Positions 1 through 64,000 of a stretch of DNA of 64,000 nucleotides are shown here, one piece after another. This DNA comes from a virus. A program made the translations under genes and the position numbers. The DNA lies in the IMG/VR virus record IMGVR_UViG_3300045988_103014, positions 77,780 to 141,779 of that record. One strand, written 5' to 3'. Numbering within the stretch: position 1 is the stretch's first letter; each line of letters opens with the position of its first letter. Under the pieces are notes generated by a model. That model was not told the DNA's origin and ran no database searches. It saw nothing but the letters and a program-made list of their open reading frames with translations.

Positions 1-260
1 CTACTGACCAAGTTTATATTGGACAGGCACGAGATATGGCATCACGATGGAAAGAACACGCGAAATGCGGTCTTGACATCGACCGTCCCGCAGGTAATAA
101 ATTATACCTTGCAATGATGGAAGATGGCATTGAAAATTTCTCATGGGAGCTTTTGGAGAAATGTACGCCACAAGAATTAAACGAAAAAGAGCGTCAGTAT
201 ATTGAACTATATCAAGCTTTAGAATATGGATATAACAGTAATAAGGGAGTTAGTAAATAA
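1..260 (+). CDS. GIY-YIG homing-endonuclease-like nuclease; 5' end cut by window edge (frame open from nt 3)
   Basis: Frame open from nt 3: TDQVYIGQARDMASRWKEH...GIENFSWELLEKCTPQELNEKERQYIELY...GYN matches the GIY-YIG catalytic core (YIG, conserved R, E, N). TAA at 258-260. No DNA-binding domain follows. Confidence 0.65.
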   Translation, partial: TDQVYIGQARDMASRWKEHAKCGLDIDRPAGNKLYLAMMEDGIENFSWELLEKCTPQELNEKERQYIELYQALEYGYNSNKGVSK

Positions 261-1111
261 TGAAGTTTGAAAATGTAAGAGTTATGAACTTTGAAAATGC
301 TTTGAGAGGAATGAGAAATCCAAAAAATTCATGGCATTTATCAGATAGTTCTTTTGGTTTGGAACATATGGATTGCATTGATTATGCAACTGACCCAGTA
401 GTAAACGCATATATGGAAGCTGGAGCCGAAGATGCGGAGCAGGTAAATTCTTACTTGTTAAATAATGGTATTATTCATCTACGCGGGGATTTGTGCGAAT
501 TCGCATTCATCGGTCCAAAAGATATGAAACTTGCTAAGGCACTCATTAAGGGTGGCCCAGAACATAGAAAATTTATGAGACAGATTTTTGTGTCTGTTGA
601 TATTACCGCTCCTCTCTATTGGTGGAAGGAGTTTGATACTTATAAAGTTGGTACTGTTGCCAACTCGACCAGTACAATGCACAAAATCACAAGTAAGGAA
701 ATTACTCGTGAGAATTTTGAAATGGATGATTACGTTCCTATTTTCCCCGACCCTGGTTATGAAGGTAAGGATGAACAGGTTTCAATTGACGTTCAGGTGG
801 ACGATATTGTCGAATTTCTTGAGGACTTACGCAAGAAATACTTGGAGTTGAAAGATACCGACCCAGACCGTGCATATGTCTACTGGAAGGAACTAATTCG
901 TTGGACTCCAGAGTCTTGGCTACAGACTAGAACTGTAACAATGAACTATGAGAACTTGCTGGCTATGTGTTCCAAGAGCCAGAGACGTTTCCATAAATTA
1001 AACGAGTGGTCAGGTCGCAAAGATGACTCGCTTGATAATTTCATTTCTTTCGCTAGAGATTTACCATATGCGGCTGACTTCATCTTTCTTGATGAGGTAG
1101 AGCAAGAGTAA
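260..1111 (+). CDS. Divergent ThyX-fold (flavin-dependent thymidylate synthase-like) protein; canonical RHR motif replaced
   Basis: 283 aa. SD AAGGGAG before the ATG at 260. N-terminus and the segment EHRKFMRQIFVSVDITAPLYWWKEFDTYKVGTVANSTSTMH parallel the ThyX layout (E-H...AP...QWFRHR...S..N..S.RY), but EFD stands where RHR is expected. Confidence 0.4.
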   Translation: MKFENVRVMNFENALRGMRNPKNSWHLSDSSFGLEHMDCIDYATDPVVNAYMEAGAEDAEQVNSYLLNNGIIHLRGDLCEFAFIGPKDMKLAKALIKGGPEHRKFMRQIFVSVDITAPLYWWKEFDTYKVGTVANSTSTMHKITSKEITRENFEMDDYVPIFPDPGYEGKDEQVSIDVQVDDIVEFLEDLRKKYLELKDTDPDRAYVYWKELIRWTPESWLQTRTVTMNYENLLAMCSKSQRRFHKLNEWSGRKDDSLDNFISFARDLPYAADFIFLDEVEQE

Positions 1112-1123
1112 AGTATACAATAG

Positions 1124-1152
1124 TTGATTTTTGTAATTAAATTTTGTATAAT
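1124..1152 (+). promoter_or_regulatory. Sigma70-like promoter, extended -10 (TTGATT-N17-TGTATAAT)
   Basis: TTGATT at 1124-1129, TGTATAAT at 1145-1152. Upstream of the regulator/SSB/Sak4 operon. Confidence 0.45.
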
Positions 1153-1207
1153 ATAAATGTAATCAATGAAAATTACAAATTTAGTGAAAAGAAAGTGAGT
1201 ATAAGAA

Positions 1208-1561
1208 ATGTCGAAGAAACAAGAGTTTATTAAAGTTGTTAACATGCTAATTGACCAGACTAACTTCAACTGGGAAGAGGAAGCAGATGCGAAAGCATAT
1301 TGGGACGCTTTCACTACAGCAAAAGAGGAAGATAAGCCAGAGTTTACTGATAATGGTAAGATGATTCTCAAGTATATGCAGGATAATGCGGATACAGAGA
1401 ATTTCAAAGCTAAGGATATTGGAGAAGGATTGTTTATTTCTTCAAGAACCGTATCTGGTTCAATCCGTAAATTAGTAACCGACGGTTATGTCGAAAAAAT
1501 TGGTCAAGACCCTGTTATCTATACATTAACAGAAAAAGGTAAGAACAAAGAAATTATTTAA
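1208..1561 (+). CDS. Small winged-helix (MarR/PadR-like) DNA-binding regulator
   Basis: 117 aa. SD GAAAGTGAG. C-terminal segment SSRTVSGSIRKLVTDGYVEK is typical of a wHTH recognition helix plus wing. Confidence 0.4.
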   Translation: MSKKQEFIKVVNMLIDQTNFNWEEEADAKAYWDAFTTAKEEDKPEFTDNGKMILKYMQDNADTENFKAKDIGEGLFISSRTVSGSIRKLVTDGYVEKIGQDPVIYTLTEKGKNKEII

Positions 1562-1580
1562 TTGAAGGAGAAAAGAAATT

Positions 1581-2522
1581 ATGAAATCAATGATTAACAG
1601 AACTCACATCGAAGGATTACTTTATGAGCACGCACTTGAGTTGAGAACATCTGGTCCTAACTCTAAGAACCCTGGTACTGAGTTTATCATGGGTACTGTA
1701 AGCATCGCAACTGATGACGCACAGGTTAATATTGTGCCTGTTCACTTCACATATGTGACAGCTACTACTGCGAAGGGAACTGCAAATGCAACTTTCGGAG
1801 TATTGAAGGATATTATTGATGGCAAGCTTGGCACTGTTATGGGTAACGGCGCTGATGGTGCAGCAAAGCTTCGTATCGATTCTGCAGTAGGTCTTAATGA
1901 GTTCTACACAGATAGAAACGGACAGGAAGAGCTTGTTTCTGCAAAGAGAAATGAAGGTGGATTTATCCACACAACTGCTACTTTAGCAGAAGATGAGAAG
2001 GCTCGTAATACATTTGAGGTTGATATTGTAATCACAAATGTAAGACGTATTGAGGCTGATGAGGAGAAGAACATTCCTGAGAAGGCAATCGTAAAGGGTG
2101 CAATCTTCGACTTCAGAAAGAGTTTAATGCCAGTAGAGTTTTCAGTAACTAATCCTAACGCAATGGATTATTTCGAGGGACTTGAGGCTTCAAGCAAGAG
2201 CCCTGTCTTCACTAAGATTAAGGGACGTCAGGTTTCTGAGACAATCACTCGTAAGATTGTTGAAGAGTCTGCATTCGGTGAGGACTCTGTACGTGAGGTA
2301 AATTCAAGCCGTAAGGATTGGGTTGTAACTTGGGCACAGAAGGAGCCTTACATCTGGGATGATGAGGAAACAATCACAGCAGCTGAAATGACTGACGCAA
2401 TGAGCGCACGTCAGACTTATCTTGCAACTGTTAAGCAGAGAGCAGATGAGTATAAAGCTCAGAAGGCAGCTCAGGGTGGCTCTAAGGCAGCTCCTGCAGC
2501 AAGCGGTGGATACGACTTCTAA
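1581..2522 (+). CDS. Hypothetical protein, possibly a ssDNA-binding / recombination-mediator partner of the downstream Sak4 ATPase
   Basis: 313 aa. SD GAAGGAG. Ala/Gly-rich flexible C-terminal tail ending in acidic-aromatic ...AASGGYDF, as in SSB and gp2.5-type proteins. Lies immediately upstream of the Sak4-like gene. Confidence 0.3.
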   Translation: MKSMINRTHIEGLLYEHALELRTSGPNSKNPGTEFIMGTVSIATDDAQVNIVPVHFTYVTATTAKGTANATFGVLKDIIDGKLGTVMGNGADGAAKLRIDSAVGLNEFYTDRNGQEELVSAKRNEGGFIHTTATLAEDEKARNTFEVDIVITNVRRIEADEEKNIPEKAIVKGAIFDFRKSLMPVEFSVTNPNAMDYFEGLEASSKSPVFTKIKGRQVSETITRKIVEESAFGEDSVREVNSSRKDWVVTWAQKEPYIWDDEETITAAEMTDAMSARQTYLATVKQRADEYKAQKAAQGGSKAAPAASGGYDF

Positions 2523-2626
2523 TAGCACGCCCCCTTTAAGGGGGCTGCGTTCAACCGTAGAGTTATTTGAAGACAGTATATTTATTAACAATAATATAGA
2601 AGAAATAAAGAAGGAGATAAACGAAA

Positions 2627-3607
2627 ATGGCTATCAATCTATTAGACATTCAGCCAAACAAGGTAAGTAGAGACTTGGGCGGCTATATTACTTACATCTA
2701 CGGTCCTGCCGGCGCTGGTAAGACAACATTTGGTTCTAAGATGCCAAAGCCTCTGCTTCTTGCAGCTGAGCCTGGATATAGAGCCATCCCTGGTATTCGA
2801 GCAATCGACATTACTTCATGGGGCGAGCTAAAGCAGGTATTGAGAGAGCTTAAAAAGCCAGAAGTCAAAGATGCGTATTCTTCAATCATTTGTGATACAG
2901 TAGATATTATGGCAGACCTTTGCCAGAAGTACATCTGTAATCAGTTGGGCATCGAGAACATCGGTGACGGCGGCTGGACTACAAATGGTTGGTCTAAATA
3001 TAAGAAGGAGTTTGAGGAGACTTTCCGTACTCTTGCTCAGCAGGGTTACGCAATCGTATTCCTTGGACACGCAAAGGAAAAGACTATTAAGCCACAGTTC
3101 GGTGACGAGTATCAGCAGATTTGTCCTGCACTTCAGTCTTCTGCGGCAACCATCGTTGAGAATATGTGTGATATCATCGGATATGCTCACACTTATCTTA
3201 AGGAAGGAAATTCTTACAGAGTATTAACTCTTCGTTCTGCGGATGACAGCGTACTTTGCAAGAGCCGTTTCAAGAACATCAAGCATGAGATTGATTTCTC
3301 ATATGATTCACTTGCAGAGGCACTTCATGATGCTATTGATTCTGAGGCTGATGAGCACAATGGTCAGTTCGTAACTGATGATAAGATGAAGGCAGTTGAA
3401 GCTGCAACTTACGACTATGAGGCTCTTATGGCAGAGTTCCAGGATATGGTTGGTAAGATTATGGCAAGCAACTCTAACAACGCTCCTCGTATTTCTCAGA
3501 TTGTTGAGAAGTATCTTGGTCGCGGTAAGAAGGTATCTGATACCACCGCAAACCAGGCAGAGTTAGTTTCTCTTATCGTTGGAGAAATTAAAGACGAACT
3601 TATGTAA
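2627..3607 (+). CDS. Sak4-like RecA-fold ATPase (AAA_24 type phage recombination protein)
   Basis: 326 aa. SD AAGGAGA. Walker A YGPAGAGKTT. N-terminal MAINLLDIQP... and overall layout typical of Sak4 / AAA_24 proteins. Confidence 0.75.
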   Translation: MAINLLDIQPNKVSRDLGGYITYIYGPAGAGKTTFGSKMPKPLLLAAEPGYRAIPGIRAIDITSWGELKQVLRELKKPEVKDAYSSIICDTVDIMADLCQKYICNQLGIENIGDGGWTTNGWSKYKKEFEETFRTLAQQGYAIVFLGHAKEKTIKPQFGDEYQQICPALQSSAATIVENMCDIIGYAHTYLKEGNSYRVLTLRSADDSVLCKSRFKNIKHEIDFSYDSLAEALHDAIDSEADEHNGQFVTDDKMKAVEAATYDYEALMAEFQDMVGKIMASNSNNAPRISQIVEKYLGRGKKVSDTTANQAELVSLIVGEIKDELM

Positions 3608-3627
3608 AATAAGTCACGATTTTTATA

Positions 3628-3665
3628 AAGCCGGGGTGAAATTCACCTCGGCTTGATTTTTTATT
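3628..3665 (+). terminator. Rho-independent terminator after the Sak4 gene
   Basis: Hairpin AAGCCGGGGTGAAATTCACCTCGGCTT followed by GATTTTTTATT. Confidence 0.7.
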
Positions 3666-3681
3666 AAAATTTTGATATAAT
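3652..3681 (+). promoter_or_regulatory. Sigma70-like promoter, extended -10 (TTGATT-N18-TGATATAAT)
   Basis: TTGATT at 3652-3657 overlapping the terminator T-run. TGATATAAT at 3673-3681. Followed by SD and the ATG at 3719. Confidence 0.5.
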
Positions 3682-3718
3682 ATATATGTAATGAAAATAA
3701 GGAAAGGAGTAGTAGAGA

Positions 3719-4384
3719 ATGGCACATAATGTAACCTGTCCTATTTGTACTCGAAAGTTTGACAGAGATAAAGAAGAATATGTTCAAATGAGTGCCCGCA
3801 GATATGCTCACGCAAAGTGTGCATTAAGAGAAGCAGAAAAGAACTCTACTCCAGTTCCAGAGATAATCAATCCGCTTGATAATGTGGTTTGTGAGTATTG
3901 TAAGAAACCTATGAACCGCAAAGATGAAGATTGTGTACCGTTGGGGAATGGGAAATATGCTCATCGAGAGTGTCAGCATATCGAAGATACTCGAGAATTA
4001 ACTGAGCAAGAAAAACTTGATAGATACATTATGAAGTTATTTAAGACTGATTATGTACATCAAAGAGTAAAACGACAAATCAATGACTTTATGAAACAGT
4101 ATAATTATACATACTCAGGAATAAGGAAGTCATTGACTTATTGGTATGAAGTAAAGAAACAACCAATAGAAAAAGCCAATGGTGGAATTGGAATTGTTCC
4201 ATATATTTATAAAGACGCATATAATTATTACTATATGCTATGGGAAGCGCAACAAAAGAACCAAAATAAGGATATTGAAAGTTACAAGCCAGAGGATATT
4301 GTTATTCGCGTTCCCGCTCCGCAAAGGAATATTAAAAAGCGAAAGTTGTTTACTTTCTTGGACGAGGAGGAGAATAATGGCTAG
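3719..4384 (+). CDS. Double zinc-ribbon protein with basic C-terminus, possibly a helicase loader / replication accessory protein
   Basis: 221 aa. SD AAGGAAAGGAG. Two C-x2-C...H-x2-C modules (CPIC...HAKC and CEYC...HREC). Basic tail ...RNIKKRKLFTF. 3' end overlaps the dnaB start by 8 nt. Confidence 0.5.
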   Translation: MAHNVTCPICTRKFDRDKEEYVQMSARRYAHAKCALREAEKNSTPVPEIINPLDNVVCEYCKKPMNRKDEDCVPLGNGKYAHRECQHIEDTRELTEQEKLDRYIMKLFKTDYVHQRVKRQINDFMKQYNYTYSGIRKSLTYWYEVKKQPIEKANGGIGIVPYIYKDAYNYYYMLWEAQQKNQNKDIESYKPEDIVIRVPAPQRNIKKRKLFTFLDEEENNG

Positions 4385-5912
4385 TAAATATGTAGATTTG
4401 ACTGCGGTTATGCAGGTCATCGGATGTGTGTATAACAATCCGGGATTATTAGAATTTACAGACAAATATACAATCGTTGATGAAGACTTCGCCGATGAGT
4501 TCCACAGAACGGTGTTCGGCGCAATTTATAAAATTCACGAAATGGGTGCAAATAAAATTACACTCCAACAGATTGAAGATTTCTTGAGCACAAGACCTAA
4601 ATCAGCAGCGAATTTTAAGGTTAATAAAGGTGAAGAGTGGATTGTGAAAGTATCTGACACTTGCACACCTTCAGCTTTTGATTATTACTATAACCGATTA
4701 AAGAAATTTACTTTACTCCGTGCGTATGATAATTTTGGAATTGATGTAACAGACATTTATGACCCGGACAATATCATGGATGTAAAGAAGAAACAACTCC
4801 AAGAGGATATAGTTGATAATTCAACACTTGAGCAAATCGCAGATAAAATTGATGAAAGAATTAACTCAATTCGTTTGCAATATGTTGATGACTCTTTTGG
4901 AGAGGCTTCACAGGCTGGTGAAGGTATTGACGAGTTAATTGAGAACTTTATGAAGAATCCAGAAGTCGGAGTACCTTTATATGGTTCACTTATTAACACA
5001 GTAACTCGTGGCGCAAGATTGAAAAAGTTTTATCTTCGTTCTGCGGCAACTGGTGTTGGTAAGACTCGTAGTATGATTGCGGATTCATGTTATATCGCTT
5101 GTTCAAAAATCTACGATGATACTTTTGGTTGGATTAGAACTGGTGGCGGTAATGAACCAGTATTGTTTATTACAACTGAGCAGGAATTAGCTGAAATTCA
5201 GACAATGATGTTAGCATTTATCTCAGGTGTAAATGAAGACCATATCTTAAATGGTAAATATCTCGGAGATGAATTAGACCGAGTAATGCAAGCAAAGGAA
5301 ATCTTAAAAGCAGCTCCATTATATGTTGAAGAGTTGCCAGACTTCTCGCTGAAAGATGTTGAAGATAAGATTAAGAAAAACATTCGTGACCACGATGTAA
5401 AATATGTGTTTCACGATTATATACATACTTCTATGAAAATCTTGGAAGAGATTACAAGACGAAGTGGTGGTATTAAGTTAAGAGAAGATAATATCCTATT
5501 TATGTTATCAAACAAATTAAAGGATATTTGTAATAAATATGGTATCTTCATTATGTCAGCTACACAGTTGAATGGAGATTATCAGACAAGTGAGACCCCT
5601 GACCAGAACTTATTGCGTGGTGCAAAGGCGATTGCGGATAAGATTGACTTTGGTGCAATTTTATTGTTAGCAAAACAGGAAGACCACGAAGCATTAACTG
5701 AAATCTTAAACTCAAATGTTTTTGATAAACCAACAATTAAAATGTCAATTTACAAAAACAGACGAGGAAGATATAAGGGTGTTTATCTTTGGTGTAAAGC
5801 AGATTTGGGTTGCTGTCGTATTGAGCCAATGTTCTGTACGACTTGGGACTACGAACTGGTTGACATAAATAATATCAAGATTATGATTGAAGAAGAATCA
5901 AGTGCATTCTAG
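4377..5912 (+). CDS. dnaB: DnaB-type replicative DNA helicase
   Basis: About 511 aa from the ATG at 4377 (SD GGAGGAG). The ORF track begins upstream at 4179 in the same frame. DnaB N-domain, Walker A LRSAATGVGKTRS, C-terminal RecA-like domain. Confidence 0.85.
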   Translation: MASKYVDLTAVMQVIGCVYNNPGLLEFTDKYTIVDEDFADEFHRTVFGAIYKIHEMGANKITLQQIEDFLSTRPKSAANFKVNKGEEWIVKVSDTCTPSAFDYYYNRLKKFTLLRAYDNFGIDVTDIYDPDNIMDVKKKQLQEDIVDNSTLEQIADKIDERINSIRLQYVDDSFGEASQAGEGIDELIENFMKNPEVGVPLYGSLINTVTRGARLKKFYLRSAATGVGKTRSMIADSCYIACSKIYDDTFGWIRTGGGNEPVLFITTEQELAEIQTMMLAFISGVNEDHILNGKYLGDELDRVMQAKEILKAAPLYVEELPDFSLKDVEDKIKKNIRDHDVKYVFHDYIHTSMKILEEITRRSGGIKLREDNILFMLSNKLKDICNKYGIFIMSATQLNGDYQTSETPDQNLLRGAKAIADKIDFGAILLLAKQEDHEALTEILNSNVFDKPTIKMSIYKNRRGRYKGVYLWCKADLGCCRIEPMFCTTWDYELVDINNIKIMIEEESSAF

Positions 5913-5925
5913 GAGGATGAAATCA

Positions 5926-6189
5926 ATGGCAGATGTAAAGAAAAATGTAAAGAAGAATACTAATAAGGGCGGCAAGAAGTCAGCTCAGAAGCGTCTTGTA
6001 ATCACAAGTCAGGGCGTAGGTCCTTTCTACGAGTACAAGATGGGTAAGGAAGCTGCTTACCACATCACCCATGACCTTGATGGTAAGGTAGTAAAGGAAG
6101 CAAAGGGTCGCGAGAAAGAGTATCTCGTTGACTATGTAAACGAGCAGATGGGTCTCAGAGGCACTTGTGTGGCTGTAATCACTGGGTAA
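5926..6189 (+). CDS. Small basic protein, hypothetical
   Basis: 87 aa from the ATG at 5926 with SD AGGAGGA 8 nt upstream. The ORF track started at a TTG at 5887 that lies inside dnaB. Lys-rich N-terminus. Confidence 0.5.
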   Translation: MADVKKNVKKNTNKGGKKSAQKRLVITSQGVGPFYEYKMGKEAAYHITHDLDGKVVKEAKGREKEYLVDYVNEQMGLRGTCVAVITG

Positions 6190-6195
6190 TAAATT

Positions 6196-7305
6196 ATGAT
6201 AGACTACAATAAAACAGAAATACGAGAGCAAGTAAAGCTTGAGAATGTTTTTGATTTATTGCAGGAATGGGGCGGAGACCCTGAATATACAGCGTTTGGG
6301 ATAATCTCCGCCACGATATGTCATAATAAACCTGGAGAAGGAAGTCGTAAGTTGTATTACTATGAAAACAGTGGATTGTTTCAATGTTACACTGGTTGTC
6401 AAGGTTATTTTGACATATTTGAAATGGTATGCAAAATCATGGACATTCAGCAAGGTTTGGAGTTTGACCTAAATGATGCGGTTCGTTGGATTGCGACAAA
6501 ATTAGGTATCTCAGGAACTATTAGGGATGATAATGCTGAAGAGACAGGAATGGAAGATTGGGTTCTTCTTGCGAACTACTCAAGAATTCAAGAAATAACT
6601 CCAAAAGAAAAACAAGAGATTATTCTTAAAGAGTATGATAAAGCAATTCTCTCTCGTTTAAATTACAGTTTACGATTAGAGCCATGGCTCAATGAACATA
6701 TTAACCAAGAGGTAATTGAATATGCACAAATTGGATATTATCTTGGCGGCGACCAAATAACTATCCCCCACTTTGACAAGGATAATCGTTTTGTGGGTCT
6801 GCGCGGCAGAACAATGTGTAAAGAAGAAGCTGAAAAATTTGGTAAGTATAGACCGATTAAATGTTGCGGTCAGATGTACAACCATCCTCTTGGAATGAAC
6901 TTATATGGATACTCTTGGGCGAAAGATAATATTAAGGCTATGAAAAAGGCAATTATTTTTGAGTCTGAAAAGTCCGTATTGATGTATATGTCATATTTTG
7001 GAATTGAGAATAATATTGCGGTTGCTTGTTGCGGTAGTAACATCTCTGCGTACCAAATTCAGTTGTTAATAGATGCTGGTGCGGAGGAGATTATTGTTGC
7101 GTTTGACCGACAGTTTCAAGAGATTGGCGACAAGGAACATCAGCATTTAGTAAAGAATTTTAAGACTTTGCATAATAAGTTCAAGAACTATGTTTTAATT
7201 TCTTTCATGTTTGATAAACAGATGATAACGGGTTACAAAGCTAGCCCGATTGATGAGGGCGTTGAAAAGTTTATGACGCTATTTAAAGAAAGGGTTGTCT
7301 TATGA
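6196..7305 (+). CDS. DnaG-like DNA primase (CHC2 zinc finger + TOPRIM)
   Basis: 369 aa. Zinc-finger CHNKPGEGS...FQCYTGCQGYFDIFE. TOPRIM-like IIFESEKS and AFDRQFQEIGD. Confidence 0.7.
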   Translation: MIDYNKTEIREQVKLENVFDLLQEWGGDPEYTAFGIISATICHNKPGEGSRKLYYYENSGLFQCYTGCQGYFDIFEMVCKIMDIQQGLEFDLNDAVRWIATKLGISGTIRDDNAEETGMEDWVLLANYSRIQEITPKEKQEIILKEYDKAILSRLNYSLRLEPWLNEHINQEVIEYAQIGYYLGGDQITIPHFDKDNRFVGLRGRTMCKEEAEKFGKYRPIKCCGQMYNHPLGMNLYGYSWAKDNIKAMKKAIIFESEKSVLMYMSYFGIENNIAVACCGSNISAYQIQLLIDAGAEEIIVAFDRQFQEIGDKEHQHLVKNFKTLHNKFKNYVLISFMFDKQMITGYKASPIDEGVEKFMTLFKERVVL

Positions 7306-7547
7306 AAATTGATGGTATGCAATACAGGCAAGTAAATATGACTATTCCAGTATGTGGGGAGACATATGGTGCGGCCATGTATGACGACCGTATGCCCGAA
7401 CCCGCAATAGACTTTTTAAGAATTGAGTTTACTGACTTGTGGGAATTTGATAAATATGTTCAGTCACTCAATGACCTTCACAGACAGCTTCACGATAAAC
7501 TTGAAGGCAGAACAGGAATTAAATTGTATAAAAAAGGACGAGAATAA
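7302..7547 (+). CDS. Hypothetical protein
   Basis: 81 aa, overlaps the primase stop (translational coupling). Confidence 0.5.
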   Translation: MKIDGMQYRQVNMTIPVCGETYGAAMYDDRMPEPAIDFLRIEFTDLWEFDKYVQSLNDLHRQLHDKLEGRTGIKLYKKGRE

Positions 7548-7696
7548 TGAAACAGTATTATGTAGTAGAAAAAGATGATGAGGATTGGGATTTTGATAGC
7601 ACGCCTTCATACAACAGCCAGGAAGAGGCTTACAGAGAGAAAGAACGCTGTGAGCAGGATTATGGCACTGAATATGTTGTATGGGAGGTCGATTAG
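7547..7696 (+). CDS. Small highly acidic protein (49 aa), not in the ORF track
   Basis: ATG at 7547-7549 overlaps the upstream TAA. MKQYYVVEKDDEDWDFDSTPSYNSQEEAYREKERCEQDYGTEYVVWEVD, 16 acidic versus 5 basic residues. Ends with TAG at 7694-7696. Confidence 0.35.
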   Translation: MKQYYVVEKDDEDWDFDSTPSYNSQEEAYREKERCEQDYGTEYVVWEVD

Positions 7697-7773
7697 TATT
7701 AAGAAATCTATCTCAATCTTTACTAATATGTATGGGTGGTGTTCCTTTCTTATGAAAGGAGGTTGAAATTTCT

Positions 7774-9537
7774 ATGGAATATCAACTTATTAAACCATTG
7801 CTCCCAGATAAAAATTTAACAGTGGTAGAGCGGGTTTTATCAAACAGAGGTATTATGCCGGAGAATATTCAGCATTACCTTAACACCACAGATGATGACA
7901 TTATTGACCCTACAATGCTTATGAATGTAGAGGTCGGTGCAAAGATGCTCATCAGACACATTTCACAAGGTGACGATGTTCTAATACAAATAGATAGTGA
8001 CTGTGATGGCTACACTTCTTCCGCAGCACTTATCAACTATTTGTACAGTCTTTTCCCTGGCTTTGTGAAAAACCATGTATTTTATCGTATCCATACGGGG
8101 AAACAGCACGGTATAATTCCACAAACAGTACCAGATAATATTAAGTTAGTAATTGCACCAGATTCAAGTTCAAATGATTATGATGAACACAAAGAATTAC
8201 ATGAAAAAGGAATTGACGTGTTGGTAATTGACCACCATGAGGCAGATGCTATTTCCGAGCATGCTTGCATCATCAATAATCAATTATGTGACTACCCAAC
8301 AAAATCCCTATCGGGAGTTGGTGTTGTCTACAAGTTCTGTAGCTATATTGATAGTTTAATGGGTGTATCAAATGCAGACTTGATTTTAGACTTAGTTGCA
8401 GTTGGTATGGTGGCCGACATGATGGATTTGCGTGATTACGAGACCCGACACTTGGTCACAAAGGGACTCGACAATATCCGCAACCCTTATCTCAAGGGGA
8501 TGGTACAGACCCAAAACTTTAGTATTTCTAAACATGGCGGGTTAGACCCCTTTGCGGTAAGCTTTTATATTGCACCTCAAGTCAACGCGACTATTCGTGT
8601 TGGCACGCAAGAAGAAAAGCTCATGCTATTCGAATCTATGCTTGACTATCGGGGATATGAACAAGTCCCTTCGACCAAACGAGGATGTAAGGGTCAAACA
8701 GAGACGAGAGTAGAACAGGCTTGTCGTAATTGCTTAAACATTAAGAATAGGCAAACAAAAGCAAGAGACACAAGCTTGAATACAATTGAACAGATAATTG
8801 AAAAAAATAATCTTTTAGACCACAAGTTTTTAGTAGTTAAACTTGAACCTGACTATGCTACTGATAGGAACCTTACTGGATTGATTGCAAACCAGTTGAT
8901 GGCTAAATATCAGAGACCAGTCCTATTACTGAACCGAGTTACAAATCCGGAAACTAAGGCAGTAAGCTGGGAAGGGTCAGGCAGAGGATACGACAAGTCC
9001 AAGTTTGACAACTTGAGAGAGTATCTCAAGACTACAGATTTGGTCATGTACGCTGAGGGACACGCAAATGCGCTGGGCGTAGGCGTAGAGGACAGCCATT
9101 TTTCTGAATTGGTTGACCGTGCTGACACGGACTTAAAAGATTATGATTTCACCCCATGTTATAAAGTAGATGAAATCTTCCACAGTTCTGACTTTAACGG
9201 AAATGATATTGTCGAAGTGGCTGAGTTAAAATCTATATGGGGCCAAGGAGTAGAGGAACCTATGATTGCGATTGAAGGTATAAATGTTACAAAAGCAAAT
9301 GTAACTCTGATGTCGCCTGATAAGAGCCCTACTTTGAAGATAACCTTGCCAAATGGCACGAGTTTAATTAAGTTCAGGTCGTCAAGTGAAGAGTATGAGA
9401 ACTTATGCTCTGAGCTTGGTTGTGTAACCATCAATGTTGTGGGAAAATGTGAACGCAACGTTTGGAATGGTAGTATTACTCCACAAATAATTATTGAAGA
9501 TTACGAAATTGTAGGAAGCACTCAATACTATTTTTAA
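7774..9537 (+). CDS. RecJ-like DHH-family ssDNA exonuclease / phosphoesterase
   Basis: 587 aa. SD AAAGGAGG. DHH motifs IDSDCDGYTSSAAL and VIDHHEAD. Confidence 0.8.
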   Translation: MEYQLIKPLLPDKNLTVVERVLSNRGIMPENIQHYLNTTDDDIIDPTMLMNVEVGAKMLIRHISQGDDVLIQIDSDCDGYTSSAALINYLYSLFPGFVKNHVFYRIHTGKQHGIIPQTVPDNIKLVIAPDSSSNDYDEHKELHEKGIDVLVIDHHEADAISEHACIINNQLCDYPTKSLSGVGVVYKFCSYIDSLMGVSNADLILDLVAVGMVADMMDLRDYETRHLVTKGLDNIRNPYLKGMVQTQNFSISKHGGLDPFAVSFYIAPQVNATIRVGTQEEKLMLFESMLDYRGYEQVPSTKRGCKGQTETRVEQACRNCLNIKNRQTKARDTSLNTIEQIIEKNNLLDHKFLVVKLEPDYATDRNLTGLIANQLMAKYQRPVLLLNRVTNPETKAVSWEGSGRGYDKSKFDNLREYLKTTDLVMYAEGHANALGVGVEDSHFSELVDRADTDLKDYDFTPCYKVDEIFHSSDFNGNDIVEVAELKSIWGQGVEEPMIAIEGINVTKANVTLMSPDKSPTLKITLPNGTSLIKFRSSSEEYENLCSELGCVTINVVGKCERNVWNGSITPQIIIEDYEIVGSTQYYF

Positions 9538-9578
9538 TTGCACAATATGCGGCCTAATAGAAATATTAGGAGGCTATT

Positions 9579-10487
9579 ATGAAAACAAAAATAACTAAGA
9601 AACTTGTAGCAGCAATGCTTATTATGGCATGTTTTTTAATGCTAGTAGGCATGGGTTGCCACGCGGGTACTAATACAACTTCGGAAGCTGACATCCCTTC
9701 TGAAACTATTGAAATGACAACTGAATATGAAGTTTGCACCGTACAAATGAATGATGTTGCTACTGTGGGAGCCGCATATGAAGTAGAGGAAGAGCCAATC
9801 GTGCTTGATGCCTCAGAAATTTCAGTAGTGGAAACCAGAGACAAATCGGAATTAGAAAACTTAATACAGGAAACTGAGACCAAGTTATCAGCTGCTCAGG
9901 CTATGCTTGAGAGCTGTCAGACTCTTGGTTATACAGATGATAATCCAGTAGTAGTATTAGCAAATGAAGAAGTAGCTAATATTCAAGCCGTACTTAATAC
10001 ATATAATGAGACTTATGCTGAGGTTCTAGTTGAGGTTAGAAACCAGGAGCGTATGGAAGAGTATCCTGCGGCAACTACAGTTTGGAATTATTTAACCCAG
10101 ACATTAGGTTACAGTGATGCGGTGGCTGCCGGTATCCTTGGCAATATGATGGCTGAAGTCGGTGGACAAACACTTGCTCTACAGCCAAGTATTTATGGGC
10201 ATTCATCGAATGGATATTATGGAATTTGCCAATGGAGCCTACGCTATTATCCTTCAGTAAATGGCGCAAGTCTTGAAGGACAGCTAGATTTATTGGCAAG
10301 TACTATCGAAGCTGAATTCAATGAATTTGGTTTTGTATCTGGATACTCTTATGAAGAGTTTTTACAGATTACAGACGAAAAGGCTGCAGCACTTGCATTC
10401 GCAAAGACGTATGAAAGATGTGGTTCTGGTAGCTATTCAGTAAGACAAAAAAATGCAACAAAGGCGTTAGAATACTATACTAATTAA
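9579..10487 (+). CDS. Secreted protein with C-terminal phage-tail-lysozyme-like (lysozyme2-type) domain
   Basis: 302 aa. SD TAGGAGG. N-terminal signal peptide (KKLVAAMLIMACFLMLVGMGCHAG). C-terminal AAGILGNMMAEVGGQ...YYGICQWS matches the G-N-x3-E-x-G ... Q-W pattern of phage tail lysozyme domains. Confidence 0.6.
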   Translation: MKTKITKKLVAAMLIMACFLMLVGMGCHAGTNTTSEADIPSETIEMTTEYEVCTVQMNDVATVGAAYEVEEEPIVLDASEISVVETRDKSELENLIQETETKLSAAQAMLESCQTLGYTDDNPVVVLANEEVANIQAVLNTYNETYAEVLVEVRNQERMEEYPAATTVWNYLTQTLGYSDAVAAGILGNMMAEVGGQTLALQPSIYGHSSNGYYGICQWSLRYYPSVNGASLEGQLDLLASTIEAEFNEFGFVSGYSYEEFLQITDEKAAALAFAKTYERCGSGSYSVRQKNATKALEYYTN

Positions 10488-10498
10488 AGGAGAGAGTT

Positions 10499-11011
10499 AT
10501 GAAGAAATCAATGATGTTTATGATTTCCTTGCTCTTAATCTTATGTATACTAACTCCAAGTATGGAAGTCCAAGCGGCGCAAAAGTATAAAACCGCACAA
10601 ACTGTGTGGGATTACCTCGACGAGCAAGGATATAATGATTATGTAAAAGCTGGCATTATAGGTAATATGATGGCAGAATGTGGTGGACAGACTTTAGCTC
10701 TCAATGCTGGGTGCAAAAGTAGTGCGCATTATGGTCTATGTCAATGGAGTCGCAAATATTGTCCAAATATGTATGGCGCTTCATTGAAAAGCCAGTTGAA
10801 ATATTTGAATAAAACAATGCCTGATGCTTTTAAGTATTATGGTAAAAGATATAAGGGCGGTTTTAATTTCAAGAAATTCAAAAACTTAAAAGATGAAAAA
10901 CAAGCCGCCAGAGCGTTTTCGCTTTGTTATGAACGGCCAGCCTCTAAGAATACTAAAAAGAGAGAGGCTAATGCTACTAAAGCATTAAAGTATTTTCGTT
11001 CTAAAAAGTAA
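10499..11011 (+). CDS. Secreted lysozyme2-like protein, paralog of the upstream gene
   Basis: 170 aa. SD AAAGGAGAG. Signal peptide MKKSMMFMISLLLILCILTPSMEVQA. KAGIIGNMMAECGGQ...HYGLCQWS. Confidence 0.6.
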   Translation: MKKSMMFMISLLLILCILTPSMEVQAAQKYKTAQTVWDYLDEQGYNDYVKAGIIGNMMAECGGQTLALNAGCKSSAHYGLCQWSRKYCPNMYGASLKSQLKYLNKTMPDAFKYYGKRYKGGFNFKKFKNLKDEKQAARAFSLCYERPASKNTKKREANATKALKYFRSKK

Positions 11012-11015
11012 TCAC

Positions 11016-11044
11016 GGGGAGCTGCGGCTCCCCTTATTTTTTTT
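11016..11044 (+). terminator. Rho-independent terminator
   Basis: GGGGAGCTGCGGCTCCCC followed by TTATTTTTTTT. Confidence 0.8.
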
Positions 11045-11058
11045 AAGGAGTTGATGTT

Positions 11059-11289
11059 ATGATGATGGATGCAATGCGACAATTGGGTATTGATGTCGCA
11101 ACTATTATACAATCTTTTGGAGTTAATATGGATGATGTAGATGAGTCCTTAATTGAGAAATTTAACAACACGGTTATTGGTTATCCTATAACGGCTGAGG
11201 AATTAAAAATTGCATTAGAAAAAGTGCAGAACCTCCCCGGACCGGAAACCAGCGCAGAAACCGTCATCTCAAATTCAAAAGTCGATTAA
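11059..11289 (+). CDS. Hypothetical protein
   Basis: 76 aa. SD AAGGAG 8 nt before the ATG. Confidence 0.5.
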   Translation: MMMDAMRQLGIDVATIIQSFGVNMDDVDESLIEKFNNTVIGYPITAEELKIALEKVQNLPGPETSAETVISNSKVD

Positions 11290-11317
11290 CTAATTTTTCG
11301 CCAAAAAGGTGCTTTTG

Positions 11318-11346
11318 TTGATAATTATTAAAAAATGTGATATAAT
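11318..11346 (+). promoter_or_regulatory. Sigma70-like promoter, extended -10 (TTGATA-N17-TGaTATAAT)
   Basis: TTGATA at 11318-11323. TGATATAAT at 11338-11346. Confidence 0.5.
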
Positions 11347-11378
11347 ATATGTAGATAAAAGTATAAGGAGAGATGATA

Positions 11379-11555
11379 ATGCCGGAATGGAAGAAAACTG
11401 CTAAGAAGTGGGCAATAGATAAATTCGATAGGGTAGTATATGAACACTACGGAGAGACTCGAGGACAGGGAGAGTTTCTTGAGTTTGAAGGCTATATCGG
11501 TGGAGATTGGCTCACATTTAGATATTATGAAGATGGAAAAATAACGGAGAGATAA
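11379..11555 (+). CDS. Hypothetical small protein
   Basis: 58 aa from the ATG at 11379 (SD AAGGAGA 6 nt upstream). The ORF track used the ATG at 11373. Confidence 0.4.
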   Translation: MPEWKKTAKKWAIDKFDRVVYEHYGETRGQGEFLEFEGYIGGDWLTFRYYEDGKITER

Positions 11556-11556
11556 T

Positions 11557-12744
11557 ATGGAACTAACAAGAAAACAAGAAGAAGGATTGAAGATTGCTCT
11601 TGAACGCCATAGAAATCACGAAAAATGTACGGTTATTGCCGGCTATGCCGGTACTGGTAAGAGTACACTTGTTAAGTATATAATTGCGGCGCTCGATGTT
11701 GACCCCGCAAAGGTGTGTTATGCGACCTTCACAGGGAAGGCAGCGCAAGTCTTAATCAAAAAGGGTAATAAAAATTCTTTAACCCTTCACAAACTTTTAT
11801 ATGATAGTATTCCTCGTCCAGCAGGCGGGTTTATGAGAATTCCAAAGAAGCAGCTTGACTACAGTGTGGTTGTAGTTGATGAGGTTTCAATGGCACCAAA
11901 AACAATTATGGACTTACTGTTTAAACATAATGTCTATGTAATTTGTTTAGGTGACCCATTCCAGTTGCCTCCAATAGACAAGGATGAAGATAATCACTTA
12001 CTTGACCATCCGCATGTATTTTTAGATGAAATTATGCGTCAGGCCGCAGAATCGGAAATCATTCGTTTAACAATGGACATTCGTGCGGGCAAGCCTTTGG
12101 TAAATTCAAGAGGTAATCAAGTTCATGTAGTAAGCAAAAATGAACTTGTAGATGGAATGTACTCTTGGGCTGACCAGGTGCTTGTTGCAACAAATGATAC
12201 TCGTCACGCAATAAATGACCAGATGCGTCAGATGAAAGGGTTCGGTCCAGAACCTTGCGATGGAGATAAGATTATTTGCTTGCGTAATTACTGGGGTATC
12301 TGTTCTGAAGAGGGCGCTGGTGACCCACTTGTTAATGGTACTATTGGAACTTTAACAATGCCAAGAAAAGATTTTATTGAGGTTCCTTATTACGCATATC
12401 GTCCTGGTAGAATTGATATTCTTGCTGGTGGATTTGTGTCTGATACTGGCGGAGATTATGGTGAGCTGAATATGGACCCAAAGATTATCCTTGGTGCAGA
12501 AAGTGATTTGGAATGGAGAGATAAGTATAAACTGGGTAAGCTTGCGGACCGCATTGGTGATGTAATTCCAAAAGAGTTTGCATATGGATATGCAATTACT
12601 TGCCACAAGGCGCAGGGTTCTGAATGGGATAAGGTTCTTGTGGTTGAAGAAAATTTCCCAAGAGTAAAAGAAGAGCATGCGCGCTGGCTATACACAGCAG
12701 CAACAAGAGCAGTAGATAAATTAGTGATTAGGAGAAAAGAGTAA
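11557..12744 (+). CDS. Dda/RecD-like SF1 DNA helicase
   Basis: 395 aa. Walker A AGYAGTGKST, Walker B VVVVDEVSM, C-terminal ITCHKAQGSEWDKVLVV. Confidence 0.8.
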   Translation: MELTRKQEEGLKIALERHRNHEKCTVIAGYAGTGKSTLVKYIIAALDVDPAKVCYATFTGKAAQVLIKKGNKNSLTLHKLLYDSIPRPAGGFMRIPKKQLDYSVVVVDEVSMAPKTIMDLLFKHNVYVICLGDPFQLPPIDKDEDNHLLDHPHVFLDEIMRQAAESEIIRLTMDIRAGKPLVNSRGNQVHVVSKNELVDGMYSWADQVLVATNDTRHAINDQMRQMKGFGPEPCDGDKIICLRNYWGICSEEGAGDPLVNGTIGTLTMPRKDFIEVPYYAYRPGRIDILAGGFVSDTGGDYGELNMDPKIILGAESDLEWRDKYKLGKLADRIGDVIPKEFAYGYAITCHKAQGSEWDKVLVVEENFPRVKEEHARWLYTAATRAVDKLVIRRKE

Positions 12745-13145
12745 TGAATGAATCGGCTGAGAGAATTAAAAGAGCATTAGATATGCACAGACAAAAAAAT
12801 AACAGACCTCTTGATGCGAATATGCAAGAGTTTGTTGATATGATGCAAAAAGATATTGAAAAAACCGTACAAGACAAGTATGGTGATTTCGTAGATATTA
12901 AACACTTACCTCCAACATCTGATATTGAAACCGTTGCTGCGATGACAGCACAGGAAATTAGAACTAAAGGATACGCTTATGATTCTTTATGCTTCAGATA
13001 TAGAGATGCCCGTTATAAACAGGCTGAAGCAGAGGCTGGTTTCCGTACTATTGGAGATGAGTGGGAAAAAGCTAAGAGACGAGCAGAACGTGATTATATG
13101 CGTTTTTGTATGATTTTAGACGATGTGATTGGAGAGCATGACTAA
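12744..13145 (+). CDS. Hypothetical protein
   Basis: 133 aa. ATG overlaps the upstream stop (TAATGA). Confidence 0.55.
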   Translation: MNESAERIKRALDMHRQKNNRPLDANMQEFVDMMQKDIEKTVQDKYGDFVDIKHLPPTSDIETVAAMTAQEIRTKGYAYDSLCFRYRDARYKQAEAEAGFRTIGDEWEKAKRRAERDYMRFCMILDDVIGEHD

Positions 13146-13753
13146 TGAAATTTCTGTCAATTGATTTTGATGTTTGTCTATGGAAAGACATCAATTTATA
13201 TAATAATATGGTTGGTACTTATAAAGAGGTAGATGAGTTATTTCAAAAAAATCCTATGCTACAAAATATTAGATTTGATGCAGACCTATATTGCAGATTA
13301 ACTGATTTAATTGTAAAAATAGCACAACGATTGCCTGCTGATAAAATTCATTTTATTACTTCCCATGAGGAGATTGTTCCTCTTATTCAGGTGGAAGATA
13401 GAAAAAACTCATTGGTAAATATTGATAATCATCACGATATTGAGTACAATTATCGTGATTATATTCGAGTTCCTCAATGTGGCAGTTGGGTAAAATATTT
13501 ATTCCAAGAGCAAAAGATTGAGAATTATGTTCATATCGGTACTGATAATTCTGATAGACCTTTTGATGAAGATATCCATTTTGTTGATGAATTTTGTAAT
13601 GTTAGTCAATACAATTTTGAACTTCTCGTAGATGAGATAGACGAACTTTTTATTTGTTTGTCACCAGCCTGGGTTCCTCGCCAGTATCACGGATTGTTTA
13701 AGGCGTGGGCGGCAACACTCGGACAATTAAAAAATTGTAAATATACTTATTAA
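13145..13753 (+). CDS. Hypothetical protein (acidic, His/Asp-rich)
   Basis: 202 aa. MKFLSIDFDV... and NIDNHHDIEY. No confident family. Confidence 0.55.
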   Translation: MKFLSIDFDVCLWKDINLYNNMVGTYKEVDELFQKNPMLQNIRFDADLYCRLTDLIVKIAQRLPADKIHFITSHEEIVPLIQVEDRKNSLVNIDNHHDIEYNYRDYIRVPQCGSWVKYLFQEQKIENYVHIGTDNSDRPFDEDIHFVDEFCNVSQYNFELLVDEIDELFICLSPAWVPRQYHGLFKAWAATLGQLKNCKYTY

Positions 13754-13766
13754 AGGGGCATAAAAA

Positions 13767-13967
13767 ATGTTTAAGCGACCAAAGAATAAATTTTGCAGTT
13801 TATGTCTACAAGACATTGATGATAGTACAAAGTATAATGTGTTTAAGCACAATACTTTGTTTAGAATGGATGGCGGATGGTGGCATTGTTTGATGCCACA
13901 TTATGTCTGTGAGTCCTGTATGCAGAAACTCCAGGCATACTGCCAGGAGAACAAGATTGAAAAATAG
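13767..13967 (+). CDS. Small Cys-rich (zinc-ribbon-like) protein
   Basis: 66 aa. CSLC...CESC pairs. Confidence 0.45.
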   Translation: MFKRPKNKFCSLCLQDIDDSTKYNVFKHNTLFRMDGGWWHCLMPHYVCESCMQKLQAYCQENKIEK

Positions 13968-13985
13968 TAAAAAATTTGATATAAT
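13957..13985 (+). promoter_or_regulatory. Sigma70-like promoter, extended -10 (TTGAAA-N17-TGaTATAAT)
   Basis: TTGAAA at 13957-13962. TGATATAAT at 13977-13985. Drives the Pol III alpha operon. Confidence 0.55.
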
Positions 13986-14018
13986 ATATAGAGAAAGATA
14001 AAAAGGAGAGCGAATTTA

Positions 14019-17000
14019 ATGAAACAGTATTTTGGATGTCATAATCATACAATGTATTCTAATATTAGATTGCTCGACTGCATAAACCGTCCGAAGGACC
14101 TCATTGATAAAGCCATTGAGTTGGGGTTAAGTGGAATTGCATTTACTGACCACGAGTGTGTTTCAGCACATATGGAAGTTAATCAGTATGCAAAGAAACT
14201 GAGAGAAACAAATCCTGACTTCGTAATTGGCTTAGGAAATGAGGTTTATTTGGTTGATGAGCGAGAGAGTGGAATTAAGTATTACCACTTTATTCTCATT
14301 GCGAAGGATGCCACAGGTCATAAAGCTATTCGTGAATTAAGTTCTACCGCATGGTATAATTCATATACGGATAGAGGTATGGAACGTGTGCCTATTACCA
14401 AGAAGGAGTTAGCAGACGTAGTAAATAAGTATCGTGGTCACTTAATTGCGACTACCGCTTGTATTGGTGGTGAGTTGTCAAGTACAGCTTATCTGATGGC
14501 ACAGGCGAGAAATGTGGGCGATGATACATCGGCTGCGGTATATTATAAACAAATTCAAGATTTTGTAGAGTATTGTTTAGATTTATTCGGCAAAGACTTC
14601 TACATAGAGTGCGCGCCTTCAACTGCGGCAGACCAGATGTTGGTTAATACAACTATTTATCGTATTGCAAGACATTATGGTATTAGAATGGTAGTTGGAA
14701 CCGATGCACATTATTTAAGACCGGAAGACCGTCCGGTTCATAAAGCATATTTGAACTCAAAGGGTGGAGAACGAGAAGTCGACTCATTCTATGAGTTTGC
14801 TCATCTTATGACATATGATGAGGTTAGAGAACTCTTGTTACCTTGCTTTAATGGCTTTGATATTTCAGCAGATGAAATTGTCGAAGATATTATGGAAAAC
14901 ACCTTAAATATGCAAGATAAAATTGAGTTCTATTCACTAGAAAGAAAGCAGATTATTCCTAAGATTGAAGTTGAGGATTGGCCTAAGCCAGAATGCGAGG
15001 GAGATTATCTTTCTGATAAATATCCAATTCTTAATTCATTATTAGGAAGTGATAATCCTCAAGAAAGATATTGGATAAATGAATGTCTAAATGCTTTATC
15101 TTTTAAGGGATTATATAATGACACTTATCTTGAAAGACTTGAGATTGAAGCAGATATTATTAAAGATATTGGAGAAAAGTTAGATGACTGTTTGTACGCA
15201 TACTTCAACACCTTCAAACATTACATCGACTTGTTCTGGGAGTGCGGAAGCATTGTTGGACCAGGAAGAGGTTCTGCTACAGGTTTCCTTTCCAATTACT
15301 TGCTCGGTATCACGCAACTTGACCCGATACGATGGAACTTGCCTTACTGGAGATTTCTTAACAAAGAAAGAGCCGAGTTGCCAGATATTGACATCGACCT
15401 TGCCCCATCTAAACGCCCCACAATTTTTAAGGCTATCAGACAAGAGCGTGGTGAGTTTGGGCTTATCCAGGTTGGCACTTTCGGAACTGAGGGAACAAAA
15501 TCCGCAATTCTTACAGCATGTAGAGGATATCGTAGCGAAGACTTCCCCGATGGAATTGATGTCGATGAAGCTCAGTACATGAGTTCACTCATTCCACAAG
15601 AAAGAGGTTTCTTGTGGTCAATCAATGATGTTGTTTATGGAAATGAAGAAAAAGGTCGTTTACCAGTGACAACATTCATTCGTGAAGCAACTAACTATCC
15701 TGGATTGTTAGAAATTATTATGGCAATTGAAGGATTGGTAAATAAGAGAAGTTCTCATGCATCAGGTGTCATTTTATATGGAGACGACCCATTTGAAACT
15801 GCATCCTTTATGAAGACTCCAGGAGGAGATTTAATTACTTGTTATGACCTTCATAAAGCAGAGGCGGGTGGAGATACAAAGTATGACTTCCTTGTAACTG
15901 AAATTTCTGATAAGATTATCATTTGTCTTGAACTTTTGGTTGAAGCTGGTGTAATTGATTCAGCAAGTTTAAGAGAGTTATATGAGACCATTCTTCATCC
16001 AGAAGGACTTGATACAACAAAGCCTGAGATTTGGGAACATCTTGCGGCTGGTGATATTCTTGACGTATTCCAGTTCTCAACTGGTGTAGGTTTGGCGATT
16101 GCGAAGAAGTTGAAGCCAGTTGACCCTCTTGAAATGACTGCGGCCAACGCGATGATGAGACTTATGTCTGAGAAAGGTACAGAGTCTCAGCAGGATAGAT
16201 ATATTAGAATTAAGCAACAAGGACTTGATGTCTTCGAGAAGGAAATGGTTCAGCATGGTGTGCCGGATGAGATGAGAAAAATTCTGCACGAAAGCTGCGA
16301 TAGATATTATGGTTGCTGTGCAATTCAGGAACAGATGATGATGCTTCTTATGGATTGTGCGAACTTTACACTTGGAGAAGCAAACTCAGCTCGTAAGGTT
16401 GTTGCGAAGAAGCAAATGGATAAGATACCCGCACTTAGAGAACAGGTATTAGGAAGATTTGAGAATGAAACGGTTGGTAAGTATTTCTGGGATATTGCGG
16501 TTGCTCCGCAGCTTGGATATGCGTTCTCAATGAACCACTCACTTCCATATTCATTTGTTGGTATTCAATCTATCGAGCTAGCAACTCGTTTCAATCCTAT
16601 TTATTGGAACACCGCTTGTTTGATTGTAAACTCTGGTGCAACAGACCCGGACAATGGCGGTTCCACAGATTATGGAAAGATTGCAAAGGCTATGGGAGAT
16701 ATTATCAATAGAGGTATCCAAATTAGTCTTGTAGACATAAATCATTCTGATTTTGGTTTCAAACCAGACGAGGAACACAATCAGATTTTATATGGTATGA
16801 AGAGTATGTTGAATGTTGGTGATGATTTAATTCAGACGATTATTAACAACAGACCATATGCTTCACCAAAAGATTTCTTGCAGAAAGTTAAGCCTAATAA
16901 ACAAGCTATGATTTCACTTATTAAAGGTGGAGCATTTGATACTATGATGGATAGAAGAAAGTGTATGGCTTGGTACATTTGGGAGACTTGCGACAAGAAG

Positions 17001-17903
17001 AAGAGATTGACTCTTCAAAATATGCCAGGTTTGATTAAGTATGGTATCATTCCACAGAATACTGAACAACAGATTATGGCAAAGAGAGTATTTGAATTCA
17101 ACAGATACTTGAAAGCAATTACAAAGGCTGATAAGAGTGCATATACTGGAAAATATACTCTTGACGAAAGAGCAATTAGTTTCTTGCAAGAATTAGGTCA
17201 GGACAGTTTGATTATGACTGACAATCTCGCCTGGTTCGTTGATATGAAACAATGGGATAATGTATATCAGAAGTGGATGGATGTATTCAGAAATTGGATT
17301 GCAGAAGATAAGGATAATATCTTATTTGAATTGAATAAAACAATTTTCAAAGAAGATTGGGATAAATATGCACAGGGTACAATCTCAGCGTGGGAAATGG
17401 AGGCGTTATGTTTCTATTACCACGAACATGAATTGGCACATGTGGATAAGAAGAGATATGGCTTTGCAGATTTCTACTCTCTTCCAGAAGACCCGGTTGT
17501 TGATAGAACATTCCAAAAGAGTGGTAAGACAATCAACATTTTCAAACTTGATAGAATTTGCGGCACTTGTATTGCGAAAAACAAGACAAAGTCAACTGTT
17601 ACACTATTAACAACAGATGGTGTTGTAAATGTTAAGTTCAGAAAAGAATATTTCTCATTATTTGATAAACAGATTTCAGCTAAGGGAGAAGATGGTGTTA
17701 AGCACGTAGTTGAAAAATCTTGGTTCAATAGAGGAAGTATGATTGTTGTAACAGGTATCCGCTCAGGCGATGACTTTATTTCTAAGAAGTATGCATCTAC
17801 AGGTGGACATCAATTATATAAGATTGATGCAATAAATGAAGATGGTTCTCTTACTTTGAGAGACGGACGTTATCAAGGAGAGGCAGAAGATGAACCAAGC
17901 TAA
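14019..17903 (+). CDS. dnaE: DNA polymerase III alpha subunit, DnaE type, with N-terminal PHP domain
   Basis: 1294 aa. SD AAAGGAGAG. PHP motifs GCHNHTMYS and FTDHECVSAH. Length and layout typical of a Pol III alpha. Confidence 0.85.
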   Translation: MKQYFGCHNHTMYSNIRLLDCINRPKDLIDKAIELGLSGIAFTDHECVSAHMEVNQYAKKLRETNPDFVIGLGNEVYLVDERESGIKYYHFILIAKDATGHKAIRELSSTAWYNSYTDRGMERVPITKKELADVVNKYRGHLIATTACIGGELSSTAYLMAQARNVGDDTSAAVYYKQIQDFVEYCLDLFGKDFYIECAPSTAADQMLVNTTIYRIARHYGIRMVVGTDAHYLRPEDRPVHKAYLNSKGGEREVDSFYEFAHLMTYDEVRELLLPCFNGFDISADEIVEDIMENTLNMQDKIEFYSLERKQIIPKIEVEDWPKPECEGDYLSDKYPILNSLLGSDNPQERYWINECLNALSFKGLYNDTYLERLEIEADIIKDIGEKLDDCLYAYFNTFKHYIDLFWECGSIVGPGRGSATGFLSNYLLGITQLDPIRWNLPYWRFLNKERAELPDIDIDLAPSKRPTIFKAIRQERGEFGLIQVGTFGTEGTKSAILTACRGYRSEDFPDGIDVDEAQYMSSLIPQERGFLWSINDVVYGNEEKGRLPVTTFIREATNYPGLLEIIMAIEGLVNKRSSHASGVILYGDDPFETASFMKTPGGDLITCYDLHKAEAGGDTKYDFLVTEISDKIIICLELLVEAGVIDSASLRELYETILHPEGLDTTKPEIWEHLAAGDILDVFQFSTGVGLAIAKKLKPVDPLEMTAANAMMRLMSEKGTESQQDRYIRIKQQGLDVFEKEMVQHGVPDEMRKILHESCDRYYGCCAIQEQMMMLLMDCANFTLGEANSARKVVAKKQMDKIPALREQVLGRFENETVGKYFWDIAVAPQLGYAFSMNHSLPYSFVGIQSIELATRFNPIYWNTACLIVNSGATDPDNGGSTDYGKIAKAMGDIINRGIQISLVDINHSDFGFKPDEEHNQILYGMKSMLNVGDDLIQTIINNRPYASPKDFLQKVKPNKQAMISLIKGGAFDTMMDRRKCMAWYIWETCDKKKRLTLQNMPGLIKYGIIPQNTEQQIMAKRVFEFNRYLKAITKADKSAYTGKYTLDERAISFLQELGQDSLIMTDNLAWFVDMKQWDNVYQKWMDVFRNWIAEDKDNILFELNKTIFKEDWDKYAQGTISAWEMEALCFYYHEHELAHVDKKRYGFADFYSLPEDPVVDRTFQKSGKTINIFKLDRICGTCIAKNKTKSTVTLLTTDGVVNVKFRKEYFSLFDKQISAKGEDGVKHVVEKSWFNRGSMIVVTGIRSGDDFISKKYASTGGHQLYKIDAINEDGSLTLRDGRYQGEAEDEPS

Positions 17904-18186
17904 TTGTGTACTTGATGACTTAGTAAAAGCGATTAAAAAGGTGGAGGCGTTCCCATGCCCCACCTACTTCGTCGCTTTCTTCCCTCAATATGCAAAGGAA
18001 CTGTGGCCAGATGAGTTTTTCACTTGCGGCAACAAAACATATCTTAAAGCAGACCCAACTCAAGAAGTTATTTTTTATCCAAATGAATTTAAGTCTGCCG
18101 AACTGGAAAATACTCCAGTTTATTTAATACCAATAGATGAATTAAGACCTATTAAAATAGCATATGAAGGGAGTTTAAGTGTTTGA
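17890..18186 (+). CDS. Hypothetical protein
   Basis: 98 aa, overlaps the pol 3' end. Confidence 0.45.
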   Translation: MNQANCVLDDLVKAIKKVEAFPCPTYFVAFFPQYAKELWPDEFFTCGNKTYLKADPTQEVIFYPNEFKSAELENTPVYLIPIDELRPIKIAYEGSLSV

Positions 18187-18737
18187 AAAAATATAATATT
18201 GTTGCTTTTATTGGACCTGCGGGCGCAGGTAAAGATACAGTAATGCGAAAGGTGGTTGAGGCTTGTCCAAACCTTCACGAAATTGTAAGCTGTACAACTA
18301 GACCTATGCGTCAAGGTGAGGTTCATGGAGTTAATTATTTTTATATGAAGCCCGAAGAGTTTAGTGATAAAGTTCTTCATGGCGAGATGCTTGAAGCCAG
18401 TTGTTTTAATGATTGGTTTTATGGTACTGGATATGAGTCACTACGCTCTGATTGTATAAATATTGGAGTGTTTAATCCAGAGGGTATTGAATCACTCTTG
18501 GCTCATCCAGACGTAGATGTTAAGGTATTTTATGTGCGCGCGTCAGATAAAAATAGGATGCTGCGCCAGCTCTATAGAGAAGATGACCCAGACGTGATGG
18601 AAATTATTCGTCGTTTTAGAGCAGACCTTATCGACTTTGAAGATATTGATTTTCCTCACGAGGAAATTCAAAATAATTCGATTGAGGATTTGGAGAATGC
18701 GGTTGCATACATTAGTGGTCTCTATGCTGAAGCATAG
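18183..18737 (+). CDS. Guanylate-kinase-like (deoxy)nucleoside monophosphate kinase
   Basis: 184 aa. TTG start at 18183 with SD GAAGGGAG 9 nt upstream. P-loop GPAGAGKDT. Signature TTRPMRQGEVHGVNYFY. Confidence 0.65.
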   Translation: MKKYNIVAFIGPAGAGKDTVMRKVVEACPNLHEIVSCTTRPMRQGEVHGVNYFYMKPEEFSDKVLHGEMLEASCFNDWFYGTGYESLRSDCINIGVFNPEGIESLLAHPDVDVKVFYVRASDKNRMLRQLYREDDPDVMEIIRRFRADLIDFEDIDFPHEEIQNNSIEDLENAVAYISGLYAEA

Positions 18738-18854
18738 GGGCCCGACCCAGACCTCAAGAGGTTGAGGACAAAATAAGTTAATTATTTAGTTATAAAAATC
18801 ATATATAGTATACCCCTGAAGTGGGAAGTACAAGATTTAGATGGAGGATATCAT

Positions 18855-21176
18855 ATGATTAGAATAGCTAAACGAGATAAGGAAATCGTAGTATTTGATA
18901 AAAAGAAAATTGAAAATGCTATCAACAAGGCTTTCCTTGAAGTTGATGGAGTTCTATATGAAACCGATACTGCGAGAGATATCGCTGATGATATTGAAGA
19001 AGTCTTGTATAAGATTGACGAAGCAACGAATGAGCCTGTCACTGTTGAACAGGTACAGGATTTAGTTGAAGATTTCTTAATGCAATCCGAGCGACGCGAT
19101 GTTGCACGTGCTTATACTCGTTATCGTTACAAGAGAGAGATTGCTCGAAATCATTCGAGCGAACTTATTGATGCTATTGCTCAAAAATTAAGAGCAACTA
19201 ATGTTCAAAATCAAAATGCAAATGTTGATGAACATTCATTCGGTGGCCGCATGGGTGAAGCCAATGCCGTGGTTACTGAAAAGTACGCATTAGATTTTTG
19301 CGTTTCAAAGAAGACTAGAGAAAACCATATTAAGAATAGAATTTATATTCACGATTTGAATGCATATGCAGTTGGTATGCATAACTGCTTGTCTATTCCT
19401 ATCGACCCGATTGCCGCAAAAGGTTTTAATACAAGACAAATTGATATTAGACCTTGCCGCAGTTTTGGTACTTTTGGTCAAGTTTCTGCTGTTGTTATGC
19501 AGCTACAAAGTCTACAACAGTTCGGTGGAGTTTCTTATACTCATTATGATTGGAGTTCAGTTCCATATGTGCGTATGAGTTTCACCAAACACTTAGGAGA
19601 TGGTATGTTATATTTGGAGGGCAAGTCTGAATATAAAGTTAAGCGTTTCCACAAGTGGTTGGAGCATGACCCAGAGCACCCAGATGGAACAATCCATATG
19701 GATGATGAAGAGTTTAAGGCATTGCACCCAGTAGCATGGGAATATGCAATGGATATGACTGAAAGAGAAGTATATCAGACAGTTGAAGCACTTTACCACA
19801 ATCTTAATACTTTACAGAGTAGAAGTGGTAATCAGTTACCTTTTAGTTCTATCAATTATGGAACTTGCACATTACCAGAAGGTAGAATGGTAACAAAAGC
19901 ATTGCTTGAAGTTTCTATTGAAGGTTTAGGAAAAATGCACAAGACTTCTATTTTCCCTTGTGGAATTTTCCAATGTATGACAGGCGTTAATCGTAAACCA
20001 GGAGACCCAAATTATGATTTATTCAAACTTGCTTTGCGCTCCACAGCACAGCGTTTATACCCAAACTATGCAAATGTTGATTGGAGTGGTAATGCTGGAT
20101 ACGACAGAGCGGACCCTAGAACTTACTTCAGCACAATGGGATGTCGTACTGCAAACGGCTGGGATATCAACGGACTCGGACAGCTTAAAGATGGGCGCGG
20201 TAACATTGCACCGACAACCATAATCTTACCTACTTTAGCAATGGAAGCTGTAAAGAGTTATGAAGGAATTCCTTGCGGCGATTATAAACGTGATGTTGTA
20301 GATTTATTTATTCAAATCCTTGATGAAGCAATTCACGACGCTAAAGATAGTTTAATTGAACGTTTTGATTGGATTTGTAGTCAGGATGCGGGTTCCGCAA
20401 GATTTATGTATGAAAATGGTTTGATGGCGGGTTATGTACCAGAAGAAGGAATTCGTTCCGCACTTAAACATGGTACTCTTGCTATTGGACAGCTGGGTCT
20501 TGCAGAAACTTTACAGTTGTTAATTGGTTGCGACCATACTGAACCAGAAGGTATGGAATTAGCAAAGAGAATTGAAGGTTTATTTAAGCAGAGATGTGCA
20601 GAGTTTAAGGAAGAGTATAAACTAAACTTTGGTGTTTACTACACACCTGCGGAGAACCTTTGCTATAAAGCAATGAAGAAATTTCAGAGCCAATATGGAG
20701 TTATTCCTAATGTATCTGAAAATGAATTCTTCACAAATTCAATGCATGTTCCTGTGTGGAAGAATGTAGATGTATTTGAGAAAATTGACATTGAAAGCGA
20801 ATTGACTGGTTATAGTTCTGCTGGATGTATCACATATGTAGAACTTGACTCAGGTATTAAGAATAACCTTGAAGCCTTAGAACAAATTGTGAATTATGCT
20901 ATGGATAAAGATATTCCTTATTTCGCAGTTAATGTACCTAACGACACTTGCTTAGATTGTGGTTATACTGATGAGTTCAATGATTGTTGTCCAATTTGCG
21001 GCAGTACTCATATTCAACAGTTACGTCGTGTTACCGGATATCTCACCGGTAATTATACAACCGCTTTCAATAAAGGTAAGCAAGAAGAAGTGAAGATGAG
21101 AGTGAAACATAGTAATGTCAAGCACATTACTTTAAAAGGGGGTCAACAACATGCAGTATGCGGGGCTAATACTTAA
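18855..21176 (+). CDS. nrdD: Anaerobic ribonucleoside-triphosphate reductase (class III)
   Basis: 773 aa. SD GGAGGA. N-terminal ATP-cone. Zn-ribbon CLDCGYTDEFNDCCPICGS. Glycyl-radical motif RRVTGYLTG near the C-terminus. Confidence 0.9.
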   Translation: MIRIAKRDKEIVVFDKKKIENAINKAFLEVDGVLYETDTARDIADDIEEVLYKIDEATNEPVTVEQVQDLVEDFLMQSERRDVARAYTRYRYKREIARNHSSELIDAIAQKLRATNVQNQNANVDEHSFGGRMGEANAVVTEKYALDFCVSKKTRENHIKNRIYIHDLNAYAVGMHNCLSIPIDPIAAKGFNTRQIDIRPCRSFGTFGQVSAVVMQLQSLQQFGGVSYTHYDWSSVPYVRMSFTKHLGDGMLYLEGKSEYKVKRFHKWLEHDPEHPDGTIHMDDEEFKALHPVAWEYAMDMTEREVYQTVEALYHNLNTLQSRSGNQLPFSSINYGTCTLPEGRMVTKALLEVSIEGLGKMHKTSIFPCGIFQCMTGVNRKPGDPNYDLFKLALRSTAQRLYPNYANVDWSGNAGYDRADPRTYFSTMGCRTANGWDINGLGQLKDGRGNIAPTTIILPTLAMEAVKSYEGIPCGDYKRDVVDLFIQILDEAIHDAKDSLIERFDWICSQDAGSARFMYENGLMAGYVPEEGIRSALKHGTLAIGQLGLAETLQLLIGCDHTEPEGMELAKRIEGLFKQRCAEFKEEYKLNFGVYYTPAENLCYKAMKKFQSQYGVIPNVSENEFFTNSMHVPVWKNVDVFEKIDIESELTGYSSAGCITYVELDSGIKNNLEALEQIVNYAMDKDIPYFAVNVPNDTCLDCGYTDEFNDCCPICGSTHIQQLRRVTGYLTGNYTTAFNKGKQEEVKMRVKHSNVKHITLKGGQQHAVCGANT

Positions 21177-21657
21177 CGATACCTCAAATGCTGGTACTGG
21201 AGTTTGCGTTTCCTTTTATACCCAAGGCTGCCCTCACTGTTGTGAGGGTTGCCATAACCCAGAAACATGGAATTCAACTGGAGGATACGAATTTGTTCCC
21301 GAAGTCTTAAATGAAATCCTTGATGGTATAAAGGCAAACGGAATTAAGAGAAATTTTTGTGTCCTTGGTGGAGAGCCATTGTGTTCTTCAAATTTATTTT
21401 TAACTTATTTAGTAGTTAAATCGGTTCGAGATGCTTATCCCGATATTAAGATTTATATTTGGACAGGATATACCTTTGAAGATTTAATGAAAAGCACACC
21501 ACCAAAGCTAAGAGATATTTTGTTGATGAGTGATGTTCTTATTGACGGACCATATATCCAAGAAATGCGCGATGTTACACTTCCTTTAAGAGGTTCCACT
21601 AACCAGCGTGTTATCAACTTGAAGGATGCAGAAGTGCTATCAGCTCTTGAAAAATAG
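21151..21657 (+). CDS. nrdG: Anaerobic RNR activating protein (radical SAM)
   Basis: 168 aa. CPHCCEGCHN (Cx3Cx2C cluster). Overlaps the nrdD 3' end. Confidence 0.85.
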   Translation: MQYAGLILNDTSNAGTGVCVSFYTQGCPHCCEGCHNPETWNSTGGYEFVPEVLNEILDGIKANGIKRNFCVLGGEPLCSSNLFLTYLVVKSVRDAYPDIKIYIWTGYTFEDLMKSTPPKLRDILLMSDVLIDGPYIQEMRDVTLPLRGSTNQRVINLKDAEVLSALEK

Positions 21658-21675
21658 AGAAAAATTTGATATAAT
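21647..21675 (+). promoter_or_regulatory. Sigma70-like promoter, extended -10, near-identical to the copy at 13957
   Basis: TTGAAA at 21647-21652. TGATATAAT at 21667-21675. 29 of 31 nt are identical to the promoter at 13957-13985. Confidence 0.55.
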
Positions 21676-21704
21676 ATTCATATAAAGTGAAAAGGAGATT
21701 TGCG

Positions 21705-22229
21705 ATGGGAGATTATATTTCAGTTCAGAATAAAGCAATGCTTGACGCTCTCGTTAATCACGAAGATGGCGAAATCGCATTTGTTGAAGATGAACAGTCA
21801 TATTATATGTACAAAAACGGTTGGATTCCTGTTAAGGCGGAAATGACCGGAGAAGGACTCAAGCTTAATCTCTATGACTTGAATAAGCAGATTATCAATC
21901 AGTTACCTGATTATGATGAGGAAAAACTTGAAGATTTTAAGAAAGCTATTGAGATTTGGAAGGGCAGTAAGTCAGACAAGTTTTATCTGTTATATGGTAA
22001 AGAAATCAGCTACTTCTCATTGTTTGTAGAAAATGAGGAAGACGCTGAAATGGGATTTGCTGACCAGGTTGTAGATATTATTGTTAATAGCTTTAAATCA
22101 GTAAAAGAATATGACATTACAGAAGACAATTCTGCTGTGGAAATTTGGGTTTATGACGAAGAACTTGGTGATACAACAGTAATGTATCTGTTCTGTTATG
22201 GACAGGGGGTAGTACCTTATTATGGATAA
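21705..22229 (+). CDS. Hypothetical protein
   Basis: 174 aa from the ATG at 21705 (SD AAGGAG 6 nt upstream). The ORF-track GTG at 21687 lacks an SD. Confidence 0.55.
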   Translation: MGDYISVQNKAMLDALVNHEDGEIAFVEDEQSYYMYKNGWIPVKAEMTGEGLKLNLYDLNKQIINQLPDYDEEKLEDFKKAIEIWKGSKSDKFYLLYGKEISYFSLFVENEEDAEMGFADQVVDIIVNSFKSVKEYDITEDNSAVEIWVYDEELGDTTVMYLFCYGQGVVPYYG

Positions 22230-22473
22230 AGTAATTGTTGGTTATGTAGATTCAATGGGATTTAATCAGAAAATTCAGTTGCCAGGAGGAGAAGAAATGT
22301 TTATTCCTAGCGACAGTTATGCAGAATCCCTAGTTGCGCTTTGCAATAAAGAACAGACTTTCAAATTACATCTTTTTGGTAATGTACACTATCTTGAAGG
22401 TGTAATTGAGGAAATTGAAAGAAAAGAGAAAGAATTGTTCAGTCAAAACAATATAGAAATCGAGGTAAATTAA
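22222..22473 (+). CDS. Hypothetical protein
   Basis: 83 aa, coupled to the upstream gene. Confidence 0.45.
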   Translation: MDKVIVGYVDSMGFNQKIQLPGGEEMFIPSDSYAESLVALCNKEQTFKLHLFGNVHYLEGVIEEIERKEKELFSQNNIEIEVN

Positions 22474-22474
22474 A

Positions 22475-22720
22475 ATGGGTAGATATGTAATTAGTGATAC
22501 AACCGTTTATCGTGTCCCTGATGTAGCCGCAGTAGAGCAGCTTCACGAGGAACTTTCAAATGACGGCAAATTCCAGTTAGTGGGTTTCAGCTATAAAACC
22601 AAGCAGATTAAGGTTAAGGGAGAAGTTGTTGAAGAGTATCAGGTAGTAACTGCCAAGAGAGTGTTCAATGAAGAGAAAGACCCAATCAGCACTGTAGAGA
22701 TTGAGTACGAGGTGAACTAA
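22475..22720 (+). CDS. Hypothetical protein
   Basis: 81 aa. SD GAGGT. Confidence 0.45.
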   Translation: MGRYVISDTTVYRVPDVAAVEQLHEELSNDGKFQLVGFSYKTKQIKVKGEVVEEYQVVTAKRVFNEEKDPISTVEIEYEVN

Positions 22721-23271
22721 TGGCAAAGTTTGAGAAAGTAAGTAAATACGCAAATGTAGATATTCAGATGCCTTGTAGGAAGACAACTGATGCCGCAGGT
22801 TATGATATGGTTGCGGCTGAGGATATCATTATCCCTCCATACAATTATTTAATGAACGAGATTGTTAGTTTTGTTGGTATTGATAAAATTGATGACCCAG
22901 TTACATTAGATGAGATGGCAAAGATTACAAAGTCAGCTCAAGCTAAGCCAACTCTCATTCCTACTGGTATGAAATGTCAGCTTGAACCAAATACTTACCT
23001 TGAACTTTCGGTAAGAAGTTCTTGTCCTCTTAAGCATTGGCTTATGATGGCAAATAGTGTAGGTATTATTGACGCTGATTATTATAATAATCCAGATAAT
23101 GAAGGACATATTTTCTTCCAGATTTATAATATGTCACCAATTCCTATCATTATCAAGAAAGGTGAAGCTATTGGTCAGGGTATTATTAAGAACTATATTA
23201 AGACTGAGGATGATGTGCCAGGTGGTACTCGCGTAGGAGGTTTCGGTTCTTCTGACCAGAAGGCGCAGTAA
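22720..23271 (+). CDS. dut: dUTP pyrophosphatase
   Basis: 183 aa. Motif GIIDADYY, C-terminal motif V GGTRVGGFGSSD. Confidence 0.75.
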   Translation: MAKFEKVSKYANVDIQMPCRKTTDAAGYDMVAAEDIIIPPYNYLMNEIVSFVGIDKIDDPVTLDEMAKITKSAQAKPTLIPTGMKCQLEPNTYLELSVRSSCPLKHWLMMANSVGIIDADYYNNPDNEGHIFFQIYNMSPIPIIIKKGEAIGQGIIKNYIKTEDDVPGGTRVGGFGSSDQKAQ

Positions 23272-23810
23272 TGAGATTACTCGCACTAGACCAAGCAAGT
23301 AAAGTAACAGGCTATTCCATCTTTATTGATGGAAAGCTTGAGACTTTTGGTAAAATCACTGCAAACCAGGAAGAAATTGGTGACAGATTGCATTATATCA
23401 GAGAAAGTGTTGCAAAACTAATTGCAGATTACGATATTGATTATATTGCTTTTGAAGATATCCAACTCCAAAAGGATAGTAATGGTAGAGAAATTGTGAA
23501 TAATGTTCAAACCTTTAAAGTCCTTGCGGAAGTATTTGGAGTGATTTATGAATTGGCGATTGCGCTTGGTATTCCTAATGAGGCCGTTTTGGCGAGTACT
23601 TGGAAGTCAACACTTCAGATTAAAGGAAAACAAAGAGATGAGCAAAAGCGAAATGCTCAGGCATATGCGCAAACCACATATGGAATTAAATGTACTCAAG
23701 ATGAAGCTGATGCACTTTGCATTGGGACTCATATCCTAGTTAAGTCAGGATTAGCTACAAAACCAAAAAAAGCAACTTCTGTAGGGGACGTTGGTTTCGA
23801 TTGGTCATAA
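23271..23810 (+). CDS. RuvC-family Holliday junction resolvase
   Basis: 179 aa. MRLLALDQASKVTGYSIF and AFEDIQLQ are typical of phage RuvC-like resolvases. Confidence 0.65.
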   Translation: MRLLALDQASKVTGYSIFIDGKLETFGKITANQEEIGDRLHYIRESVAKLIADYDIDYIAFEDIQLQKDSNGREIVNNVQTFKVLAEVFGVIYELAIALGIPNEAVLASTWKSTLQIKGKQRDEQKRNAQAYAQTTYGIKCTQDEADALCIGTHILVKSGLATKPKKATSVGDVGFDWS

Positions 23811-23880
23811 CAAGACACTTGGCCCACTTTAACTTTCAATTCTATTTAGAGGAAAGAAAGTTAAGGAGGGCTTTATTTTT

Positions 23881-24432
23881 ATGTGGGAAACAGTTGGAGC
23901 AATTATGCTCAAATATTGGGTAGAATTCCTGCTGGGCTTGATTGTCACCGGCGGTGGATTCCTGTTAAAGCATCATCTTAAACTGGTAAAAGCAGAACGT
24001 CTCAGAGAGCAGAAAGAGCTAATTCTTACAATGCAAGAGGATAACCGCAAACAAATCCAAGAAATTATGGAAGATTGCGTAGGCATTGAAGACGAAATTG
24101 AAGAAAGATGTCGTCAAGCCTATTCTGATTTTACGGATGCTTTAATAAAAGACCGAGAGTCTTCTAAAACCGAAGATGAAAAATTAGAGCATTATATTGA
24201 TGCAGTCCAAGCTGAAGTTGGGGTACTTAAAGCTGGACTACTTTCCGTTCAAGGTAAGCAGTTTAAAGATAATTGTCGTACTTTACTTGACAGTAATCAC
24301 AAAATTAGTCTTGATGAATGGGAAGAAATTGATGCTGACCATGACGCATATAATGGATTAGGTGGTAATCATACCGGAGACCATCTTTATGAGTTAGTTA
24401 AAAAGAAAGCTGAAAAACAGTTATCTGAATAA
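23881..24432 (+). CDS. Membrane-anchored coiled-coil protein, hypothetical
   Basis: 183 aa. SD AAGGAGGG. N-terminal TM helix, then charged coiled-coil-like sequence. Confidence 0.55.
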   Translation: MWETVGAIMLKYWVEFLLGLIVTGGGFLLKHHLKLVKAERLREQKELILTMQEDNRKQIQEIMEDCVGIEDEIEERCRQAYSDFTDALIKDRESSKTEDEKLEHYIDAVQAEVGVLKAGLLSVQGKQFKDNCRTLLDSNHKISLDEWEEIDADHDAYNGLGGNHTGDHLYELVKKKAEKQLSE

Positions 24433-24443
24433 TCCAAAATTAA

Positions 24444-24480
24444 GGGGAGAGTATATATAATACTCTCCCCTTTTTTATTT
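24444..24480. terminator. Bidirectional rho-independent terminator between the convergent early and late modules
   Basis: Perfect hairpin GGGGAGAGTATATATAATACTCTCCCC with T-runs on both sides. Confidence 0.85.
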
Positions 24481-24678
24481 TCCAGACTCCCAATGCGGCT
24501 CATCTTGCGATTCCATTGCGGCAACAATGGTGCAATAATAAACTGTCTCTGCGAGGTCTTTAATCATATCAACTACTTCGCCCATTTCGGAGGTGCAAAC
24601 TCCATCAAGATTATCTAGTTGGTCATGAACTTTATCTGTTAAAGCGTGTTGAATTTCATTTAGCATTTCAATATCCAT
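24475..24678 (-). CDS. Small acidic protein, hypothetical (cassette gene 5)
   Basis: 67 aa. SD AAAGGGTGG. Confidence 0.45.
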   Translation of the reverse strand: MDIEMLNEIQHALTDKVHDQLDNLDGVCTSEMGEVVDMIKDLAETVYYCTIVAAMESQDEPHWESGK

Positions 24679-24679
24679 T

Positions 24680-25114
24680 TTACGCCACCCTTTCTACAAT
24701 CAAATTTGCATTTTGAATATCAATATCAATTCCACTTGTGATATTCTTAATTGCGATTGTGGTGCAACATCCAATAGGAACATCGACTAAAAATTCTGTT
24801 CCAACACTATATGTTGAAGTGGTGTCTCCAACAGTAATAGTCATTGTGGATGTTGGGATTGTCTCGCCATCGCGCGATGCTGCGAGGGATAATAAAGTTA
24901 CTCCGATGATAGTTTCATCGGCATTGGCTTTCATGTTACCTGTAAAAGTAACACGGAATCTTGCGCGGCGCTGTCCATTTGGCAACCCGCGCAAAGTTAC
25001 TAAGCCACTATCCTCTACATGAATAATACTACAATTACCAGGTACTACTGTTGTAGTAAATAATACATTATCGTTTGAAACGACTTTTTGAATAGTATTA
25101 GCAGTAATTTCCAT
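24680..25114 (-). CDS. Beta-rich small protein, hypothetical (cassette gene 4)
   Basis: 144 aa. SD AAGGAGG 6 nt before the ATG. Thr/Val/Ile-rich. Confidence 0.55.
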   Translation of the reverse strand: MEITANTIQKVVSNDNVLFTTTVVPGNCSIIHVEDSGLVTLRGLPNGQRRARFRVTFTGNMKANADETIIGVTLLSLAASRDGETIPTSTMTITVGDTTSTYSVGTEFLVDVPIGCCTTIAIKNITSGIDIDIQNANLIVERVA

Positions 25115-25129
25115 AATGTACCTCCTTAA

Positions 25130-25828
25130 TTAACCATTAAACTGATTACCAAAGAATGGGCCTGGATTATAAGGTCCGTAGAAAGGAGCATAACCAGCAT
25201 TATAAGTTGCAGACATAGGATATCTTACGACACCGCTAAGTGCGCCCTGTAACTGCAACTGGTTAATCTGATTCTGCATATCAGCCATACGGTTTCCAGT
25301 TAATACGTCGAGAATCTTCTGGGTCTGCGCGCAATTACTTGCTAACAACTCTTTTGTATTAAGAAGGTTGTCGTATCTAATGGAATCAATATTCTGCTGA
25401 ACTGCGGCAAAACCCTTTCCAATTTCGTAGCCATTCTGTGCTACTGCGTCTTTGACATCACGAATGTCTGAATCTAACGCTACTGCGTTATCTTTCAATT
25501 CTCCGTTAATATCATATGCAACATCTTTTAGCATTGACTGAGTATAGTTAATGCCATCTTTTACTGCGCCAGTTACATCATATGAAGCCTGATGAATGTT
25601 ATCAATGATGCTCTGGTTTTGTCTTTCTAATGAAGCGAAGTTAAAATCATTCTGCACTTCATTTGCTGTTGCGGCACGTCCGTTATTTCCCCATGAGCCT
25701 CCGCCCATGAAACAGAATAAGAAGAGAATGATAATCCACCATGCTCCTCCATCATTTCCGAACATACCATTGTTTCCTGTAGCGGCTGCTACGTCGGCTA
25801 AAGAATAGCCATAGTTTTGATTGAACAT
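25130..25828 (-). CDS. Single-pass membrane protein with Gly/Asn-rich N-terminus and Tyr/Gly/Pro/Phe-rich C-terminal tail (cassette gene 3)
   Basis: 232 aa. SD AAGGAGG. TM segment WWIIILFLFCFMGG. C-terminal ...YNAGYAPFYGPYNPGPFFGNQFNG. Confidence 0.6.
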   Translation of the reverse strand: MFNQNYGYSLADVAAATGNNGMFGNDGGAWWIIILFLFCFMGGGSWGNNGRAATANEVQNDFNFASLERQNQSIIDNIHQASYDVTGAVKDGINYTQSMLKDVAYDINGELKDNAVALDSDIRDVKDAVAQNGYEIGKGFAAVQQNIDSIRYDNLLNTKELLASNCAQTQKILDVLTGNRMADMQNQINQLQLQGALSGVVRYPMSATYNAGYAPFYGPYNPGPFFGNQFNG

Positions 25829-25851
25829 ATTTTGTTCCTCCTTAAAATTTA

Positions 25852-26094
25852 TTATTTAACTCCAAGCTGTTGCTTGAATGAGTTAAATTCTTCGTCAAAG
25901 TCGACGCCGCGCTGTGTACATACGTTTCGAGCAACCTGCTCGATACCTGCGGCGTCACCTCGCTGCGCAAGACTCAATAGGTTTGCACCCATAGGAGTTC
26001 GACTAAATTCCCCTTGTAAGTATTGCAACATTAACTGTTGTGGGTTTGCGCCTCCTCGAATCATGCGTAGAATATTCATCATGTCAAAGTTCAT
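25852..26094 (-). CDS. Hypothetical small protein (cassette gene 2)
   Basis: 80 aa. SD AAGGAGG 7 nt before the ATG. Confidence 0.5.
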   Translation of the reverse strand: MNFDMMNILRMIRGGANPQQLMLQYLQGEFSRTPMGANLLSLAQRGDAAGIEQVARNVCTQRGVDFDEEFNSFKQQLGVK

Positions 26095-26106
26095 TTTGCT
26101 ACCTCC

Positions 26107-26463
26107 TTAAAATTGAAAATCTTGCGCAGGCTTAGTGTCTGCGTCCTGTTGGATTGGTTTGGGAATTACTCCCTTGATTTGTTCGATAACTTTCTCGAAC
26201 TCTTCTCGTGTGACATAGCTGGGATTAGCTGTAGTTAGCTCTACTGGATTATTTTTTAGTTCATAAACTTGGAGTAAGGGAGAGCCATCAAATCCTATCT
26301 GCTTTGTATAAATTTTTTTATTCGCTATGTCAGGGAAGAAAAATATAGAGCCATCGAAATCAATTTGTGCGGCTCTAACTTCATCGAGAGAAGCTACTTG
26401 GCGACCTTTGAGAATAGGCATCATCTGTCGCATTTGGGTGGGTTGATAATAACTGTTGTACAT
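26107..26463 (-). CDS. Hypothetical protein (cassette gene 1)
   Basis: 118 aa. First gene downstream of the tandem terminators. AGAAGGT SD-like. Confidence 0.5.
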   Translation of the reverse strand: MYNSYYQPTQMRQMMPILKGRQVASLDEVRAAQIDFDGSIFFFPDIANKKIYTKQIGFDGSPLLQVYELKNNPVELTTANPSYVTREEFEKVIEQIKGVIPKPIQQDADTKPAQDFQF

Positions 26464-26570
26464 TTTTTTACCTTCTTTCTACTAAATTTTTTCCATCCCT
26501 CTCATGTATACTTGATTTTTATTTGGGAATGATTTTCCAGTTTTGTCACAACGAATTTCCAGGACGAGAA

Positions 26571-26653
26571 CAAAAAAAAATGGGGGACGCCATTAAGCGT
26601 CCCCCAAGGGCAAAAAAAATAAAGGGAACACTGATTCAGTGTTCCCTTTTTTC
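26571..26653 (-). terminator. Two tandem hairpin terminators downstream of the holin gene
   Basis: GGGGGACGCCATTAAGCGTCCCCC (26582-26605) and GGGAACACTGATTCAGTGTTCCC (26624-26646), each followed by a U-run on the minus strand. The second also has a T-run on the plus strand. Confidence 0.75.
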
Positions 26654-27049
26654 TTATTTACATTCGTTTACACAAGCCTCAATCTGAGTTGTAAGATATA
26701 CATTCAAATCTCCAAAAGCCTCAGTCAAAATAGCTTTTGCTTCTTCACTTAAAATCTGTTCAACAGCTAATGCAGTCTTTGAAAAAGCAGCTTTCTGCGC
26801 CTCTGGGTCAAACTTACCTTGAGCCTTTAATGTGTTAACATATGTCTGATTTGTTGCAATTACACAAGCAGTAATTGTATCTGCTGCGATTGCAATATAC
26901 TTGTCAAGTAAGTCATTCTGTGACTGAATAACAAGCTGGTCGCTCTTTGCCTTAATATACTTTACAAGAAAAGCAGTAAGAACGCCCAATAGAGGAATTA
27001 CACATACCTCAAAAATTTCTGTTAATAGTTGTAATACTTCAGGTGTCAT
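26654..27049 (-). CDS. Holin, LL-H-like family (single N-terminal TM + long soluble tail)
   Basis: 131 aa. SD AGGAGG. TM CVIPLLGVLTAFLV followed by KYIKAKSDQ... matches the organisation of LL-H-type holins. ATGA overlap with the upstream gene. Confidence 0.55.
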   Translation of the reverse strand: MTPEVLQLLTEIFEVCVIPLLGVLTAFLVKYIKAKSDQLVIQSQNDLLDKYIAIAADTITACVIATNQTYVNTLKAQGKFDPEAQKAAFSKTALAVEQILSEEAKAILTEAFGDLNVYLTTQIEACVNECK

Positions 27050-27801
27050 AAACTATAACCTCCTATTTTTCTTTTATAATGAACAGAGTCTAATAAATAA
27101 TCTACTCCTTCATCTTCATCATCTGACCAGGCGGATGCTATTGTATAGTTACCACCTTCATTGAATGAATTGTGAAGAGTTTTAAGTAGATGAATAAAAT
27201 CCTCTGAATTCATATCTGATATAAAAATAACATATTGTCCATCTTCGCCAGTATAGCATCTCATTGCGTTACAAATAATACGGCAACGATTAAGAACATC
27301 TATACTATCAGTTTTCAATAAAATTACTCCAAGAGATGCACCAAAGTCTCTGCGGAAATGATTGATTGCGGCCTCAAGCTGTTCAGCTTTTGCAACCTTC
27401 GAACGAGCCTCCGCGAAACTATCTTCTAATACTTTATCGTTGATTTCTTTGATTACTAAAATAACCTCATTTGTGGTCTTATAATCTTTTGGTTTATAAA
27501 ACTCAGCGCATACCCACTTATATGAGTTTGCCGCGGTTAATCTACGATAGTAGCAGTTTAATGGTGAATTCTCTTTCTTAAAATGTCTCTTTACTGCGTA
27601 GATATCAACGAAATGTAAAAAGTATGGAATATCAAGCGGGTGAACATGAGTTCCCGCATATTTCATACACCAGTTTGTGATTGCGCGGTCAAGGACTTTT
27701 TCTTCTTTTGGAAGTTTAATAACTTCAAATTCTTCTGTAACTAAGTTGATTTTTAACACTTTTGAATAAGTGTCAAGTAGAAATTGCTCTAGATTTAGCA
27801 T
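27046..27801 (-). CDS. Hypothetical protein translationally coupled to the holin, candidate lysis-associated protein
   Basis: 251 aa. SD AAGGAGG. No signal peptide or TM. No recognisable murein-hydrolase motif. Confidence 0.6.
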   Translation of the reverse strand: MLNLEQFLLDTYSKVLKINLVTEEFEVIKLPKEEKVLDRAITNWCMKYAGTHVHPLDIPYFLHFVDIYAVKRHFKKENSPLNCYYRRLTAANSYKWVCAEFYKPKDYKTTNEVILVIKEINDKVLEDSFAEARSKVAKAEQLEAAINHFRRDFGASLGVILLKTDSIDVLNRCRIICNAMRCYTGEDGQYVIFISDMNSEDFIHLLKTLHNSFNEGGNYTIASAWSDDEDEGVDYLLDSVHYKRKIGGYSL

Positions 27802-27887
27802 ATTGAAAAAGCCTCCTTTATTTGCTCTTATATTTCAATTATACTAAAATTTTTCCGAAAAATCAACTTAAAGTTACTAGAAGATTT

Positions 27888-27912
27888 GGGAGAAAGATGC
27901 AATCTTTCTCCC
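27888..27912 (-). terminator. Hairpin just downstream of the 1939-aa fibre gene (weak terminator / RNA stabiliser)
   Basis: GGGAGAAAGATGCAATCTTTCTCCC, no strong U-run on the minus strand. Confidence 0.4.
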
Positions 27913-27919
27913 TTTATGA

Positions 27920-30900
27920 TTAACGTACCTTAATCCAAATACGTCCATTAACTTTAACTGGGTCACGGTCTGCTAGTTCACCACCACCCCATTCTTCATA
28001 ATCAGGTACGCAAGAAACAGTACCAACAATGCGGTCTGGATACATTAAAACTTCTTCACGAGTCATAATGTCCACCTTGCCACCAGGAGCTGCACAAACA
28101 CAATCTCCAGGTTTATAATTATCGCGGTCTTGATATGGATAAGCAAGAACGCGTCCCGCAACTGCGATATTAGTTTTTGCTTCATCAGTCTCACCTTGAC
28201 TAAAGCCCCAAGTATCTGAAACAATACCTGCGAAGTGTTGAAGTCTTTGAGTAGTTTTTACCAAAGAATCATCTCCCACCTCAGTCATAACATAACCAGG
28301 TTCTTGAGAATCAGCTCGACGACACTCGGCATAGTCATTCCATACCGCACCAGTAACAGAGTCTCCTTGTAGCCAGAACTTACTCCATGCACTTGTTGTA
28401 CCATTGCCTTCAGCTGTGGCTGTATAGACATTGTTACGACCCCAGAAGCTAAATGCCATAAGACGCTTGTAATAAGCATCTCCTTGGCCATGGTTAAACT
28501 TAAGTACATGATACCAAGATGAGCCTGGACTATCAATATCACCCGCAGGGAATGATGTCTGAAGATATTGTAAACAATTGGATAAGCCTTTTGTGTTATT
28601 GATATTTAATACATTAGCTCCTGATGCAGTTGTCGCTGTAGCTGCATTACCAGTAATACTAATACCCCAAGTGCCACTATTATATACCAAACGTTTCCAA
28701 GCATTCCAGCCGCCTCGGTCAGAACTGCGTGTACGGAAATACATCTCATTATTCCAACCGTCTCCATAGATTTGATGTTTATATGCAGAATTCGTGGCAT
28801 AATCAAGGGTGGTAACAACTCCCCAACTTCCAGGTAAACCATGGTTGCTATAAGCAAATATCATGCCAGTAGCATCATTTACATTTTGTCCACTTCCAGA
28901 AGTCCACCATCCAGAATATCGTAAATAACGAGGGTCTGTATAGCTTGTAAAATTAGACGTATCTAAAACTCGTGTCCACGCGCGACCTTCAATATTACCT
29001 GAAGTGGTACGATACCACATTCCAGCTCCTGCTCCAACTCCTAATGCGAGCTGAGAAACCCATGATGATGTTACCCCATGATTCCAAGTTTGTGACCATG
29101 CATGTACCCATTGAGCGCCTCCCGTTGGATTATCTGTCGCAGCATAAATCATACCACAAGAAGATGCATTGTGCGCTGCCAATTGAGTAAATGTAACACC
29201 ACTACTATTACCATAATTGGCACTATTAAAAATTTTACATACATTACTAGTGCCGCTAAAATAACTTGTACCATTTACATGTAATCGATAGCTTGGTGCT
29301 GTTGTACCAAGGCCCATACCGGTAGCTGTCATAACAAGACCATTCGCGCCGTCTGAAGAATTTCGAGAAATACAGAAATTATTATCTGATTTTCTGTGAA
29401 TAGACCATGCATTGGCATTGGTGCCAGAGTCTGCGGTTGCGCCTAAGATAATTGTATTCCAAGTACCATCAGCACCTCTTAAACGGATACCTTCTCTATA
29501 GTTACCGCAAGTTGAGTTGATAATCATTTGTCCATTTGAACGAATACCATATGCGGCTCCAGTAGAAGTTCTTACATCTAGTCCATAATCATAAGTACTA
29601 TTTTTATCCATAATAATACCCCAGTCATTACTAGAGTAAGTTCTAAAATATGCCAAACCGTCATATTCATTATTGCTAGCATCGTTAATAACAACTAATT
29701 GGTCAAATTGTCCTCTTGAAGTTTTTATATTGTCTGTACCAGAAACGGTGCTACTTACATTACCAATAGGTGCAGTTGAGAAATCAATAACCCAATCTGC
29801 ATTATTCCAATATTTATATCCCCAGTTACTGAATCCAATTACCACATCTCTAATTTGAACTTGTGGATATGACCATACAGTACTTGCGCTACCAATCATA
29901 ACTGCAGATTTGTTATTTAATTCACCAAATGCAACAGTAAGATTCTGTTTATCTTGTCCATGATGACTTAAACATTCAGCGGTATAAGAATGCCAAACAC
30001 CATCATAATAATTGTATCCAGAAATGGCATAAGATACAGAAGTATTAGTAGCATAATTATAAATATCTACAATGAATTTCATCATAGTATTACTTCTATA
30101 TACTGGCAGTTGAATTCTTAAATAACCTGTAATAGAAGATGTAGTAGTTGTATAATGACCCCCACGAGGATAAGTCACAAAACCGTCCTTACCAGTTGCT
30201 TCGGCTCTCAAAGGACCATCAGCCCAAGTAAAACCACTTGAATCAATAGAAAATACATTTCTATTATTATGTCTTCTAAATACCCAACCACGATTATTTT
30301 GGTCATTCATAGTAAAATAGGTTGCCCAGTCTGCAGTAACCCAACCGTGAGTACCTAAGTTACCAGTGCCTCTAAACATAATTCCATATGATGAGGAATC
30401 GCTATATAGAGTAATACCACCATCTGTACTAGAGCCACCTCTGTTAGCATGTAACCAACGAGTAGACATTGAACTCCAGAAATAACTGCCATTACCATTA
30501 ACCCAAGCATTATTGCTTTCAGGCAATAGATTTTGAGTCCATAACTGACCGTGTATCCAGCTTTCACCATTAGCATATAATCTATATGCAACATTAGTAC
30601 CATTGATGCCGATAGAACTATTAACAGTCATGTGACCTTGAGCACTAATAGAAGCAACATTTCCAGTGCCAGTATTTCTAAATACCCATCCACGTCCAGT
30701 AGTATTTGACATGGTAAAGTATGTTGCCCAGTCCGCGGTAACACTACCATGTGTCCCCATATTACCAGTACCACGGAAGAAAATACCATAACTAGTATCT
30801 TTATTACCATATAAAGTAATACCACCATCAGTCGATGAGCCAGCAACATTAGCCATAATCCATTGTGAATAAGTGTTATTCCAATAATTAGAGCTTAATC

Positions 30901-33739
30901 CTAAATTACGATTATTATTAGTATAAGGGAATAAATTTCCATCAACTGCAATTTGTTTATTAAAGTAAAACTGTGAACAAGTAGTTTGGAAATGTGTCCA
31001 AGCACTATTTAGATTACCAACCTCTAAAACATATCCATAATTCTGAATTTTAACCGCACCAAGAATTCTCCATCTTTCATTATCATGTTGTGCAACCCAA
31101 TTACCATTGGAATCACAAGGTCCAAGGTAATTTTCATTACTAACACCATTATAACCAATGCCACCCCAATACGAACCGCTTTTGTTCCATCTTAAAGCTG
31201 GATAAACAGTAGAGTTAAGGTTAATATACATTGGACTCGTTGTATATAAACTAGTACCTGTAATACCCAAATTTACGATTGGAATAGACGTAAAATTAGC
31301 AACAGTAATATCTGCACTTGTCTCAATTTTTGTTTGAGTAAAATCATAGCCAGGAGCTGTATCATGTACGAGCATGTTAGAAATTTGTATGCCCCTATAA
31401 TGGTCTGTTCCAGCATAAACGTAGAAAATTGCAGGATTAGCAATGTCATAATAAATTTTTACTGTTGACATATTGATACCAACAGCAATACCTCTTACGT
31501 TATTTACAATCCATTTTTTATCAGTACCATTCCAAGAAAAGTAATAAGCTAATTGGATTTTTCCACTTTCACCACTACTATAAGGACCTCCAACCGTGAT
31601 GTCCATAGAAATCATAAACCATGCATTACTACCACTAGAAAATCCATTGTAAGGCAAAGTAACCTTATAGAATTTACTACCAGCAGCAGAACCTATCCAA
31701 GGATAACTACGATTGCTTTGACGAATTGCAGTACCAAGATTGATATTTCTCCATCTTAATGATGTTGTTCCTAGGTCATAGATATTATCTACATTAGAAC
31801 GCACGTGAGACTGTACGATTTCTAATGTACCTTGTGTCTGCGCACTATTGGCAGCAAACACGCTCTTATCTGCGATTCCTAAACTAACTGTCTTAGAACT
31901 TGCAGTATATTTTAAACCAGCCCATTTATCATAATCCCAATTATCTGCACCAAAACGGATTGAAGTATTATTTTGAAAAATAACTTCTCCTCCGATGGCA
32001 TTAACATAAGTGGAACCAATTAAAATACCTTTATGACTAACGCCATATGAGGTTGTAATTAAATCGTTAAAATAACTTGTACCATTAACAAAGAACTGAT
32101 AACCAACATTTTCTCCGTTAACACCAAGCTTATTAGAAATTCTCCAGTTACCATAAGTATCTGAACGTAACATACCAGTAGTCGAAGAATTGCTGCCACT
32201 GTGAGTAATATAAAAATTACCATCATTATTACTTATATGCCAAGATTTTGCATTATATCCTGAATCTCCAACCGCACCCATAACAATCATTGACCAGTTA
32301 TCTGGGGCGAATCCAATTCTTAAACCCTGTCTTGCATTGTCACTCGTAGGCTTAATTCTAACACAACCATTAAAAGTTTTATCGCCGCTTAATTCTTGGA
32401 TTGTATCTTTAGCTCCTGCAGTAATGACACCAGCATTAGTAGTACTAGCAACAGGCATGTTGATTGAAACTGTATTACCATTACCAATGGTATATTTTAA
32501 TTGCGGTTGAGTCGCATGATTTACATATTCAATGGCTTTAATATATGTTGAATAAATAGTTTGTCCCGCGCTATCTTGAGTCGCTTTTGTTGCAGTTGAT
32601 GCATTACCATCAAGTGCGGCAACGATATGACCATTTTCTAAAAATTTAATCTGTGCGGTTGCGCTATTAGCACCAGCATTATAGTTCGCATCAGTGCAAT
32701 ATGAAAATATTAAATCATCTGTATAAGAAGCGTGGTCATAGGCTCCTATATCCCACGAACCATTAGTTGTTTTTATTGAAATCGCAGGAGAATATCCATG
32801 AATAGAAGTCATTCGTACCAACGCTGAAGTACGGCCGTTAATCCATGAGGTGCTAACTCCATCTTTAATTAACTGTCCCGTAAAAGTCTTATTGCCAGCA
32901 ATAGTCTGTGCGCCTGTGGTAATTAAACCTGCGGTCGTTGTACTTGCATTCGGAATTGTAATCAAATCGCCGGCATCACTACCATTACCGTATTTACCTC
33001 TAAAAGTAAATTGTGTTCCATTAGAAGTAATCTGCTTAATCTCGTGAATATAAGTGGCACGAATAGAAGTTGTATCGCCTTTTGCTTTATCTGCGTAGTT
33101 TGCATTTTCAATAGTACCATCTGTAAAAGCAATTTGTTTCCAGGGTTTTGCAGTATCAATTACTGCATTACTAAAACTACGATAATAAATATTTCCATTA
33201 GAAGAAAAACCTAATTGAGAATCATAATTACCACTATATCTACTAATTTGTAAAATGCCATTTGAATTATCTGTTGCTGGCATATTACCTGTAGCATCAG
33301 AATATGTATTATAATAATACTTAATTTTTCCTGCGCCCGGGTCGTCAGTTGGTAAAGTTTGTACTTGCGCACCGTTTATCAAGTCTGCACTTAATGCAGA
33401 GCCGCCACAACTTCCAGAAGCCGCAAAATGTAAATCAACATCATTAGATGAACCATTACCTTTGGTTACTGTAAATACATAATGATTTGTTGTTTTATCA
33501 TCATTTTGTTTTTTTGCTACGGCAGCAACATATTTTGAACGAATCGTTTCATTTGTCGCATCACCGTCAGCTCGTGTAGCCACATCAGCTTTATCTGCGT
33601 GCGCGCCGATGCGGACACGCTTTGATGCCGAAACATCGACATACATGTTACCCTCGTCAGTGGTAACATATGCCCAACCCTCCGTTTTAGTAGCCGGAAG
33701 GTTTTTTTCTTGACCTTTCAATATTTTGAATAAAGCCAT
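27920..33739 (-). CDS. Giant tail fibre / receptor-binding protein with HylP-like N-terminal anchor and internal repeats
   Basis: 1939 aa from the ATG at 33739 (SD GAGGT 7 nt upstream). The ORF-track GTG is at 33754. N-terminus MALFKILKGQEKNLPATKTEGWAYVTTDEGNMYVDV. Repeated A-S-T-T-x-A-G-(L/V)-I-T motifs. Gly/Ser/Thr/Asn/Trp/Tyr-rich. Confidence 0.7.
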   Translation of the reverse strand: MALFKILKGQEKNLPATKTEGWAYVTTDEGNMYVDVSASKRVRIGAHADKADVATRADGDATNETIRSKYVAAVAKKQNDDKTTNHYVFTVTKGNGSSNDVDLHFAASGSCGGSALSADLINGAQVQTLPTDDPGAGKIKYYYNTYSDATGNMPATDNSNGILQISRYSGNYDSQLGFSSNGNIYYRSFSNAVIDTAKPWKQIAFTDGTIENANYADKAKGDTTSIRATYIHEIKQITSNGTQFTFRGKYGNGSDAGDLITIPNASTTTAGLITTGAQTIAGNKTFTGQLIKDGVSTSWINGRTSALVRMTSIHGYSPAISIKTTNGSWDIGAYDHASYTDDLIFSYCTDANYNAGANSATAQIKFLENGHIVAALDGNASTATKATQDSAGQTIYSTYIKAIEYVNHATQPQLKYTIGNGNTVSINMPVASTTNAGVITAGAKDTIQELSGDKTFNGCVRIKPTSDNARQGLRIGFAPDNWSMIVMGAVGDSGYNAKSWHISNNDGNFYITHSGSNSSTTGMLRSDTYGNWRISNKLGVNGENVGYQFFVNGTSYFNDLITTSYGVSHKGILIGSTYVNAIGGEVIFQNNTSIRFGADNWDYDKWAGLKYTASSKTVSLGIADKSVFAANSAQTQGTLEIVQSHVRSNVDNIYDLGTTSLRWRNINLGTAIRQSNRSYPWIGSAAGSKFYKVTLPYNGFSSGSNAWFMISMDITVGGPYSSGESGKIQLAYYFSWNGTDKKWIVNNVRGIAVGINMSTVKIYYDIANPAIFYVYAGTDHYRGIQISNMLVHDTAPGYDFTQTKIETSADITVANFTSIPIVNLGITGTSLYTTSPMYINLNSTVYPALRWNKSGSYWGGIGYNGVSNENYLGPCDSNGNWVAQHDNERWRILGAVKIQNYGYVLEVGNLNSAWTHFQTTCSQFYFNKQIAVDGNLFPYTNNNRNLGLSSNYWNNTYSQWIMANVAGSSTDGGITLYGNKDTSYGIFFRGTGNMGTHGSVTADWATYFTMSNTTGRGWVFRNTGTGNVASISAQGHMTVNSSIGINGTNVAYRLYANGESWIHGQLWTQNLLPESNNAWVNGNGSYFWSSMSTRWLHANRGGSSTDGGITLYSDSSSYGIMFRGTGNLGTHGWVTADWATYFTMNDQNNRGWVFRRHNNRNVFSIDSSGFTWADGPLRAEATGKDGFVTYPRGGHYTTTTSSITGYLRIQLPVYRSNTMMKFIVDIYNYATNTSVSYAISGYNYYDGVWHSYTAECLSHHGQDKQNLTVAFGELNNKSAVMIGSASTVWSYPQVQIRDVVIGFSNWGYKYWNNADWVIDFSTAPIGNVSSTVSGTDNIKTSRGQFDQLVVINDASNNEYDGLAYFRTYSSNDWGIIMDKNSTYDYGLDVRTSTGAAYGIRSNGQMIINSTCGNYREGIRLRGADGTWNTIILGATADSGTNANAWSIHRKSDNNFCISRNSSDGANGLVMTATGMGLGTTAPSYRLHVNGTSYFSGTSNVCKIFNSANYGNSSGVTFTQLAAHNASSCGMIYAATDNPTGGAQWVHAWSQTWNHGVTSSWVSQLALGVGAGAGMWYRTTSGNIEGRAWTRVLDTSNFTSYTDPRYLRYSGWWTSGSGQNVNDATGMIFAYSNHGLPGSWGVVTTLDYATNSAYKHQIYGDGWNNEMYFRTRSSDRGGWNAWKRLVYNSGTWGISITGNAATATTASGANVLNINNTKGLSNCLQYLQTSFPAGDIDSPGSSWYHVLKFNHGQGDAYYKRLMAFSFWGRNNVYTATAEGNGTTSAWSKFWLQGDSVTGAVWNDYAECRRADSQEPGYVMTEVGDDSLVKTTQRLQHFAGIVSDTWGFSQGETDEAKTNIAVAGRVLAYPYQDRDNYKPGDCVCAAPGGKVDIMTREEVLMYPDRIVGTVSCVPDYEEWGGGELADRDPVKVNGRIWIKVR
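30200..31000 (-). repeat. Two tandem copies of an approx. 130-aa protein repeat inside the 1939-aa fibre gene
   Basis: GSSTDGGITLY(G/S)...G(I/M)(F/M)FRGTGN(M/L)GTHG(S/W)VTADWATYFTM...RGWVFR occurs twice about 134 aa apart. The DNA copies have diverged. Confidence 0.6.
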
Positions 33740-33860
33740 ATTTTTTAACCTCACTCTCTAAGCTTTTGGTTATACACCACTCGGCTTTAAAATTTTTTGT
33801 TTTTAATCTCTTATATATATAGATTTTACTATTAGTTTTTTAACATATCTTGGCCAATAA

Positions 33861-33898
33861 ACAAAAATAAGGGGGAGATGCTAAATTGCATCTCCCCC
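33861..33898 (-). terminator. Rho-independent terminator after the 236-aa gene
   Basis: GGGGGAGATGCTAAATTGCATCTCCCCC followed by a U-run (TTATTTTTGT) on the minus strand. Confidence 0.75.
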
Positions 33899-33906
33899 AT
33901 GGGTTT

Positions 33907-34617
33907 TTATACTTCGTACCAATAAACCTGAAACTCTCTTTCAATAGCTGCTAATCTATCGTAGATTGCATCTAAGGTGTCTGATTCGTACGCATATTTA
34001 TCACTTAAAGCGTAATAAGACTCACGAATGTCAAAGTCCAATTCGCTCTTTACGAAATTTCCTTCTGAATTCTTAACATAGTATACACCAGGCTGATATA
34101 ACTCAGGAGTAAGCTCAACTCGATAATAATCAAGAACATTCATACCGTTTAAGACGGTACTTGTAGAGGAAAGGGTATTAAGATTATAAACGAGTTTCTT
34201 ACCTGTTACATCGGTTTTGAAGAAACGAATTGAGTAGGTGACTTCACCTGCGGCCTTCGTTGCCTCACCCTCAATGCACCAAGGAATAATCATCTTGTTC
34301 TCTTCTCTGAATGTAACAACATCATAATAAGGAACAACATAAAAACGACCTTCTTGTGCGGCATTGATGTACTGGATTACACAGCACGTTTCAGCCAAAT
34401 CTTGGTTATCAAAATATCTATCAACGATGAAGAACACCGTTTCTGAGTTGTGGTCGAAACGCACACTCAGAAACTCTGGTGCTTCAATCGTTCTAGAATT
34501 CAAATCTATGTTATAGATACTCTCAGACTTAGGGAGTAAAGCAGCTAACTGTGGTACGTTTCCGCCATCAGTTAAAGCGAACAGATTGGCGAAAAATTCT
34601 TCACTTGAAGTAACCAT
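33907..34617 (-). CDS. Tail fibre / baseplate-associated protein, paralogous to the N-terminal domain of the upstream 675-aa protein
   Basis: 236 aa. SD AAGGAG 9 nt before the ATG. Shares the FIVDR(F/Y)(Y/F)D...KMII.W...AG...RFF domain with the gene at 34644-36671. Confidence 0.55.
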   Translation of the reverse strand: MVTSSEEFFANLFALTDGGNVPQLAALLPKSESIYNIDLNSRTIEAPEFLSVRFDHNSETVFFIVDRYFDNQDLAETCCVIQYINAAQEGRFYVVPYYDVVTFREENKMIIPWCIEGEATKAAGEVTYSIRFFKTDVTGKKLVYNLNTLSSTSTVLNGMNVLDYYRVELTPELYQPGVYYVKNSEGNFVKSELDFDIRESYYALSDKYAYESDTLDAIYDRLAAIEREFQVYWYEV

Positions 34618-34643
34618 ATACTTTTACTCCTTTCTAACAAAGA

Positions 34644-36671
34644 TTATACTACGTAGAAGATTTCACTAACAACTGAATCAGTTGTTTCATTCTTATGGTT
34701 AGTTAACTGACAGTAATACTTACCAGTCTTGGTAGGAACGAATGTTGACTTAGTCTCTCCTTCAAGAGCTGTATCACCTTCAATGACAGCAATATCATCA
34801 GTAGTTTGATACCACTGATAAGTTACTTCATCACTAATGTTCCAAGTATTCTTCCAGTTCTCCTCTAAAGTAACATGAATCTGAGTTGTCAAGGCAGTTC
34901 CATTAGAGAAGTCGACCTTGGTTTCGTCAGTGTCTTTATGAGGATACTCGATAACTGGCTTAACAGCTGCGTAAGATACGCGGCACTCTGAACTACCAGT
35001 CTTAACATACTTAAGGTTCTTATGATTGTAAACAACAACCATATACTTACCTTCAACTCCCTTAGGAGCTGCCATAAGTTCAGCTGTATTAGTAAGAGTT
35101 AATGAAGCCTCTCCAGCTCCCTCAATTCTAATCCAATCAGCATCCTCAATAGTATGCTCTACACCATCTTCATCAAGTTCATAATTAACTTTATTACCAG
35201 TAGACTCGTTACCAGTAGTAGGGTCAATTGCTCTCTTGTACCAAACGTAGATAAGCTCACCCTCTTTGGTTCCGTTTGCCTCTGGGTTTGAAACTTCAAC
35301 AGAAAGAGTTACTGAAGAAGCATTTGTGTCCTCTGTTACTACGTTAATTCCTAAGATTTCTCTTGGAGTTAAGTTAATATCAATAGTAGCAGGAGTAGGC
35401 ATTGGAATGATACAGATAACTGACTTCTGTTCTGCCATATTCTTACCACTTAAACGGTTTACTGCAACTGCATTGTAAGAACCAACGCGAGTGGCGACAC
35501 AAAGAGCAACTCTCTCATAGAATGTTGCCTGTCCAGCTGCGTAGTCATCTTCTGGAAGAGGTTCAGCATTAAAATACTCTTCGCCCTCTGCAGTAGTCTT
35601 TTTCTTATAAAGAACCTTCTTAGACTCTCTTAAAGCTCCGATGTGGTCAGCATCAGTGTTAACTTCTCTAAACTCAGTTCTTACTAATGCTCCAGTAGGG
35701 TCATCAGCACCACCAAGGTTAGGAGTCTGCTCATTTCCGTTATGGTCAACGAATCTCCAGTAGTAAGAAATGATACCACCATCGTTTGAACGAGCCTGTA
35801 CTTCGAGAGGATAAATCTCTGTGTTGTTTGGTAACTCGGTCTTGTAAAGCTTGTTCTCGATAAGGTCCTTATACTCGATAAGGTTTGTAATGTAAGTAGG
35901 TCTTTCTGCCTTTGCAACACCTGCAAGAGTAGTCTGGCTATTTACAATACGATTAGTTACAGCCTCATTGATTTCATCCTCAATCATGTATTTACCATTA
36001 CCAAAGATAAAGTCTAATGAAGACTTGATAGTTGCGGTCTGTGTTAAAGTAGACCAGCTATACTTAATTGTGCTTAAGTTCTTGTCGTCCCATTGGAAGA
36101 AACGAAGCGCAAATCTTAAAGTACCAGCGTACTTTGTAATATCGCTAGAAAGTGCCCAACCGATAATCATCTTATTTGGCTGACTCTCAATATCAACTAC
36201 CCAAGGAGTAGAAACACCAGATTCATTATTTGCGTTTGTCCACTGAATGTAGATGTCGCAAGTATCTAAGTCTGTGATATCATAGAAACGGTCAACGATG
36301 AAGTAAACGATTTCAGCGTACTTGTCACCCTGTACAGCAAAACCATTAGCCTGGAATGATGCAGGCATTGTAATTGCACGAGAATTACCATCTACACGAA
36401 GCACATCTTCATCAAGAGGAAGCATGGTATATCTACGTCCCTGAGAACGAAGCATATCATATGACTTTTCAGATGCGCCAAGCTGAATTAAATCTGGCAA
36501 ATATGAGAAATACTGCTCAATGGTTGTAATAGGGTCTTCAGCGATTAGAAGTCCTGTGTCGTCCTTTTCGCCTGTGCTCTGCAATACGCCCTCTTTAATA
36601 AGAGCCTGTGTAGCACTAGAGAACAATACAGAATACTTATCAGCGTTGGAACTATTTACATAAGTAATCAT
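34644..36671 (-). CDS. Tail fibre / receptor-binding-like protein with C-terminal Ig-like repeats
   Basis: 675 aa. N-terminal domain paralogous to the 236-aa protein. C-terminal beta-rich T/Y/W-rich repeats. Confidence 0.55.
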   Translation of the reverse strand: MITYVNSSNADKYSVLFSSATQALIKEGVLQSTGEKDDTGLLIAEDPITTIEQYFSYLPDLIQLGASEKSYDMLRSQGRRYTMLPLDEDVLRVDGNSRAITMPASFQANGFAVQGDKYAEIVYFIVDRFYDITDLDTCDIYIQWTNANNESGVSTPWVVDIESQPNKMIIGWALSSDITKYAGTLRFALRFFQWDDKNLSTIKYSWSTLTQTATIKSSLDFIFGNGKYMIEDEINEAVTNRIVNSQTTLAGVAKAERPTYITNLIEYKDLIENKLYKTELPNNTEIYPLEVQARSNDGGIISYYWRFVDHNGNEQTPNLGGADDPTGALVRTEFREVNTDADHIGALRESKKVLYKKKTTAEGEEYFNAEPLPEDDYAAGQATFYERVALCVATRVGSYNAVAVNRLSGKNMAEQKSVICIIPMPTPATIDINLTPREILGINVVTEDTNASSVTLSVEVSNPEANGTKEGELIYVWYKRAIDPTTGNESTGNKVNYELDEDGVEHTIEDADWIRIEGAGEASLTLTNTAELMAAPKGVEGKYMVVVYNHKNLKYVKTGSSECRVSYAAVKPVIEYPHKDTDETKVDFSNGTALTTQIHVTLEENWKNTWNISDEVTYQWYQTTDDIAVIEGDTALEGETKSTFVPTKTGKYYCQLTNHKNETTDSVVSEIFYVV

Positions 36672-36704
36672 ATTCTTATATCCCTATCCTTTCTTAAATT
36701 TTAT

Positions 36705-36737
36705 GGGGAAGGGAAAAGACCCTTCCCCGGATTTTTT
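36705..36737 (+). terminator. Hairpin with T-run oriented for the plus strand, lying between two minus-strand genes
   Basis: GGGGAAGGGAAAAGACCCTTCCCC followed by GGATTTTTT. Confidence 0.4.
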
Positions 36738-36791
36738 CTCTTCACAGAGATTTGAAAAACTAACGTGTATTTATAATCAATCTTGGCCTAA

Positions 36792-36989
36792 TTAGATTTC
36801 TCTCCAGTTCGCTACTTCACTCTCTGATACAATAACTGCGTCTTCAACTACAGTTTTACCATCGGTGAGTTTCTTACCAATTGCCGGTTTAACGCGAACT
36901 TTTACCATGGCAGGTACACCCTCCAAATGAATTGGAGTGGTGACCGTACCATTAGTGCCAAGATAAGTATATAACTTTTCAGCAGTCAT
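36792..36989 (-). CDS. Small beta-rich protein, hypothetical (tail-associated)
   Basis: 65 aa. SD GGAGG 6 nt before the ATG. Immediately downstream of the 2475-aa gene. Confidence 0.45.
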   Translation of the reverse strand: MTAEKLYTYLGTNGTVTTPIHLEGVPAMVKVRVKPAIGKKLTDGKTVVEDAVIVSESEVANWREI

Positions 36990-37007
36990 AACTTACCTCC
37001 TTATATT

Positions 37008-40000
37008 TTATGAAGTAACGATAATGTTATGGTCTACAGCTTCACTTAACTGGAAGTTTACGCTTTGACCACTCTTACCGAATGTCAGACTTGAGAAGTA
37101 GCTCTGTCGGTCAGCAGTACAATAAATATCTAAGTGCTGAAGTGCCTTATCATTATTGTTTTCAACAACATTAGTGTCAACAAATGTTAATTGAGATGGG
37201 TCACCAGGACCTCCAATCGTCAATTTATTCATTTGACCTTTAGTATAAGAGAATACTGAAGTACCTAATCTCTTAATACCGCCTCCAAGAGTAAGATTAA
37301 AACTGGTCTGACCTGTTGGATTAGCTAATGCTTGGTTAAATGCATTGTCTTGAATACGATAAACCTTACCACCAATGGCTGTTACAACCAATGATGAACA
37401 TCTGGTAAAGCAACTTGCATCTAAAGTTCTTAAAGACTCAGGGAAGTCAACATGCTTCAAACGAGTACAACCTTGGAAGGCTGACATTCTAATAGCACGA
37501 ATTCGACAGTCATTTAACTCATCATGTACAAAATATACATGAGTAACATCACTCTGGTTTACAAATCCTTCATAAGCAACGCCTAAAACAGATTTTCCAC
37601 CATGAGCAACTGGTAAAGTAACTTTACCACTTAATTTAACTCCTGGTTTAACCTGAATTTCAAAACCATCCTCGTTGTAACTTGGATTGTCTGTATCTTC
37701 ATAGTAAGTAGGAACAAACTCAAAGTACTTATCATCTGTAGCGGCATCATATACAGATTCTTTTACGAATACTGCATAGAAAGTGTTGTCTACAGTAGCC
37801 TGAATTGAAGCCACGTTTACTGTCTTAGCCTTGCTTGCGCTTGCGGCTAATACTGCGTTTCTATCCTGCGTCCAACCTAAGAATCTATATCTTTCATCAT
37901 CTTCAAGTGAAGACTCATCAAGACTAGGAACGATATTTGGAACAGGGATGAAGTCTCCGAAAAGAACTCCTTCACGAGCAACCTCAGTAAAGTTGCCAGC
38001 CATACCGCTCATGAACTTCATTTGGAATTCATGTCGAGTAAATACAGCATAGAAAACATAATCGTGAACTGTTGTATCAGTAACCTTAGTAGCGTCGCTT
38101 GTATTCCAATCACCTTCTGTAATAATACCACTATCATCATTAGTTGTTGACCAACCATGGAAATCGTAGTTATCTCTCTTAGCCTCATACTTAGCATAAG
38201 GATTTAAGAAACGATTTCTCGTACTAATTGAAGAAGAAGGTAATACCTGCTTATCAATAATAGTATAAGTTCCATCTGGCTCAAGCTGCATGAATGTAGC
38301 TGTATAACCAGGATTTACGTTCTTGAAGTGGATATCAAGTTTAGCACCAGGAATAGCACTATCTGCTAATAATGTGTTACGAATTGTATCTTCATCAACA
38401 GCTGTGTCGTTATCTACATAAACACTACCTGTTAAAGTAGGTACTGAAAGACCAGTAGAAGTAGTGTTCTTAAACTGTGCATCTGCAATAAAGTCAAGTA
38501 ACATCTGGATGTCAGTAATCTTGTGAGAATCTGCCTCTAACTCTGGTAAGTAATCATAAACCTCACCATTTAAGATGTCTGTCTGCCAGTTCGAATCTGC
38601 TCCAGTGTACTTCTTAAATCCGTAGTGACCATCATCTGTATAATACTGATGATTGTTGATTTTCATCACACCTGGGTCAAGTTTCTTATAAGGTGACCAT
38701 TCTACGTCAGTAAGTGATAACTTCAAGTCTTTCTGACCTGCACTCTCACCGAACTTGAAGATTTTATACAACTTGTTAACCAAGTCATATGAACCGTAGC
38801 CTAAGCTACCCCCAGCTAATTCTAACTGAGCCAAGTTACATGAAGTAGTATTAGGAACAACCTCTTTCACATTTGTAAGACCTTCAATATACAATCCCTT
38901 TCTTGCAACCCATTCACCAGTAGCTGGGTAATAAGTTGAATAATAAGTATTTGTCTCTGGGTCTTCATATGGTGTAGTAGATTCATCTTTTCTTGCCTTA
39001 GCTGCAGCAACCATTGCAGGCATATCGAAATCAAGAACTGTGTCAAGATTTGCGGCTTCAACTAACTTAAGTCCTTGTAATGAACTTGGCAAGTATAATG
39101 TATCAAGTGCAACACCATCTGCGAACTTAACAGATAAAATATTAGAACGTACAGCCTTAAATACTTGCAACTTTTCAGAAGAAGTAAAGTCGTAGTTCAA
39201 AATACCAGTAGTATCAAGTTCTAGGCCCGACATGTTAACTTCCTTAAGCAATGGCTTACCCATAACTGAGTTAGTTGTTGAGTCGAAGTCAGGTGACTTC
39301 AAGCCTTTGTTGAAGAAGAATGGATGGTCATTACCAAGTAACAGCTTAGAAACATGTGGACAGTTCTTAGCGTAAAACTCAGTCCAATATAATCTACTGA
39401 TATCACCGATACTCTCAAGAGTATCTGCACCATATAAGTAAATCAATGACTCTGATAAGTTAGGAGAGTTCATGATACCTTGCTTCTGAGCTTCTGGCAA
39501 TTCGTAACGAACTATTGTTCCAGTATACTCTTTTGAAGGCAAGGCGTTAACGTCTACACCTAAAGTAACATATGATTTCTGATATGGCTTTAAGTCTACC
39601 CAGAACTCTGCGTCTAAGTAGTTGGATTTAATTCTATTACCTTGCTCATCCAACTTACCATCAGGTGTGTAGTATGGAACTACATCAAAATCAGGAGCTG
39701 AAGAATCCGCAATAGCAATCCAGTGGTCGGAGAATTTATCTTTCTTATTGGCACCGATACGACCATGAATTTCAGTACCATCACCACGAGCATAGTTACC
39801 TTGTGAGAACCAAGAGTCAATGAAGTTCAAACGTCTAGCAAGGAACTGCTGTCTTGAAAGACTTCTGTTACCCTGTAATGCATAGAAGTAAGTACCATTA
39901 TCATCAACGCTTACGCCGCCACCCTGGTTCTGATAACCGATTAAGTTGTTACAAATACTTAAATACTTGAACTGCTCATCCATATTAAACATACACAGAG

Positions 40001-43000
40001 GTCTGTCGCCACGCATCTGAATTTCGCCAGTTTCATCAGGATTTGCCAAGTACCACTTCTCAATGTGGTCTACATTGTAAAGAGGACCCTTTCCTTTGTA
40101 ACGACTATTCTGCATTTCGTGTCTAAGCTCTTTATATTTACCTTCAATTAACTCACGGAAACACTCAAATAAGTTATTCCATAAGACACTATCTGAAGTA
40201 GAGAATGTACCGTCGATAGTTGCGTTCTCTGAGTAATCGAATGAAGGAATACCTGTATTGTTGATACCCAACTGAGTATCCATATCGTAGAAAATTGGAT
40301 ACCAGATATATTCTCCACCTTCCTTTTGAGGACCCCAAGAGGCCATCATACAGTTCTTACCACGAGAGTCGTAGCAAAGAAGAACTTCGGTAATGATGAA
40401 GTATACTAAACAGTACTCTAAGTCAAAGTGTTCAGTGAACTCTTTTGTAAACTTAGCTTTTCTGTATTCTCTGGTTTCATATTCATATTTAATGCCATCG
40501 TAGTCAATTACTTTTGGAACGCCGATATATACGCCCTCAGATAGAACAGTGTTTCCACTTTCTTCATCAACTACTGTTGGAACAGTTCCCTTAATCTCAT
40601 CTTCGTACTCATCATAGTAAGTTTTTGAAGCGTCATAAGACTGTCCTGCGGCTGATACATAATCCATAATCTTGCGGGCTGGCTTACCAGCAAGTCTCTC
40701 AGCCTCTGTAGGTACTGCGTCTAAACAAGTAGACCATACCCACTGATTTGCTTTCTCCCAGTTACCCATAATTTTGAATAACTCTTTTGAACGGAAATCT
40801 GTACTTGCTAAATCAATAGCAGAGTAATCAGCAAGCAAATCTTCATAAACGTCTGCATTAGTTACAGGGTCGTAAATGTAATCTAAGAAGTCGCCATCTT
40901 TACTGTAACGATACTCATAAGAGTCTGCTACGAATGGACAAGAATTCTTTGAGTTCATTTCACGAACTTTCTTTGTAACTTGAGTTGCAACGCCATCAAC
41001 TTCTTCTGTAACGGTTTTATCAACCCACATATCGAAGCTCAATTTATGTCTTCCAAGAGGGTCACGGAATGAGCAATATCCACGAGCGTTATCTGAGAAC
41101 TCCCAGCACTCTGCGAACTTACTAGCTACGGTTTCAACACCAGCTTTTACCTTACCCCACTTAGCACTAATCTTTTTGCTTGACTTGAAGCAATAAGTTT
41201 CATCAGAACCCTTATCAGTAAGCATGTTATAACGTCCAATGAACTGATAATCATTATCTGTTTCACCATACTTCCAGAATGCCATAACAGGGAAACCTTG
41301 AACGTTTGTTCTTAGGTCTTTGGTGTTATCGAACTTATAAGGCTTATACTCTGGGATATAATACTTATTAGGCTCGTAAGGCTTTTCTTCTGTAAAGGAT
41401 GCCTTCTTATACTCGTCCTTTTCTGCATTATAAGTATAATAAGTCATATTCTTTGTATCTGCTGTTGGAGTAGTACAAATCTTATAACTCAACTTATTGA
41501 ATGCTCCAGCCTCATTATAGTCATCGATTGGATGCTTTGTATAAGAGCTGTGAACAAGGTTTGCAAGACCCATGTTGTATGTACCAGAAGACTCCATAAA
41601 GTCAATCTTCATAGTAAACTTTGTAGTACCAACAGAGTAATTGTTGTAGTAGAAGAAGTCTAAGTGACACTTCTCTAACGCATCTGCGTCACCAGCAATA
41701 CCTGCAGCGAACAACTCCTTAAAAGGACCCTGGTTCATATACATTAAGATTGTTTCGTTACCCTCATTATCAAGTCCCTTAGTCTTTGCCTTGTAGTTAC
41801 GTCTTGGGTAGAACTCGGAAGAAGTACCCTGAACGGCAAGGTTAACACCTCTATGAATACTTGTAAATGATGGACAGTGATGCTTGTAATAATACTGAGC
41901 GAAAGTTAAACCTTCTTTAGTAGCCTCAGATTTCTGGGCTTCGTTCATTGCGTTACCCCAGTCTTCCAAGTTACCATTCTTTGCGGCTTGGTCAAGAGTA
42001 GGGTTTACAAATGTAAATCCAACTGTCTTCTTATCCGCCTTAGAATAAGGAAGTTTTGTATCTCTGCTACCAGTATCAAAGATTACATAAGGCATCAATA
42101 ATGAATCCACGTGCTCAAGGTCATCGTTCCAATCTCTTACCGCCTTATAATTCAACTGATATTCACGAGTATCCTGATTATAAGAAATCAATTGAGTTGT
42201 ATGGTCATAATCAAGAACGCTAGCATGGTCAACTGAATAGTTGATAAGAATATCACGCATTGACAATGGAGCTGTGTAAATTCTGAACTTGTACAAGTCT
42301 ACATCACAGTATTCAGAGTTGAATATTACTGCTGGACTCTTGATTTCAAGAGGACCATCATCTGTGATTTTACCTACTGCAGTAAGTACGCCCTGTAAGT
42401 ACATATACAATCTATGGTCATTGTAGTTGAATACGATGGTTAAATTCATCATCTGGTCTTCAACATACTTTACATTCAATGTGTTCTGTGCACTTGAGAA
42501 GAATCCGTCCTGAGGTCCTAAACAGAAACCACGCTTGTTAGTATCGTAGTATCTACAGAATGGTGTATCACCAGAAACCAAACGAGTAATATCTGAGAAA
42601 GCCTCAGAAATATCATCGTAAGTAATAGGTGAACCAGGCTTAGATAATTCGGTACGTAAGAAGTTATCGTAGTTATCGAATCCCTTAGGGTCATTCATCT
42701 GTGCAACGAACTTATTCCAGTACTCTTGGTCGTTTGCATAACGAGTATACTCACGAATTAAGTTCTGGTAGTTCTGAACATTTCTAATCTTAAATTGGAA
42801 CTCAAATGTACAAGACTGCTGCTTTGCGTTTTGTGGATTGTTCAAAATCATATTTCCAATAGGGAATGAAACTGAAGCACCATTACTAACTCTTAAGCAA
42901 GTATCATTGTTATCATCAAGAATCCAACCATTGTTATACCAGTTAAAGCCTGTAAATGTTGCACTGAAAGGTTGAACATCAGGCATATCCTCGTTGTGGT

Positions 43001-44435
43001 AAGACCAAGAAGCTCTCTTTGACTCAGGCTCATTGTTTGAACGACCAGCAGCGTCAAATGACAATAACAACTGAGTTTCTTCAACAAGACTTAAATCACG
43101 AGTAGGGTCTTTTGCAACTGAGAACTTAATATCACGAGAAACGTACTTAATATCGCCCTCTTCAGGGTTCTTCTTCATAACACGAAGTGAGTAGCTATTC
43201 TCGATATCCAAAGTAGCATCTGTAATCTGCCAAATAGAGAATTTGGTAGCACCAGTATTCTCTAAACGAGAACCGATTTCTGCAATACCTTTAACGAAGA
43301 TAACTTCCTTATCTCCTCCATCTGGGTCGTACACTCTATATGGGATTTTAATAGGGTCATAACTAAAATATTCAGAATCATAATTACCCAACCAAATGAT
43401 AGGGTCTGTGCCGCCGTTATTTACAGCAACTTCAAATTCAAGTGGCTCTTTAACACCAACTCCACGGTCTCCATCAATACTTTGTGAAAGATTAACTCCA
43501 ATAGTATGATAACCATGAGACACGTTCTTGAATGTACATTTTTGCTCACCAGTTGCGCTCTTGGTTAAGTTCTGAGATTCAACCAAAACTCCATCTAAGT
43601 AGAAGTCAAGGATTTTCTCAACATTACCAGATACGTTACAATAGTAAGTAAAAGTACCATTCTGAGGTGATACATTTGAGAATTTCTCACTTTCATACAA
43701 TAGTAATTCTACAGTTGTAACTTCATATGTGATAGTTCTACTTTTACCACTGTTTACGCCGGTTGCATATAGTGAAAGAGTGGAACCAGTAGATTCACGT
43801 AAACGAGAACCAAATTCAAACTCTTTTTCTACATTGTTTGTAACTTTAAATGTACCTGAGTCGTAAACAACTCCAGTAGCAGTAACACTTAAAGACCAGC
43901 TAATAGTCAATTCACCTTCATCCATGTATGAACCATCTGAGTAGGTTGCTGATGTTACAGTGAAGTTTGCGGCCATCTTCTGACCATTAACTAAGCTTAC
44001 GGTTGGAAGTGCTTTACCTTTAATGGCAATAGCCTTACCCGCGGTTGTACCACCGCCACCGCCGCCAGTTCCACTAACAGCAATAATCATACAAAGCATT
44101 GTCTGCTCTTCTGCGTTCACTTCTAAGATACGGAAAAAGGTGCCGTCAGAATTGATAATCAAACCGTCAACCTGAGGTAGCATATCTTCTGACTCTAAAT
44201 CATCGAAGCTCAAAGTATATGTACCATATTCGTCTGGCTCTAAGTCCTCAGCCTCTGCATAGATAAATGGTGAACCACTGCCGCCGACAGAAACACGCTT
44301 ACCATTTGCATCCATATACATTTTACCTGTATCTGTTGCAATAAGAAGTGCTCCTTCAACAACATTGAGTTTCAATAAATCTTGCTCAGCTCCACGAATA
44401 GGTTTTAATGAGACATTAGTTTTTTGACTATTCAA
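37008..44435 (-). CDS. Giant (2475 aa) tail fibre / receptor-binding protein with HylP-like N-terminal anchor, Gly7 linker and a central CotH-like region
   Basis: TTG start at 44435 with SD AAGGAG 8 nt upstream and no in-frame ATG nearby. N-terminus ...LKPIRGAEQDLLKLNVVEGALLIATDTGKMYMDANGKRVSVGG. GTGGGGGGTTAGK linker. Region around nt 40323-40380 encodes CYDSRGKNCMMASWGPQKE...IWYPIFYDMDTQLG. Confidence 0.7.
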   Translation of the reverse strand: MNSQKTNVSLKPIRGAEQDLLKLNVVEGALLIATDTGKMYMDANGKRVSVGGSGSPFIYAEAEDLEPDEYGTYTLSFDDLESEDMLPQVDGLIINSDGTFFRILEVNAEEQTMLCMIIAVSGTGGGGGGTTAGKAIAIKGKALPTVSLVNGQKMAANFTVTSATYSDGSYMDEGELTISWSLSVTATGVVYDSGTFKVTNNVEKEFEFGSRLRESTGSTLSLYATGVNSGKSRTITYEVTTVELLLYESEKFSNVSPQNGTFTYYCNVSGNVEKILDFYLDGVLVESQNLTKSATGEQKCTFKNVSHGYHTIGVNLSQSIDGDRGVGVKEPLEFEVAVNNGGTDPIIWLGNYDSEYFSYDPIKIPYRVYDPDGGDKEVIFVKGIAEIGSRLENTGATKFSIWQITDATLDIENSYSLRVMKKNPEEGDIKYVSRDIKFSVAKDPTRDLSLVEETQLLLSFDAAGRSNNEPESKRASWSYHNEDMPDVQPFSATFTGFNWYNNGWILDDNNDTCLRVSNGASVSFPIGNMILNNPQNAKQQSCTFEFQFKIRNVQNYQNLIREYTRYANDQEYWNKFVAQMNDPKGFDNYDNFLRTELSKPGSPITYDDISEAFSDITRLVSGDTPFCRYYDTNKRGFCLGPQDGFFSSAQNTLNVKYVEDQMMNLTIVFNYNDHRLYMYLQGVLTAVGKITDDGPLEIKSPAVIFNSEYCDVDLYKFRIYTAPLSMRDILINYSVDHASVLDYDHTTQLISYNQDTREYQLNYKAVRDWNDDLEHVDSLLMPYVIFDTGSRDTKLPYSKADKKTVGFTFVNPTLDQAAKNGNLEDWGNAMNEAQKSEATKEGLTFAQYYYKHHCPSFTSIHRGVNLAVQGTSSEFYPRRNYKAKTKGLDNEGNETILMYMNQGPFKELFAAGIAGDADALEKCHLDFFYYNNYSVGTTKFTMKIDFMESSGTYNMGLANLVHSSYTKHPIDDYNEAGAFNKLSYKICTTPTADTKNMTYYTYNAEKDEYKKASFTEEKPYEPNKYYIPEYKPYKFDNTKDLRTNVQGFPVMAFWKYGETDNDYQFIGRYNMLTDKGSDETYCFKSSKKISAKWGKVKAGVETVASKFAECWEFSDNARGYCSFRDPLGRHKLSFDMWVDKTVTEEVDGVATQVTKKVREMNSKNSCPFVADSYEYRYSKDGDFLDYIYDPVTNADVYEDLLADYSAIDLASTDFRSKELFKIMGNWEKANQWVWSTCLDAVPTEAERLAGKPARKIMDYVSAAGQSYDASKTYYDEYEDEIKGTVPTVVDEESGNTVLSEGVYIGVPKVIDYDGIKYEYETREYRKAKFTKEFTEHFDLEYCLVYFIITEVLLCYDSRGKNCMMASWGPQKEGGEYIWYPIFYDMDTQLGINNTGIPSFDYSENATIDGTFSTSDSVLWNNLFECFRELIEGKYKELRHEMQNSRYKGKGPLYNVDHIEKWYLANPDETGEIQMRGDRPLCMFNMDEQFKYLSICNNLIGYQNQGGGVSVDDNGTYFYALQGNRSLSRQQFLARRLNFIDSWFSQGNYARGDGTEIHGRIGANKKDKFSDHWIAIADSSAPDFDVVPYYTPDGKLDEQGNRIKSNYLDAEFWVDLKPYQKSYVTLGVDVNALPSKEYTGTIVRYELPEAQKQGIMNSPNLSESLIYLYGADTLESIGDISRLYWTEFYAKNCPHVSKLLLGNDHPFFFNKGLKSPDFDSTTNSVMGKPLLKEVNMSGLELDTTGILNYDFTSSEKLQVFKAVRSNILSVKFADGVALDTLYLPSSLQGLKLVEAANLDTVLDFDMPAMVAAAKARKDESTTPYEDPETNTYYSTYYPATGEWVARKGLYIEGLTNVKEVVPNTTSCNLAQLELAGGSLGYGSYDLVNKLYKIFKFGESAGQKDLKLSLTDVEWSPYKKLDPGVMKINNHQYYTDDGHYGFKKYTGADSNWQTDILNGEVYDYLPELEADSHKITDIQMLLDFIADAQFKNTTSTGLSVPTLTGSVYVDNDTAVDEDTIRNTLLADSAIPGAKLDIHFKNVNPGYTATFMQLEPDGTYTIIDKQVLPSSSISTRNRFLNPYAKYEAKRDNYDFHGWSTTNDDSGIITEGDWNTSDATKVTDTTVHDYVFYAVFTRHEFQMKFMSGMAGNFTEVAREGVLFGDFIPVPNIVPSLDESSLEDDERYRFLGWTQDRNAVLAASASKAKTVNVASIQATVDNTFYAVFVKESVYDAATDDKYFEFVPTYYEDTDNPSYNEDGFEIQVKPGVKLSGKVTLPVAHGGKSVLGVAYEGFVNQSDVTHVYFVHDELNDCRIRAIRMSAFQGCTRLKHVDFPESLRTLDASCFTRCSSLVVTAIGGKVYRIQDNAFNQALANPTGQTSFNLTLGGGIKRLGTSVFSYTKGQMNKLTIGGPGDPSQLTFVDTNVVENNNDKALQHLDIYCTADRQSYFSSLTFGKSGQSVNFQLSEAVDHNIIVTS

Positions 44436-44461
44436 TGTGTTTACTCCTTTCTATCTTTTCT

Positions 44462-44504
44462 GAAATGAAAAAAACGGGAAGAAGAGGCAATTCTCTCCTT
44501 CCCG
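44462..44504 (-). terminator. Rho-independent terminator after the 590-aa gene, only about 30 nt upstream of the RBS of the 2475-aa gene
   Basis: CGGGAAGAAGAGGCAATTCTCTCCTTCCCG (imperfect stem) followed by a U7 run on the minus strand. Confidence 0.65.
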
Positions 44505-44562
44505 ATAAATTTCCTCTATACTAGAGTAAAAACTATAATAAGCTATTTAATAGCCTTTGTCC

Positions 44563-46335
44563 TTATGCAGGGTCAAAAGAACCCCAAACCATATCAACAG
44601 CTACGCTTGTACTCTTACCATCACTACTGTTAGTAGTATTTACCTGTAAAGAGTTGGAAGCAATAGCAAATACTGCATTCGCAGAAGTGGTTTGTCCTTT
44701 TGCAGTGGCAAAACCAATTGTGCTAGTAACTGTTGCAACAGTTTTTGCATTATTAGTGGTACCAACAACCTTAGTACCGTCTTGGTCCATGTGACCATTA
44801 GTGTCTGTTAATTTATACTTCTTAACATTAACACCCTTAATATGTCCTGCGGCATCACGGATAATTGATTCAACAACTTGAATCTGTAAATCGCTGCCTT
44901 GCTGCTGTTCAACATAATCATTGGACTGAGTATAATTATAAGCAGTTGTGTCGCCTTTGGCAGTGTTTGCTGTTTTAGCAGTGCCATCCAAGTGAGCATG
45001 CGTAATTGTAACCTTTGCTGTTGTAGAGCCAGCTGGGTCTGCTGCGGCAGATACGGAAATATTGTCATCTCCTGCGAATGTCACTATACCAGCATCTTGT
45101 CCAGTACTACCCTGAATAGTAAAGCCAGTGGCATTTGGAACAACTGTATAATGAGTATCAGTCTGAGCGTCATCTCCAGAAGGAACTACATCAATAGTTA
45201 AAGTGGTAGGGTCAATCTTACCAGTATTAGGGATTTCAGTACCGTTAATAATAAACATATCACCCTTTTTACCAGTGTAAGTTGTACCCTTACTATTGGT
45301 ATATTCATAAGTTGCACCAGCAATTAAGAATGTATCACCAAGTTCCAACTGAGTAACAATTGTACTCAAAGATGTAACAGAGCCACCAGTACCAAGAGTA
45401 CCACGATATCTCATCGCATCCAAAGTCTTCATCTTAGTATCAATTTCAGTCTTTGAATATACTGGTAAAGTAACTGTACCATTGACAATCTTAGCTGTTT
45501 CGTAAAATGCCTGTTCTCCACCAACTTGGAAAATAGGATTTAATTGTGCAGTACCTTCATGACCTGCACTATCCTTAACAGTTACATATAAACCTTCTTT
45601 ATTTGTGCTGGTATCTTCAGCATTGGCGCCGTTACCTGCGGACACGCTCTCAAGAATAGTATCTTTTACGCTTAGCTCCAATGTATCATTGGCAGATTTA
45701 CGCATTGAAAGATTACCATCTTTAGATTTAATCTTAAATGAGCTATCATTGTCAGTGTTCTCTGAAGTTAAAGAAATAGTTGCTTCTTTAGTATCAGAAT
45801 CATATCCGACTCCTAGTTCATAAGTGTCACCTGTGATAGTAACATCTTTACCAGAACTAGTTACCTCAAGACCATTCGCACCCTTAATAGTAAATGTGTC
45901 ATCATAAGATGCGCCGCCGGTACCAGTAACCTTATCAATTTCTGTAATAGTATACTTAATAGATGCTGTATTATCTGTTACGGTAACATCATATTTTACA
46001 TTACTAATCGCAGTATTCGTATTAGGGTTAATCTGTACCCATTTTTGACCATTGAATACACATAAGATATTCTTGTCTTTATCTGAGCCATCTACATAGT
46101 AGAACTGACCTGTGTGCTGACGTTTCTGCTCATTGGTGCTTACCTCTGGTAACTGTCCAAGGTTATTAACGATTGTAATACCTTCATTGACAGGAACCGC
46201 ATCGCCATTTGCAATACCAACATACAATCTGTGACTATCGCTAGTCATATAGAAGGTTCCATCAGTGGCGGTCTTGCTTGTTCTTAACGCATCTAGATTG
46301 CTCTGTAGACCACGCTTAAATAAAACATTAGCCAT
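44563..46335 (-). CDS. Tail fibre protein with HylP-like N-terminal anchor
   Basis: 590 aa. SD GGAGGA. N-terminus MANVLFKRGLQSNLDALRTSKTATDGTFYMTSDSHRLYVGIANGD. Thr/Gly-rich beta sequence. Confidence 0.65.
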   Translation of the reverse strand: MANVLFKRGLQSNLDALRTSKTATDGTFYMTSDSHRLYVGIANGDAVPVNEGITIVNNLGQLPEVSTNEQKRQHTGQFYYVDGSDKDKNILCVFNGQKWVQINPNTNTAISNVKYDVTVTDNTASIKYTITEIDKVTGTGGASYDDTFTIKGANGLEVTSSGKDVTITGDTYELGVGYDSDTKEATISLTSENTDNDSSFKIKSKDGNLSMRKSANDTLELSVKDTILESVSAGNGANAEDTSTNKEGLYVTVKDSAGHEGTAQLNPIFQVGGEQAFYETAKIVNGTVTLPVYSKTEIDTKMKTLDAMRYRGTLGTGGSVTSLSTIVTQLELGDTFLIAGATYEYTNSKGTTYTGKKGDMFIINGTEIPNTGKIDPTTLTIDVVPSGDDAQTDTHYTVVPNATGFTIQGSTGQDAGIVTFAGDDNISVSAAADPAGSTTAKVTITHAHLDGTAKTANTAKGDTTAYNYTQSNDYVEQQQGSDLQIQVVESIIRDAAGHIKGVNVKKYKLTDTNGHMDQDGTKVVGTTNNAKTVATVTSTIGFATAKGQTTSANAVFAIASNSLQVNTTNSSDGKSTSVAVDMVWGSFDPA

Positions 46336-46341
46336 GTATTA

Positions 46342-47145
46342 TTATCCTCCTATCTCGTCGAGTGTTACTGGATTGTATTCTACTCCAGTGGCTTCATTGA
46401 TTTCATGCCATACTAATCTTTCATAAATATTAGTAAGTTCTGTCTTCACGTCTTTCATAGCAAATTCAAGATTTCCTACTCGAGTTTCAAGACCTGGCTG
46501 ATAATCTCCACCATCTAAGGAGCCTGTGTCGAACACTGTACCTTCAATAGTGTTCAATCTCTTGTTAAAATCGGTAAAGTCAGGATTCTTTTCGAACCAA
46601 TCCATTAAATCCTTAAAGTCATCCATACTACCGACGTAATCTTCAAATACACTCTCTGCAATTTCTCTTGCAGACATTCCATCGTCGTCACCAACAATAG
46701 TCTGTACAACAGCAGTTAAGTCATATAGACCTGAACTCCATGTACCATTACCCAAAAGAACGAAGTCCTCTTGGCCTGCTAATGGAACTGGTACTAAACC
46801 AGATTTTCCATCATCTTCATCGGTGGCTCCGACCATCACAGGAGCGATAAGTGCTGCAATATCTGCAAGTGTCTTATCAACCCATTTATCCTGTTCAGCG
46901 TCATACATTAAAACTGAATTGGCTGCAACATTATTGGATAAAAGAACATCTGTCAAATCGCCTAAAGAAGTGACTGAAATATTACTTGAGCCACCGGCAA
47001 TAATTTTAGTTCCTAAATATAGAATACCTCTATCGGCATCATTTTCAGAAATAAAATATAATGTGTCGGGGTCTTTGTGCTGAAGGTTTTCATACGCGGT
47101 TGGAGTACCACGCGTAAATCGTACATAATTAGGTACTGTAGCCAT
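46342..47145 (-). CDS. Short tail-fibre-like protein with HylP-like N-terminal anchor
   Basis: 267 aa. SD GGAGGG. N-terminus MATVPNYVRFTRGTPTAYENLQHKDPDTLYFISENDADRGILYLG. Confidence 0.6.
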   Translation of the reverse strand: MATVPNYVRFTRGTPTAYENLQHKDPDTLYFISENDADRGILYLGTKIIAGGSSNISVTSLGDLTDVLLSNNVAANSVLMYDAEQDKWVDKTLADIAALIAPVMVGATDEDDGKSGLVPVPLAGQEDFVLLGNGTWSSGLYDLTAVVQTIVGDDDGMSAREIAESVFEDYVGSMDDFKDLMDWFEKNPDFTDFNKRLNTIEGTVFDTGSLDGGDYQPGLETRVGNLEFAMKDVKTELTNIYERLVWHEINEATGVEYNPVTLDEIGG

Positions 47146-47194
47146 AATTTATTACCCTCCTTCATTTCACTCCTATAGATTCTTTAAGTTTAGG

Positions 47195-47236
47195 GGTTAA
47201 AAATTAAACTGGCTTGGCCTATTATAGCCAAGCCAG
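47195..47236 (-). terminator. Rho-independent terminator after the 1826-aa gene
   Basis: CTGGCTTGGCCTATTATAGCCAAGCCAG followed by TTTAATTTTTAACC on the minus strand. Confidence 0.7.
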
Positions 47237-47244
47237 TCATTTAA

Positions 47245-50200
47245 TTATGTTGTAGGCTCTAAAGCCTTAATTCTTGCCTCAAGAGTTGCAATGTATGTAC
47301 ACAATTCAGCGATTGTCTTCTGAGAAGCTGTACCGCCTTGTGGAGTATATGTGAACTTAGTAGTTGTAGTTACTGTACCAGTAGGTAAATCTGTCAACGC
47401 CAAATCTGCTCCACCAGTTACAAGTCCCTTACTATCATAAGTTACTTTACACTTTGTAGCACCAGTAATCGCGGCATTTGCCACAACAGCTGCATTAGCT
47501 AAATCATAAGCAGCTTTAACTGCTTTAGGAGTTGCTGCTAAAGCTTCACTCTCACTATTGGTTGCACTGCTTAACTTAGTTACACCATATAGACTAGTAG
47601 ATGCAGTAGTAAGTGACTGAGCAGTACCACTAGCTCCACCAACAGTAACATTTACTTTAGGAGCTGCAGAACTAGTTCCAGCAGTAATTGTAATGCTTGG
47701 AGAGAAATCAGTATGAGTAACTGCAATCTGTCCATCGCTCTGAGTTACTGCGCTTACGTATTTACCAGTAGCCGCATCACTGTCTGTATAATCTAAACCT
47801 CCGATTGTGTCAGTCAAACTATATAAATATGATTGAACTTTTGAGAACGCACCATTGATTGTGTCGGTCGCGGCGATAGCTCCCGTGATTCGATTTGAAG
47901 GAGCTGTATAATTTGTTAAAGCCAAAGTGCCGACATAGGCTTTTGTCTCTGTAAATGCGCCATCGGCAGCTACAAGACTCATACCTGTTACTACGTTACC
48001 TGTACCGTTGGTTAAGCTTGGTGTTGGAATAGTTACGGTGTGGTCACTCAAAGATGAAACGTGTCCTGTCTGGTCAATACCAGCAGAAAGAACTTTGAAT
48101 GTACTTCCGAACTTAGGTGTTTGATTTGATGTGTCGCCTTTTGATGTTGAAGCTGTACCTGCGGCTGCGTGTCCGATAGTAACTTTCTTATTGGTTGCGT
48201 CTGCAACTAAAGTAATCCATCTGTTGCTTGTATCAAGAGTGGCTGTATCTACCTGTGTTGCTGCTGTTAAAGTACCTGCGGCAGCTGTTGGTGCGGTAGT
48301 TGTGGTCGCACCTGAATTAGCGATTGCTAAATTCTTAAAGCCATCTTGAAGTGTGTAAGTACGTTTTGTACTTCCAGTTAAGTGTCCTGCGTTATCCCAA
48401 GATAATTCTTGAACTGTGAAAGTGCTTGAGTTATCAAGGTCTGTCGCTGCAGTACCCTCTGAGAACTTCTTAACATAATGCTTAAATGTAATTGTATCTG
48501 AGGTAGCATCGTGGCTCATCTGAATCCACTTATTACCAGCAGAGAAATTCAATGTATCACTTAAGCTATCTGCACTTACTGTTCCATCTGTTGAAGAGGT
48601 ATCGTCTGTGTTAGTTGAACTACCTACGATTTTAACATTCTCAAATACTTCTGGAATAGTAACTGTATGAGTTTCAGCAAAAATGATATGACCAGCTTCA
48701 TCAAACTTAAATACTGGAACTTCAAAAGTATTATCAGTATCAAGAAGATTTACTGTTTCATCCTGTTGTAAACCATATGCAGTATTTGCTTGTGTTGAGA
48801 TAGGTGACAATGCGTGAGCAAATGTCATTGAATCATTTGTTGCATTAGTTGCAGTTCTAATCCATTTATTACCAGTGTTAATAGTAAATGTATCCTGAGT
48901 ATTTTCTGCAACCACATTTGCATGCGATGTTGCTAACTCAGTAACTGCGGTACTATCTGCGCCGCTTGCGATTGTCTTAAATCCATAAGGTAGAGTAACT
49001 GTCTCAGTATTTTTACCAACCACATGTCCCATTTCATCAACAATAGGAGTGTATAAAGAAATCTTATCTGAATTATTGCTTGATGCAACATTATCAGTGT
49101 TCTTATTGGTTGTACTAGTAGTATCTGTTACCTTTTGGAAATTGTGGTGAATTGTGAACTTAGGTCCAGCAGGTGAACTATCTAAGCTTAATGTCAACCA
49201 CTGTCCGCGCATTGCACCCACAGATGCGACCTCACGGAATTTATCTTGACCTACTCCCTCTGCTAATACGATTTCTGCGGCTCCACTTGCCTTAGTCTCT
49301 GTACTAGAAGTCTTCTGTACTGTTGACCAATGCGCAGTGTTCACGCGTCCGTAGTCATCAATAATTGCAAAGTTATTAGGAATAAGTTTATCAAACTTAT
49401 TGATGGCGTCATTGATTACGTTAATGCAACCTTGTAGTGTAGTTCTTTCACGAGTATTAAAATTATCAATTTCAAGCATCTTGTTCATCTGCAAGATTAA
49501 ACCATGAATTGTATTTAATCCACGTCCAAAGTTTACTAAAATTTCGCTACCAACCGATTCGTCTCTATAGCACAATCTCACTGAAGCAGGAATCTGAGTA
49601 ACAGCTTCACTCCATTCAGAATGTGGTGCGAACAAACCTAAGCTATCTGACATTACATAAACGCCGCCATTTAGTTTATAGTATTCTTTAGAAGAACTGT
49701 AAGTCAATGATTTATCAATAATATATTCTCCAGTAGTTGGGTCAATGATATAATACTTATTAGGTACATAGAATTTGCGAGCTGTAAACTCATTAAAAGT
49801 GACATCTGCAAAATACTGTCTACCCTCAGTCATTTCTTCATTTTTATCAATAGCATAGCTTCCATCGGTAGTTACAAAATAGAATTTATTTTTTTCGTAG
49901 AAAGTTCCAGCATCTTCGAATTGCGGTGTATAGAACTTAGTAAATACAGCCGTAGCTCCTCCATCAAAAGTGAACTCTTTCTTATAAAATTCCTTTAAAG
50001 TATCAATAGTTAAATACTGATAACTACCAATATAAGTAGGAAGTAACGGACTATCTTCAACATCCTCTACTACATCTTCATCAACTTCTCCATCATATTC
50101 TACATCTTCTGTAAATGAAGGTAACAGTTGTTTTGGAGCAGCGAAGTAATAATAATTATCTCTCCAAGGAAGTAGCTTAACTTTATACATACCAGTAACA

Positions 50201-52725
50201 CTTAGATTTACTGTTTCGTCACTTGTGGTAAAACTTCCGTCTGGGTTCTGTACCCACTGACCTGCATTATCACCACTTACCTTAGAACCATTGATGATAT
50301 AGTAATCGTCATTTAAGTTAATCTGGTTATAAGGTCTATCTTCCATCTTAATGGTTTTTGCACCAGTAGATGTATTAGTAGTCATACGATAGAAGTAACC
50401 AGGACAATAAATATAAGTTAGGTTTGTTGTGGCTTCAGGCTTTCCACTGTCGTCATAAGATAAAACATATTTTTCAGTCTGTGTATCATAACGACTTACC
50501 TCTTCAAGACTCTGGTTAACTGCTTTTTCATCAGTTCCAATTTTTATAGTAAAATATGGACGATTTGCAGTTCCCTTATCTGCGATATCTAAATAATATC
50601 CAGGATACTCTTTACTACCATCTGCGTTAGTAACCGTAGTCATTCTAGGATAATAGAAAGTATAAGGTGCATAATAAGCAGTAACTTTCTGAGGAGTTGC
50701 TTTATTAAGAGTGTGATAAGTTACATCTTCAGCAACGTCATATGCCACTTTATAATTAGGCTTTCCTGTATCTGGGTCAACAGGAGTTTTGTAATATAAA
50801 GTTGAATTTGGTTTTTCTCCAAGGTTGGTTACTTTAGAGAATTTATTATTTTTACCAATCTTCTTTACATAATAAGTTTTTGAGCTATCAAAATTATTAT
50901 CGTTACATACATTATATGTTGAACCACTCTTAGTATAGAAATGCCCTTTTGCATAAGTAACTTCGTTTAATACAATAGTTTCATATGAATAAGACAATTC
51001 TCTAGTGTAAGTATATTTAATAGTCTTACGACGATATGAGCCGTCTGAAAACTGATAAATATAACCATCTTCATATTTATTCAAATCTAAAGCATCTGCA
51101 TCTGCGACAATAATCATACCTAACATATCGTGGACAGTGTTAATACAACCAGCGATAGTATTTACTGCTTTATCATCGAAATGTCCATGAACATCCATGA
51201 TACTGCGCAAACCTTCACGTTTAACAACACCATTAGCATACTCCCATTGATAATCAAGGTTACGCACATTGGTCTTTGCAATAGTTGCATTTGTCTCTCT
51301 TCCACCATAAGCCATATCCCACAACGTAGATACAGCATCACCAAGAGAAGGTAACATCATAACTAACTCTTGAGTATCTGGCTGAGCATTATATCCTTCA
51401 TTGGTTAAATGGTCATTATAAATGCGGCCGCTATAACCACTTGCCTCTAAGGCAATCTTATCTTCAATTTTTATATCAACTGAAGGGTTGTAGAATTGTG
51501 AGTCTGGATTGAGTACATCATAACTCTTTGAAATCACTTTCGGATTAAAACCAGCTTTATTTACATAAATCGCGCCATCAACATTACTACTTATATTACC
51601 TTTCTTACCATTCCATTTATTAGAATATGGACTGTAATACTTGGTACTCTCTTCTTCAGATGTAATGTCATAAAAAGCTCCCTTCCATTCAGTAGTAAAA
51701 TCTGAAGGATAAGAAACTGTCATTTCTGATGCGCGAACAGCAGGATATTTATCTGAGATTCTACCCATGTGGTCAACAGTTGGAACCTTTAAACCACCAT
51801 ATGCGCCACGAACACGCATACCCCAAGGACCTTGAATATGAATATTGTAATTCGTATTTGTATTATTTGGGTCATAGTGAGGTGGAACAGGAGTTACTGT
51901 TGGAGCATCTGCTGTAAATGAAAATGTAGGAGTGATTGTATTTAAGTCTGCAATCATTACATACTTTTCTTCATTTCCAACATAAACTTTCTGCCACACA
52001 GTTGAGTCATAAGAACGCTCTGTGTTATAAACTTTATCAATATTATAATTTCGAGTAAATACTGATTCACCGCTAGAAACCGTTTCCCAAATTACTGCGA
52101 CTTGAGTATTACCTGCACTATCTGCACTCTCTTGATACTTGGCTCTCCAATACTGAATTTCACCTGAAGTATCGTAATTTCGCCAAGGCTCAATTACTGC
52201 ATACTGACCAGCAACAAAGCTATTAACAAAGTACATTTTGCTGTCAATGATATAAATTTGAGGGTCAGCTAAATTTGGATTCTGACGATAAAAAGTATCA
52301 TATTCACTTTTGGTTACTGCTTTATATGAACCTCTACTATCATCCAATCGAATGTACATTGGACTACCAAGTCTCATATAAATATGCTGACCAGCAGGAA
52401 TACAACATACTGAACCGTCTTTAATCATTTCTGGTCGAACCAAAGCATCAGGCATACCGCCTTCAATAGCTTCGATTGTCTGCGTCGGGTCAAGCACCAT
52501 TTTTACAGTAACTTTCGCCAATTCAGTGTACATATCGCCACTGTAATAATAATACTGCTGGAAATCATCAGCAGAAATATCCTGTTCATATTCTACAAGA
52601 ACATAACGACCCGCGAAGATATTGTCCTTCTGAGCGTTTTCATCCATAGATAATCTGTTAGGATAAATTCTGTCAAAGTAAAATTGCGTTCTGGCAGTAT
52701 TTCTAACATTTCCATAAAAACTCAT
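47245..52725 (-). CDS. Giant (1826 aa) tail fibre protein carrying a lambdoid side-tail-fibre-like motif near its C-terminus
   Basis: nt 47521-47580 encode TKLSSATNSESEALAATPKA(VKAAYDLAN), which closely resembles the SSATNSTSETLAATPKAVK motif recalled from enterobacterial prophage side tail fibres. Large beta-rich protein. Confidence 0.65.
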   Translation of the reverse strand: MSFYGNVRNTARTQFYFDRIYPNRLSMDENAQKDNIFAGRYVLVEYEQDISADDFQQYYYYSGDMYTELAKVTVKMVLDPTQTIEAIEGGMPDALVRPEMIKDGSVCCIPAGQHIYMRLGSPMYIRLDDSRGSYKAVTKSEYDTFYRQNPNLADPQIYIIDSKMYFVNSFVAGQYAVIEPWRNYDTSGEIQYWRAKYQESADSAGNTQVAVIWETVSSGESVFTRNYNIDKVYNTERSYDSTVWQKVYVGNEEKYVMIADLNTITPTFSFTADAPTVTPVPPHYDPNNTNTNYNIHIQGPWGMRVRGAYGGLKVPTVDHMGRISDKYPAVRASEMTVSYPSDFTTEWKGAFYDITSEEESTKYYSPYSNKWNGKKGNISSNVDGAIYVNKAGFNPKVISKSYDVLNPDSQFYNPSVDIKIEDKIALEASGYSGRIYNDHLTNEGYNAQPDTQELVMMLPSLGDAVSTLWDMAYGGRETNATIAKTNVRNLDYQWEYANGVVKREGLRSIMDVHGHFDDKAVNTIAGCINTVHDMLGMIIVADADALDLNKYEDGYIYQFSDGSYRRKTIKYTYTRELSYSYETIVLNEVTYAKGHFYTKSGSTYNVCNDNNFDSSKTYYVKKIGKNNKFSKVTNLGEKPNSTLYYKTPVDPDTGKPNYKVAYDVAEDVTYHTLNKATPQKVTAYYAPYTFYYPRMTTVTNADGSKEYPGYYLDIADKGTANRPYFTIKIGTDEKAVNQSLEEVSRYDTQTEKYVLSYDDSGKPEATTNLTYIYCPGYFYRMTTNTSTGAKTIKMEDRPYNQINLNDDYYIINGSKVSGDNAGQWVQNPDGSFTTSDETVNLSVTGMYKVKLLPWRDNYYYFAAPKQLLPSFTEDVEYDGEVDEDVVEDVEDSPLLPTYIGSYQYLTIDTLKEFYKKEFTFDGGATAVFTKFYTPQFEDAGTFYEKNKFYFVTTDGSYAIDKNEEMTEGRQYFADVTFNEFTARKFYVPNKYYIIDPTTGEYIIDKSLTYSSSKEYYKLNGGVYVMSDSLGLFAPHSEWSEAVTQIPASVRLCYRDESVGSEILVNFGRGLNTIHGLILQMNKMLEIDNFNTRERTTLQGCINVINDAINKFDKLIPNNFAIIDDYGRVNTAHWSTVQKTSSTETKASGAAEIVLAEGVGQDKFREVASVGAMRGQWLTLSLDSSPAGPKFTIHHNFQKVTDTTSTTNKNTDNVASSNNSDKISLYTPIVDEMGHVVGKNTETVTLPYGFKTIASGADSTAVTELATSHANVVAENTQDTFTINTGNKWIRTATNATNDSMTFAHALSPISTQANTAYGLQQDETVNLLDTDNTFEVPVFKFDEAGHIIFAETHTVTIPEVFENVKIVGSSTNTDDTSSTDGTVSADSLSDTLNFSAGNKWIQMSHDATSDTITFKHYVKKFSEGTAATDLDNSSTFTVQELSWDNAGHLTGSTKRTYTLQDGFKNLAIANSGATTTTAPTAAAGTLTAATQVDTATLDTSNRWITLVADATNKKVTIGHAAAGTASTSKGDTSNQTPKFGSTFKVLSAGIDQTGHVSSLSDHTVTIPTPSLTNGTGNVVTGMSLVAADGAFTETKAYVGTLALTNYTAPSNRITGAIAATDTINGAFSKVQSYLYSLTDTIGGLDYTDSDAATGKYVSAVTQSDGQIAVTHTDFSPSITITAGTSSAAPKVNVTVGGASGTAQSLTTASTSLYGVTKLSSATNSESEALAATPKAVKAAYDLANAAVVANAAITGATKCKVTYDSKGLVTGGADLALTDLPTGTVTTTTKFTYTPQGGTASQKTIAELCTYIATLEARIKALEPTT

Positions 52726-52731
52726 CTTACC

Positions 52732-53076
52732 TTATACCTCCTCGTTATTATTGTCATAAGTGACATCAATAATAAGTCCGCCAGTAGAACAGTTTGAAAT
52801 AGCTCTCAAAGAATTACCATCAAAACTTAATGACGTAATCTGAGTGTTGTCGCCAAGATTTAACTCGTAGACACCAGTTGCCCCGATGATAACGGGGCTG
52901 GTGCTACTGTTTACGTAAAACTTGGTTCCAGGTAAAGCCTGAATTCCAATCTGCAAAATAGGCAAAACTGAGGAGAATACATTACCAGACACTAAAGTCT
53001 GATAAGTGGTATTAGGTGTATTATGGGTTTTATCAACATCGCTAAAATAGCGAAATTGTTTGATTCTTTTAGCCAT
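52732..53076 (-). CDS. Small beta-rich protein, hypothetical (tail-associated)
   Basis: 114 aa. SD GGAGGTTAAGGAG. Confidence 0.5.
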   Translation of the reverse strand: MAKRIKQFRYFSDVDKTHNTPNTTYQTLVSGNVFSSVLPILQIGIQALPGTKFYVNSSTSPVIIGATGVYELNLGDNTQITSLSFDGNSLRAISNCSTGGLIIDVTYDNNNEEV

Positions 53077-53093
53077 AAATCTCCTTAACCTCC

Positions 53094-56000
53094 TTAATAA
53101 ATAGTATCTGCGGCTTTGACTGCCGAGATATTCATTGTGCCATTATATGTCAACGGAATTGTAAGTCTACTGATTAAGTAGTCTCCGTTAATATGGCTAT
53201 TATCATCTCTGACTGCGATTCTTGTATTTGGTTGCAAATGATATACTGGAATAGTTGTCATACTAATTGACTCAGTACAACAAGTGAACTGATATAAAAA
53301 GTCTTCTAACTGAGAGTGTGCGGTTTTGCCTTGAGAACTAATTGTAAATAAATTTTCAAGGTCATAGGTTAAACGAACATACGAATAACCCGGTTTCGCA
53401 TCTCTGTATTCCTCCCATTTGTCTGCATTTACAAAAATGACACTCGGAGTATCTCTATAGTAGATGGCTTTTACTTTTTCATCATTAACAGCTTTCGGCC
53501 TATTACCCACAGTCTTAGCTGAGTATTTAGCTACATCGCCATCTGTGTCAAGGAAATCGAACCAGAAGATAAGGTTAGCTGGGTCATTTTTCAAATCCAT
53601 TGCCCAACCTGTGTTTAGGTTGTAAGTTGGTGCATCATATAACGCATCATTGGTTTTAAAAGTATAACAGTTAAATCTTAAATACTCATATTCTGGGTCT
53701 CCATTATTATCATACCCAATTTGCTTGCGAGTATAATAACGCTTATTATATTCAAACTCTTTAAGCACGTCTACAACCTTAAAACTTGTAGCATACTTTT
53801 GAGCTGTTAAATAATCCAATCTCTTATTACAAGTATCTATCAAAGCCGCTGCCCCATTAGCTAAATCTTGGTCACTCATACGAGCATCTCTATCTTCTCT
53901 AATTGCGGCTGCTAACTCATTATTATAGTTAGTCTGTAAATTTTGTAAATCTACAACTAACTCTTCTTCAGCAATATCCATTTGATAATCTAAAAGAGCA
54001 ATCTCACATAATTCAGCACTACCGTACTGAGCTGGAGTATTTTTCATTACCTCGAATTGTTGGGTAAACATCGCTGTGCCATAAATCTCTTTTAATCTAT
54101 TAAAAGCATTTTGGCGATAAGTATTATTTGCAACACTATTGTACGCATCAATATCATATACCTTAAACAAAGGATAATATTTACCATTCTTTACTTCATT
54201 CTGTGGTACTCGATGATAATATACAATCGAGTGGTCAACTGGGAAGAAGTAAGAATCATGCTCTTTTTCTACTGCAATTAACGATTTAACACCCTCGGCA
54301 TCTGGAGTAATTGCATCTTGCAAATAAAAGAATTGGTCGCTCATAGTGCATTGAGTTAAATCTAATACCTCTTTAAATCCAGCATTTTCATAATATACTG
54401 CGTCTTGAGCATATGTAAAAGCAGATACGCGTTGACCATTAACCTTACTATAATACGAATGACCGCGAGTAAAACTTTGTACTCTGATATCAGAAGTGCT
54501 AATGCCAGGGTCTTCAGAGTAATAAGTTACATCCGGAGAAAGCTTAACCGCAGCGGTATATTTATACACACCTTCGCTTGTCTCTTCTCTGGTGTAATAT
54601 TGAACACCTTGCTTTAAAGTCCCAACACGCTCATAACCGCCATATTCAAAATACTTGTATCCAATTTTGAATTTAGCATTTGGGCCAACAGTCTTAGCAG
54701 CGTTAAACTCAGCATCTGAACCATAGTCGCTTCGGACCAATGTAGTTGTATAATCCCACACTTTAGAAGTATAATTGTTCAAAGTTAAATCAGAAGCTTT
54801 GGTCGCATAGTAATAAGTTTTATCAGGTTGTAAATCAACTAAAGAAATATCTTTCTTCTTATCATAATATGGATATTCATCATATCGCTTTAGTTCATAA
54901 TAAGTATAACTACCAGAACTTTGATATAAGCGACGAGTGCCATTCTGCATAGCGCTTAGCGATGGAATAGCATCCAATTTAACATGGTCTTGAAATTTGC
55001 CCTGAACATAAACTTCATTAACTGAGTCCCAAGTGTAGAAAGTTTGAATACCATCATCCGGAGTTGACTTTGAACGAATCTTCTCCCAGAAGCCACGCAT
55101 TGCACTTTTATATGCAGTTGCATCATCATAGTCATTTTCAGTCTTCAAGTAATATCTATCTTTTTCAACATTCTTCTTAAAGTAGATAAAGAACTCTTCA
55201 CCCAACTCCTTCATTTGAAGATTAGTTAAACAACCAATAGATGGATTTTCTAATGCGTTAATACATTCATTTATTAAACGAATGAAATCTGCGCCACCCG
55301 CAATTGCAGGTCTTGGATTATAAAGGTCACGCCAAAATCCTTCCATGTCAGTATAATAACTTTCATAGCCAGTTGTACCATCTTCATTAAACAAACCTTC
55401 ATTATGCTGATATACATTAAGCATGAAATCATCTTCGTGACAGTGAGCATTGTAATCAACTGCCATTTGGTAAATAATCTCACGCCAATCAACCTCACTA
55501 ATAATTTCAGTTTTTCCATCATAAAGAGTGGTTCCATCTAAATTCTCTAAAACTTTGTCTGGAATGTGTGGGTCATGAATATAGGCACCAATACCGTTTT
55601 GAGCCTGCTGAATATAATAAGTATAAGTATGTCCACAAACACCGTGGATTGAAGCCACTTGATTTGTATCTACATAATAAAAGATATCGTCTGTATTGAC
55701 AGTATAATCTTGATTATTGCCATAGCTACCTCCAGTAGCGAAGTAATCAAAAATTCGCACTGAAGTTGGTTTACAATATTTACCAATAGTTTCTGCTGGA
55801 TATGCGCCAGTTCGAATACGATATACTTCAGCCCATTCGTGAACGTCCCACCACTCTTCTGGTAATCCATTTGCATTTGGGGTTTTACCTTGCTCATACT
55901 TCTCAGTTAACTCATCTAAAATCTCTTGATAAGTACGAGTAGTAAACATCTTCAAACCATCCGAAGTTGTGTATGTATGCGGCTTCTTGTCAATCGCATA

Positions 56001-57416
56001 TCTTAGATGAATAGGAATAGTTTTATCAGATACTTTAGATTTCTTAGCACCCCAAATCGAAAAATCATTTTTAAGATTTGTAAGATTTGGCGTATTTTGG
56101 AATGAAGTAACTAAGTTACTACCGCCGAAGAAATAGGTTGTATCTGATGTATCAATTGCGCTTGAAGTGTGCGCGCCATCCACTTTTTCATAGTAGATAA
56201 GTGAGCTGTCCCATACACCTCTCGCAATTTCAAAACCACCATTGATTTTGATATAATACATGGAAGGAATATATCCTTTACCATTCTTAAACTCTTTACG
56301 CACATATCTATCTACTGTACCCTCGTTTACAATTCCAGTAAAAGGAGTCTGTACATAAGTTTTTTTCTTTTGGAATACAAAGTGTCCATCAAGGTCATAG
56401 AAATATTCAAACTCACCAAGCATATTCTTAATTTTATCTAGAACTGAGGTAATTGCTTCACCAACCTTAGCAGTTAAGTCACCTGGATATGTTAATTCAG
56501 TTAAGCGATATCCACAAACTTCTCCATAAGACACCTTGGCAACAGAATAGATTACTTCATCAGAAACCGAACTTCCGTCCATTGCTTTTACTGTTGTAAT
56601 TTTCTCCTCTGTGCCGGAAAAGTTCTGACTCATACGAGGGTCATAATGACCTTTCTCGCCAATGTCTTTGAGACGAACCGGCTTACCATTATCTACATCC
56701 CAATATTCTTTCTCACCATCAAAAGTAATATTTTCAATCTCATTTGTATAAAGATTGATAACCATATACAATGGTTTTTCTTTTGAGCCTCTGTACTCCA
56801 TAAGCTCCAAACCGAATTCGTCAATATCATTGATAATGATGTTTTGGAATGGCTCATTGCCGTATTTATGAACTGCTTCTCGGATAATAGTTTTAATTGG
56901 AATATCTTCTGTTGTTGATACCAATTTACCCTTTTCGTCTCTGGTATAAATTTTAACCTTACCAAAGTCTGCTGACAAGGACTCAATCATACCACCTAAT
57001 TCGCCATTTAACTTACACATCTTATCTTTTCCATTTACAGAAATAGAATAGCTATTTACAGATTGAGTTGTATTAAATGTGGATAAAATAAAAGTACCTT
57101 GTTTAAACCAGATTATGTCGTCATACTTTGGATTGATTGAATTTTTTAATCCGATAAACAATTTTATTTTCGTATTTAATCCCCAGTAGTAGTCATTGAT
57201 GTTAATATCATTTGCGACCATGCTCAATGAAAATGAGCGGCGCACTGAAGATGTTCCATCAACATTTAAACTACCCTGGGTTACTCGCCCTGAAATTTCT
57301 TCCATGGGCTCTTCTTGCATATTTAAAGCAACAATACGAGCGTACACAGTACGCTCGCGTTGCTCGGATAATGCTTTTAGGAAATCTTCATCTAAAAATG
57401 GATTTGCATTCATCAT
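53094..57416 (-). CDS. Large (1440 aa) tail / baseplate structural protein, possibly a Tal-like tail-tip protein
   Basis: Start overlaps the upstream stop (ATGA). No confident motif. Position and size suggest a baseplate hub / tail-associated protein. Confidence 0.5.
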   Translation of the reverse strand: MMNANPFLDEDFLKALSEQRERTVYARIVALNMQEEPMEEISGRVTQGSLNVDGTSSVRRSFSLSMVANDININDYYWGLNTKIKLFIGLKNSINPKYDDIIWFKQGTFILSTFNTTQSVNSYSISVNGKDKMCKLNGELGGMIESLSADFGKVKIYTRDEKGKLVSTTEDIPIKTIIREAVHKYGNEPFQNIIINDIDEFGLELMEYRGSKEKPLYMVINLYTNEIENITFDGEKEYWDVDNGKPVRLKDIGEKGHYDPRMSQNFSGTEEKITTVKAMDGSSVSDEVIYSVAKVSYGEVCGYRLTELTYPGDLTAKVGEAITSVLDKIKNMLGEFEYFYDLDGHFVFQKKKTYVQTPFTGIVNEGTVDRYVRKEFKNGKGYIPSMYYIKINGGFEIARGVWDSSLIYYEKVDGAHTSSAIDTSDTTYFFGGSNLVTSFQNTPNLTNLKNDFSIWGAKKSKVSDKTIPIHLRYAIDKKPHTYTTSDGLKMFTTRTYQEILDELTEKYEQGKTPNANGLPEEWWDVHEWAEVYRIRTGAYPAETIGKYCKPTSVRIFDYFATGGSYGNNQDYTVNTDDIFYYVDTNQVASIHGVCGHTYTYYIQQAQNGIGAYIHDPHIPDKVLENLDGTTLYDGKTEIISEVDWREIIYQMAVDYNAHCHEDDFMLNVYQHNEGLFNEDGTTGYESYYTDMEGFWRDLYNPRPAIAGGADFIRLINECINALENPSIGCLTNLQMKELGEEFFIYFKKNVEKDRYYLKTENDYDDATAYKSAMRGFWEKIRSKSTPDDGIQTFYTWDSVNEVYVQGKFQDHVKLDAIPSLSAMQNGTRRLYQSSGSYTYYELKRYDEYPYYDKKKDISLVDLQPDKTYYYATKASDLTLNNYTSKVWDYTTTLVRSDYGSDAEFNAAKTVGPNAKFKIGYKYFEYGGYERVGTLKQGVQYYTREETSEGVYKYTAAVKLSPDVTYYSEDPGISTSDIRVQSFTRGHSYYSKVNGQRVSAFTYAQDAVYYENAGFKEVLDLTQCTMSDQFFYLQDAITPDAEGVKSLIAVEKEHDSYFFPVDHSIVYYHRVPQNEVKNGKYYPLFKVYDIDAYNSVANNTYRQNAFNRLKEIYGTAMFTQQFEVMKNTPAQYGSAELCEIALLDYQMDIAEEELVVDLQNLQTNYNNELAAAIREDRDARMSDQDLANGAAALIDTCNKRLDYLTAQKYATSFKVVDVLKEFEYNKRYYTRKQIGYDNNGDPEYEYLRFNCYTFKTNDALYDAPTYNLNTGWAMDLKNDPANLIFWFDFLDTDGDVAKYSAKTVGNRPKAVNDEKVKAIYYRDTPSVIFVNADKWEEYRDAKPGYSYVRLTYDLENLFTISSQGKTAHSQLEDFLYQFTCCTESISMTTIPVYHLQPNTRIAVRDDNSHINGDYLISRLTIPLTYNGTMNISAVKAADTIY

Positions 57417-60400
57417 GACTTCATTTCCTCCTCAAAATCCTTTTTCTCTATTGCTACATACATAATTAGTTCTGCATAATATTTATCCATTGCCTCTCTC
57501 GCTTGGTCGCAGTTGCGCAACAAGTTTTGAAGTGTTGGAGTATTGTTAATAACATCGTTATCAGACAAAGAGGCGATAGATTTCTTTGCAACATTCCAAG
57601 CCGTATAAGCACTATCGTATAATTGTCTCTTTGCAGAAGCAACTGTAGCATTACCATCTGCGCCATTCTCGCAAGAGAAAATCATAACTCTTGTTTGATA
57701 TGACATTTCACACACAAGACCTTTTCCAATTGTTAAGGTCTTAATATTCAAATCAGGTCCCTCTAAAATATACTCATGGTCTTCCAAGATTACATCACCG
57801 TCACCAGTGTTGAATGAATAGAAATCATCTTGCACATAAAAGATTTCGTGAGTTAAACCATCGAGCATCTTTGTTGTTGCATAAGGATGTTCTTCATCTC
57901 CACTCATATAATATCCATGGCGGAAGTTTGCGTCTGTAAACCACTGTGTATATTTATAGTAGTCTTCATATGTATAATCAGTACGTGGAGTACATAATTG
58001 ATACAAGTAAGCTGGGTTGTACATATCTGGAGTCATCTCTAAAGTACAATCCATATCAAAGAAGTAACCAATTCTATCTCTAGTATGAGTAATGTTTTCA
58101 TTACGCTCTTCATCCCACTCTTCCCATTCTTCATGCACCTGTTTCTCAAATACTTGCTGAACATAACGAGGAGAAATTTTTACCTTAAAAATTTTAGCGA
58201 TAGAAGTTTTTACATCTTCAATACATTTAATAATATCGTGAGTATCCTCATACTTGCCATTATAAGGATTGTAAGTTGTCTTTGTTGGTGTACCAAACCA
58301 CATTTTAGTTGGATAATCATCAATGCGAGATGAAATATACAAATCGAATACATTTGCCATATCACTCTTATAACCATAAGTTACAATACCAGTAGGATGT
58401 TCTTGAACTCCATTTGGATTGTCTGCGGTTTTAGTCATTGGATTTACTAAATTAGGCTGGTCTGCTGGTAATACGATACGTTTAATACCAGTAGGAAGTT
58501 CAACATAATATGAACCACTTGCACCGATGGTGATTTGCTCATCATCTAACATAAAAATAGTTCCTGGTTTTGCTTCACGGATATCTACTGAGTAAGCGGT
58601 CTTTTTGTTAAGCAGTCCAGAAGCATAAGAAATTTTTCCTGCTAACTGAGAAATACCAATTGCCTTATCTACTGGCAACGCATTAACATAAGTACCTGCG
58701 GCACCCGTGTTACTAATAACAAGAACGCCAAGACTTGTAACATGCTTACTAATATCTAAAGGTGTCGCTACACCATTTTTGTAATAAACCGCATTGTTAA
58801 TACGACTAATCAACTCATCATTGAGCTGCATATTTACATCAAGTTCTTTATAGTTCATAATTGAGTTTGCAATCAAATCTAAATCTGCACTATGACCAGC
58901 AATATTAACTGATTGATATCTCGTTTGAACTACATCTGACTCAACTTCAACAAATCCCATTTCCATCAATGAGTCATAAGATGCGTCGGCTACTTCATAT
59001 GCCGTTGCTGAAAATGTATGCAGCATGCGGCCTAGGGTATCATTAGGCGACATTGAAACATTCAAAAGTCTAACGATAAAGTTACCTTCTGCCGGAGACT
59101 TAAATAATTTAGGTTCTCCGTTTGTAAGCCACTTTAATACTTCCATTTTGAAAGTACGCTCTGCTGTTATATTCTCAGACACTAGCTGAGTTGTTGGTAA
59201 CTCAAGTCCTAAATCATCCATTGACATAAATTGATGATTTTCGTCTCCAAGGTAAGAAATCAAACCTGAGATTGGGAATTCGTGATAGTCAATATTTCCA
59301 TTTCTAAAAATGAATGGATACTTACTTCCAATAGTATCAGTTTTTTGTTCGATAACATCACGCTTAAATGATGATACTTTTGGATTGTATTTAATTTTTA
59401 ATTGGCGCATTCCGTCGTATAGGAACGCATCTTCGAAATCAGCTGTTACCACAGGTGCTTCAATTCGGTCAGAACGAAGGCCTGCAACGTTGTACTGCTG
59501 AATTGCATATCTATACTGGACACCCTGTTCAATACTGTAATCTTTCCATAAGCGACGAGATGGTACTTGCGCTTGCAATGTGAAACTACCCATATCACGC
59601 CATGCCCAACCATCATTACTTGCGGCTCTTACAATATAAAACATACCAGTTACTTTCTTTTCAGTTTGATTATCAGATACACTATGATTGGTTAATATTA
59701 AATCGACAAAGCCTTCTTCGTAATTCAAATTAGCTGATAAAGTAACATCCATATCCGGCAAAACTGTTCCAGCTTTAATGATACGATGGCGAGCTGATTC
59801 AACAACTAAACCATTGTTTGTGGTAACTGTAAATGTTAGATAATATGATTTATTGGATTCTAGTTCATCAGGAATTACGAACGTCTCATGCGACTCTCTA
59901 CTTGAATCATCATCGTAAGTATGATGAATGATATCCCCACTGTCTGCGATTACTGCTCCACCTGCCTCTTTTAAGACAAATCTACTTGAAGCCATTTTCT
60001 CAGTAGCATCGCCACCTCTTTGGCTATAAATTCCAGTGTATGAATACAAGTGATTACTTGTTACATTAGAATTCAAGCCGGCGATTGATAGCGCCGGCTT
60101 GGTTGTGTACTTAGCAACAGCAGTTGATGAATAATAACCAACAGTTCTTGTCTCATCAACGAATGCTATCTGTACTTTATAGAATTGTCCTACTGTCAAA
60201 TTCAATTCTGAAATATTGAATGTAACATAACTATTTGGACCGATTTCATAATCGAATAATCTATCATTATTTGATGAGTCATGTAACATAACTACATCGG
60301 TCCATAATAGTGTGTTACTTTGGATAGTTTTAATTTTAATGGCAAAACCACTAATATCAGCACTACCCACAGTTTTATTTAAGGCAAAAGGAATCGTGAT

Positions 60401-60490
60401 TTTTGTCTCACGGTCTGTACTATCGACAGGATAAATTGAGTAGAAAGAAGGCACCGTTCCATCCAGATGAGGTGGATATAACTTTGCCAT
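57413..60490 (-). CDS. Large (1025 aa) tail / baseplate structural protein, possibly an extended Dit-like distal tail protein
   Basis: Beta-rich, non-helical, so not a tape-measure protein. Translationally coupled to the 1440-aa gene. Confidence 0.45.
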   Translation of the reverse strand: MAKLYPPHLDGTVPSFYSIYPVDSTDRETKITIPFALNKTVGSADISGFAIKIKTIQSNTLLWTDVVMLHDSSNNDRLFDYEIGPNSYVTFNISELNLTVGQFYKVQIAFVDETRTVGYYSSTAVAKYTTKPALSIAGLNSNVTSNHLYSYTGIYSQRGGDATEKMASSRFVLKEAGGAVIADSGDIIHHTYDDDSSRESHETFVIPDELESNKSYYLTFTVTTNNGLVVESARHRIIKAGTVLPDMDVTLSANLNYEEGFVDLILTNHSVSDNQTEKKVTGMFYIVRAASNDGWAWRDMGSFTLQAQVPSRRLWKDYSIEQGVQYRYAIQQYNVAGLRSDRIEAPVVTADFEDAFLYDGMRQLKIKYNPKVSSFKRDVIEQKTDTIGSKYPFIFRNGNIDYHEFPISGLISYLGDENHQFMSMDDLGLELPTTQLVSENITAERTFKMEVLKWLTNGEPKLFKSPAEGNFIVRLLNVSMSPNDTLGRMLHTFSATAYEVADASYDSLMEMGFVEVESDVVQTRYQSVNIAGHSADLDLIANSIMNYKELDVNMQLNDELISRINNAVYYKNGVATPLDISKHVTSLGVLVISNTGAAGTYVNALPVDKAIGISQLAGKISYASGLLNKKTAYSVDIREAKPGTIFMLDDEQITIGASGSYYVELPTGIKRIVLPADQPNLVNPMTKTADNPNGVQEHPTGIVTYGYKSDMANVFDLYISSRIDDYPTKMWFGTPTKTTYNPYNGKYEDTHDIIKCIEDVKTSIAKIFKVKISPRYVQQVFEKQVHEEWEEWDEERNENITHTRDRIGYFFDMDCTLEMTPDMYNPAYLYQLCTPRTDYTYEDYYKYTQWFTDANFRHGYYMSGDEEHPYATTKMLDGLTHEIFYVQDDFYSFNTGDGDVILEDHEYILEGPDLNIKTLTIGKGLVCEMSYQTRVMIFSCENGADGNATVASAKRQLYDSAYTAWNVAKKSIASLSDNDVINNTPTLQNLLRNCDQAREAMDKYYAELIMYVAIEKKDFEEEMKS

Positions 60491-60496
60491 TTTCTA

Positions 60497-60889
60497 TTAA
60501 GCCTCCTCTGTACCATCCTTTAACATAAACATAATAGCGTCCATCTGAGCGTTTGTAAGCTCGATGTCATCAGCAAGACTATTGATATCAACATAGTGAA
60601 CATCAATATTCTCCTCAAGGTTCATAAGTTCAGTGAACTCTTCATTAGCCTTCTGCTCATTCTCAGGCTTAACTACATAACCCTGACCATCCTCAGTCTC
60701 TTCGCCATACTTCTGAATCAACTCTACACGAGCCTTCTCAATAGCTTCAGCTGCTGACTGGAACTTTGCTGTGTTCTTCTTGATAGTAAAGCTTAACTTA
60801 ATAGGAAGCTTCTGTGTACTATCTGCTTCTGCAAAGGCTCTTAAAAGACCTTCTGCAATATTATAAATTTCAAAATTTTTGAATGTCAT
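60497..60889 (-). CDS. Small acidic protein, paralog of the upstream 159-aa gene; possible tail / fibre assembly chaperone
   Basis: 130 aa. SD AAGGAGG 9 nt before the ATG. C-terminus ...LTNAQMDAIMFMLKDGTEEA parallels ...LSTDNLQAIMFMIDDDAND of the neighbour. Confidence 0.5.
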   Translation of the reverse strand: MTFKNFEIYNIAEGLLRAFAEADSTQKLPIKLSFTIKKNTAKFQSAAEAIEKARVELIQKYGEETEDGQGYVVKPENEQKANEEFTELMNLEENIDVHYVDINSLADDIELTNAQMDAIMFMLKDGTEEA

Positions 60890-60922
60890 ATGACATATCC
60901 TCCTTTATATCTACATCTATGA

Positions 60923-61402
60923 TTAAACTACTTCGGTATGTTCACCAGTAGCTAAATCCATCTTACCAGTTTTTTCATTCTCAGTAAGCATTTTAAAAAC
61001 TTTTCGAGCATCATTAGCGTCATCATCAATCATAAACATAATTGCTTGTAAATTATCAGTAGATAAATCACAATCTAACTGCGCTAACTGCAATAGAGAT
61101 AACTCCATAATAGTTACCTCTTGTTTAATATTTTCCAAATTTTCCAACTCTTCATTGATTTTGTTAACATTCTCAGGAGAGATAGAAATCTCATTTGGAT
61201 TTTCTTCACTTGGAACTCCATATCTTTGAATAATACCATTGCGCAAATCTAAAATCTCTTTTGCTAATTTTCTAATAATATTAAAATTTTTTTGAATATA
61301 AAAATTATAAATTACAGGAACATAATCTTGTTGCCCAATAGTGTTTTTCTCGATAAGCTCATAAAGTTCTATAATTTCACCATTTGTAAAAACTCTTACC
61401 AT
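60923..61402 (-). CDS. Small acidic protein, paralog of the 130-aa gene; possible assembly chaperone
   Basis: 159 aa. SD AAGGAG 8 nt before the ATG. Confidence 0.5.
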   Translation of the reverse strand: MVRVFTNGEIIELYELIEKNTIGQQDYVPVIYNFYIQKNFNIIRKLAKEILDLRNGIIQRYGVPSEENPNEISISPENVNKINEELENLENIKQEVTIMELSLLQLAQLDCDLSTDNLQAIMFMIDDDANDARKVFKMLTENEKTGKMDLATGEHTEVV

Positions 61403-61424
61403 AAGCTTTTCTCCTTTAACTCTT

Positions 61425-64000
61425 TTAATCTATAGCTACCTGAACTGCGTGTCCACCAACGCTTGGATGTCGTCCTGTGTCAGTAGAACCAGTACTTGTA
61501 GTCGTTGAACTCTCTTCCTCTACAGGCTCTAGACCAACATAGTTAACCTTTCTATCAACCCAATGTCGTGTTGCTTTTGTTAAAGCAGTACAAGTAGTAA
61601 TGTCACCTTCATCAAAATATACATAGTTTACAACTTGTGCATCTTTACCAGCCAACCATTCACCAAGCACACCAGCTAAATTCCAATAGTGGTAATGAAT
61701 AGTATTAACAGATTGAACCACCGTTGCAGTATCAAAACTATACCAAGCATAACCAAAATTAGCACTTTTATCAACACATTGGTCATCGCCAAATTGCAAA
61801 TAGTCATGCACAATACATTTTGTAAATTCAGCTTCTGTTGCTGTTAATTTACCGTTCTTATTAAAGCTATAAGAACCGCCACTGCTTCCACCTGCTGAGA
61901 GCTTGTCGCTACTAATAGTAATACCTGCGATGTCACCAGTACCAGTAACATGTAATTTACCAGCAATCCAAGTTTCACCTGTAGATGCAGCAACCTTAAA
62001 ATTGCTACCATTTAAACTAAATCCTGAAGTACCTAGATATACTGTTGAGCCACCCCAACCTCCTGTACCATAAGTAAATGATGTTGAGTCAATCTTAAAT
62101 GGTCCAATCGTACCACCAACAGTAGCCGTTAAATTTGTACAAGTAACTGAGCCATCCCATTCAACTGTGAATTCAGCATTTTTTGTTCTATCACTATTGT
62201 TACCAATAATTTGTAAAGGTTTAGAACCTGAATCCGAGTTGATAACTATCTGACCCTTTTCAGCATTAACAGCTTTAATTGTAAATTTATAACTTGTAAT
62301 ACGACCTTGCGCCAAGTCAATTTTTGTACCAGCACCTGCAGTTGTTCCATTCTCAGGTACATAGTCTAAAGTTTGTAAATAGTAACTGCTACCAACTACC
62401 ATTAAAGGCTTATATTTCTTAGCAGTATTATCATAGCCATAAACCTTAAACAATGAACTGGTACTGCTATTGATAATAACATAACCCTTAGAACCATATG
62501 TTGTAAATTTACCATTTTGCAAATCTAAACGAGTTCCAGTTGGTTTACTATTACTACCCTCTTTTGCATTAGGATTAAAATTAGAAGACTGTAAATAATA
62601 AGCAGAAGTCTGTCCACTATCTCCAGTCAATTCAGCACTTTCTCCATCGGTATCATTTCGTGCGCTACCCTTAATCACAAATAATACATGATTAGTGGCA
62701 TCAGCCAACCTAAAGAAGGTTGCTGTACTAGTGGCAATTTCTACACGTCCACAAGTACCATATGAAGTAAATTTACCATTTTGCAAGTCTAAACGAGTAC
62801 CAACTGGCCATTTAGTAACATTGCCTGAATTATCTTTGGTCGTAGTAGAATCAAAATTAGATGACTGCAAATAATAAGATGATACTGTTGGAGTAGCATC
62901 TACACCATCTGACCCATCTGAATCAGCATTATCACTATTATCTGCTTTTTTACCACCCTTAATAATAAATAATACATTATTATCAGCATCAGCTAAACGG
63001 AAAAATGTTGTATTGCCTGTGGCAAACTGAATTCTACCATACTTGCCAAAAGAATAAAAATATCCATTTTGCAAGTCTAATCTAGTACCTTGTGGATTTT
63101 TCCCACTTGGAGTATACCCTAAACTCTGTAAATAGAATGAGGTAGGGGTAGAAACTTCATCTGTACCAGTTGGTTTATTATCTGTATCTTCTTTCTGTGC
63201 GGCGGCTACGTCCACAGAAATCTTTAACATATCTGAGTACTTAAAGTTAAAATAATTATTGATTGGAGTTGTACCATCCGCCTTTACAGGATTTGTACGT
63301 CCTTTAATTACAAACAAGTTCTTTGAATCTTTAGATGTATCAATTTCAACCTGTCCAGCTGCGCCGTACATTTTCATAGAAGAACCTGTGCTAATTTTGT
63401 TAGCCGCAGTAGGTCCGTCTAAGTCAATTTCCATACCAATACGTTGTTTGCTAATTGACCAAATACCTGAGCTAATAGTGCCATGATTACCATCAAAAAT
63501 AATCTGACCTTGACCAGATTTACCAATAAAACCTGTGCCGTCTATTTTCCAACCGAAACTTTGAATACCCTTATTAAAACCATATAAACCTAACAATGTA
63601 GAACTAGAAATGGCATCTGTAACGTCACCCATCATCACGCCTTCAAAACGATTTTCACTATCTTTCTTTCCAGCTCCAATCATTGTTGATAATATTGTAC
63701 CATTTTCTTCGTCAATTGTCAAACCGCCGTCCCAAGCGTTGAGCATTGTAGAAGAAAAAGCATCTCGTGTCATCATGATTGGTTGTGACCATACGAGAGT
63801 ACCGTTTCTTGTTGCAGTGACATAAATATCGCGGTCTGTTTTACCGTCTAATTCAGTATACATCGAAGGAACGGTGATTGTATTCGCGGCGGTTAGTCGA
63901 GGGAAGAATGTTGGCGCATGATTTTTTGCAGCCTCAACTCCAATAGGAGTTTCATCTTCAGGATTTTCCTCATTGTATGTCCAACCATCAATTACTACTG
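61425..64000 (-). CDS. Large Ser/Thr/Gly-rich tail structural protein with four to five tandem ~85-aa repeats; N-terminus lies beyond the window end
   Basis: The reading frame stays open upstream of the ORF-track Met at 63863 through nt 64000 (...IDGWTYNEENPEDETPIGVEAAKNHAPTFFPRLTAANTITVPSMYTELDGK), so the gene is 5' truncated by the window edge. Confidence 0.65.
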   Translation of the reverse strand, partial: VVIDGWTYNEENPEDETPIGVEAAKNHAPTFFPRLTAANTITVPSMYTELDGKTDRDIYVTATRNGTLVWSQPIMMTRDAFSSTMLNAWDGGLTIDEENGTILSTMIGAGKKDSENRFEGVMMGDVTDAISSSTLLGLYGFNKGIQSFGWKIDGTGFIGKSGQGQIIFDGNHGTISSGIWSISKQRIGMEIDLDGPTAANKISTGSSMKMYGAAGQVEIDTSKDSKNLFVIKGRTNPVKADGTTPINNYFNFKYSDMLKISVDVAAAQKEDTDNKPTGTDEVSTPTSFYLQSLGYTPSGKNPQGTRLDLQNGYFYSFGKYGRIQFATGNTTFFRLADADNNVLFIIKGGKKADNSDNADSDGSDGVDATPTVSSYYLQSSNFDSTTTKDNSGNVTKWPVGTRLDLQNGKFTSYGTCGRVEIATSTATFFRLADATNHVLFVIKGSARNDTDGESAELTGDSGQTSAYYLQSSNFNPNAKEGSNSKPTGTRLDLQNGKFTTYGSKGYVIINSSTSSLFKVYGYDNTAKKYKPLMVVGSSYYLQTLDYVPENGTTAGAGTKIDLAQGRITSYKFTIKAVNAEKGQIVINSDSGSKPLQIIGNNSDRTKNAEFTVEWDGSVTCTNLTATVGGTIGPFKIDSTSFTYGTGGWGGSTVYLGTSGFSLNGSNFKVAASTGETWIAGKLHVTGTGDIAGITISSDKLSAGGSSGGSYSFNKNGKLTATEAEFTKCIVHDYLQFGDDQCVDKSANFGYAWYSFDTATVVQSVNTIHYHYWNLAGVLGEWLAGKDAQVVNYVYFDEGDITTCTALTKATRHWVDRKVNYVGLEPVEEESSTTTSTGSTDTGRHPSVGGHAVQVAID
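62276..63386 (-). repeat. Tandem approx. 72-93-aa protein repeats (YYLQSSNF...GTRLDLQNGKFTSYG..GRVEIATSTATFFRLADATNHVLFVIKG)
   Basis: Four clear copies (aa about 243-530) plus a degenerate fifth (about 170-212) in the partial gene at 61425-64000. Confidence 0.65.

What the first reader, a model, noticed from the sequence alone, without database searches (positions are those of the whole stretch)
260..1111. ThyX-fold protein with the dUMP-phosphate-binding RHR motif replaced by an acidic EFD
The layout follows ThyX (…E-H…AP..(Y/F)..QWF-RHR…S.N..S.RY), but the aligned segment reads APLYWWKEFDTYKVGTVANSTSTMH. If the fold assignment is right, this protein cannot bind dUMP phosphate in the canonical way. 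It may act on another pyrimidine nucleotide, for example for a DNA base modification, or it may be a non-catalytic paralog. It lies next to a kinase, dUTPase and RNR genes that support a dedicated nucleotide pathway.
Basis: inference. Interest (0 to 1): 0.55.

Follow-up and report, generated by a model that had tools for sequence, protein, structure and literature searches.

The report
ThyX-fold enzyme lacking the ThyX motif
This phage gene encodes a protein with the fold of the flavin-dependent thymidylate synthase ThyX but without its signature cofactor-binding motif. It belongs to a very large unannotated family, also found on gut Clostridia chromosomes, whose gene neighbours point to thymidylate/folate metabolism.

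Summary

RHR is indeed absent, but its counterpart is T127-Y128-K129, not E124-F125-D126. ThyX's dUMP-activating Arg174, Ser88, Asn85 and His178 are kept (R242, S138, N135, H245). The FAD-phosphate contacts and Arg90/Tyr91 are replaced by other near-invariant residues.

The family is very large: at least 3,587 clusters at 50% identity. It occurs in phages and as a chromosomal gene in gut Clostridia. Members are fused to three unrelated dNMP-kinase domains. Four genomic loci have the gene translationally coupled to dihydrofolate reductase. In phages it sits with NrdD/G and dUTPase, never beside ThyA or ThyX.

Best reading (about 0.45): an active, ThyX-derived thymidylate-synthase-like enzyme with a remodelled or lost flavin site. 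The DNA-modification and non-catalytic readings are less likely. The function has not been tested, and I could not check whether carrier genomes lack thyA/thyX.

The parts
260..1111 (+). Gene for the 283-aa ThyX-fold protein (PHROG 6721 family)
299..349 (+). N-terminal family motif A14..G17.R19-N20...S24....D29-S30 (ALRGMRNPKNSWHLSDS)
   Evidence: Present in at least 113 of 126 family sequences at each of these positions. The counterpart in ThyX could not be mapped reliably.
350..511 (+). Lineage-specific insertion (aa 31-84: helical hairpin plus beta-hairpin), absent from the roughly 205-220-aa cellular and short phage members
   Evidence: Alignments A1 and A2. DSSP of the model. Cellular sequences.
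551..682 (+). Core active-site segment, aa 98-141: GGPEHRKFMRQIFVSVDITAPLYWWKEFDTYKVGTVANSTSTMH. It is equivalent to T. maritima ThyX 51-91 (HGHETPFEH...AP...RHR...NELSGRY).
   Evidence: hhalign. HMM alignment. Column frequencies.
638..646 (+). T127-Y128-K129, the positional equivalent of the ThyX RHR motif (R78-H79-R80)
   Evidence: plus direct counting from the A-P anchor. T in 121, Y in 124 and K in 115 of 126 sequences.
662..682 (+). N135-S136-T-S138-T-M140-H141, equivalent to ThyX N85-E86-L-S88-G-R90-Y91 (substrate loop). Asn and Ser are kept; Arg becomes Met and Tyr becomes His.
   Evidence: Roles of S88, R90 and Y91 from PMC8316439.
980..1009 (+). Q241-R242-R-F-H245-K-L-N-E249-W250, equivalent to ThyX L173-R174-A-D-S-H178...E182. 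The dUMP-activating Arg and the His are retained.
   Evidence: hhalign. R in 121 and H in 121 of 126 sequences. Role of R174 from PMC8316439.
3..260 (+). GIY-YIG endonuclease gene, 5' end cut off by the window. Its stop codon overlaps the ATG of the ThyX-fold gene by 1 nt. Its cluster lies within 4 genes of the family gene (mostly -1 or -2) in 34 of 81 sources.
   Evidence: Translation. Pfam GIY-YIG hit on the cluster representative, 4.3e-10. Synteny.
18183..18737 (+). Guanylate-kinase-like (d)NMP kinase, the presumed downstream enzyme. The same cluster lies directly after the ThyX-fold gene in 7 related phage loci, and a Guanylate_kin/AAA_18 kinase domain is fused to the family domain in P0197.
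   Evidence: Pfam Guanylate_kin, 3e-16..
18855..21657 (+). NrdD (18855-21176) and NrdG (21151-21657), anaerobic ribonucleotide reductase and its activase
   Evidence: Pfam NRDD 8.6e-141; Fer4_12 / Radical_SAM.
22720..23271 (+). dUTPase with a weak dCTP-deaminase-like hit, the presumed dUMP supplier
   Evidence: Pfam dUTPase 2.7e-12; DCD 0.0026.

Best explanation
The gene encodes a catalytically active, ThyX-derived enzyme that acts on a pyrimidine deoxynucleoside monophosphate in a folate-linked one-carbon reaction. The most likely reaction is dUMP to dTMP, that is, a divergent thymidylate synthase.

Proposed mechanism:
- The protein keeps the ThyX scaffold. A ThyX-like oligomer with interface active sites is inferred, not shown.
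- It keeps the part of the pocket that holds and polarises the uracil: R242 (ThyX R174), S138 (S88), N135 (N85) and H245 (H178).
- The residues that clamp the FAD phosphates and ribityl in ThyX are replaced by a different, equally invariant set. RHR becomes T127-Y128-K129, T55 becomes K104, E58 becomes R107 and R165 becomes E231. The R90/Y91 pair becomes M140/H141.
- So either the flavin is bound in a different way, or it is not used and methylene-tetrahydrofolate supplies both the carbon and the hydride, as in ThyA, releasing dihydrofolate.
- In this phage, NrdD/G and the dUTPase would supply dUMP, and the guanylate-kinase-like kinase would phosphorylate the product.

Shown: the fold, the residue pattern, the family distribution and the gene contexts. 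Inferred: the substrate, the reaction, the cofactor and the oligomer.
For: Fold: only ThyX-family structures match. Sequence bridge: 24 of 126 members hit Pfam Thy1 at E<=1, and P0228 scores 29.3 bits against a cut-off of 24.8. The ThyX uracil-activating and substrate-loop residues are retained and near-invariant (their roles).

The product is probably a dNMP. Members are independently fused to three unrelated kinase domains: DNMK (P0138), Guanylate_kin/AAA_18 (P0197) and DUF3310, the T7 gp1.7 nucleotide-kinase domain (P0228). The kinase gene lies directly downstream in 7 phage loci and within 4 genes in 5 genomic loci.

Folate link. DHFR lies immediately downstream in 4 genomic loci, with 4-bp stop/start overlaps in L162 and L172, the classic thyA-folA layout. 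DHFR-less bacteria are mostly ThyX users (PMC1971073).

The thymidylate-synthase niche looks open. No ThyA or ThyX was found in the 64-kb window, in 80 viral loci (+-10 kb), in 80 genomic loci (+-6 kb), or in nearly all of the 99,962-bp PMBT24 genome (record positions 316-99,962). PMBT24 has NrdD/G, dUTPase and a dNMP kinase.

Housekeeping behaviour. There are single-copy chromosomal orthologues; one exact sequence occurs on at least 961 contigs, including a 3.5-Mb chromosome. The protein is 81-86% identical where the adjacent DHFR is 52-65%. Homing endonucleases lie next to or inside the gene (GIY-YIG, HNH), as is known for phage thymidylate synthase genes (the T4 td/I-TevI comparison is from my own knowledge).
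Against: No biochemical evidence exists. The defining ThyX motif and every mapped FAD-phosphate contact are changed, so canonical ThyX chemistry is not expected.

Profile-profile similarity to ThyX is marginal (hhalign E 0.03-0.15). The residue mapping therefore rests on sequence alignment and secondary structure, not on a printed structural superposition. One low-confidence hhalign run gave a different register, with MHK opposite RHR.

The DHFR coupling is seen in only one clade (4 of 77 genomic loci). In Lachnospiraceae the gene instead follows DUF5685, a DnaJ-domain gene and a small ORF, which says nothing about nucleotides.

I could not test whether carrier genomes lack thyA/thyX. Absence of a thymidylate synthase in phage genomes is weak evidence, because most phages have none: 2,682 of 50,697 records carry ThyX.
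Confidence: 0.45

Rival explanations
1. One reading: the enzyme makes a non-canonical pyrimidine dNMP (for example 5-hydroxymethyl-dUMP or a modified dCMP). The phage kinase and polymerase then put it into virion DNA as a base modification.
For: The remodelled active site suggests altered chemistry. Kinase fusions mirror the T4 and SPO1 pathways, in which a modified dNMP needs a dedicated kinase (pathway knowledge is my own). The phage encodes its own PolIII-alpha replicase, a dUTPase and a kinase.
Against: Orthologues with the same invariant residues are chromosomal genes of many gut Clostridia among housekeeping genes. Cellular hypermodified DNA is not expected there. No further modification genes (glycosyltransferases, 5-hmdU kinases and the like) were recognised among the window ORFs scanned. 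The PMBT24 genome was sequenced with a standard Illumina TruSeq library, and its paper reports nothing unusual about the DNA.
Confidence: 0.12
2. A ThyX-fold enzyme with a different substrate class or reaction. Examples: a nucleotide hydrolase or phosphatase, a nucleotide-pool sanitiser, or a uridine-modifying enzyme acting on RNA. The links to kinases and DHFR would then be indirect.
For: All FAD-phosphate contacts and two dUMP-binding arginines are replaced. Chromosomal contexts are heterogeneous and mostly uninformative. There is a second invariant N-terminal motif (R19, S24, D29, S30) with no mapped ThyX counterpart.
Against: The uracil-activating Arg and the substrate-loop Ser and Asn of ThyX are retained. 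The kinase fusions, DHFR coupling and RNR/dUTPase neighbourhood converge on deoxynucleotide and folate metabolism.
Confidence: 0.23
3. A non-catalytic ThyX paralog: a nucleotide-binding regulator or structural partner, for example of the kinase or of the replisome.
For: Loss of the signature catalytic and cofactor motif is typical of pseudoenzymes. In the window's phage lineage the gene sits at the head of a replication module: wHTH protein, AAA_24 ATPase, DnaB, primase.
Against: About 20 polar residues are conserved in at least 113 of 126 diverse sequences, and they cluster at the positions of the ThyX active site. The protein evolves more slowly than the adjacent DHFR. No canonical ThyX that it could partner was found near it, or in nearly all of the PMBT24 genome. 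It is widely kept as a single chromosomal gene.
Confidence: 0.1
4. An ordinary FAD-dependent ThyX that is merely very divergent, with the same chemistry and the flavin held by alternative residues.
For: Same fold. New invariant basic residues (K104, R107, K129, R19) could bind phosphates in place of RHR, and the polarity swap E58 to R107 alongside R78 to T127 with D126 looks compensatory (inference).
Against: Every diverse viral ThyX that kept a recognisable motif region retains RHR..S.RY, as does the ThyX alignment A4 (R90, H91, R92 invariant in its numbering). None of 126 family members has RHR at the equivalent position. R90 and Y91, which matter kinetically in ThyX, are Met and His. Coupling to DHFR is atypical for ThyX users.
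Confidence: 0.1

Closest known systems
Flavin-dependent thymidylate synthase ThyX / FDTS (Pfam PF02511 Thy1; NCBIfam TIGR02170; PDB 1O26, 3AH5, 2AF6)
   Different: No RHR (T-Y-K instead). R90 becomes M, Y91 becomes H, T55 becomes K, E58 becomes R and R165 becomes E. The window protein has no Pfam or NCBIfam match. In a clade of Clostridia MAGs the gene is coupled to DHFR. The window protein carries a 54-residue insertion (aa 31-84). The family has an extra invariant N-terminal motif.
PolB, the UMP/dUMP C5-methylase of polyoxin biosynthesis (PDB 4P5A)
   Different: PolB is recognisably a ThyX by sequence: phmmer E 3.7e-34 to T. maritima ThyX. From my own knowledge it is flavin-dependent and keeps the ThyX motif. 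The present family is not detectable by simple sequence search.
ThyA (classical thymidylate synthase) with its thyA-folA operon
   Same: Functional analogy only. The gene occupies the position immediately upstream of, and overlapping, DHFR. It is very slowly evolving. In phages it is a neighbour or target of homing endonucleases.
   Different: Unrelated fold and sequence; there is no ThyA similarity. No conserved cysteine nucleophile: C237 is invariant only among close relatives.
Phage modified-dNMP pathways (T4 gp42 dCMP hydroxymethylase plus gp1 dNMP kinase; SPO1 dUMP hydroxymethylase)
   Same: A pyrimidine-dNMP C5 enzyme is functionally tied to a dedicated dNMP kinase. A T4 gp1-like DNMK domain is fused to family member P0138.
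   Different: Those enzymes are ThyA homologues (my own knowledge). Here the fold is ThyX, and identical-motif orthologues are cellular housekeeping-type genes.

Membership tests
ThyX / FDTS (PF02511, TIGR02170) | ThyX (Thy1) three-dimensional fold | tested here: met
ThyX / FDTS (PF02511, TIGR02170) | ThyX signature motif RHR(X7-8)S | tested here: not met
   The equivalent residues are T127-Y128-K129 ... S138. Only the Ser is kept. RHR occurs at this position in 0 of 126 family members.
ThyX / FDTS (PF02511, TIGR02170) | Match to the curated family models above their cut-offs | tested here: not met
   Window protein: no Pfam or NCBIfam hit even at E<=10. Family: 24 of 126 give sub-threshold Thy1 hits, and only P0228 passes (29.3 vs 24.8 bits). 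TIGR02170 scores 15.9 bits against a cut-off of 87.9. Of ten cellular members, two give sub-threshold Thy1 hits (E 0.13-0.19) and the rest none.
ThyX / FDTS (PF02511, TIGR02170) | FAD-binding residues: RHR plus the Ser/Thr55 and Arg165 equivalents | tested here: not met
   By alignment these are T-Y-K, K104 and E231. Residue roles from PMC6514825. Actual flavin binding was not testable.
ThyX / FDTS (PF02511, TIGR02170) | dUMP-activating and dUMP-binding residues (R174, S88, R90, Y91 lid) | tested here: inconclusive
   R174 maps to R242 and S88 to S138; both are kept and near-invariant. R90 maps to M140 and Y91 to H141. Roles.
ThyX / FDTS (PF02511, TIGR02170) | Homotetramer with active sites formed by three subunits | not testable with these tools
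   Only a monomer could be predicted.
ThyX / FDTS (PF02511, TIGR02170) | NADPH-, FAD- and CH2-THF-dependent conversion of dUMP to dTMP | not testable with these tools
   Needs biochemistry or genetic complementation.
PHROG 6721 (unknown function) | Significant match to the family profile over most of its length | tested here: met
   E 5.9e-49, 167.7 bits, residues 2-251 against profile positions 9-199 of 218.
ThyA (classical thymidylate synthase) | Sequence similarity to ThyA | tested here: not met
   phmmer with E. coli ThyA found nothing in the window, the loci or the PMBT24 genome.

The most novel reading that the evidence does not exclude
This family is a third mechanistic class of thymidylate synthase. 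It would be a ThyX-fold enzyme that has lost the flavin and, like ThyA, uses methylene-tetrahydrofolate as both carbon and hydride donor, releasing dihydrofolate (hence the translational coupling to DHFR). It would serve as the sole or main dTMP source in many gut Clostridia and their phages, and current annotation pipelines would not see it.
Probability: 0.15. Interest if true: 0.92.

Novelty: new variant of a known kind. Interest (0 to 1): 0.68.

Why it matters
Thymidylate synthesis is thought to be covered by two enzyme families, ThyA and ThyX, and both are drug targets.

This is a very large, strongly conserved and unannotated branch of the ThyX fold. It lacks the motif by which ThyX is defined and recognised. 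It occurs both in abundant human-gut Clostridia and in their phages.

If it makes dTMP, several things would need revisiting. These include genome-based predictions of thymidine auxotrophy, antifolate and trimethoprim susceptibility, and the ThyX-versus-ThyA status of gut bacteria. It would also show how a flavoenzyme scaffold can be rewired.

If it makes something else, it marks an unknown step of deoxynucleotide metabolism shared by bacteria and phages.

Either way the question is directly testable: complement a thyA deletion and run a simple enzyme assay.

Tried and rejected
- Sequence searches found nothing useful: phmmer of the window protein gave one chance hit (E 0.66), and profiles A1 and A3 found nothing in the PDB. 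The fold had to be established by structure prediction.
- The first AF2 run, on 30 close homologues, gave a poor model (pLDDT 74, conserved core below 50). It was discarded for the 126-sequence run.
- hhalign of the family against ThyX profiles gave only E 0.03-0.15 and very low probability. I used it for residue register only, not as evidence of homology.
- A low-stringency hhalign run placed M140-H141-K142 opposite RHR. I rejected it for three reasons. It needs a 13-residue gap. It conflicts with the HMM alignment. It also conflicts with helix 119-128 of the model, which by my recollection of ThyX structures matches ThyX helix 70-80.
- A ThyX HMM built only from Thermotogae sequences was too narrow. 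It was replaced with 42 diverse viral ThyX sequences.
- The afdb50 fold library was unavailable.
- Rfam found only tRNAs in 12 chromosomal loci, and no riboswitch near the gene.
- Pfam scans of 10 other window ORFs found no DNA-modification genes.
- Literature searches found no description of this family or of a third thymidylate synthase.
- The PMBT24 paper has no data on DNA modification.
- I considered using the absence of ThyA/ThyX in carrier phage genomes as evidence. It is weak, because few phages encode a thymidylate synthase.

Full report
**The observation**

The window has an ATG-initiated ORF at 260-1111 (+) encoding 283 aa. The peptide APLYWWKEFDTYKVGTVANSTSTMH is residues 117-141.

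Standard annotation fails on this protein:
- No Pfam-A or NCBIfam family matches, even at E<=10.
- A sequence search of the PDB gives one chance hit at E 0.66, and family profiles give none.
- The only named match is PHROG 6721, 'unknown function' (E 5.9e-49).

The gene is nevertheless real and highly conserved. There are more than 8,000 homologues at E<=0.001 in the 90%-clustered database, where the candidate limit was reached. There are 3,587 cluster representatives at 50% identity, 957 of them below 1e-30.

**Fold**

An AlphaFold2 run on 30 close homologues was poor (pLDDT 74). With 126 diverse family members the model is very confident (pLDDT 95.3, pTM 0.90).

- Foldseek against the PDB lists only ThyX entries in its top 50 (E about 3e-6, probability 1.0).

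There is also a weak sequence bridge. Of the 126 members, 24 hit Pfam Thy1 at E<=1. One member, P0228, exceeds the gathering cut-off (29.3 vs 24.8 bits).

**What replaces RHR**

My recalled T. maritima ThyX sequence is 100% identical to PDB 1kq4/1o26, so its numbering can be used.

Counting without gaps from the shared Ala-Pro that ends the central strand puts RHR (78-80) opposite T127-Y128-K129, not E124-F125-D126. The anchors are A68-P69 in ThyX and A117-P118 in the window. Two alignments give the same register:
- hhalign against a Thermotogae ThyX alignment;
- an independent HMM of 42 diverse viral ThyX sequences aligned to family member P0132 (E 9e-6 in that small search).

The model has a helix at 119-128, which ends where (by my recollection of ThyX structures) ThyX helix 70-80 ends. 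A low-stringency hhalign run gave another register, with MHK opposite RHR, but it needs a 13-residue gap and I rejected it.

The full mapping, with family frequencies out of 126:

| ThyX residue | Window residue | Count |
|---|---|---|
| G52 | G99 | 121 |
| T55 | K104 | 123 |
| E58 | R107 | 123 |
| R74 | K123 | 99 |
| Q75 | E124 | 116 |
| R78 | T127 | 121 |
| H79 | Y128 | 124 |
| R80 | K129 | 115 |
| S83 | T132 | 115 |
| N85 | N135 | 115 |
| E86 | S136 | 125 |
| S88 | S138 | 125 |
| R90 | M140 | 123 |
| Y91 | H141 | 124 |
| N163 | N229 | 87 |
| R165 | E231 | 96 |
| R174 | R242 | 121 |
| H178 | H245 | 121 |

The literature gives the roles of these ThyX residues. RHR together with the Ser/Thr55 and Arg165 equivalents H-bond the FAD phosphates and ribityl, and the first Arg also touches the isoalloxazine ring and dUMP. 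R174, S88 and R90 bind dUMP, and Y91 is the lid (PMC6514825). R174 activates dUMP, while S88, R90 and Y91 assist methylene transfer (PMC8316439).

So the uracil-activating part of the pocket is kept. The flavin-phosphate clamp is replaced by a different, equally invariant set of residues. This is a remodelled active site, not decay. All diverse viral ThyX sequences that kept a recognisable motif region retain RHR..S.RY.

**Context in the window**

The gene opens a + strand replication and nucleotide block:

| Coordinates | Product |
|---|---|
| 3-260 | GIY-YIG endonuclease; its stop overlaps the ATG by 1 nt |
| 260-1111 | the ThyX-fold gene |
| 1208-1561 | winged-helix protein |
| 1581-2522 | 313-aa protein with no family match |
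| 2627-3607 | AAA_24 ATPase |
| 4179-5912 | DnaB |
| 6196-7305 | primase |
| 7774-9537 | RecJ |
| 11557-12744 | SF1 helicase |
| 14019-17903 | PolIII-alpha |
| 18183-18737 | guanylate-kinase-like kinase |
| 18855-21657 | NrdD/NrdG |
| 22720-23271 | dUTPase |
| 23271-23810 | RuvC |

The kinase, RNR and dUTPase are thus 17-22 kb away, not adjacent. No ThyA or ThyX is present anywhere in the 64 kb.

**Related phages**

In IMG/VR, 582 stretches encode relatives, and I analysed 80 loci. About half share the synteny GIY-YIG | gene | wHTH | 318-aa protein | AAA_24, with gyrase A/B and NAD-ligase upstream.

- The guanylate-kinase-like gene lies directly downstream in 7 loci.
- NrdD is within four genes in 9 loci, NrdG in 6 and dUTPase in 4.

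Among the 150 listed family representatives, I scanned ten of the longest and found these domain fusions:
- a T4 gp1-like DNMK kinase (P0138);
- a Guanylate_kin/AAA_18 kinase (P0197);
- DUF3310 (P0228), the domain implicated in the nucleotide-kinase activity of T7 gp1.7 (PMC10700055);
- in-frame HNH/NUMOD4 endonuclease insertions (P0201, P0226, P0262).

I also examined the cultured Enterocloster phage PMBT24 (99,962 bp; record positions 316-99,962 searched). It carries the gene two ORFs downstream of a dNMP kinase, plus NrdD/G, dUTPase and PolIII-alpha. It has no ThyA or ThyX.

**Cellular genomes**

This changes the picture. The family is also found in at least 594 stretches of species-representative bacterial genomes. 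These are mainly Clostridia (Lachnospiraceae, Oscillospiraceae, Ruminococcus), with some Treponema. They include isolates such as Jutongia huaianensis, Merdimmobilis hominis and Copranaerobaculum intestinale.

These members are about 205-220 aa. They lack the 31-84 insertion and keep every motif. Their neighbours are ordinary chromosomal genes: ABC-F, Mur ligase, TatD, RuvC/RuvB, PurL, DXP synthase and SpoIVA. One exact sequence (P0424, 'MULTISPECIES: hypothetical protein [Clostridia]') occurs on at least 961 contigs, including a 3.5-Mb chromosome.

In four MAG loci (L161, L162, L170, L172) dihydrofolate reductase (Pfam 1e-43) follows immediately. The stop/start overlap is 4 bp in L162 and L172. 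Among those loci the ThyX-fold protein is 81-86% identical while the DHFRs are only 52-65% identical. No ThyA or ThyX lies within +-6 kb of any of the 80 loci. Neither Pfam Thy1 nor NCBIfam thyX recognises the cellular members, so annotation pipelines do not count them as thymidylate synthases.

**Interpretation**

The evidence is the ThyX scaffold, the retained uracil-activating residues, the fusions to three unrelated dNMP-kinase domains, the thyA-like coupling to DHFR, the neighbourhood with RNR and dUTPase, and very slow evolution. Taken together, these are best explained by an active, folate-linked pyrimidine-dNMP C5 enzyme, most simply a divergent thymidylate synthase.

Two observations leave the cofactor question open. 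The flavin-phosphate contacts are replaced, and DHFR-less bacteria are mostly ThyX users (PMC1971073). The enzyme may bind flavin differently, or it may work without flavin and release dihydrofolate.

The hypermodified-DNA reading is weakened by the chromosomal orthologues and by the lack of any other modification genes. The non-catalytic reading is weakened by the invariant polar residues at active-site positions. None of this is biochemical evidence, and the decisive phyletic test (do carrier genomes lack thyA/thyX?) could not be run here.

**Novelty**

Literature searches found no description of this family. GenBank, RefSeq and JGI call its members 'hypothetical protein'. I rate it a new variant of a known kind: a ThyX-superfamily branch without the ThyX motif.

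Noticed in passing
window 3-260 (+): A GIY-YIG endonuclease ORF is cut off by the window start, and its stop codon overlaps the ATG of the ThyX-fold gene by 1 nt. The same cluster lies within 4 genes of the family gene (mostly 1-2 genes upstream) in 34 of 81 sources. That is unusually stable for a homing endonuclease.
   Followed up: partly
proteins P0201, P0226, P0262 (family representatives): HNH_3 + NUMOD4 homing-endonuclease modules, with an HTH in P0226, are inserted in-frame into the variable loop after the STMHK motif. This gives continuous ORFs of 400-419 aa. I did not determine whether these are true domain insertions, intein-like elements or unrecognised introns.
   Followed up: no
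window 1581-2522 (+): A 313-aa protein with no Pfam hit lies two genes downstream of the ThyX-fold gene in 33 related phage loci, between the winged-helix gene and the AAA_24 ATPase. It ends in an Ala/Gly-rich tail, ...GGYDF. It may be an SSB or annealing protein, but its function is unknown.
   Followed up: no
window 9579-10487 and 10499-11011 (+): Two adjacent paralogous Phage_lysozyme2 (tail lysozyme) genes sit inside the replication block, between RecJ and the SF1 helicase.
   Followed up: no
window 22720-23271 (+): The 183-aa dUTPase also gives a weak dCTP-deaminase-like (DCD) hit (E 0.0026). It could be a bifunctional dCTP deaminase/dUTPase that makes dUMP directly.
   Followed up: no
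window 27920-33754, 37008-44435, 47245-52725, 53094-57416, 57413-60490 (all -): Five giant minus-strand ORFs (1944, 2475, 1826, 1440 and 1025 aa) fill most of the second half of the window. I did not scan them. The smaller neighbouring ORFs had no Pfam hits.
   Followed up: no
window 3719-4384 and 4179-5912 (+): The mechanically listed DnaB ORF starts at 4179, inside the preceding 221-aa ORF. The DnaB N-terminal domain begins at about residue 74, so the true start is probably the Met of MASKYVD..., near nt 4377. The overlap is likely a start-codon artefact.
   Followed up: no
loci L207, L235-L243 (Lachnospiraceae chromosomes): There is a conserved chromosomal string: a 135-aa ORF, DUF5685, a DnaJ-domain protein, a 76-83-aa ORF, the ThyX-fold gene, then an FlK-like thioesterase. 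The gaps are short, which suggests co-transcription. None of the partners has a known link to nucleotide metabolism.
   Followed up: partly
loci L161, L162, L170, L172: Where the ThyX-fold gene and DHFR are coupled, the ThyX-fold protein is 81-86% identical between genomes while the DHFR is only 52-65% identical. An ABC-F ATPase gene precedes the pair in three of the four loci.
   Followed up: partly

What the first reader, a model, noticed from the sequence alone, without database searches (positions are those of the whole stretch)
9579..11011. Two tandem Sec-exported lysozyme-like proteins encoded inside the replication module
Both paralogs carry cleavable signal peptides and a C-terminal domain with AGI(L/I)GNMMAE(V/C)GGQTLAL...(Y/H)YG(I/L)CQWS, a phage-tail-lysozyme-like pattern. 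They are co-transcribed with the primase and RecJ-like genes from the early promoter at 3652, not with the late or lysis genes. Possible roles are a signal-peptide endolysin, a superinfection or cell-wall remodelling function, or misplaced virion lysins.
Basis: partly seen in the sequence, partly recalled or inferred. Interest (0 to 1): 0.55.

Follow-up and report, generated by a model that had tools for sequence, protein, structure and literature searches.

The report
Exported phage muramidases in replication operon
A large uncultured gut phage encodes two secreted cell-wall-cutting enzymes in its DNA-replication operon; related phages keep such a gene at the same spot, so the placement is conserved, but their role beyond cutting the host wall from outside the membrane is still inferred.

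Summary

The genes close an operon that runs from the promoter at 3653 to a strong terminator at 11016. At least seven related SPbeta-like phage contigs carry the same gene between the RecJ-like nuclease and the RecD-like helicase. SPbeta itself has a non-homologous anchored wall hydrolase, YorM, in the same module.

Signal peptides rule out virion lysins. A sole-endolysin role is unlikely: about 10 kb upstream of the window the same contig carries three signal-less, SH3-bearing endolysin-type genes.

Best reading: auxiliary exported muramidases that load the wall before holin-triggered lysis. The rival is a non-lytic wall-remodelling role like that suspected for YorM. This is a new variant of known kinds and of moderate interest.

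The parts
3628..3681 (+). Intrinsic terminator (3628-3654) followed by a sigma-70-type promoter (TTGATT-17-TATAAT with TG, 3653-3681). This is the upstream boundary and start of the transcription unit that ends with ORF1 and ORF2.
5860..5887 (+). Internal promoter-like site (TTGACA-16-TATGAT, 11 of 12 matches). It may add transcription of the primase, RecJ-like gene, ORF1 and ORF2.
   Evidence: consensus match only
7774..9537 (+). RecJ-like DHH exonuclease (YorK homolog), the conserved upstream neighbour of the lysozyme gene.
   Evidence: Pfam DHH and RecJ_OB; 36% identity to SPbeta-like YorK; synteny
9568..9573 (+). Shine-Dalgarno sequence AGGAGG of ORF1.
9579..10487 (+). ORF1, 302 aa. Exported, probably lipid- or membrane-tethered, acidic (pI 4.2) gp13-type muramidase with a disordered linker and a helical hairpin stalk.
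9579..9659 (+). ORF1 signal peptide (aa 1-26) plus Cys27 of the lipobox-like VGMGC. An alternative SPase I site follows Ala29.
   Evidence: syntenic orthologs L019 (IVSGC) and L023 (IIVGC) have canonical lipoboxes
9843..10061 (+). ORF1 helical hairpin (aa 89-161) carrying the family motif A-x-x-M-x-E-x-x-x-x-LGY-x-(D/E)-x-x-P-V-(I/V). Modelled with pLDDT above 95.
10071..10478 (+). ORF1 PF18013 lysozyme-like domain (aa 165-300). Catalytic Glu193 is at 10155-10157.
10487..10492 (+). Shine-Dalgarno sequence AAGGAG of ORF2, overlapping the ORF1 stop codon. Translational coupling is plausible.
10499..11011 (+). ORF2, 170 aa. Secreted, CBD-less, strongly basic (mature pI 9.8, net charge +19) gp13-type muramidase.
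10499..10576 (+). ORF2 SPase I signal peptide (aa 1-26, cleavage at VQA|AQ).
10589..10996 (+). ORF2 PF18013 domain (aa 31-166). Catalytic Glu60 at 10676-10678 aligns with Glu45 of phi29 gp13.
11016..11043 (+). Strong intrinsic terminator (GGGGAGC-TGCG-GCTCCCC plus T-run) five bases after the ORF2 stop. This is the end of the operon.
11557..12744 (+). RecD/PIF1-like SF1 helicase, the conserved downstream neighbour in related phages.
26654..27049 (-). Holin (phrog_13712), the only recognisable lysis gene in the window. No recognisable endolysin lies next to it.

Best explanation
ORF1 and ORF2 are Sec-exported peptidoglycan glycosidases of the phi29 gp13 / pCF10 PrgK 'MUR' family, most likely N-acetylmuramidases using the conserved Glu. 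They are transcribed and probably translationally coupled at the 3' end of the helicase-primase-RecJ operon, so they are made from the replication phase onward. ORF1 is held at the outer face of the membrane by a lipid anchor or uncleaved signal, on a roughly 55-residue acidic disordered linker and a helical hairpin stalk, so it can reach only the inner wall layers. ORF2 is released as a small, very basic enzyme with no cell-wall-binding domain, which should stick electrostatically to the anionic Gram-positive wall. Inferred role: they act as auxiliary exported lysins. They would accumulate in the wall during infection, be restrained while the membrane is energised (as shown for Sec-exported endolysins such as Lys44), and help the three cytoplasmic SH3-bearing endolysins break the wall once the holin collapses the proton-motive force. 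Shown: domain family, fold, conserved catalytic Glu, N-terminal export signals by sequence rules, operon boundaries by consensus scans, conserved synteny. Inferred: muramidase chemistry, actual export and lipidation, timing, restraint by the proton-motive force, contribution to lysis. Confidence in the molecular identity is about 0.85. The figure of 0.42 given here is for the auxiliary-lysin role.
Against: The gene is conserved inside the replication operon rather than beside the holin. In most other phage lineages it also lies among DNA-metabolism or auxiliary genes. The phage already has three canonical-looking endolysin genes, so a further lytic enzyme is not obviously needed. Neither protein has a wall-binding domain. 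There are no expression, export or activity data. Signal peptides were judged by rules, not by SignalP.
Confidence: 0.42

Rival explanations
1. Non-lytic wall conditioning. The exported muramidases remodel the host wall during the replication phase, for example by loosening the sacculus so the infected cell can keep enlarging, by altering septation, or by releasing muropeptide growth signals in the manner of Rpf/Sps factors. Lysis is left to the cytoplasmic endolysins and the holin. SPbeta's YorM would be the non-homologous equivalent.
For: Placement between the RecJ-like nuclease and the RecD-like helicase is conserved in at least seven phage contigs, with replication proteins 40-77% identical. 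SPbeta/phi3T has an N-terminally anchored 3D-domain (MltA-like, Sps family) protein, YorM, directly after the DnaE gene in the same module (PMC1084345). The YorM promoter is bound by the master repressor MrpR, which implies early de-repression (PMC10516654). Separate canonical endolysins exist in this phage. The tether and stalk design limits reach, like the T4SS hydrolase PrgK.
Against: No phage example of such a role has been demonstrated. YorM's own function is unknown. Enterococcus phage H1 has the same module order without any such gene, so the function is dispensable for this replication module.
Confidence: 0.3
2. They are the phage's principal endolysins, of the Sec-exported Lys44 type, and the holin serves only as the trigger.
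For: Among all window ORFs of 100 aa or more, apart from six near the two ends that were not scanned (see Tried and rejected), these two are the only recognisable peptidoglycan hydrolases. The ORF at the usual endolysin position upstream of the holin (27046-27801) has no hydrolase signature.
Against: The same 193.9-kb contig encodes ELLD+SH3 (336 aa), PF18013+Amidase_2 with an SH3-like C-terminus (566 aa) and ELLD+SH3 (330 aa) about 10-13 kb upstream of the window. All three lack signal peptides. This is the classic architecture of a Gram-positive endolysin.
Confidence: 0.08
3. They act outwardly or protectively. The secreted enzyme would attack neighbouring cells like a bacteriocin, strip or alter wall-linked receptors to block superinfection, or shed adsorbed phages.
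For: ORF2 is small, freely secreted and highly cationic (+19), like CBD-less lysins that work from outside. Early expression suits exclusion functions.
Against: No known superinfection-exclusion system uses a muramidase. There are no PADLOC hits. Most family members are acidic and tethered, which argues against diffusion to other cells.
Confidence: 0.12
4. They are misplaced virion-associated (tail) lysins used for wall penetration at entry.
For: PF18013 is named after the tail lysin gp13, and PHROG hits include a tape-measure family.
Against: Both proteins carry Sec signals, which would remove them from the cytoplasm where virions assemble. True virion-type relatives (L018: M23+CHAP+2xPF18013; L028: PF18013+M23, near a tail fibre) have no signal and are fused to peptidases. 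The genes are in the replication operon on the strand opposite to the tail genes.
Confidence: 0.02

Closest known systems
phi29 gp13 N-terminal lysozyme-like domain (PDB 3CSR/3CSQ; founder of Pfam PF18013)
   Different: gp13 is a signal-less virion tail-tip protein fused to an M23 D,D-endopeptidase. ORF1 and ORF2 are exported, have a single catalytic domain, are encoded in a replication operon, and are only about 21-25% identical to gp13.
PrgK of plasmid pCF10 and other Gram-positive T4SS wall hydrolases, including the TM+CHAP+PF18013 proteins found here in Ruminococcus conjugative elements (L047)
   Same: A gp13-type muramidase domain is placed outside the membrane on an N-terminal anchor with a spacer that limits reach. 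The PrgK domain was shown to be a muramidase. The PF18013 domains of the Ruminococcus proteins are about 45-50% identical to ORF1.
   Different: Those proteins are multi-domain (LytM and/or CHAP), sit in T4SS gene clusters (TrbL, VirB4-like ATPase, relaxase) and serve channel assembly. ORF1 and ORF2 have no peptidase domain and no secretion-system neighbours.
Sec-exported endolysins (e-endolysins) such as Lys44 of Oenococcus phage fOg44
   Same: A cleavable signal peptide on a phage muralytic enzyme. Export throughout infection is tolerated because activity is restrained until the holin collapses the proton-motive force.
   Different: Lys44 belongs to a different catalytic family, has a C-terminal wall-binding region, is encoded next to its holin and is the phage's endolysin. 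ORF1 and ORF2 lack a CBD, lie 16 kb from the holin on the other strand, and coexist with three canonical endolysin-type genes.
SPbeta/phi3T YorM (Sps family, 3D domain PF06725, MltA-like)
   Same: An N-terminally anchored putative peptidoglycan glycan-strand cleaver encoded inside the YorF-to-YorL replication module of an SPbeta-type phage. Its function is unknown.
   Different: YorM is not homologous (different fold and family), lies after the DnaE gene rather than after the RecJ-like gene, and has its own repressor-controlled promoter.
Fungal GH184 muramidases (PDB 8B2E, 8B2H)
   Different: About 10-12% identity. These are eukaryotic secreted enzymes and belong to a different CAZy family.

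Membership tests
Pfam PF18013 Phage_lysozyme2 (gp13-type lysozyme-like domain) | Score above the Pfam gathering threshold (28.2 bits) over the full 140-position profile | tested here: met
   ORF1 scores 62.9 bits over profile positions 3-140. ORF2 scores 75.3 bits over positions 1-140.
Pfam PF18013 Phage_lysozyme2 (gp13-type lysozyme-like domain) | Fold of the gp13 N-terminal domain | tested here: met
Pfam PF18013 Phage_lysozyme2 (gp13-type lysozyme-like domain) | Catalytic glutamate equivalent to gp13 Glu45 | tested here: met
   ORF2 Glu60 aligns with gp13 Glu45. The Glu is invariant in the 62- and 51-sequence alignments. The role of Glu45 comes from PMC10394673.
Pfam PF18013 Phage_lysozyme2 (gp13-type lysozyme-like domain) | Muralytic (muramidase) activity | not testable with these tools
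   Inferred only from PrgK (bioRxiv 10.1101/2024.02.15.580431) and GH184 enzymes.
Sec-exported endolysins (e-endolysins, Lys44 type) | N-terminal cleavable Sec signal peptide on a muralytic enzyme | tested here: inconclusive
   The n/h/c-region anatomy and the VQA|A site (ORF2) or lipobox/CHA|G site (ORF1) fit by rule. No SignalP or LipoP run and no experiment.
Sec-exported endolysins (e-endolysins, Lys44 type) | Encoded in the lysis cassette and required for host lysis | tested here: not met
   The genes lie in the replication operon, 16 kb from the holin on the other strand. The requirement for lysis is not testable.
Sec-exported endolysins (e-endolysins, Lys44 type) | Activity restrained by the proton-motive force and released by holin action | not testable with these tools
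   Known for Lys44 and engineered SP-LysSPP1 (PMC6116005).
Virion-associated (tail) lysins | Cytoplasmic protein encoded in the tail module, usually fused to structural or peptidase domains | tested here: not met
   Signal peptides are present. The genes are in the replication operon and each protein has a single domain. Contrast L018 and L028.
Gram-positive T4SS wall hydrolases (PrgK/CwlT type) | Membrane-anchored multi-domain hydrolase encoded within a conjugation gene cluster | tested here: not met
   An anchor and spacer are present, but there is no CHAP, NlpC or LytM domain and no T4SS neighbours in the window. Compare L047.
Sps/3D-domain family (YorM, YocH, YuiC) | 3D domain (PF06725) with three conserved Asp residues | tested here: not met
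   No 3D-domain hit for ORF1 or ORF2. The similarity is positional and architectural only.
Bacterial lipoproteins (ORF1 only) | Lipobox matching PROSITE PS51257, with Cys at positions 15-35 after a charged n-region | tested here: met
   The sequence ...ACFLMLVGMG-C27 passes the rule. The -3 Gly and -2 Met are atypical, so lipidation itself is unproven. Orthologs L019 and L023 have canonical lipoboxes.

The most novel reading that the evidence does not exclude
SPbeta-type phages may carry, as part of their replication module, a conserved 'wall-conditioning' function: an exported, reach-limited glycan-strand cleaver made during replication, supplied convergently by unrelated folds (PF18013 in the gut clade, the 3D domain of YorM in SPbeta). 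It would act non-lytically on the infected cell's wall, for example to allow continued cell enlargement or to generate muropeptide signals, rather than in lysis. The two charge and tether classes (acidic tethered versus basic free) would then be distinct tools for the inner and outer wall layers.
Probability: 0.27. Interest if true: 0.62.

Novelty: new variant of a known kind. Interest (0 to 1): 0.4.

Why it matters
Phage wall hydrolases are usually sorted into two classes: virion lysins for entry and endolysins for exit. Here a third deployment of a known lysozyme fold appears. It is signal-peptide or lipoprotein exported, lacks a binding domain, and is fixed in the replication operon of a clade of large uncultured gut phages. 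The same genome also carries canonical endolysins, and SPbeta has a non-homologous analog (YorM) that has never been explained. If these enzymes act before lysis, they would indicate that some large Gram-positive phages manipulate wall architecture during infection, and they would suggest what YorM is for. If they are auxiliary exported lysins, they extend the e-endolysin concept to multi-lysin phages. Either way the small, cationic, CBD-less ORF2 type is a candidate enzybiotic scaffold against anaerobic gut Firmicutes.

Tried and rejected
1. A blastn search with 6 kb of DNA and a tblastn search with ORF2 against 50,697 GenBank phages gave only a 95-bp chance-level DNA hit and no protein hit. 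No sequenced isolate carries this gene, so context had to come from metagenomes.

2. Pattern-based search for relatives of the window holin in IMG/VR found nothing confirmable. I therefore could not test whether related phages keep an endolysin next to the holin.

3. Walking off the right end of the window failed. The 811-aa product of 61425-63860 is not on record, possibly because the called gene uses a different start.

5. PADLOC and NCBIfam gave nothing for ORF1, ORF2 or the small downstream ORFs.

6. I considered a SAR endolysin for ORF1. This was not pursued, because the h-region is strongly hydrophobic (12-residue Kyte-Doolittle maximum 2.9) and is followed by a lipobox-like Cys.

7. I considered that the 251-aa ORF upstream of the holin is a cryptic endolysin. 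It has no Pfam or PHROG support, so this is left open.

8. I considered the antisense ORF 9566-9883 (105 aa, TTG start) as an alternative gene. It was rejected because the sense frame has strong homology support.

9. Model coordinates are not returned by the tool, so whether the ORF1 hairpin occludes the catalytic cleft (autoinhibition) could not be examined.

10. Not every window ORF was scanned. Precomputed Pfam annotation of the first three in L001 showed only YorF. ORF 52732-53076 was scanned only against PHROGs.

Full report
**What is there**

The window is part of a large phage genome with GC 0.35-0.42 per 2-kb window. Plus-strand replication and nucleotide-metabolism genes run up to about 24.4 kb. 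Minus-strand tail, fibre and holin genes follow.

At 9579-10487 and 10499-11011 lie two ORFs of 302 and 170 aa on the + strand. Each begins at the first start codon of its frame behind a strong Shine-Dalgarno sequence. ORF2's Shine-Dalgarno sequence overlaps ORF1's stop codon.

The two proteins are paralogs: 48% identity over 143 aa, E 8e-43. Both match Pfam PF18013 Phage_lysozyme2 over the whole profile, far above the gathering score.

**Fold and active site**

The only sequence relative in the PDB is the N-terminal lysozyme-like domain of phi29 gp13 (3CSR, E 7.6e-5). ORF2 Glu60 falls on gp13 Glu45. Glu45 is the proposed catalytic residue, and its equivalent is essential in the structurally related GH184 muramidases (PMC10394673). 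This Glu is invariant in alignments of 62 and 51 family members, within the block AGIIGNMMAECGGQTL.

AlphaFold models are confident:
- ORF2 has pLDDT 93.9 and ORF1 has pLDDT 88.0.

The homologous domain of the pCF10 T4SS protein PrgK has been shown to be a muramidase, not a lytic transglycosylase (bioRxiv 10.1101/2024.02.15.580431). Muramidase chemistry is therefore the best inference here. It remains untested.

**Export signals**

ORF2 starts MKK, then a 15-16-residue hydrophobic core, then PSMEVQA|AQ. This is a textbook SPase I signal.

ORF1 starts MKTKITKK, then an 18-residue core ending VGMG-C27. This satisfies the PROSITE lipoprotein rule, and SPase I cleavage after A29 is the alternative.

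Neither protein has any later hydrophobic segment. Of 67 family members, 60 have such an N-terminal segment, and several of the other seven look truncated. Seven have lipoboxes. Two orthologs at the same genomic position (L019 ...IVSGC, L023 ...IIVGC) have canonical lipoboxes.

No dedicated signal-peptide predictor was available, so export is well supported but not proven.

**Anatomy of the pair**

The ORF1 model has four parts:
- a signal helix (aa 2-24);
- a disordered, very acidic linker (about aa 25-80);
- a confidently modelled helical hairpin (89-115 and 123-161, pLDDT above 95);
- the catalytic domain (163-301).

The hairpin carries a motif shared by most long family members (consensus AH..AE.AR.LGY.EDHPVI).

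ORF2 is just the signal plus the catalytic domain.

The two types differ sharply in charge:
- The three short forms (ORF2, P0002, P0004) have catalytic domains of net charge +16 to +19.
- 58 of 59 long forms are acidic. The ORF1 mature protein has pI 4.05.

Neither type has a wall-binding domain in this phage. Some orthologs carry a CW_7-like repeat (P0063, L031, L061). I read this as one tethered, reach-limited enzyme and one free enzyme that binds the anionic wall electrostatically. This reading is inference.

**Transcription context**

A terminator at 3628-3654 is followed by a promoter at 3653-3681 (TTGATT-17-TATAAT with TG). No terminator-like site occurs on the + strand until the strong hairpin at 11016-11033 plus a T-run, five bases after ORF2's stop. 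The next strong promoter is at 11318-11346.

ORF1 and ORF2 are thus the last genes of a unit holding YorH-like, DnaB-like, YorJ-like, small ORFs and the RecJ-like nuclease. These are consensus scans, not transcription data.

**The module is SPbeta-like and the placement is conserved**

The neighbours are homologs of SPbeta YorF, YorG (AAA_24), YorH, YorI, YorJ, YorK and YorL. The best GenBank relatives of the RecJ-like protein are SPbeta-type phages at about 36% identity. An identical ORF2 occurs on at least 11 gut-metagenome contigs, the longest 193,905 bp.

The order RecJ, then PF18013 protein, then RecD-like helicase, then DnaE recurs in seven contigs: L013, L015, L019, L022, L023, L027 and L031. 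Where known, these contigs are 36-150 kb. A MAG contig, L061, shows a partial version that starts at the lysozyme gene. Replication proteins are 40-77% identical to those of the window. Most of these contigs carry one copy, either the long form or, in L013, the short basic form. The window phage has both.

In other large-phage lineages the exported PF18013 gene usually lies on the same strand as DNA-metabolism or auxiliary genes and within 4-10 kb of them (NrdDG, DnaE, ligase, PhoH, Metallophos). One lineage places it about 200 bp after a holin and a NAGPA-SPOR protein and just before dUTPase (L010, L014).

Enterococcus phage H1 has the same module order without the gene. SPbeta/phi3T has instead YorM directly after its DnaE gene. 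YorM is an N-terminally anchored 3D-domain (MltA-like, Sps family) protein whose promoter is bound by the repressor MrpR (PMC1084345, PMC10516654, PMC10653849). YorM is a positional analog, not a homolog.

**Other deployments of the same domain**

In Ruminococcus, Acutalibacteraceae and Oscillospiraceae genomes the closest relatives are proteins of 444-455 aa and about 750 aa with a TM segment, a CHAP domain and PF18013. In Ruminococcus sp. JL13D9 one sits among TrbL, a VirB4-like ATPase, sortase and a MobL relaxase. That makes it a T4SS wall hydrolase like PrgK.

Virion-type versions have no signal and are fused to peptidases. L018 is M23+CHAP+2xPF18013. L028 is PF18013+M23, like gp13, and lies near a fibre gene.

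The window proteins represent a third architecture: exported, with a single catalytic domain.

**Lysis genes of this phage**

The window has a holin at 26654-27049 (phrog_13712, E 2.9e-32). None of the neighbouring ORFs shows a hydrolase signature. This includes the 251-aa ORF at the usual endolysin position. The giant tail proteins also show none.

Walking upstream on the same 193.9-kb contig showed three adjacent genes about 10-13 kb before the window start:
- ELLD+SH3 (336 aa);
- PF18013+Amidase_2 with an SH3-like C-terminus (566 aa);
- ELLD+SH3 (330 aa).

All three lack signal peptides and lie on the same strand as the gyrase, ligase and replication genes. The PF18013 domain of the 566-aa protein is only 28% identical to ORF2.

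These three are the obvious cytoplasmic endolysins. Two conclusions follow. ORF1 and ORF2 are not the only lysins.

**Interpretation**

Firmly supported: ORF1 and ORF2 are exported gp13/PrgK-type glycosidases, expressed with the replication genes and conserved in that place.

Rejected: virion lysins, because of Sec export, genomic context and architecture.

Unlikely: sole endolysin, because of the upstream lysin cluster.

Two readings remain for the role. I favour (a) slightly.
- (a) Auxiliary exported lysins (about 0.42). They would pre-load the wall and be unleashed when the holin depolarises the membrane. Sec-exported endolysins are known to accumulate harmlessly through infection (PMC6116005), and one lineage places the gene next to a holin.
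- (b) A non-lytic wall-conditioning role shared with YorM (about 0.3). This is favoured by the conserved replication-module placement and by the redundancy with canonical lysins.

Outward or exclusion roles are possible but have no positive support, and there are no PADLOC hits.

**Novelty and score**

The domain, Sec-exported phage lysins and anchored gp13-type muramidases are all known. Four things are new:
- the stand-alone exported architecture;
- its two charge and tether classes;
- its fixation in the replication operon of an uncultured SPbeta-like gut clade;
- the convergence with YorM.

I rate it a new variant of a known kind, with interest about 0.4.

Noticed in passing
L065 7157-10993 (same contig as the window, ENA ERZ27229741 k119_387515, about 10-13 kb upstream of window position 1): A cluster of three signal-less endolysin-type genes: ELLD+SH3 (336 aa), PF18013+Amidase_2 with an SH3-like C-terminus (566 aa) and ELLD+SH3 (330 aa). 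It lies on the replication strand just before RNase H, gyrase B/A and an NAD-dependent ligase, and far from the holin.
   Followed up: partly
L023 7857-9641 and 16645-18891; L027 7897-9549 and 16400-18754; L019 6971-7990: In these IMG/VR relatives the RecJ-like and NrdD genes are interrupted only by in-frame TAG codons (7 in L023 RecJ, 6 in L027 RecJ; the real stop in L023 is TAA). The primase is fragmented too, but its stop codons were not examined. At one site a TAG replaces the Gln of window RecJ (HTGKQHGI against L023 QEGK*HGI), and at another L023 has TAG where L027 has Q. This points to TAG-to-Gln recoding in part of the clade, even in replication genes. The window phage reads in the standard code.
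   Followed up: partly
window 27046-27801 (-): A 251-aa ORF overlaps the holin start by 4 bases and sits where SPbeta-type phages have their endolysin (blyA; from my own knowledge of SPbeta gene order). It has no Pfam, PHROG or NCBIfam hit. Function unknown.
   Followed up: partly
A2 alignment (family-wide); window 10499-11011 versus 9579-10487: There is a clean charge dichotomy. The three short (170-172 aa) forms have catalytic domains of +16 to +19 net charge, whereas 58 of 59 long forms are acidic.
   Followed up: partly
window 9843-10061 (ORF1 aa 89-161) and homologs in A3: A conserved helical-hairpin module with the motif AH..AE.AR.LGY.EDHPVI precedes the catalytic domain in most long forms. 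It is modelled with pLDDT above 95. It could be a stalk, a dimerisation element or an autoinhibitor.
   Followed up: no
L047 2202-17932 (Ruminococcus sp. JL13D9 chromosome NZ_CP162392.1); also L042: TM+CHAP+PF18013 proteins of 455 and 752 aa lie in conjugative elements (TrbL, VirB4-like ATPase, sortase, MobL relaxase). The chromosome carries two such copies.
   Followed up: partly
L018 8396-10486; L028 9980-10864: These are virion-type relatives. L018 is a 696-aa protein with M23, CHAP-like and two PF18013 domains. L028 is a 294-aa PF18013+M23 protein with the phi29 gp13 architecture and lies near a homolog of the window's 1944-aa fibre protein.
   Followed up: no
window 27920-33754, 37008-44435, 47245-52725, 53094-57416, 57413-60490 (-): Five giant minus-strand proteins (1944, 2475, 1826, 1440 and 1025 aa). 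The only Pfam traces are BppL_N, BspA-type LRR_5 and Phage_fiber_2, which suggests an unusually elaborate fibre or adhesin apparatus.
   Followed up: no
L010 about 9888-9907: The stretch between the holin and the exported PF18013 gene contains a sequence resembling a tRNA D-arm (TCAGCTGGTAGAGCAGCTGA), possibly a tRNA gene separating the two.
   Followed up: no
window about 24000-24700: GC skew changes sign and cumulative skew peaks at about 24 kb, where the + strand replication and nucleotide genes meet the - strand late genes in convergent transcription.
   Followed up: no
L050 (Oscillospiraceae bacterium C18_42_OV_BP, 259-kb contig), L053 (Clostridiaceae bacterium strain 9) and L025 (IMG/VR): An exported PF18013 gene of the same size (264 aa) and at the same locus position, with an NrdD-like gene about 4 kb upstream, appears in two bacterial genome assemblies and in a viral contig. 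These could be prophages or phage-plasmids and may offer a culturable host system.
   Followed up: no

What the first reader, a model, noticed from the sequence alone, without database searches (positions are those of the whole stretch)
24475..26463. Separately transcribed five-gene cassette of small unknown proteins at the junction of the late and early modules
Five genes of 118, 80, 232, 144 and 67 aa with uniform strong SDs (AAGGAGG) follow the double terminator after the holin and stop at the bidirectional terminator. The promoter region at 26464-26570 is unlike the early consensus. The proteins are a membrane protein with a Tyr/Gly/Pro/Phe-rich tail, a beta-rich 144-aa protein, and three small soluble proteins. 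None matches anything I recognise. The position at a module boundary, delimited by terminators, is typical for accessory or moron loci such as defence, anti-defence, exclusion or host-modulation genes. This is the best candidate in the window for an undescribed system.
Basis: inference. Interest (0 to 1): 0.6.

Follow-up and report, generated by a model that had tools for sequence, protein, structure and literature searches.

The report
Widespread mobile five-gene phage membrane cassette
The five small genes are real and form a self-contained gene cassette with its own promoter, found in the same order in phages from jumbo gut phages to small prophages (parts of it also in coliphages); it encodes a membrane-anchored rod-like protein and a TNF-like trimer, and nobody has described what it does.

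Summary
Five tightly coupled minus-strand genes (118, 80, 232, 144, 67 aa) lie between two terminators after the holin and a bidirectional terminator. Only 3 of the 5 SDs are exact AAGGAGG.

The cassette is not private to this roughly 194-kb jumbo phage. In all 115 related loci, the detected members lie in the same order and on the same strand. Its position differs between lineages: after lysis genes, after an integrase, among early genes, or inside a head module. It carries a conserved two-part promoter-like element. This is a mobile, moron-like unit.

- **g232** is a short uncharged hydrophobic helix followed by one helix of about 144 residues. Its family, marked by a 'CCC' motif, extends to C. 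perfringens, crAss-like, T1-, T5- and PY100-like phages and to predicted archaeal viruses. The window copy has lost the family's cysteines.
- **g80** is Met/Gln-rich.
- **g67** is the N-terminal stub of a longer family.

No Pfam, NCBIfam, PADLOC or PDB sequence match exists for any of the five.

The function is unproven. My best guess (about 0.3) is a membrane-anchored complex for superinfection exclusion or envelope conflict. The rivals are lysis accessory, virion membrane-penetration factor and protease-primed pore.

The parts
26621..26649 (-). First intrinsic terminator after the holin gene. It ends the late operon.
   Evidence: 13-bp stem followed by a T run.
26581..26606 (-). Second intrinsic terminator after the holin.
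   Evidence: 11-bp stem with 8 GC pairs, followed by a T run.
26497..26540 (-). Cassette-specific two-part promoter-like element. The distal part is CTGGAAAA. The proximal part is GTATACATGAGAGGG, which resembles a -10 box plus a purine-rich leader.
   Evidence: The same two elements occur at the same spacing upstream of the first cassette gene in at least 16 lineages. A strict proximal pattern matches no other intergenic site in the window; looser patterns give only chance-level hits. Promoter function is inferred.
26107..26463 (-). g118. It has a Tyr/Gln/Pro-rich N-terminus, a conserved beta core of about 60 aa, and a C-terminal amphipathic helix. It has no export signal.
   Evidence: phrog_21718. 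Alignment A2. At least 6588 relatives, all 140-175 aa, with no Pfam domain and no name. Present in 89 of 95 loci that have enough upstream DNA.
25852..26094 (-). g80, a small helical Met/Gln-rich protein. It may act as a holdase for the hydrophobic helix of g232; this is a lead only.
   Evidence: Alignment A6. Family median is Met 9.1% and Gln 14.1%, against 2.3% and 3.3% in window ORFs. A second sequence type fills the same slot in other cassettes. No Pfam or PDB match.
25130..25828 (-). g232, the core protein. It has a conserved N-terminal motif (YSLADVAAATGNN), a short Trp/Gly-flanked hydrophobic helix (29-41), one continuous helix (55-198, about 21 nm), and a disordered Tyr/Gly/Pro/Phe tail. 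It is a Cys-depleted member of the 'CCC' family.
   Evidence: AF2 model. Family alignment A3. Charge and Cys statistics. phrog_16490. Relatives in many phage groups.
24680..25114 (-). g144, a stand-alone TNF/C1q/BclA-C-terminal-domain-like beta jelly roll. It is presumably a trimer, has an invariant GCC motif, and has no export signal.
24475..24678 (-). g67, an acidic helical protein. It corresponds to the N-terminal domain only of a 140-250-aa family found in the same slot elsewhere.
   Evidence: Alignment A5. phmmer E 4e-13 to the long forms. Present in 72 of 95 loci.
24442..24472 (.). Bidirectional terminator shared with the converging early operon.
   Evidence: The 13-bp stem scores on both strands. 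The maximum of cumulative GC skew falls here.

Best explanation
**Shown.** This is an autonomous, horizontally mobile (moron-like) five-gene transcription unit. It is conserved in content and order across many phage lineages.

**Inferred from structure.** Its products probably form one stoichiometric complex at the host cytoplasmic membrane.
- g232 supplies a hydrophobic helix and a coiled-coil stalk of about 21 nm.
- g144 supplies a TNF-like trimeric head.
- Together, g232 and g144 resemble a type-II TNF ligand split into two polypeptides.
- g80, which is Met/Gln-rich, may keep the g232 hydrophobic helix soluble before it inserts into the membrane.
- g118 and g67 would act as adaptors.

**Committed guess (about 0.3).** The complex protects the infected or lysogenic cell at the level of the envelope. 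It would do this by superinfection exclusion, blocking genome entry by other phages at the cytoplasmic membrane. It would be expressed from its own promoter, independently of the late operon.
For: **Unit and mobility.**
- In all 115 loci, the detected members lie in the same order and on the same strand within 4.5 kb.
- The cassette occupies different positions in different lineages:
  - after the holin in jumbo relatives;
  - after lysis genes and before the integrase in Dulem virus 33;
  - after lysis genes in Ceridwen;
  - after the integrase in Dulem virus 39;
  - among early genes in C. perfringens phage XP41-N3;
  - between the minor head protein and scaffold genes in the L066-type phage, bracketed by terminators.

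**Own promoter.** A conserved promoter-like element travels with the cassette.

**Membrane complex.**
- The g232 model is a hydrophobic helix plus a helix of 144 residues.
- g144 has a TNF-like fold.
- The genes are tightly coupled, and three of the five have exact consensus SDs.

**Universal target.** The g232 family occurs in phages of Firmicutes, Bacteroidota and Enterobacteria, and in predicted archaeal viruses. The shared target must therefore be common to all of these hosts. The cytoplasmic membrane is such a target.

**Exclusion-type position.**
- In Hanrivervirus the g232 homologue and three partner genes lie after the tail-fibre genes. From my own knowledge, T1 carries cor at that position.
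- In T5-like Epseptimavirus the homologue lies right after the pb5-like receptor-binding gene. From my own knowledge, T5 carries llp there.
- The T5-like copies are often decayed, as expected for a dispensable conflict gene.
- In temperate phages the cassette sits at the classical lysogenic-conversion site.
Against: - No homology to any known exclusion or defence protein.
- Known exclusion systems are single proteins, not five-gene sets.
- Four of the five proteins have no export signal, so any role outside the membrane is hard to picture.
- The g232 hydrophobic helix has almost no flanking Lys/Arg. Its topology is therefore undefined, and constitutive membrane insertion is not assured.
- Formation of a complex between g232 and g144 was not tested.
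- The positional analogy with cor and llp rests on my own knowledge of T1 and T5. The same spot is simply the end of a late operon, where any moron can lodge.
- Many versions of the cassette carry a small metallopeptidase or a C39-like peptidase. An exclusion role does not explain these.
Confidence: 0.3

Rival explanations
1. Lysis accessory module. g232 would be a triggered membrane-disrupting or fusion-like protein. It would work with or regulate the holin at the end of infection, and g144 and the small proteins would be cofactors or chaperones. From my own knowledge, the analogues are the PBSX xepA-xhlA-xhlB-xlyA set and spanins.
For: - The cassette lies directly downstream of the holin here and in jumbo relatives.
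- It lies near lysis genes in Ceridwen, Dulem virus 33 and crAss-like cr116_1.
- The hydrophobic Gly/Trp helix has no flanking positive charges, like a fusion peptide.
- The family profile weakly matches influenza HA2 (E 2e-4, 23.5 bits).
- Three of the five genes have exact consensus SDs.
- Multi-gene lysis sets that include chaperones are known (my own knowledge).
- No endolysin domain was found near the holin in this window.
Against: - Two terminators separate the cassette from the holin, and it has a different, conserved promoter.
- In T1-like, PY100, L066-type and C. perfringens phages it is far from the lysis genes.
- PY100 has its endolysin gene elsewhere; from my own knowledge, T1-like phages also have a full lysis set elsewhere.
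- No lipobox partner exists, and many hosts are monoderm, so it cannot be a spanin.
- Copies decay in T5-like phages.
Confidence: 0.22
2. Virion-associated accessory. g232 would be a membrane-penetration or ejection protein, comparable to the phiX174 H pilot protein or the fusogenic segment of T5 pb2. g144 would be a TNF-like receptor-binding or decoration head. Both would be assembled in the cytoplasm and used at the next infection.
For: - All partner proteins are cytoplasmic.
- g232 has a fusion-peptide-like helix plus a long helix.
- TNF-like heads are common tips of phage fibres (cyanophage A-1(L), TM4 gp23, PRD1 P5).
- The cassette lies inside the head module in the L066-type phage and next to the capsid genes in cr116_1.
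- Peptidases are often present and could mature such a protein.
- The Met/Gln-rich g80 could chaperone the hydrophobic helix.
Against: - The position is variable and mostly outside structural modules. In PY100 it is a divergent unit among early genes, 10 kb from the structural genes.
- It has its own promoter and terminators.
- It is dispensable or decayed in T5-like phages.
- ΦcrAss001 is not among the 35 records matched by the crAss-type protein, although, by my own knowledge of crAss taxonomy, it belongs to the same family as cr116_1.
- g144 has no N-terminal shaft to attach it to a fibre.
Confidence: 0.15
3. Protease-primed membrane effector for abortive infection or for killing competitors. 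The logic would resemble gasdermin or a bacteriocin. The N-terminal motif of g232 would be a double-glycine-type leader. A C39-like or HExxH peptidase would remove it and free a pore-forming helix.
For: - The N-terminal motif (Y)SLADIAAVTGG(N) fits the LSxxELxxIxGG leader consensus (alignment; the consensus is from my own knowledge).
- A C39-like Cys peptidase (phrog_3754) opens the cassette in Ceridwen and Dulem virus 33.
- An HExxH protein is present in 66 of 121 loci.
- The hydrophobic helix is uncharged.
Against: - The window cassette has no peptidase at all, and its motif ends in GN, not GG.
- Ceridwen, which does have the C39-like gene, lacks the SLADIAA motif.
- No PADLOC match above noise.
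- Suicide defence makes little sense for a virulent jumbo phage.
Confidence: 0.1
4. Lysogenic or spore-surface conversion. g144, which resembles BclA-CTD and ExsFA, and the Cys/Tyr-rich partners would be built into a spore coat, an exosporium or a cell-surface layer of clostridial hosts.
For: - The best structural matches of g144 are exosporium and endospore-appendage proteins.
- The family's richness in Cys and in Tyr/Gly/Pro recalls coat proteins.
- The proximal promoter element, [CT]ATAnnnTA, superficially resembles sporulation-sigma -10 boxes (consensus from my own knowledge).
Against: - g232 homologues occur in phages of E. coli, Bacteroides and archaea.
- The phage here is a jumbo phage; no integrase or other lysogeny gene came to notice in the parts of the window examined.
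- Butyrivibrio fibrisolvens is not known to sporulate (my own knowledge).
- No matching -35 element was found when I inspected the aligned upstream regions.
- g144 lacks the collagen-like stalk and the N-terminal targeting region.
Confidence: 0.05

Closest known systems
BclA C-terminal domain, F-BclA and ExsFA/BxpB (Bacillus exosporium and endospore-appendage proteins); the C1q/TNF superfamily
   Different: Sequence identity is only 14-16%. g144 has no collagen-like stalk, no N-terminal exosporium-targeting region and no export signal. It is encoded in a phage cassette next to a membrane coiled-coil protein. Trimer formation was not tested.
Type-II membrane TNF ligands (cytoplasmic tail, TM helix, stalk, TNF homology domain)
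   Same: The overall layout matches if g232 (tail, hydrophobic helix, long stalk) and g144 (TNF-like head) associate.
   Different: The layout is split into two polypeptides. No interaction has been shown and no homology is detectable. The stalk is a 144-residue helix. Topology is unknown.
Superinfection-exclusion morons T5 Llp and T1/phi80 Cor
   Same: The genomic niche is shared. g232 homologues occupy the slot after the receptor-binding or tail-fibre genes in T5-like and T1-like phages. The cassette is an accessory unit that is often lost.
   Different: Llp and Cor are single small lipoproteins that plug FhuA (my own knowledge). This cassette has no lipoprotein, has five genes and occurs in phages of hosts without an outer membrane.
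PBSX lysis-region proteins XepA and XhlA; spanins Rz/Rz1
   Same: A membrane-anchored coiled-coil protein is paired with a beta-rich oligomer beside a holin. Cys residues occur in the coiled-coil protein, as in Rz.
   Different: There is no sequence similarity. There is no lipoprotein partner. The cassette occurs in phages of monoderm and archaeal hosts. It is separated from the holin by terminators and is far from lysis genes in several lineages.
Influenza haemagglutinin HA2 (class I fusion protein)
   Same: The layout is a Gly/Trp-rich hydrophobic segment, then a long helix, then Cys. The family profile matches HA2 at E 2e-4. This probably explains the 'spike protein/glycoprotein' labels in crAss-like genomes.
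   Different: The score is only 23.5 bits and is probably compositional. g232 has no receptor-binding subunit and no C-terminal TM helix, and tailed phages have no envelope.
SGTA/Sgt2 C-domain and SRP54 M-domain (Met-rich binders of TM helices)
   Same: The g80 family is helical and strongly Met/Gln-rich, with NPxQ-type repeats.
   Different: The resemblance is in composition only. No Pfam STI1 or PDB match was found.

Membership tests
TNF/C1q/BclA-CTD fold superfamily (g144) | Ten-strand beta jelly roll superposable on BclA-CTD, C1q and TNF. | tested here: met
TNF/C1q/BclA-CTD fold superfamily (g144) | Forms a homotrimer. | not testable with these tools
   Only monomer prediction was available.
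BclA-type exosporium or appendage fibre proteins | Collagen-like (GXX)n stalk and N-terminal attachment region before the C-terminal domain. | tested here: not met
   g144 starts at the first beta strand. All 120 best relatives are 139-145 aa.
Moron (autonomous accessory transcription unit in a phage genome) | Own promoter and terminator, and inserted at different places in related or unrelated phages. | tested here: met
   Terminators on both sides here and in L066. Conserved promoter-like element. At least six different genomic contexts. Promoter activity itself was not measured.
Known anti-phage defence systems (PADLOC-DB) | Significant match of any protein to a defence-system model. | tested here: not met
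   The only hit is ZorA at E 0.027, 11 bits.
Two-component or unimolecular spanins | An outer-membrane lipoprotein partner or segment with a lipobox, and a host with an outer membrane. | tested here: not met
   No lipobox in any of the five proteins (sequences). Homologous cassettes occur in phages of C. perfringens and Butyrivibrio.
Two-component or unimolecular spanins | An N-terminal TM helix followed by a coiled-coil domain with Cys (i-spanin layout). | tested here: inconclusive
   The layout is similar. However, the hydrophobic helix is preceded by a 26-56-aa tail, topology is undefined, and the window copy lacks the Cys.
g232 'CCC' coiled-coil family (phrog_16490 / phrog_9288) | N-terminal hydrophobic Trp/Gly helix, long helical region and the ASQxAQN...PxPxPAY segment. 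| tested here: met
   phrog_16490 at E 8e-10. phmmer hits to family members. Alignment A3.
g232 'CCC' coiled-coil family (phrog_16490 / phrog_9288) | Nearly invariant CCC motif and Cys-rich C-terminus. | tested here: not met
   The window protein has FAA in place of CCC and has 2 Cys in total, against 7-17 in the other 39 members. It has no Cys in the last 25 residues.
Double-glycine leader substrates of C39 peptidases | LSxxELxxIxGG leader and a cognate C39 peptidase. | tested here: inconclusive
   Many members fit the motif (SLADIAAVTGG). The window copy ends in GN, and there is no peptidase in the window. C39-like genes are present in 23 of 121 loci.
Class I viral fusion proteins (HA2) | Significant sequence or fold homology to HA2. 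| tested here: inconclusive
   The profile hit is E 2e-4, 23.5 bits, over a low-complexity Gly/Trp and helical region. The fold search on the single-helix model was uninformative.
Virion structural proteins | Encoded in the structural module or detected in particles. | tested here: inconclusive
   The cassette is outside structural modules in most lineages but inside the head module in the L066-type phage. No proteome data could be accessed; the PY100 paper is not held.

The most novel reading that the evidence does not exclude
The g232 family would be the core of an undescribed membrane-acting machine found across many groups of tailed viruses. It would be a fusion-protein-like effector: a leader, then an uncharged hydrophobic peptide, then a 21-nm helix. 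A Met/Gln-rich holdase would keep it soluble. A small peptidase would prime it in many lineages. A TNF-like trimer or other beta proteins would direct it. Tailed viruses of bacteria and archaea would carry it as a mobile cassette and use it for a step at the cytoplasmic membrane that current models of infection, exclusion or lysis do not include.
Probability: 0.2. Interest if true: 0.85.

Novelty: new variant of a known kind. Interest (0 to 1): 0.6.

Why it matters
All five proteins belong to large phage families that have no name, no Pfam entry and no published function: at least 6588, 3838 and 993 relatives for three of them. They travel together as a fixed module with its own regulatory element.

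The core protein links jumbo gut phages, small clostridial prophages, crAss-like phages, T1-, T5- and PY100-like enterobacterial phages and predicted archaeal viruses. One experiment in a tractable system could therefore annotate thousands of 'hypothetical' genes. The E. coli BASEL phage KarlJaspers (Bas06), genes 31-34, is such a system.

Whatever the role turns out to be, a stand-alone TNF-like trimer paired with a membrane-anchored coiled-coil stalk is an unusual design for a tailed phage.

Tried and rejected
- **Family libraries.** Pfam, NCBIfam, PADLOC and PHROGs gave only PHROG families of unknown function.
- **PDB sequence and profile searches.** Nothing was found for g118, g80, g67L, g144 or g232, except a weak HA2 hit for the g232 family profile.
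- **Fold search with the g232 model.** It was uninformative because the model is a single helix.
- **Partner homology across lineages.** hhalign of the beta and adaptor proteins of crAss-like, E. coli and C. perfringens cassettes against g144 and g118 was negative, with probabilities below 1%. Only g232 is demonstrably shared with those distant modules.
- **STI1/SGTA-like domain in g80.** No Pfam hit was found; only composition supports the idea.
- **Sporulation-sigma promoter reading.** The -10-like box loosely fits CATAnnnTA, but no consistent -35 was seen, and homologues occur in phages of hosts that do not sporulate. I rejected this as the main idea.
- **Strict spanin.** I rejected this because there is no lipobox and many hosts are monoderm.
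- **Extra cassette genes in this window.** I searched for the HExxH, C39-like and sigma-region-4-like genes. None is present.
- **TAG-recoding density as a clock for late expression.** It was uninformative because recoding is genome-wide in relatives.
- **Literature.** Four searches found no description of the cassette. The PY100 virion proteome paper is not held.
- **Nucleotide search of the region.** Only one distant phage record was found.
Full report
**1. The observation**

The region contains exactly the five minus-strand ORFs described:
- g118, 26107-26463
- g80, 25852-26094
- g232, 25130-25828
- g144, 24680-25114
- g67, 24475-24678

The gaps between them are 12, 23, 15 and 1 nt. g80, g232 and g144 have an exact AAGGAGG. 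g118 has GAAAGAAGG and g67 has AAAGGGTGG, so 'uniform' overstates it.

Upstream lies a PHROG-type holin (26654-27049, phrog_13712, E 3e-32). Two strong terminators follow it, at 26649-26621 and 26606-26581. Downstream, a 13-bp-stem hairpin (24442-24472) scores as a terminator on both strands. The region has 12 terminator-like sites against 3.2 expected. Cumulative GC skew peaks here, as expected where transcription converges.

The plus-strand neighbours are early-type genes: dUTPase, RuvC, NrdD/NrdG, guanylate kinase and the DNA polymerase III alpha subunit. The minus-strand neighbours are giant tail-fibre-like ORFs. The identical g144 protein occurs on a contig of 194 kb. A relative lies on a contig of 211 kb. 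The window therefore comes from a jumbo phage.

**2. The genes are real and form a unit**

g144 has 3838 relatives, g232 has 993 and g118 has at least 6588. None has a Pfam domain or a name.

I collected 115 loci through g144 alone. Iterated HMM searches then found the other members. In all 115 loci the detected members lie on the same strand and in the same order within 4.5 kb.

In the 95 loci with enough upstream DNA:

| Member | Loci with a detected homologue |
|---|---|
| g232 | 94 |
| g118 | 89 |
| g67 family | 72 |
| g80 | 54 |

Where g80 was not detected, a second type of small Gln-rich protein usually fills the slot, or the locus uses recoded stop codons. Many of the loci are near-duplicates. 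Even so, they include contigs of 30-200 kb, the cultured Butyrivibrio phage Ceridwen and three lemur-gut 'Dulem' viruses.

**3. It is mobile and self-contained**

The cassette lies in different places in different lineages:
- after the holin in jumbo relatives;
- after lysis genes in Ceridwen, and between lysis genes and the integrase in Dulem virus 33;
- after the integrase in Dulem virus 39;
- between an antirepressor gene and the gam/erf genes in C. perfringens phage XP41-N3;
- between the minor head protein and scaffold genes in an abundant 42-kb gut siphophage (L066), bracketed by terminators.

A two-part element precedes the first gene at fixed spacing in at least 16 lineages. It reads TTWGGACA, then about 30 nt, then TTTATATAnTAATGAAAGG, and it ends about 40 nt before the start codon. 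The window copy is at 26540-26497. A strict pattern for the proximal half matches no other intergenic site in the 64-kb window. Looser patterns give only chance-level hits.

Other lineages add further genes: a small sigma-region-4-like gene, a C39-like Cys peptidase, a long form of g67 and an HExxH protein of about 105 aa. None of these is in the window.

**4. The proteins**

*g232.* The model has a short helix at 29-41 and one continuous helix at 55-198, about 21 nm long, with disordered ends. Family hallmarks are:
- the N-terminal motif YSLADIAAVTGGN;
- a Trp/Gly-flanked hydrophobic core with almost no flanking Lys/Arg;
- Asn/Gln-rich repeats;
- a nearly invariant CCC;
- the segments ASQxAQNxYL and RPxPxPAY;
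- a CGCGC-type C-terminus.

The window protein keeps the architecture but has only 2 Cys, against 7-17 in the other members. It replaces the Cys tail with a Tyr/Gly/Pro/Phe tail.

*g80.* It is helical and Met/Gln-rich. The family median is Met 9.1% and Gln 14.1%, against 2.3% and 3.3% in window ORFs.

*g118.* It has a Tyr/Gln/Pro-rich N-terminus, a conserved beta core and a C-terminal helix.

*g67.* It is only the N-terminal domain of a 140-250-aa family. The long forms also carry an RDxREGRSPxxRRxYMESKE motif and C-terminal helices.

**5. Reach of the core family**

g232 homologues occur in:
- C. perfringens siphophages, where the g144 slot is filled by a different Cys-rich beta protein;
- many crAss-like phages and a cultured Bacteroides phage, where they are annotated 'spike protein/glycoprotein' or 'outer capsid protein/viral fiber' and are followed by beta, coiled-coil and HExxH genes;
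- enterobacterial phages: Hanrivervirus (BASEL Bas06, labelled 'putative sugar-binding protein'), Sashavirus, JenK1-like phages, T5-like Epseptimavirus and Yersinia phage PY100;
- viruses assigned to Methanomassiliicoccales.

The link to the enterobacterial family rests on tblastn, on a cross-hit to phrog_9288 and on the shared CCCET and ASQ motifs. In Hanrivervirus and PY100 the homologue heads a conserved four-gene module of its own (phrog_9288, 9157, 8329 and 7239).

I could not show that the partner proteins of these distant modules are homologous to g144 or g118.

The family profile hits influenza HA2 at E 2e-4 (23.5 bits). I read this as a resemblance in layout and composition, not as homology.

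**6. What it most likely does**

*Shown.* It is a conserved, mobile transcription unit with its own regulatory element. One member has a hydrophobic helix and a long helical rod. One member has a TNF-like fold.

*Inferred.* The five proteins form one complex at the cytoplasmic membrane. That membrane is the one structure common to all the host groups concerned. In this picture g232 is the anchor and stalk, g144 is the head, g80 is a possible holdase, and g118 and g67 are adaptors.

*Committed guess (about 0.3).* The complex acts in superinfection exclusion or envelope-level conflict. The grounds are:
- the moron architecture;
- the decoupling from the late operon by two terminators;
- the conversion-site position in temperate phages;
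- the slot it occupies in T1- and T5-like phages, where cor and llp sit in T1 and T5 (my own knowledge);
- frequent decay in T5-like phages.

*Rivals.*
- Lysis accessory (0.22). It fits the position next to the holin and the fusion-peptide-like helix. It does not fit the separate promoter or the distance from lysis genes in several lineages.
- Virion membrane-penetration or fibre accessory (0.15). It fits the cytoplasmic partners, the location inside the L066 head module and the presence of peptidases. It does not fit the mostly non-structural positions, including PY100.
- Protease-primed pore or bacteriocin-like effector (0.1).
- Spore or cell-surface conversion (0.05).

**7. Novelty**

No part of the cassette belongs to a described family, and four literature searches found no account of it. 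The unit fits the known concept of a moron. Its protein design and breadth are unusual, but its function is unknown.

I rate it a new variant of a known kind. I give about 0.2 to the chance that it is a truly new membrane-acting machine. Its main value is that it is testable: E. coli phages in the BASEL collection carry the core gene.

Noticed in passing
L009-L012, L018, L020, L025, L030, L050, L062, L063, L089, L093, L095, L097 (g144 homologues): Relatives of this jumbo phage read TAG as glutamine. All 21 in-frame stops inside g144 homologues are TAG, and by eye they fall where other members have Gln (for example VN*AVLF against VNQPVLF). TAGs occur in genes on both strands. The window itself reads cleanly with the standard code.
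   Followed up: partly
window 26654-27801 and 33907-63863: No endolysin domain lies near the holin. The 251-aa ORF upstream of it (27046-27801) has no family. Ten large late ORFs give only a BspA-type LRR (in the 2475-aa ORF) and a phage tail-fibre repeat (in the 1826-aa ORF).
   Followed up: partly
window 25130-25828 compared with alignment A3: The window's g232 has lost the family's nearly invariant CCC motif and its Cys-rich C-terminus. It has 2 Cys, against 7-17 in the other members. Its partner g144 keeps its invariant GCC. A relative with 65% identity (L059) still has both Cys features.
   Followed up: partly
L002 4413-4964 (-); L001 6512-7306: An annotated endonuclease gene interrupts the cassette on the opposite strand in Dulem virus 33, and a 264-aa ORF of no annotated function sits inside it in Butyrivibrio phage Ceridwen. 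I read both as HNH/homing-endonuclease-type insertions; this was not tested.
   Followed up: no
L066 5943-5968: A terminator-like hairpin lies between the g232 and g144 homologues in the 42-kb gut siphophage. It may attenuate transcription within the cassette.
   Followed up: no
L120 (Salmonella phage polluks) 3791-4426, and other Epseptimavirus records: In T5-like phages the g232 homologue, just after the pb5-like receptor-binding gene, is often fragmentary. It is often only partly annotated or not annotated at all.
   Followed up: partly
L121/L122 (Yersinia phage PY100) ORF29-32; L118 (Bas06) 3168-4992: Enterobacterial phages carry their own conserved four-gene module headed by the g232 homologue (phrog_9288, 9157, 8329, 7239). 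In PY100 it is a lone rightward unit among leftward early genes.
   Followed up: partly
L066 4115-4336; L001 3632-3853: A 73-aa protein resembling sigma-factor region 4 (phrog_1190, E 5e-5) is followed by a terminator and lies directly upstream of the cassette in L066. A same-sized ORF sits in the equivalent position in Ceridwen but had no PHROG or Pfam hit. Relatives of these two proteins were detected in 21 of 121 loci. It may be a dedicated regulator.
   Followed up: no
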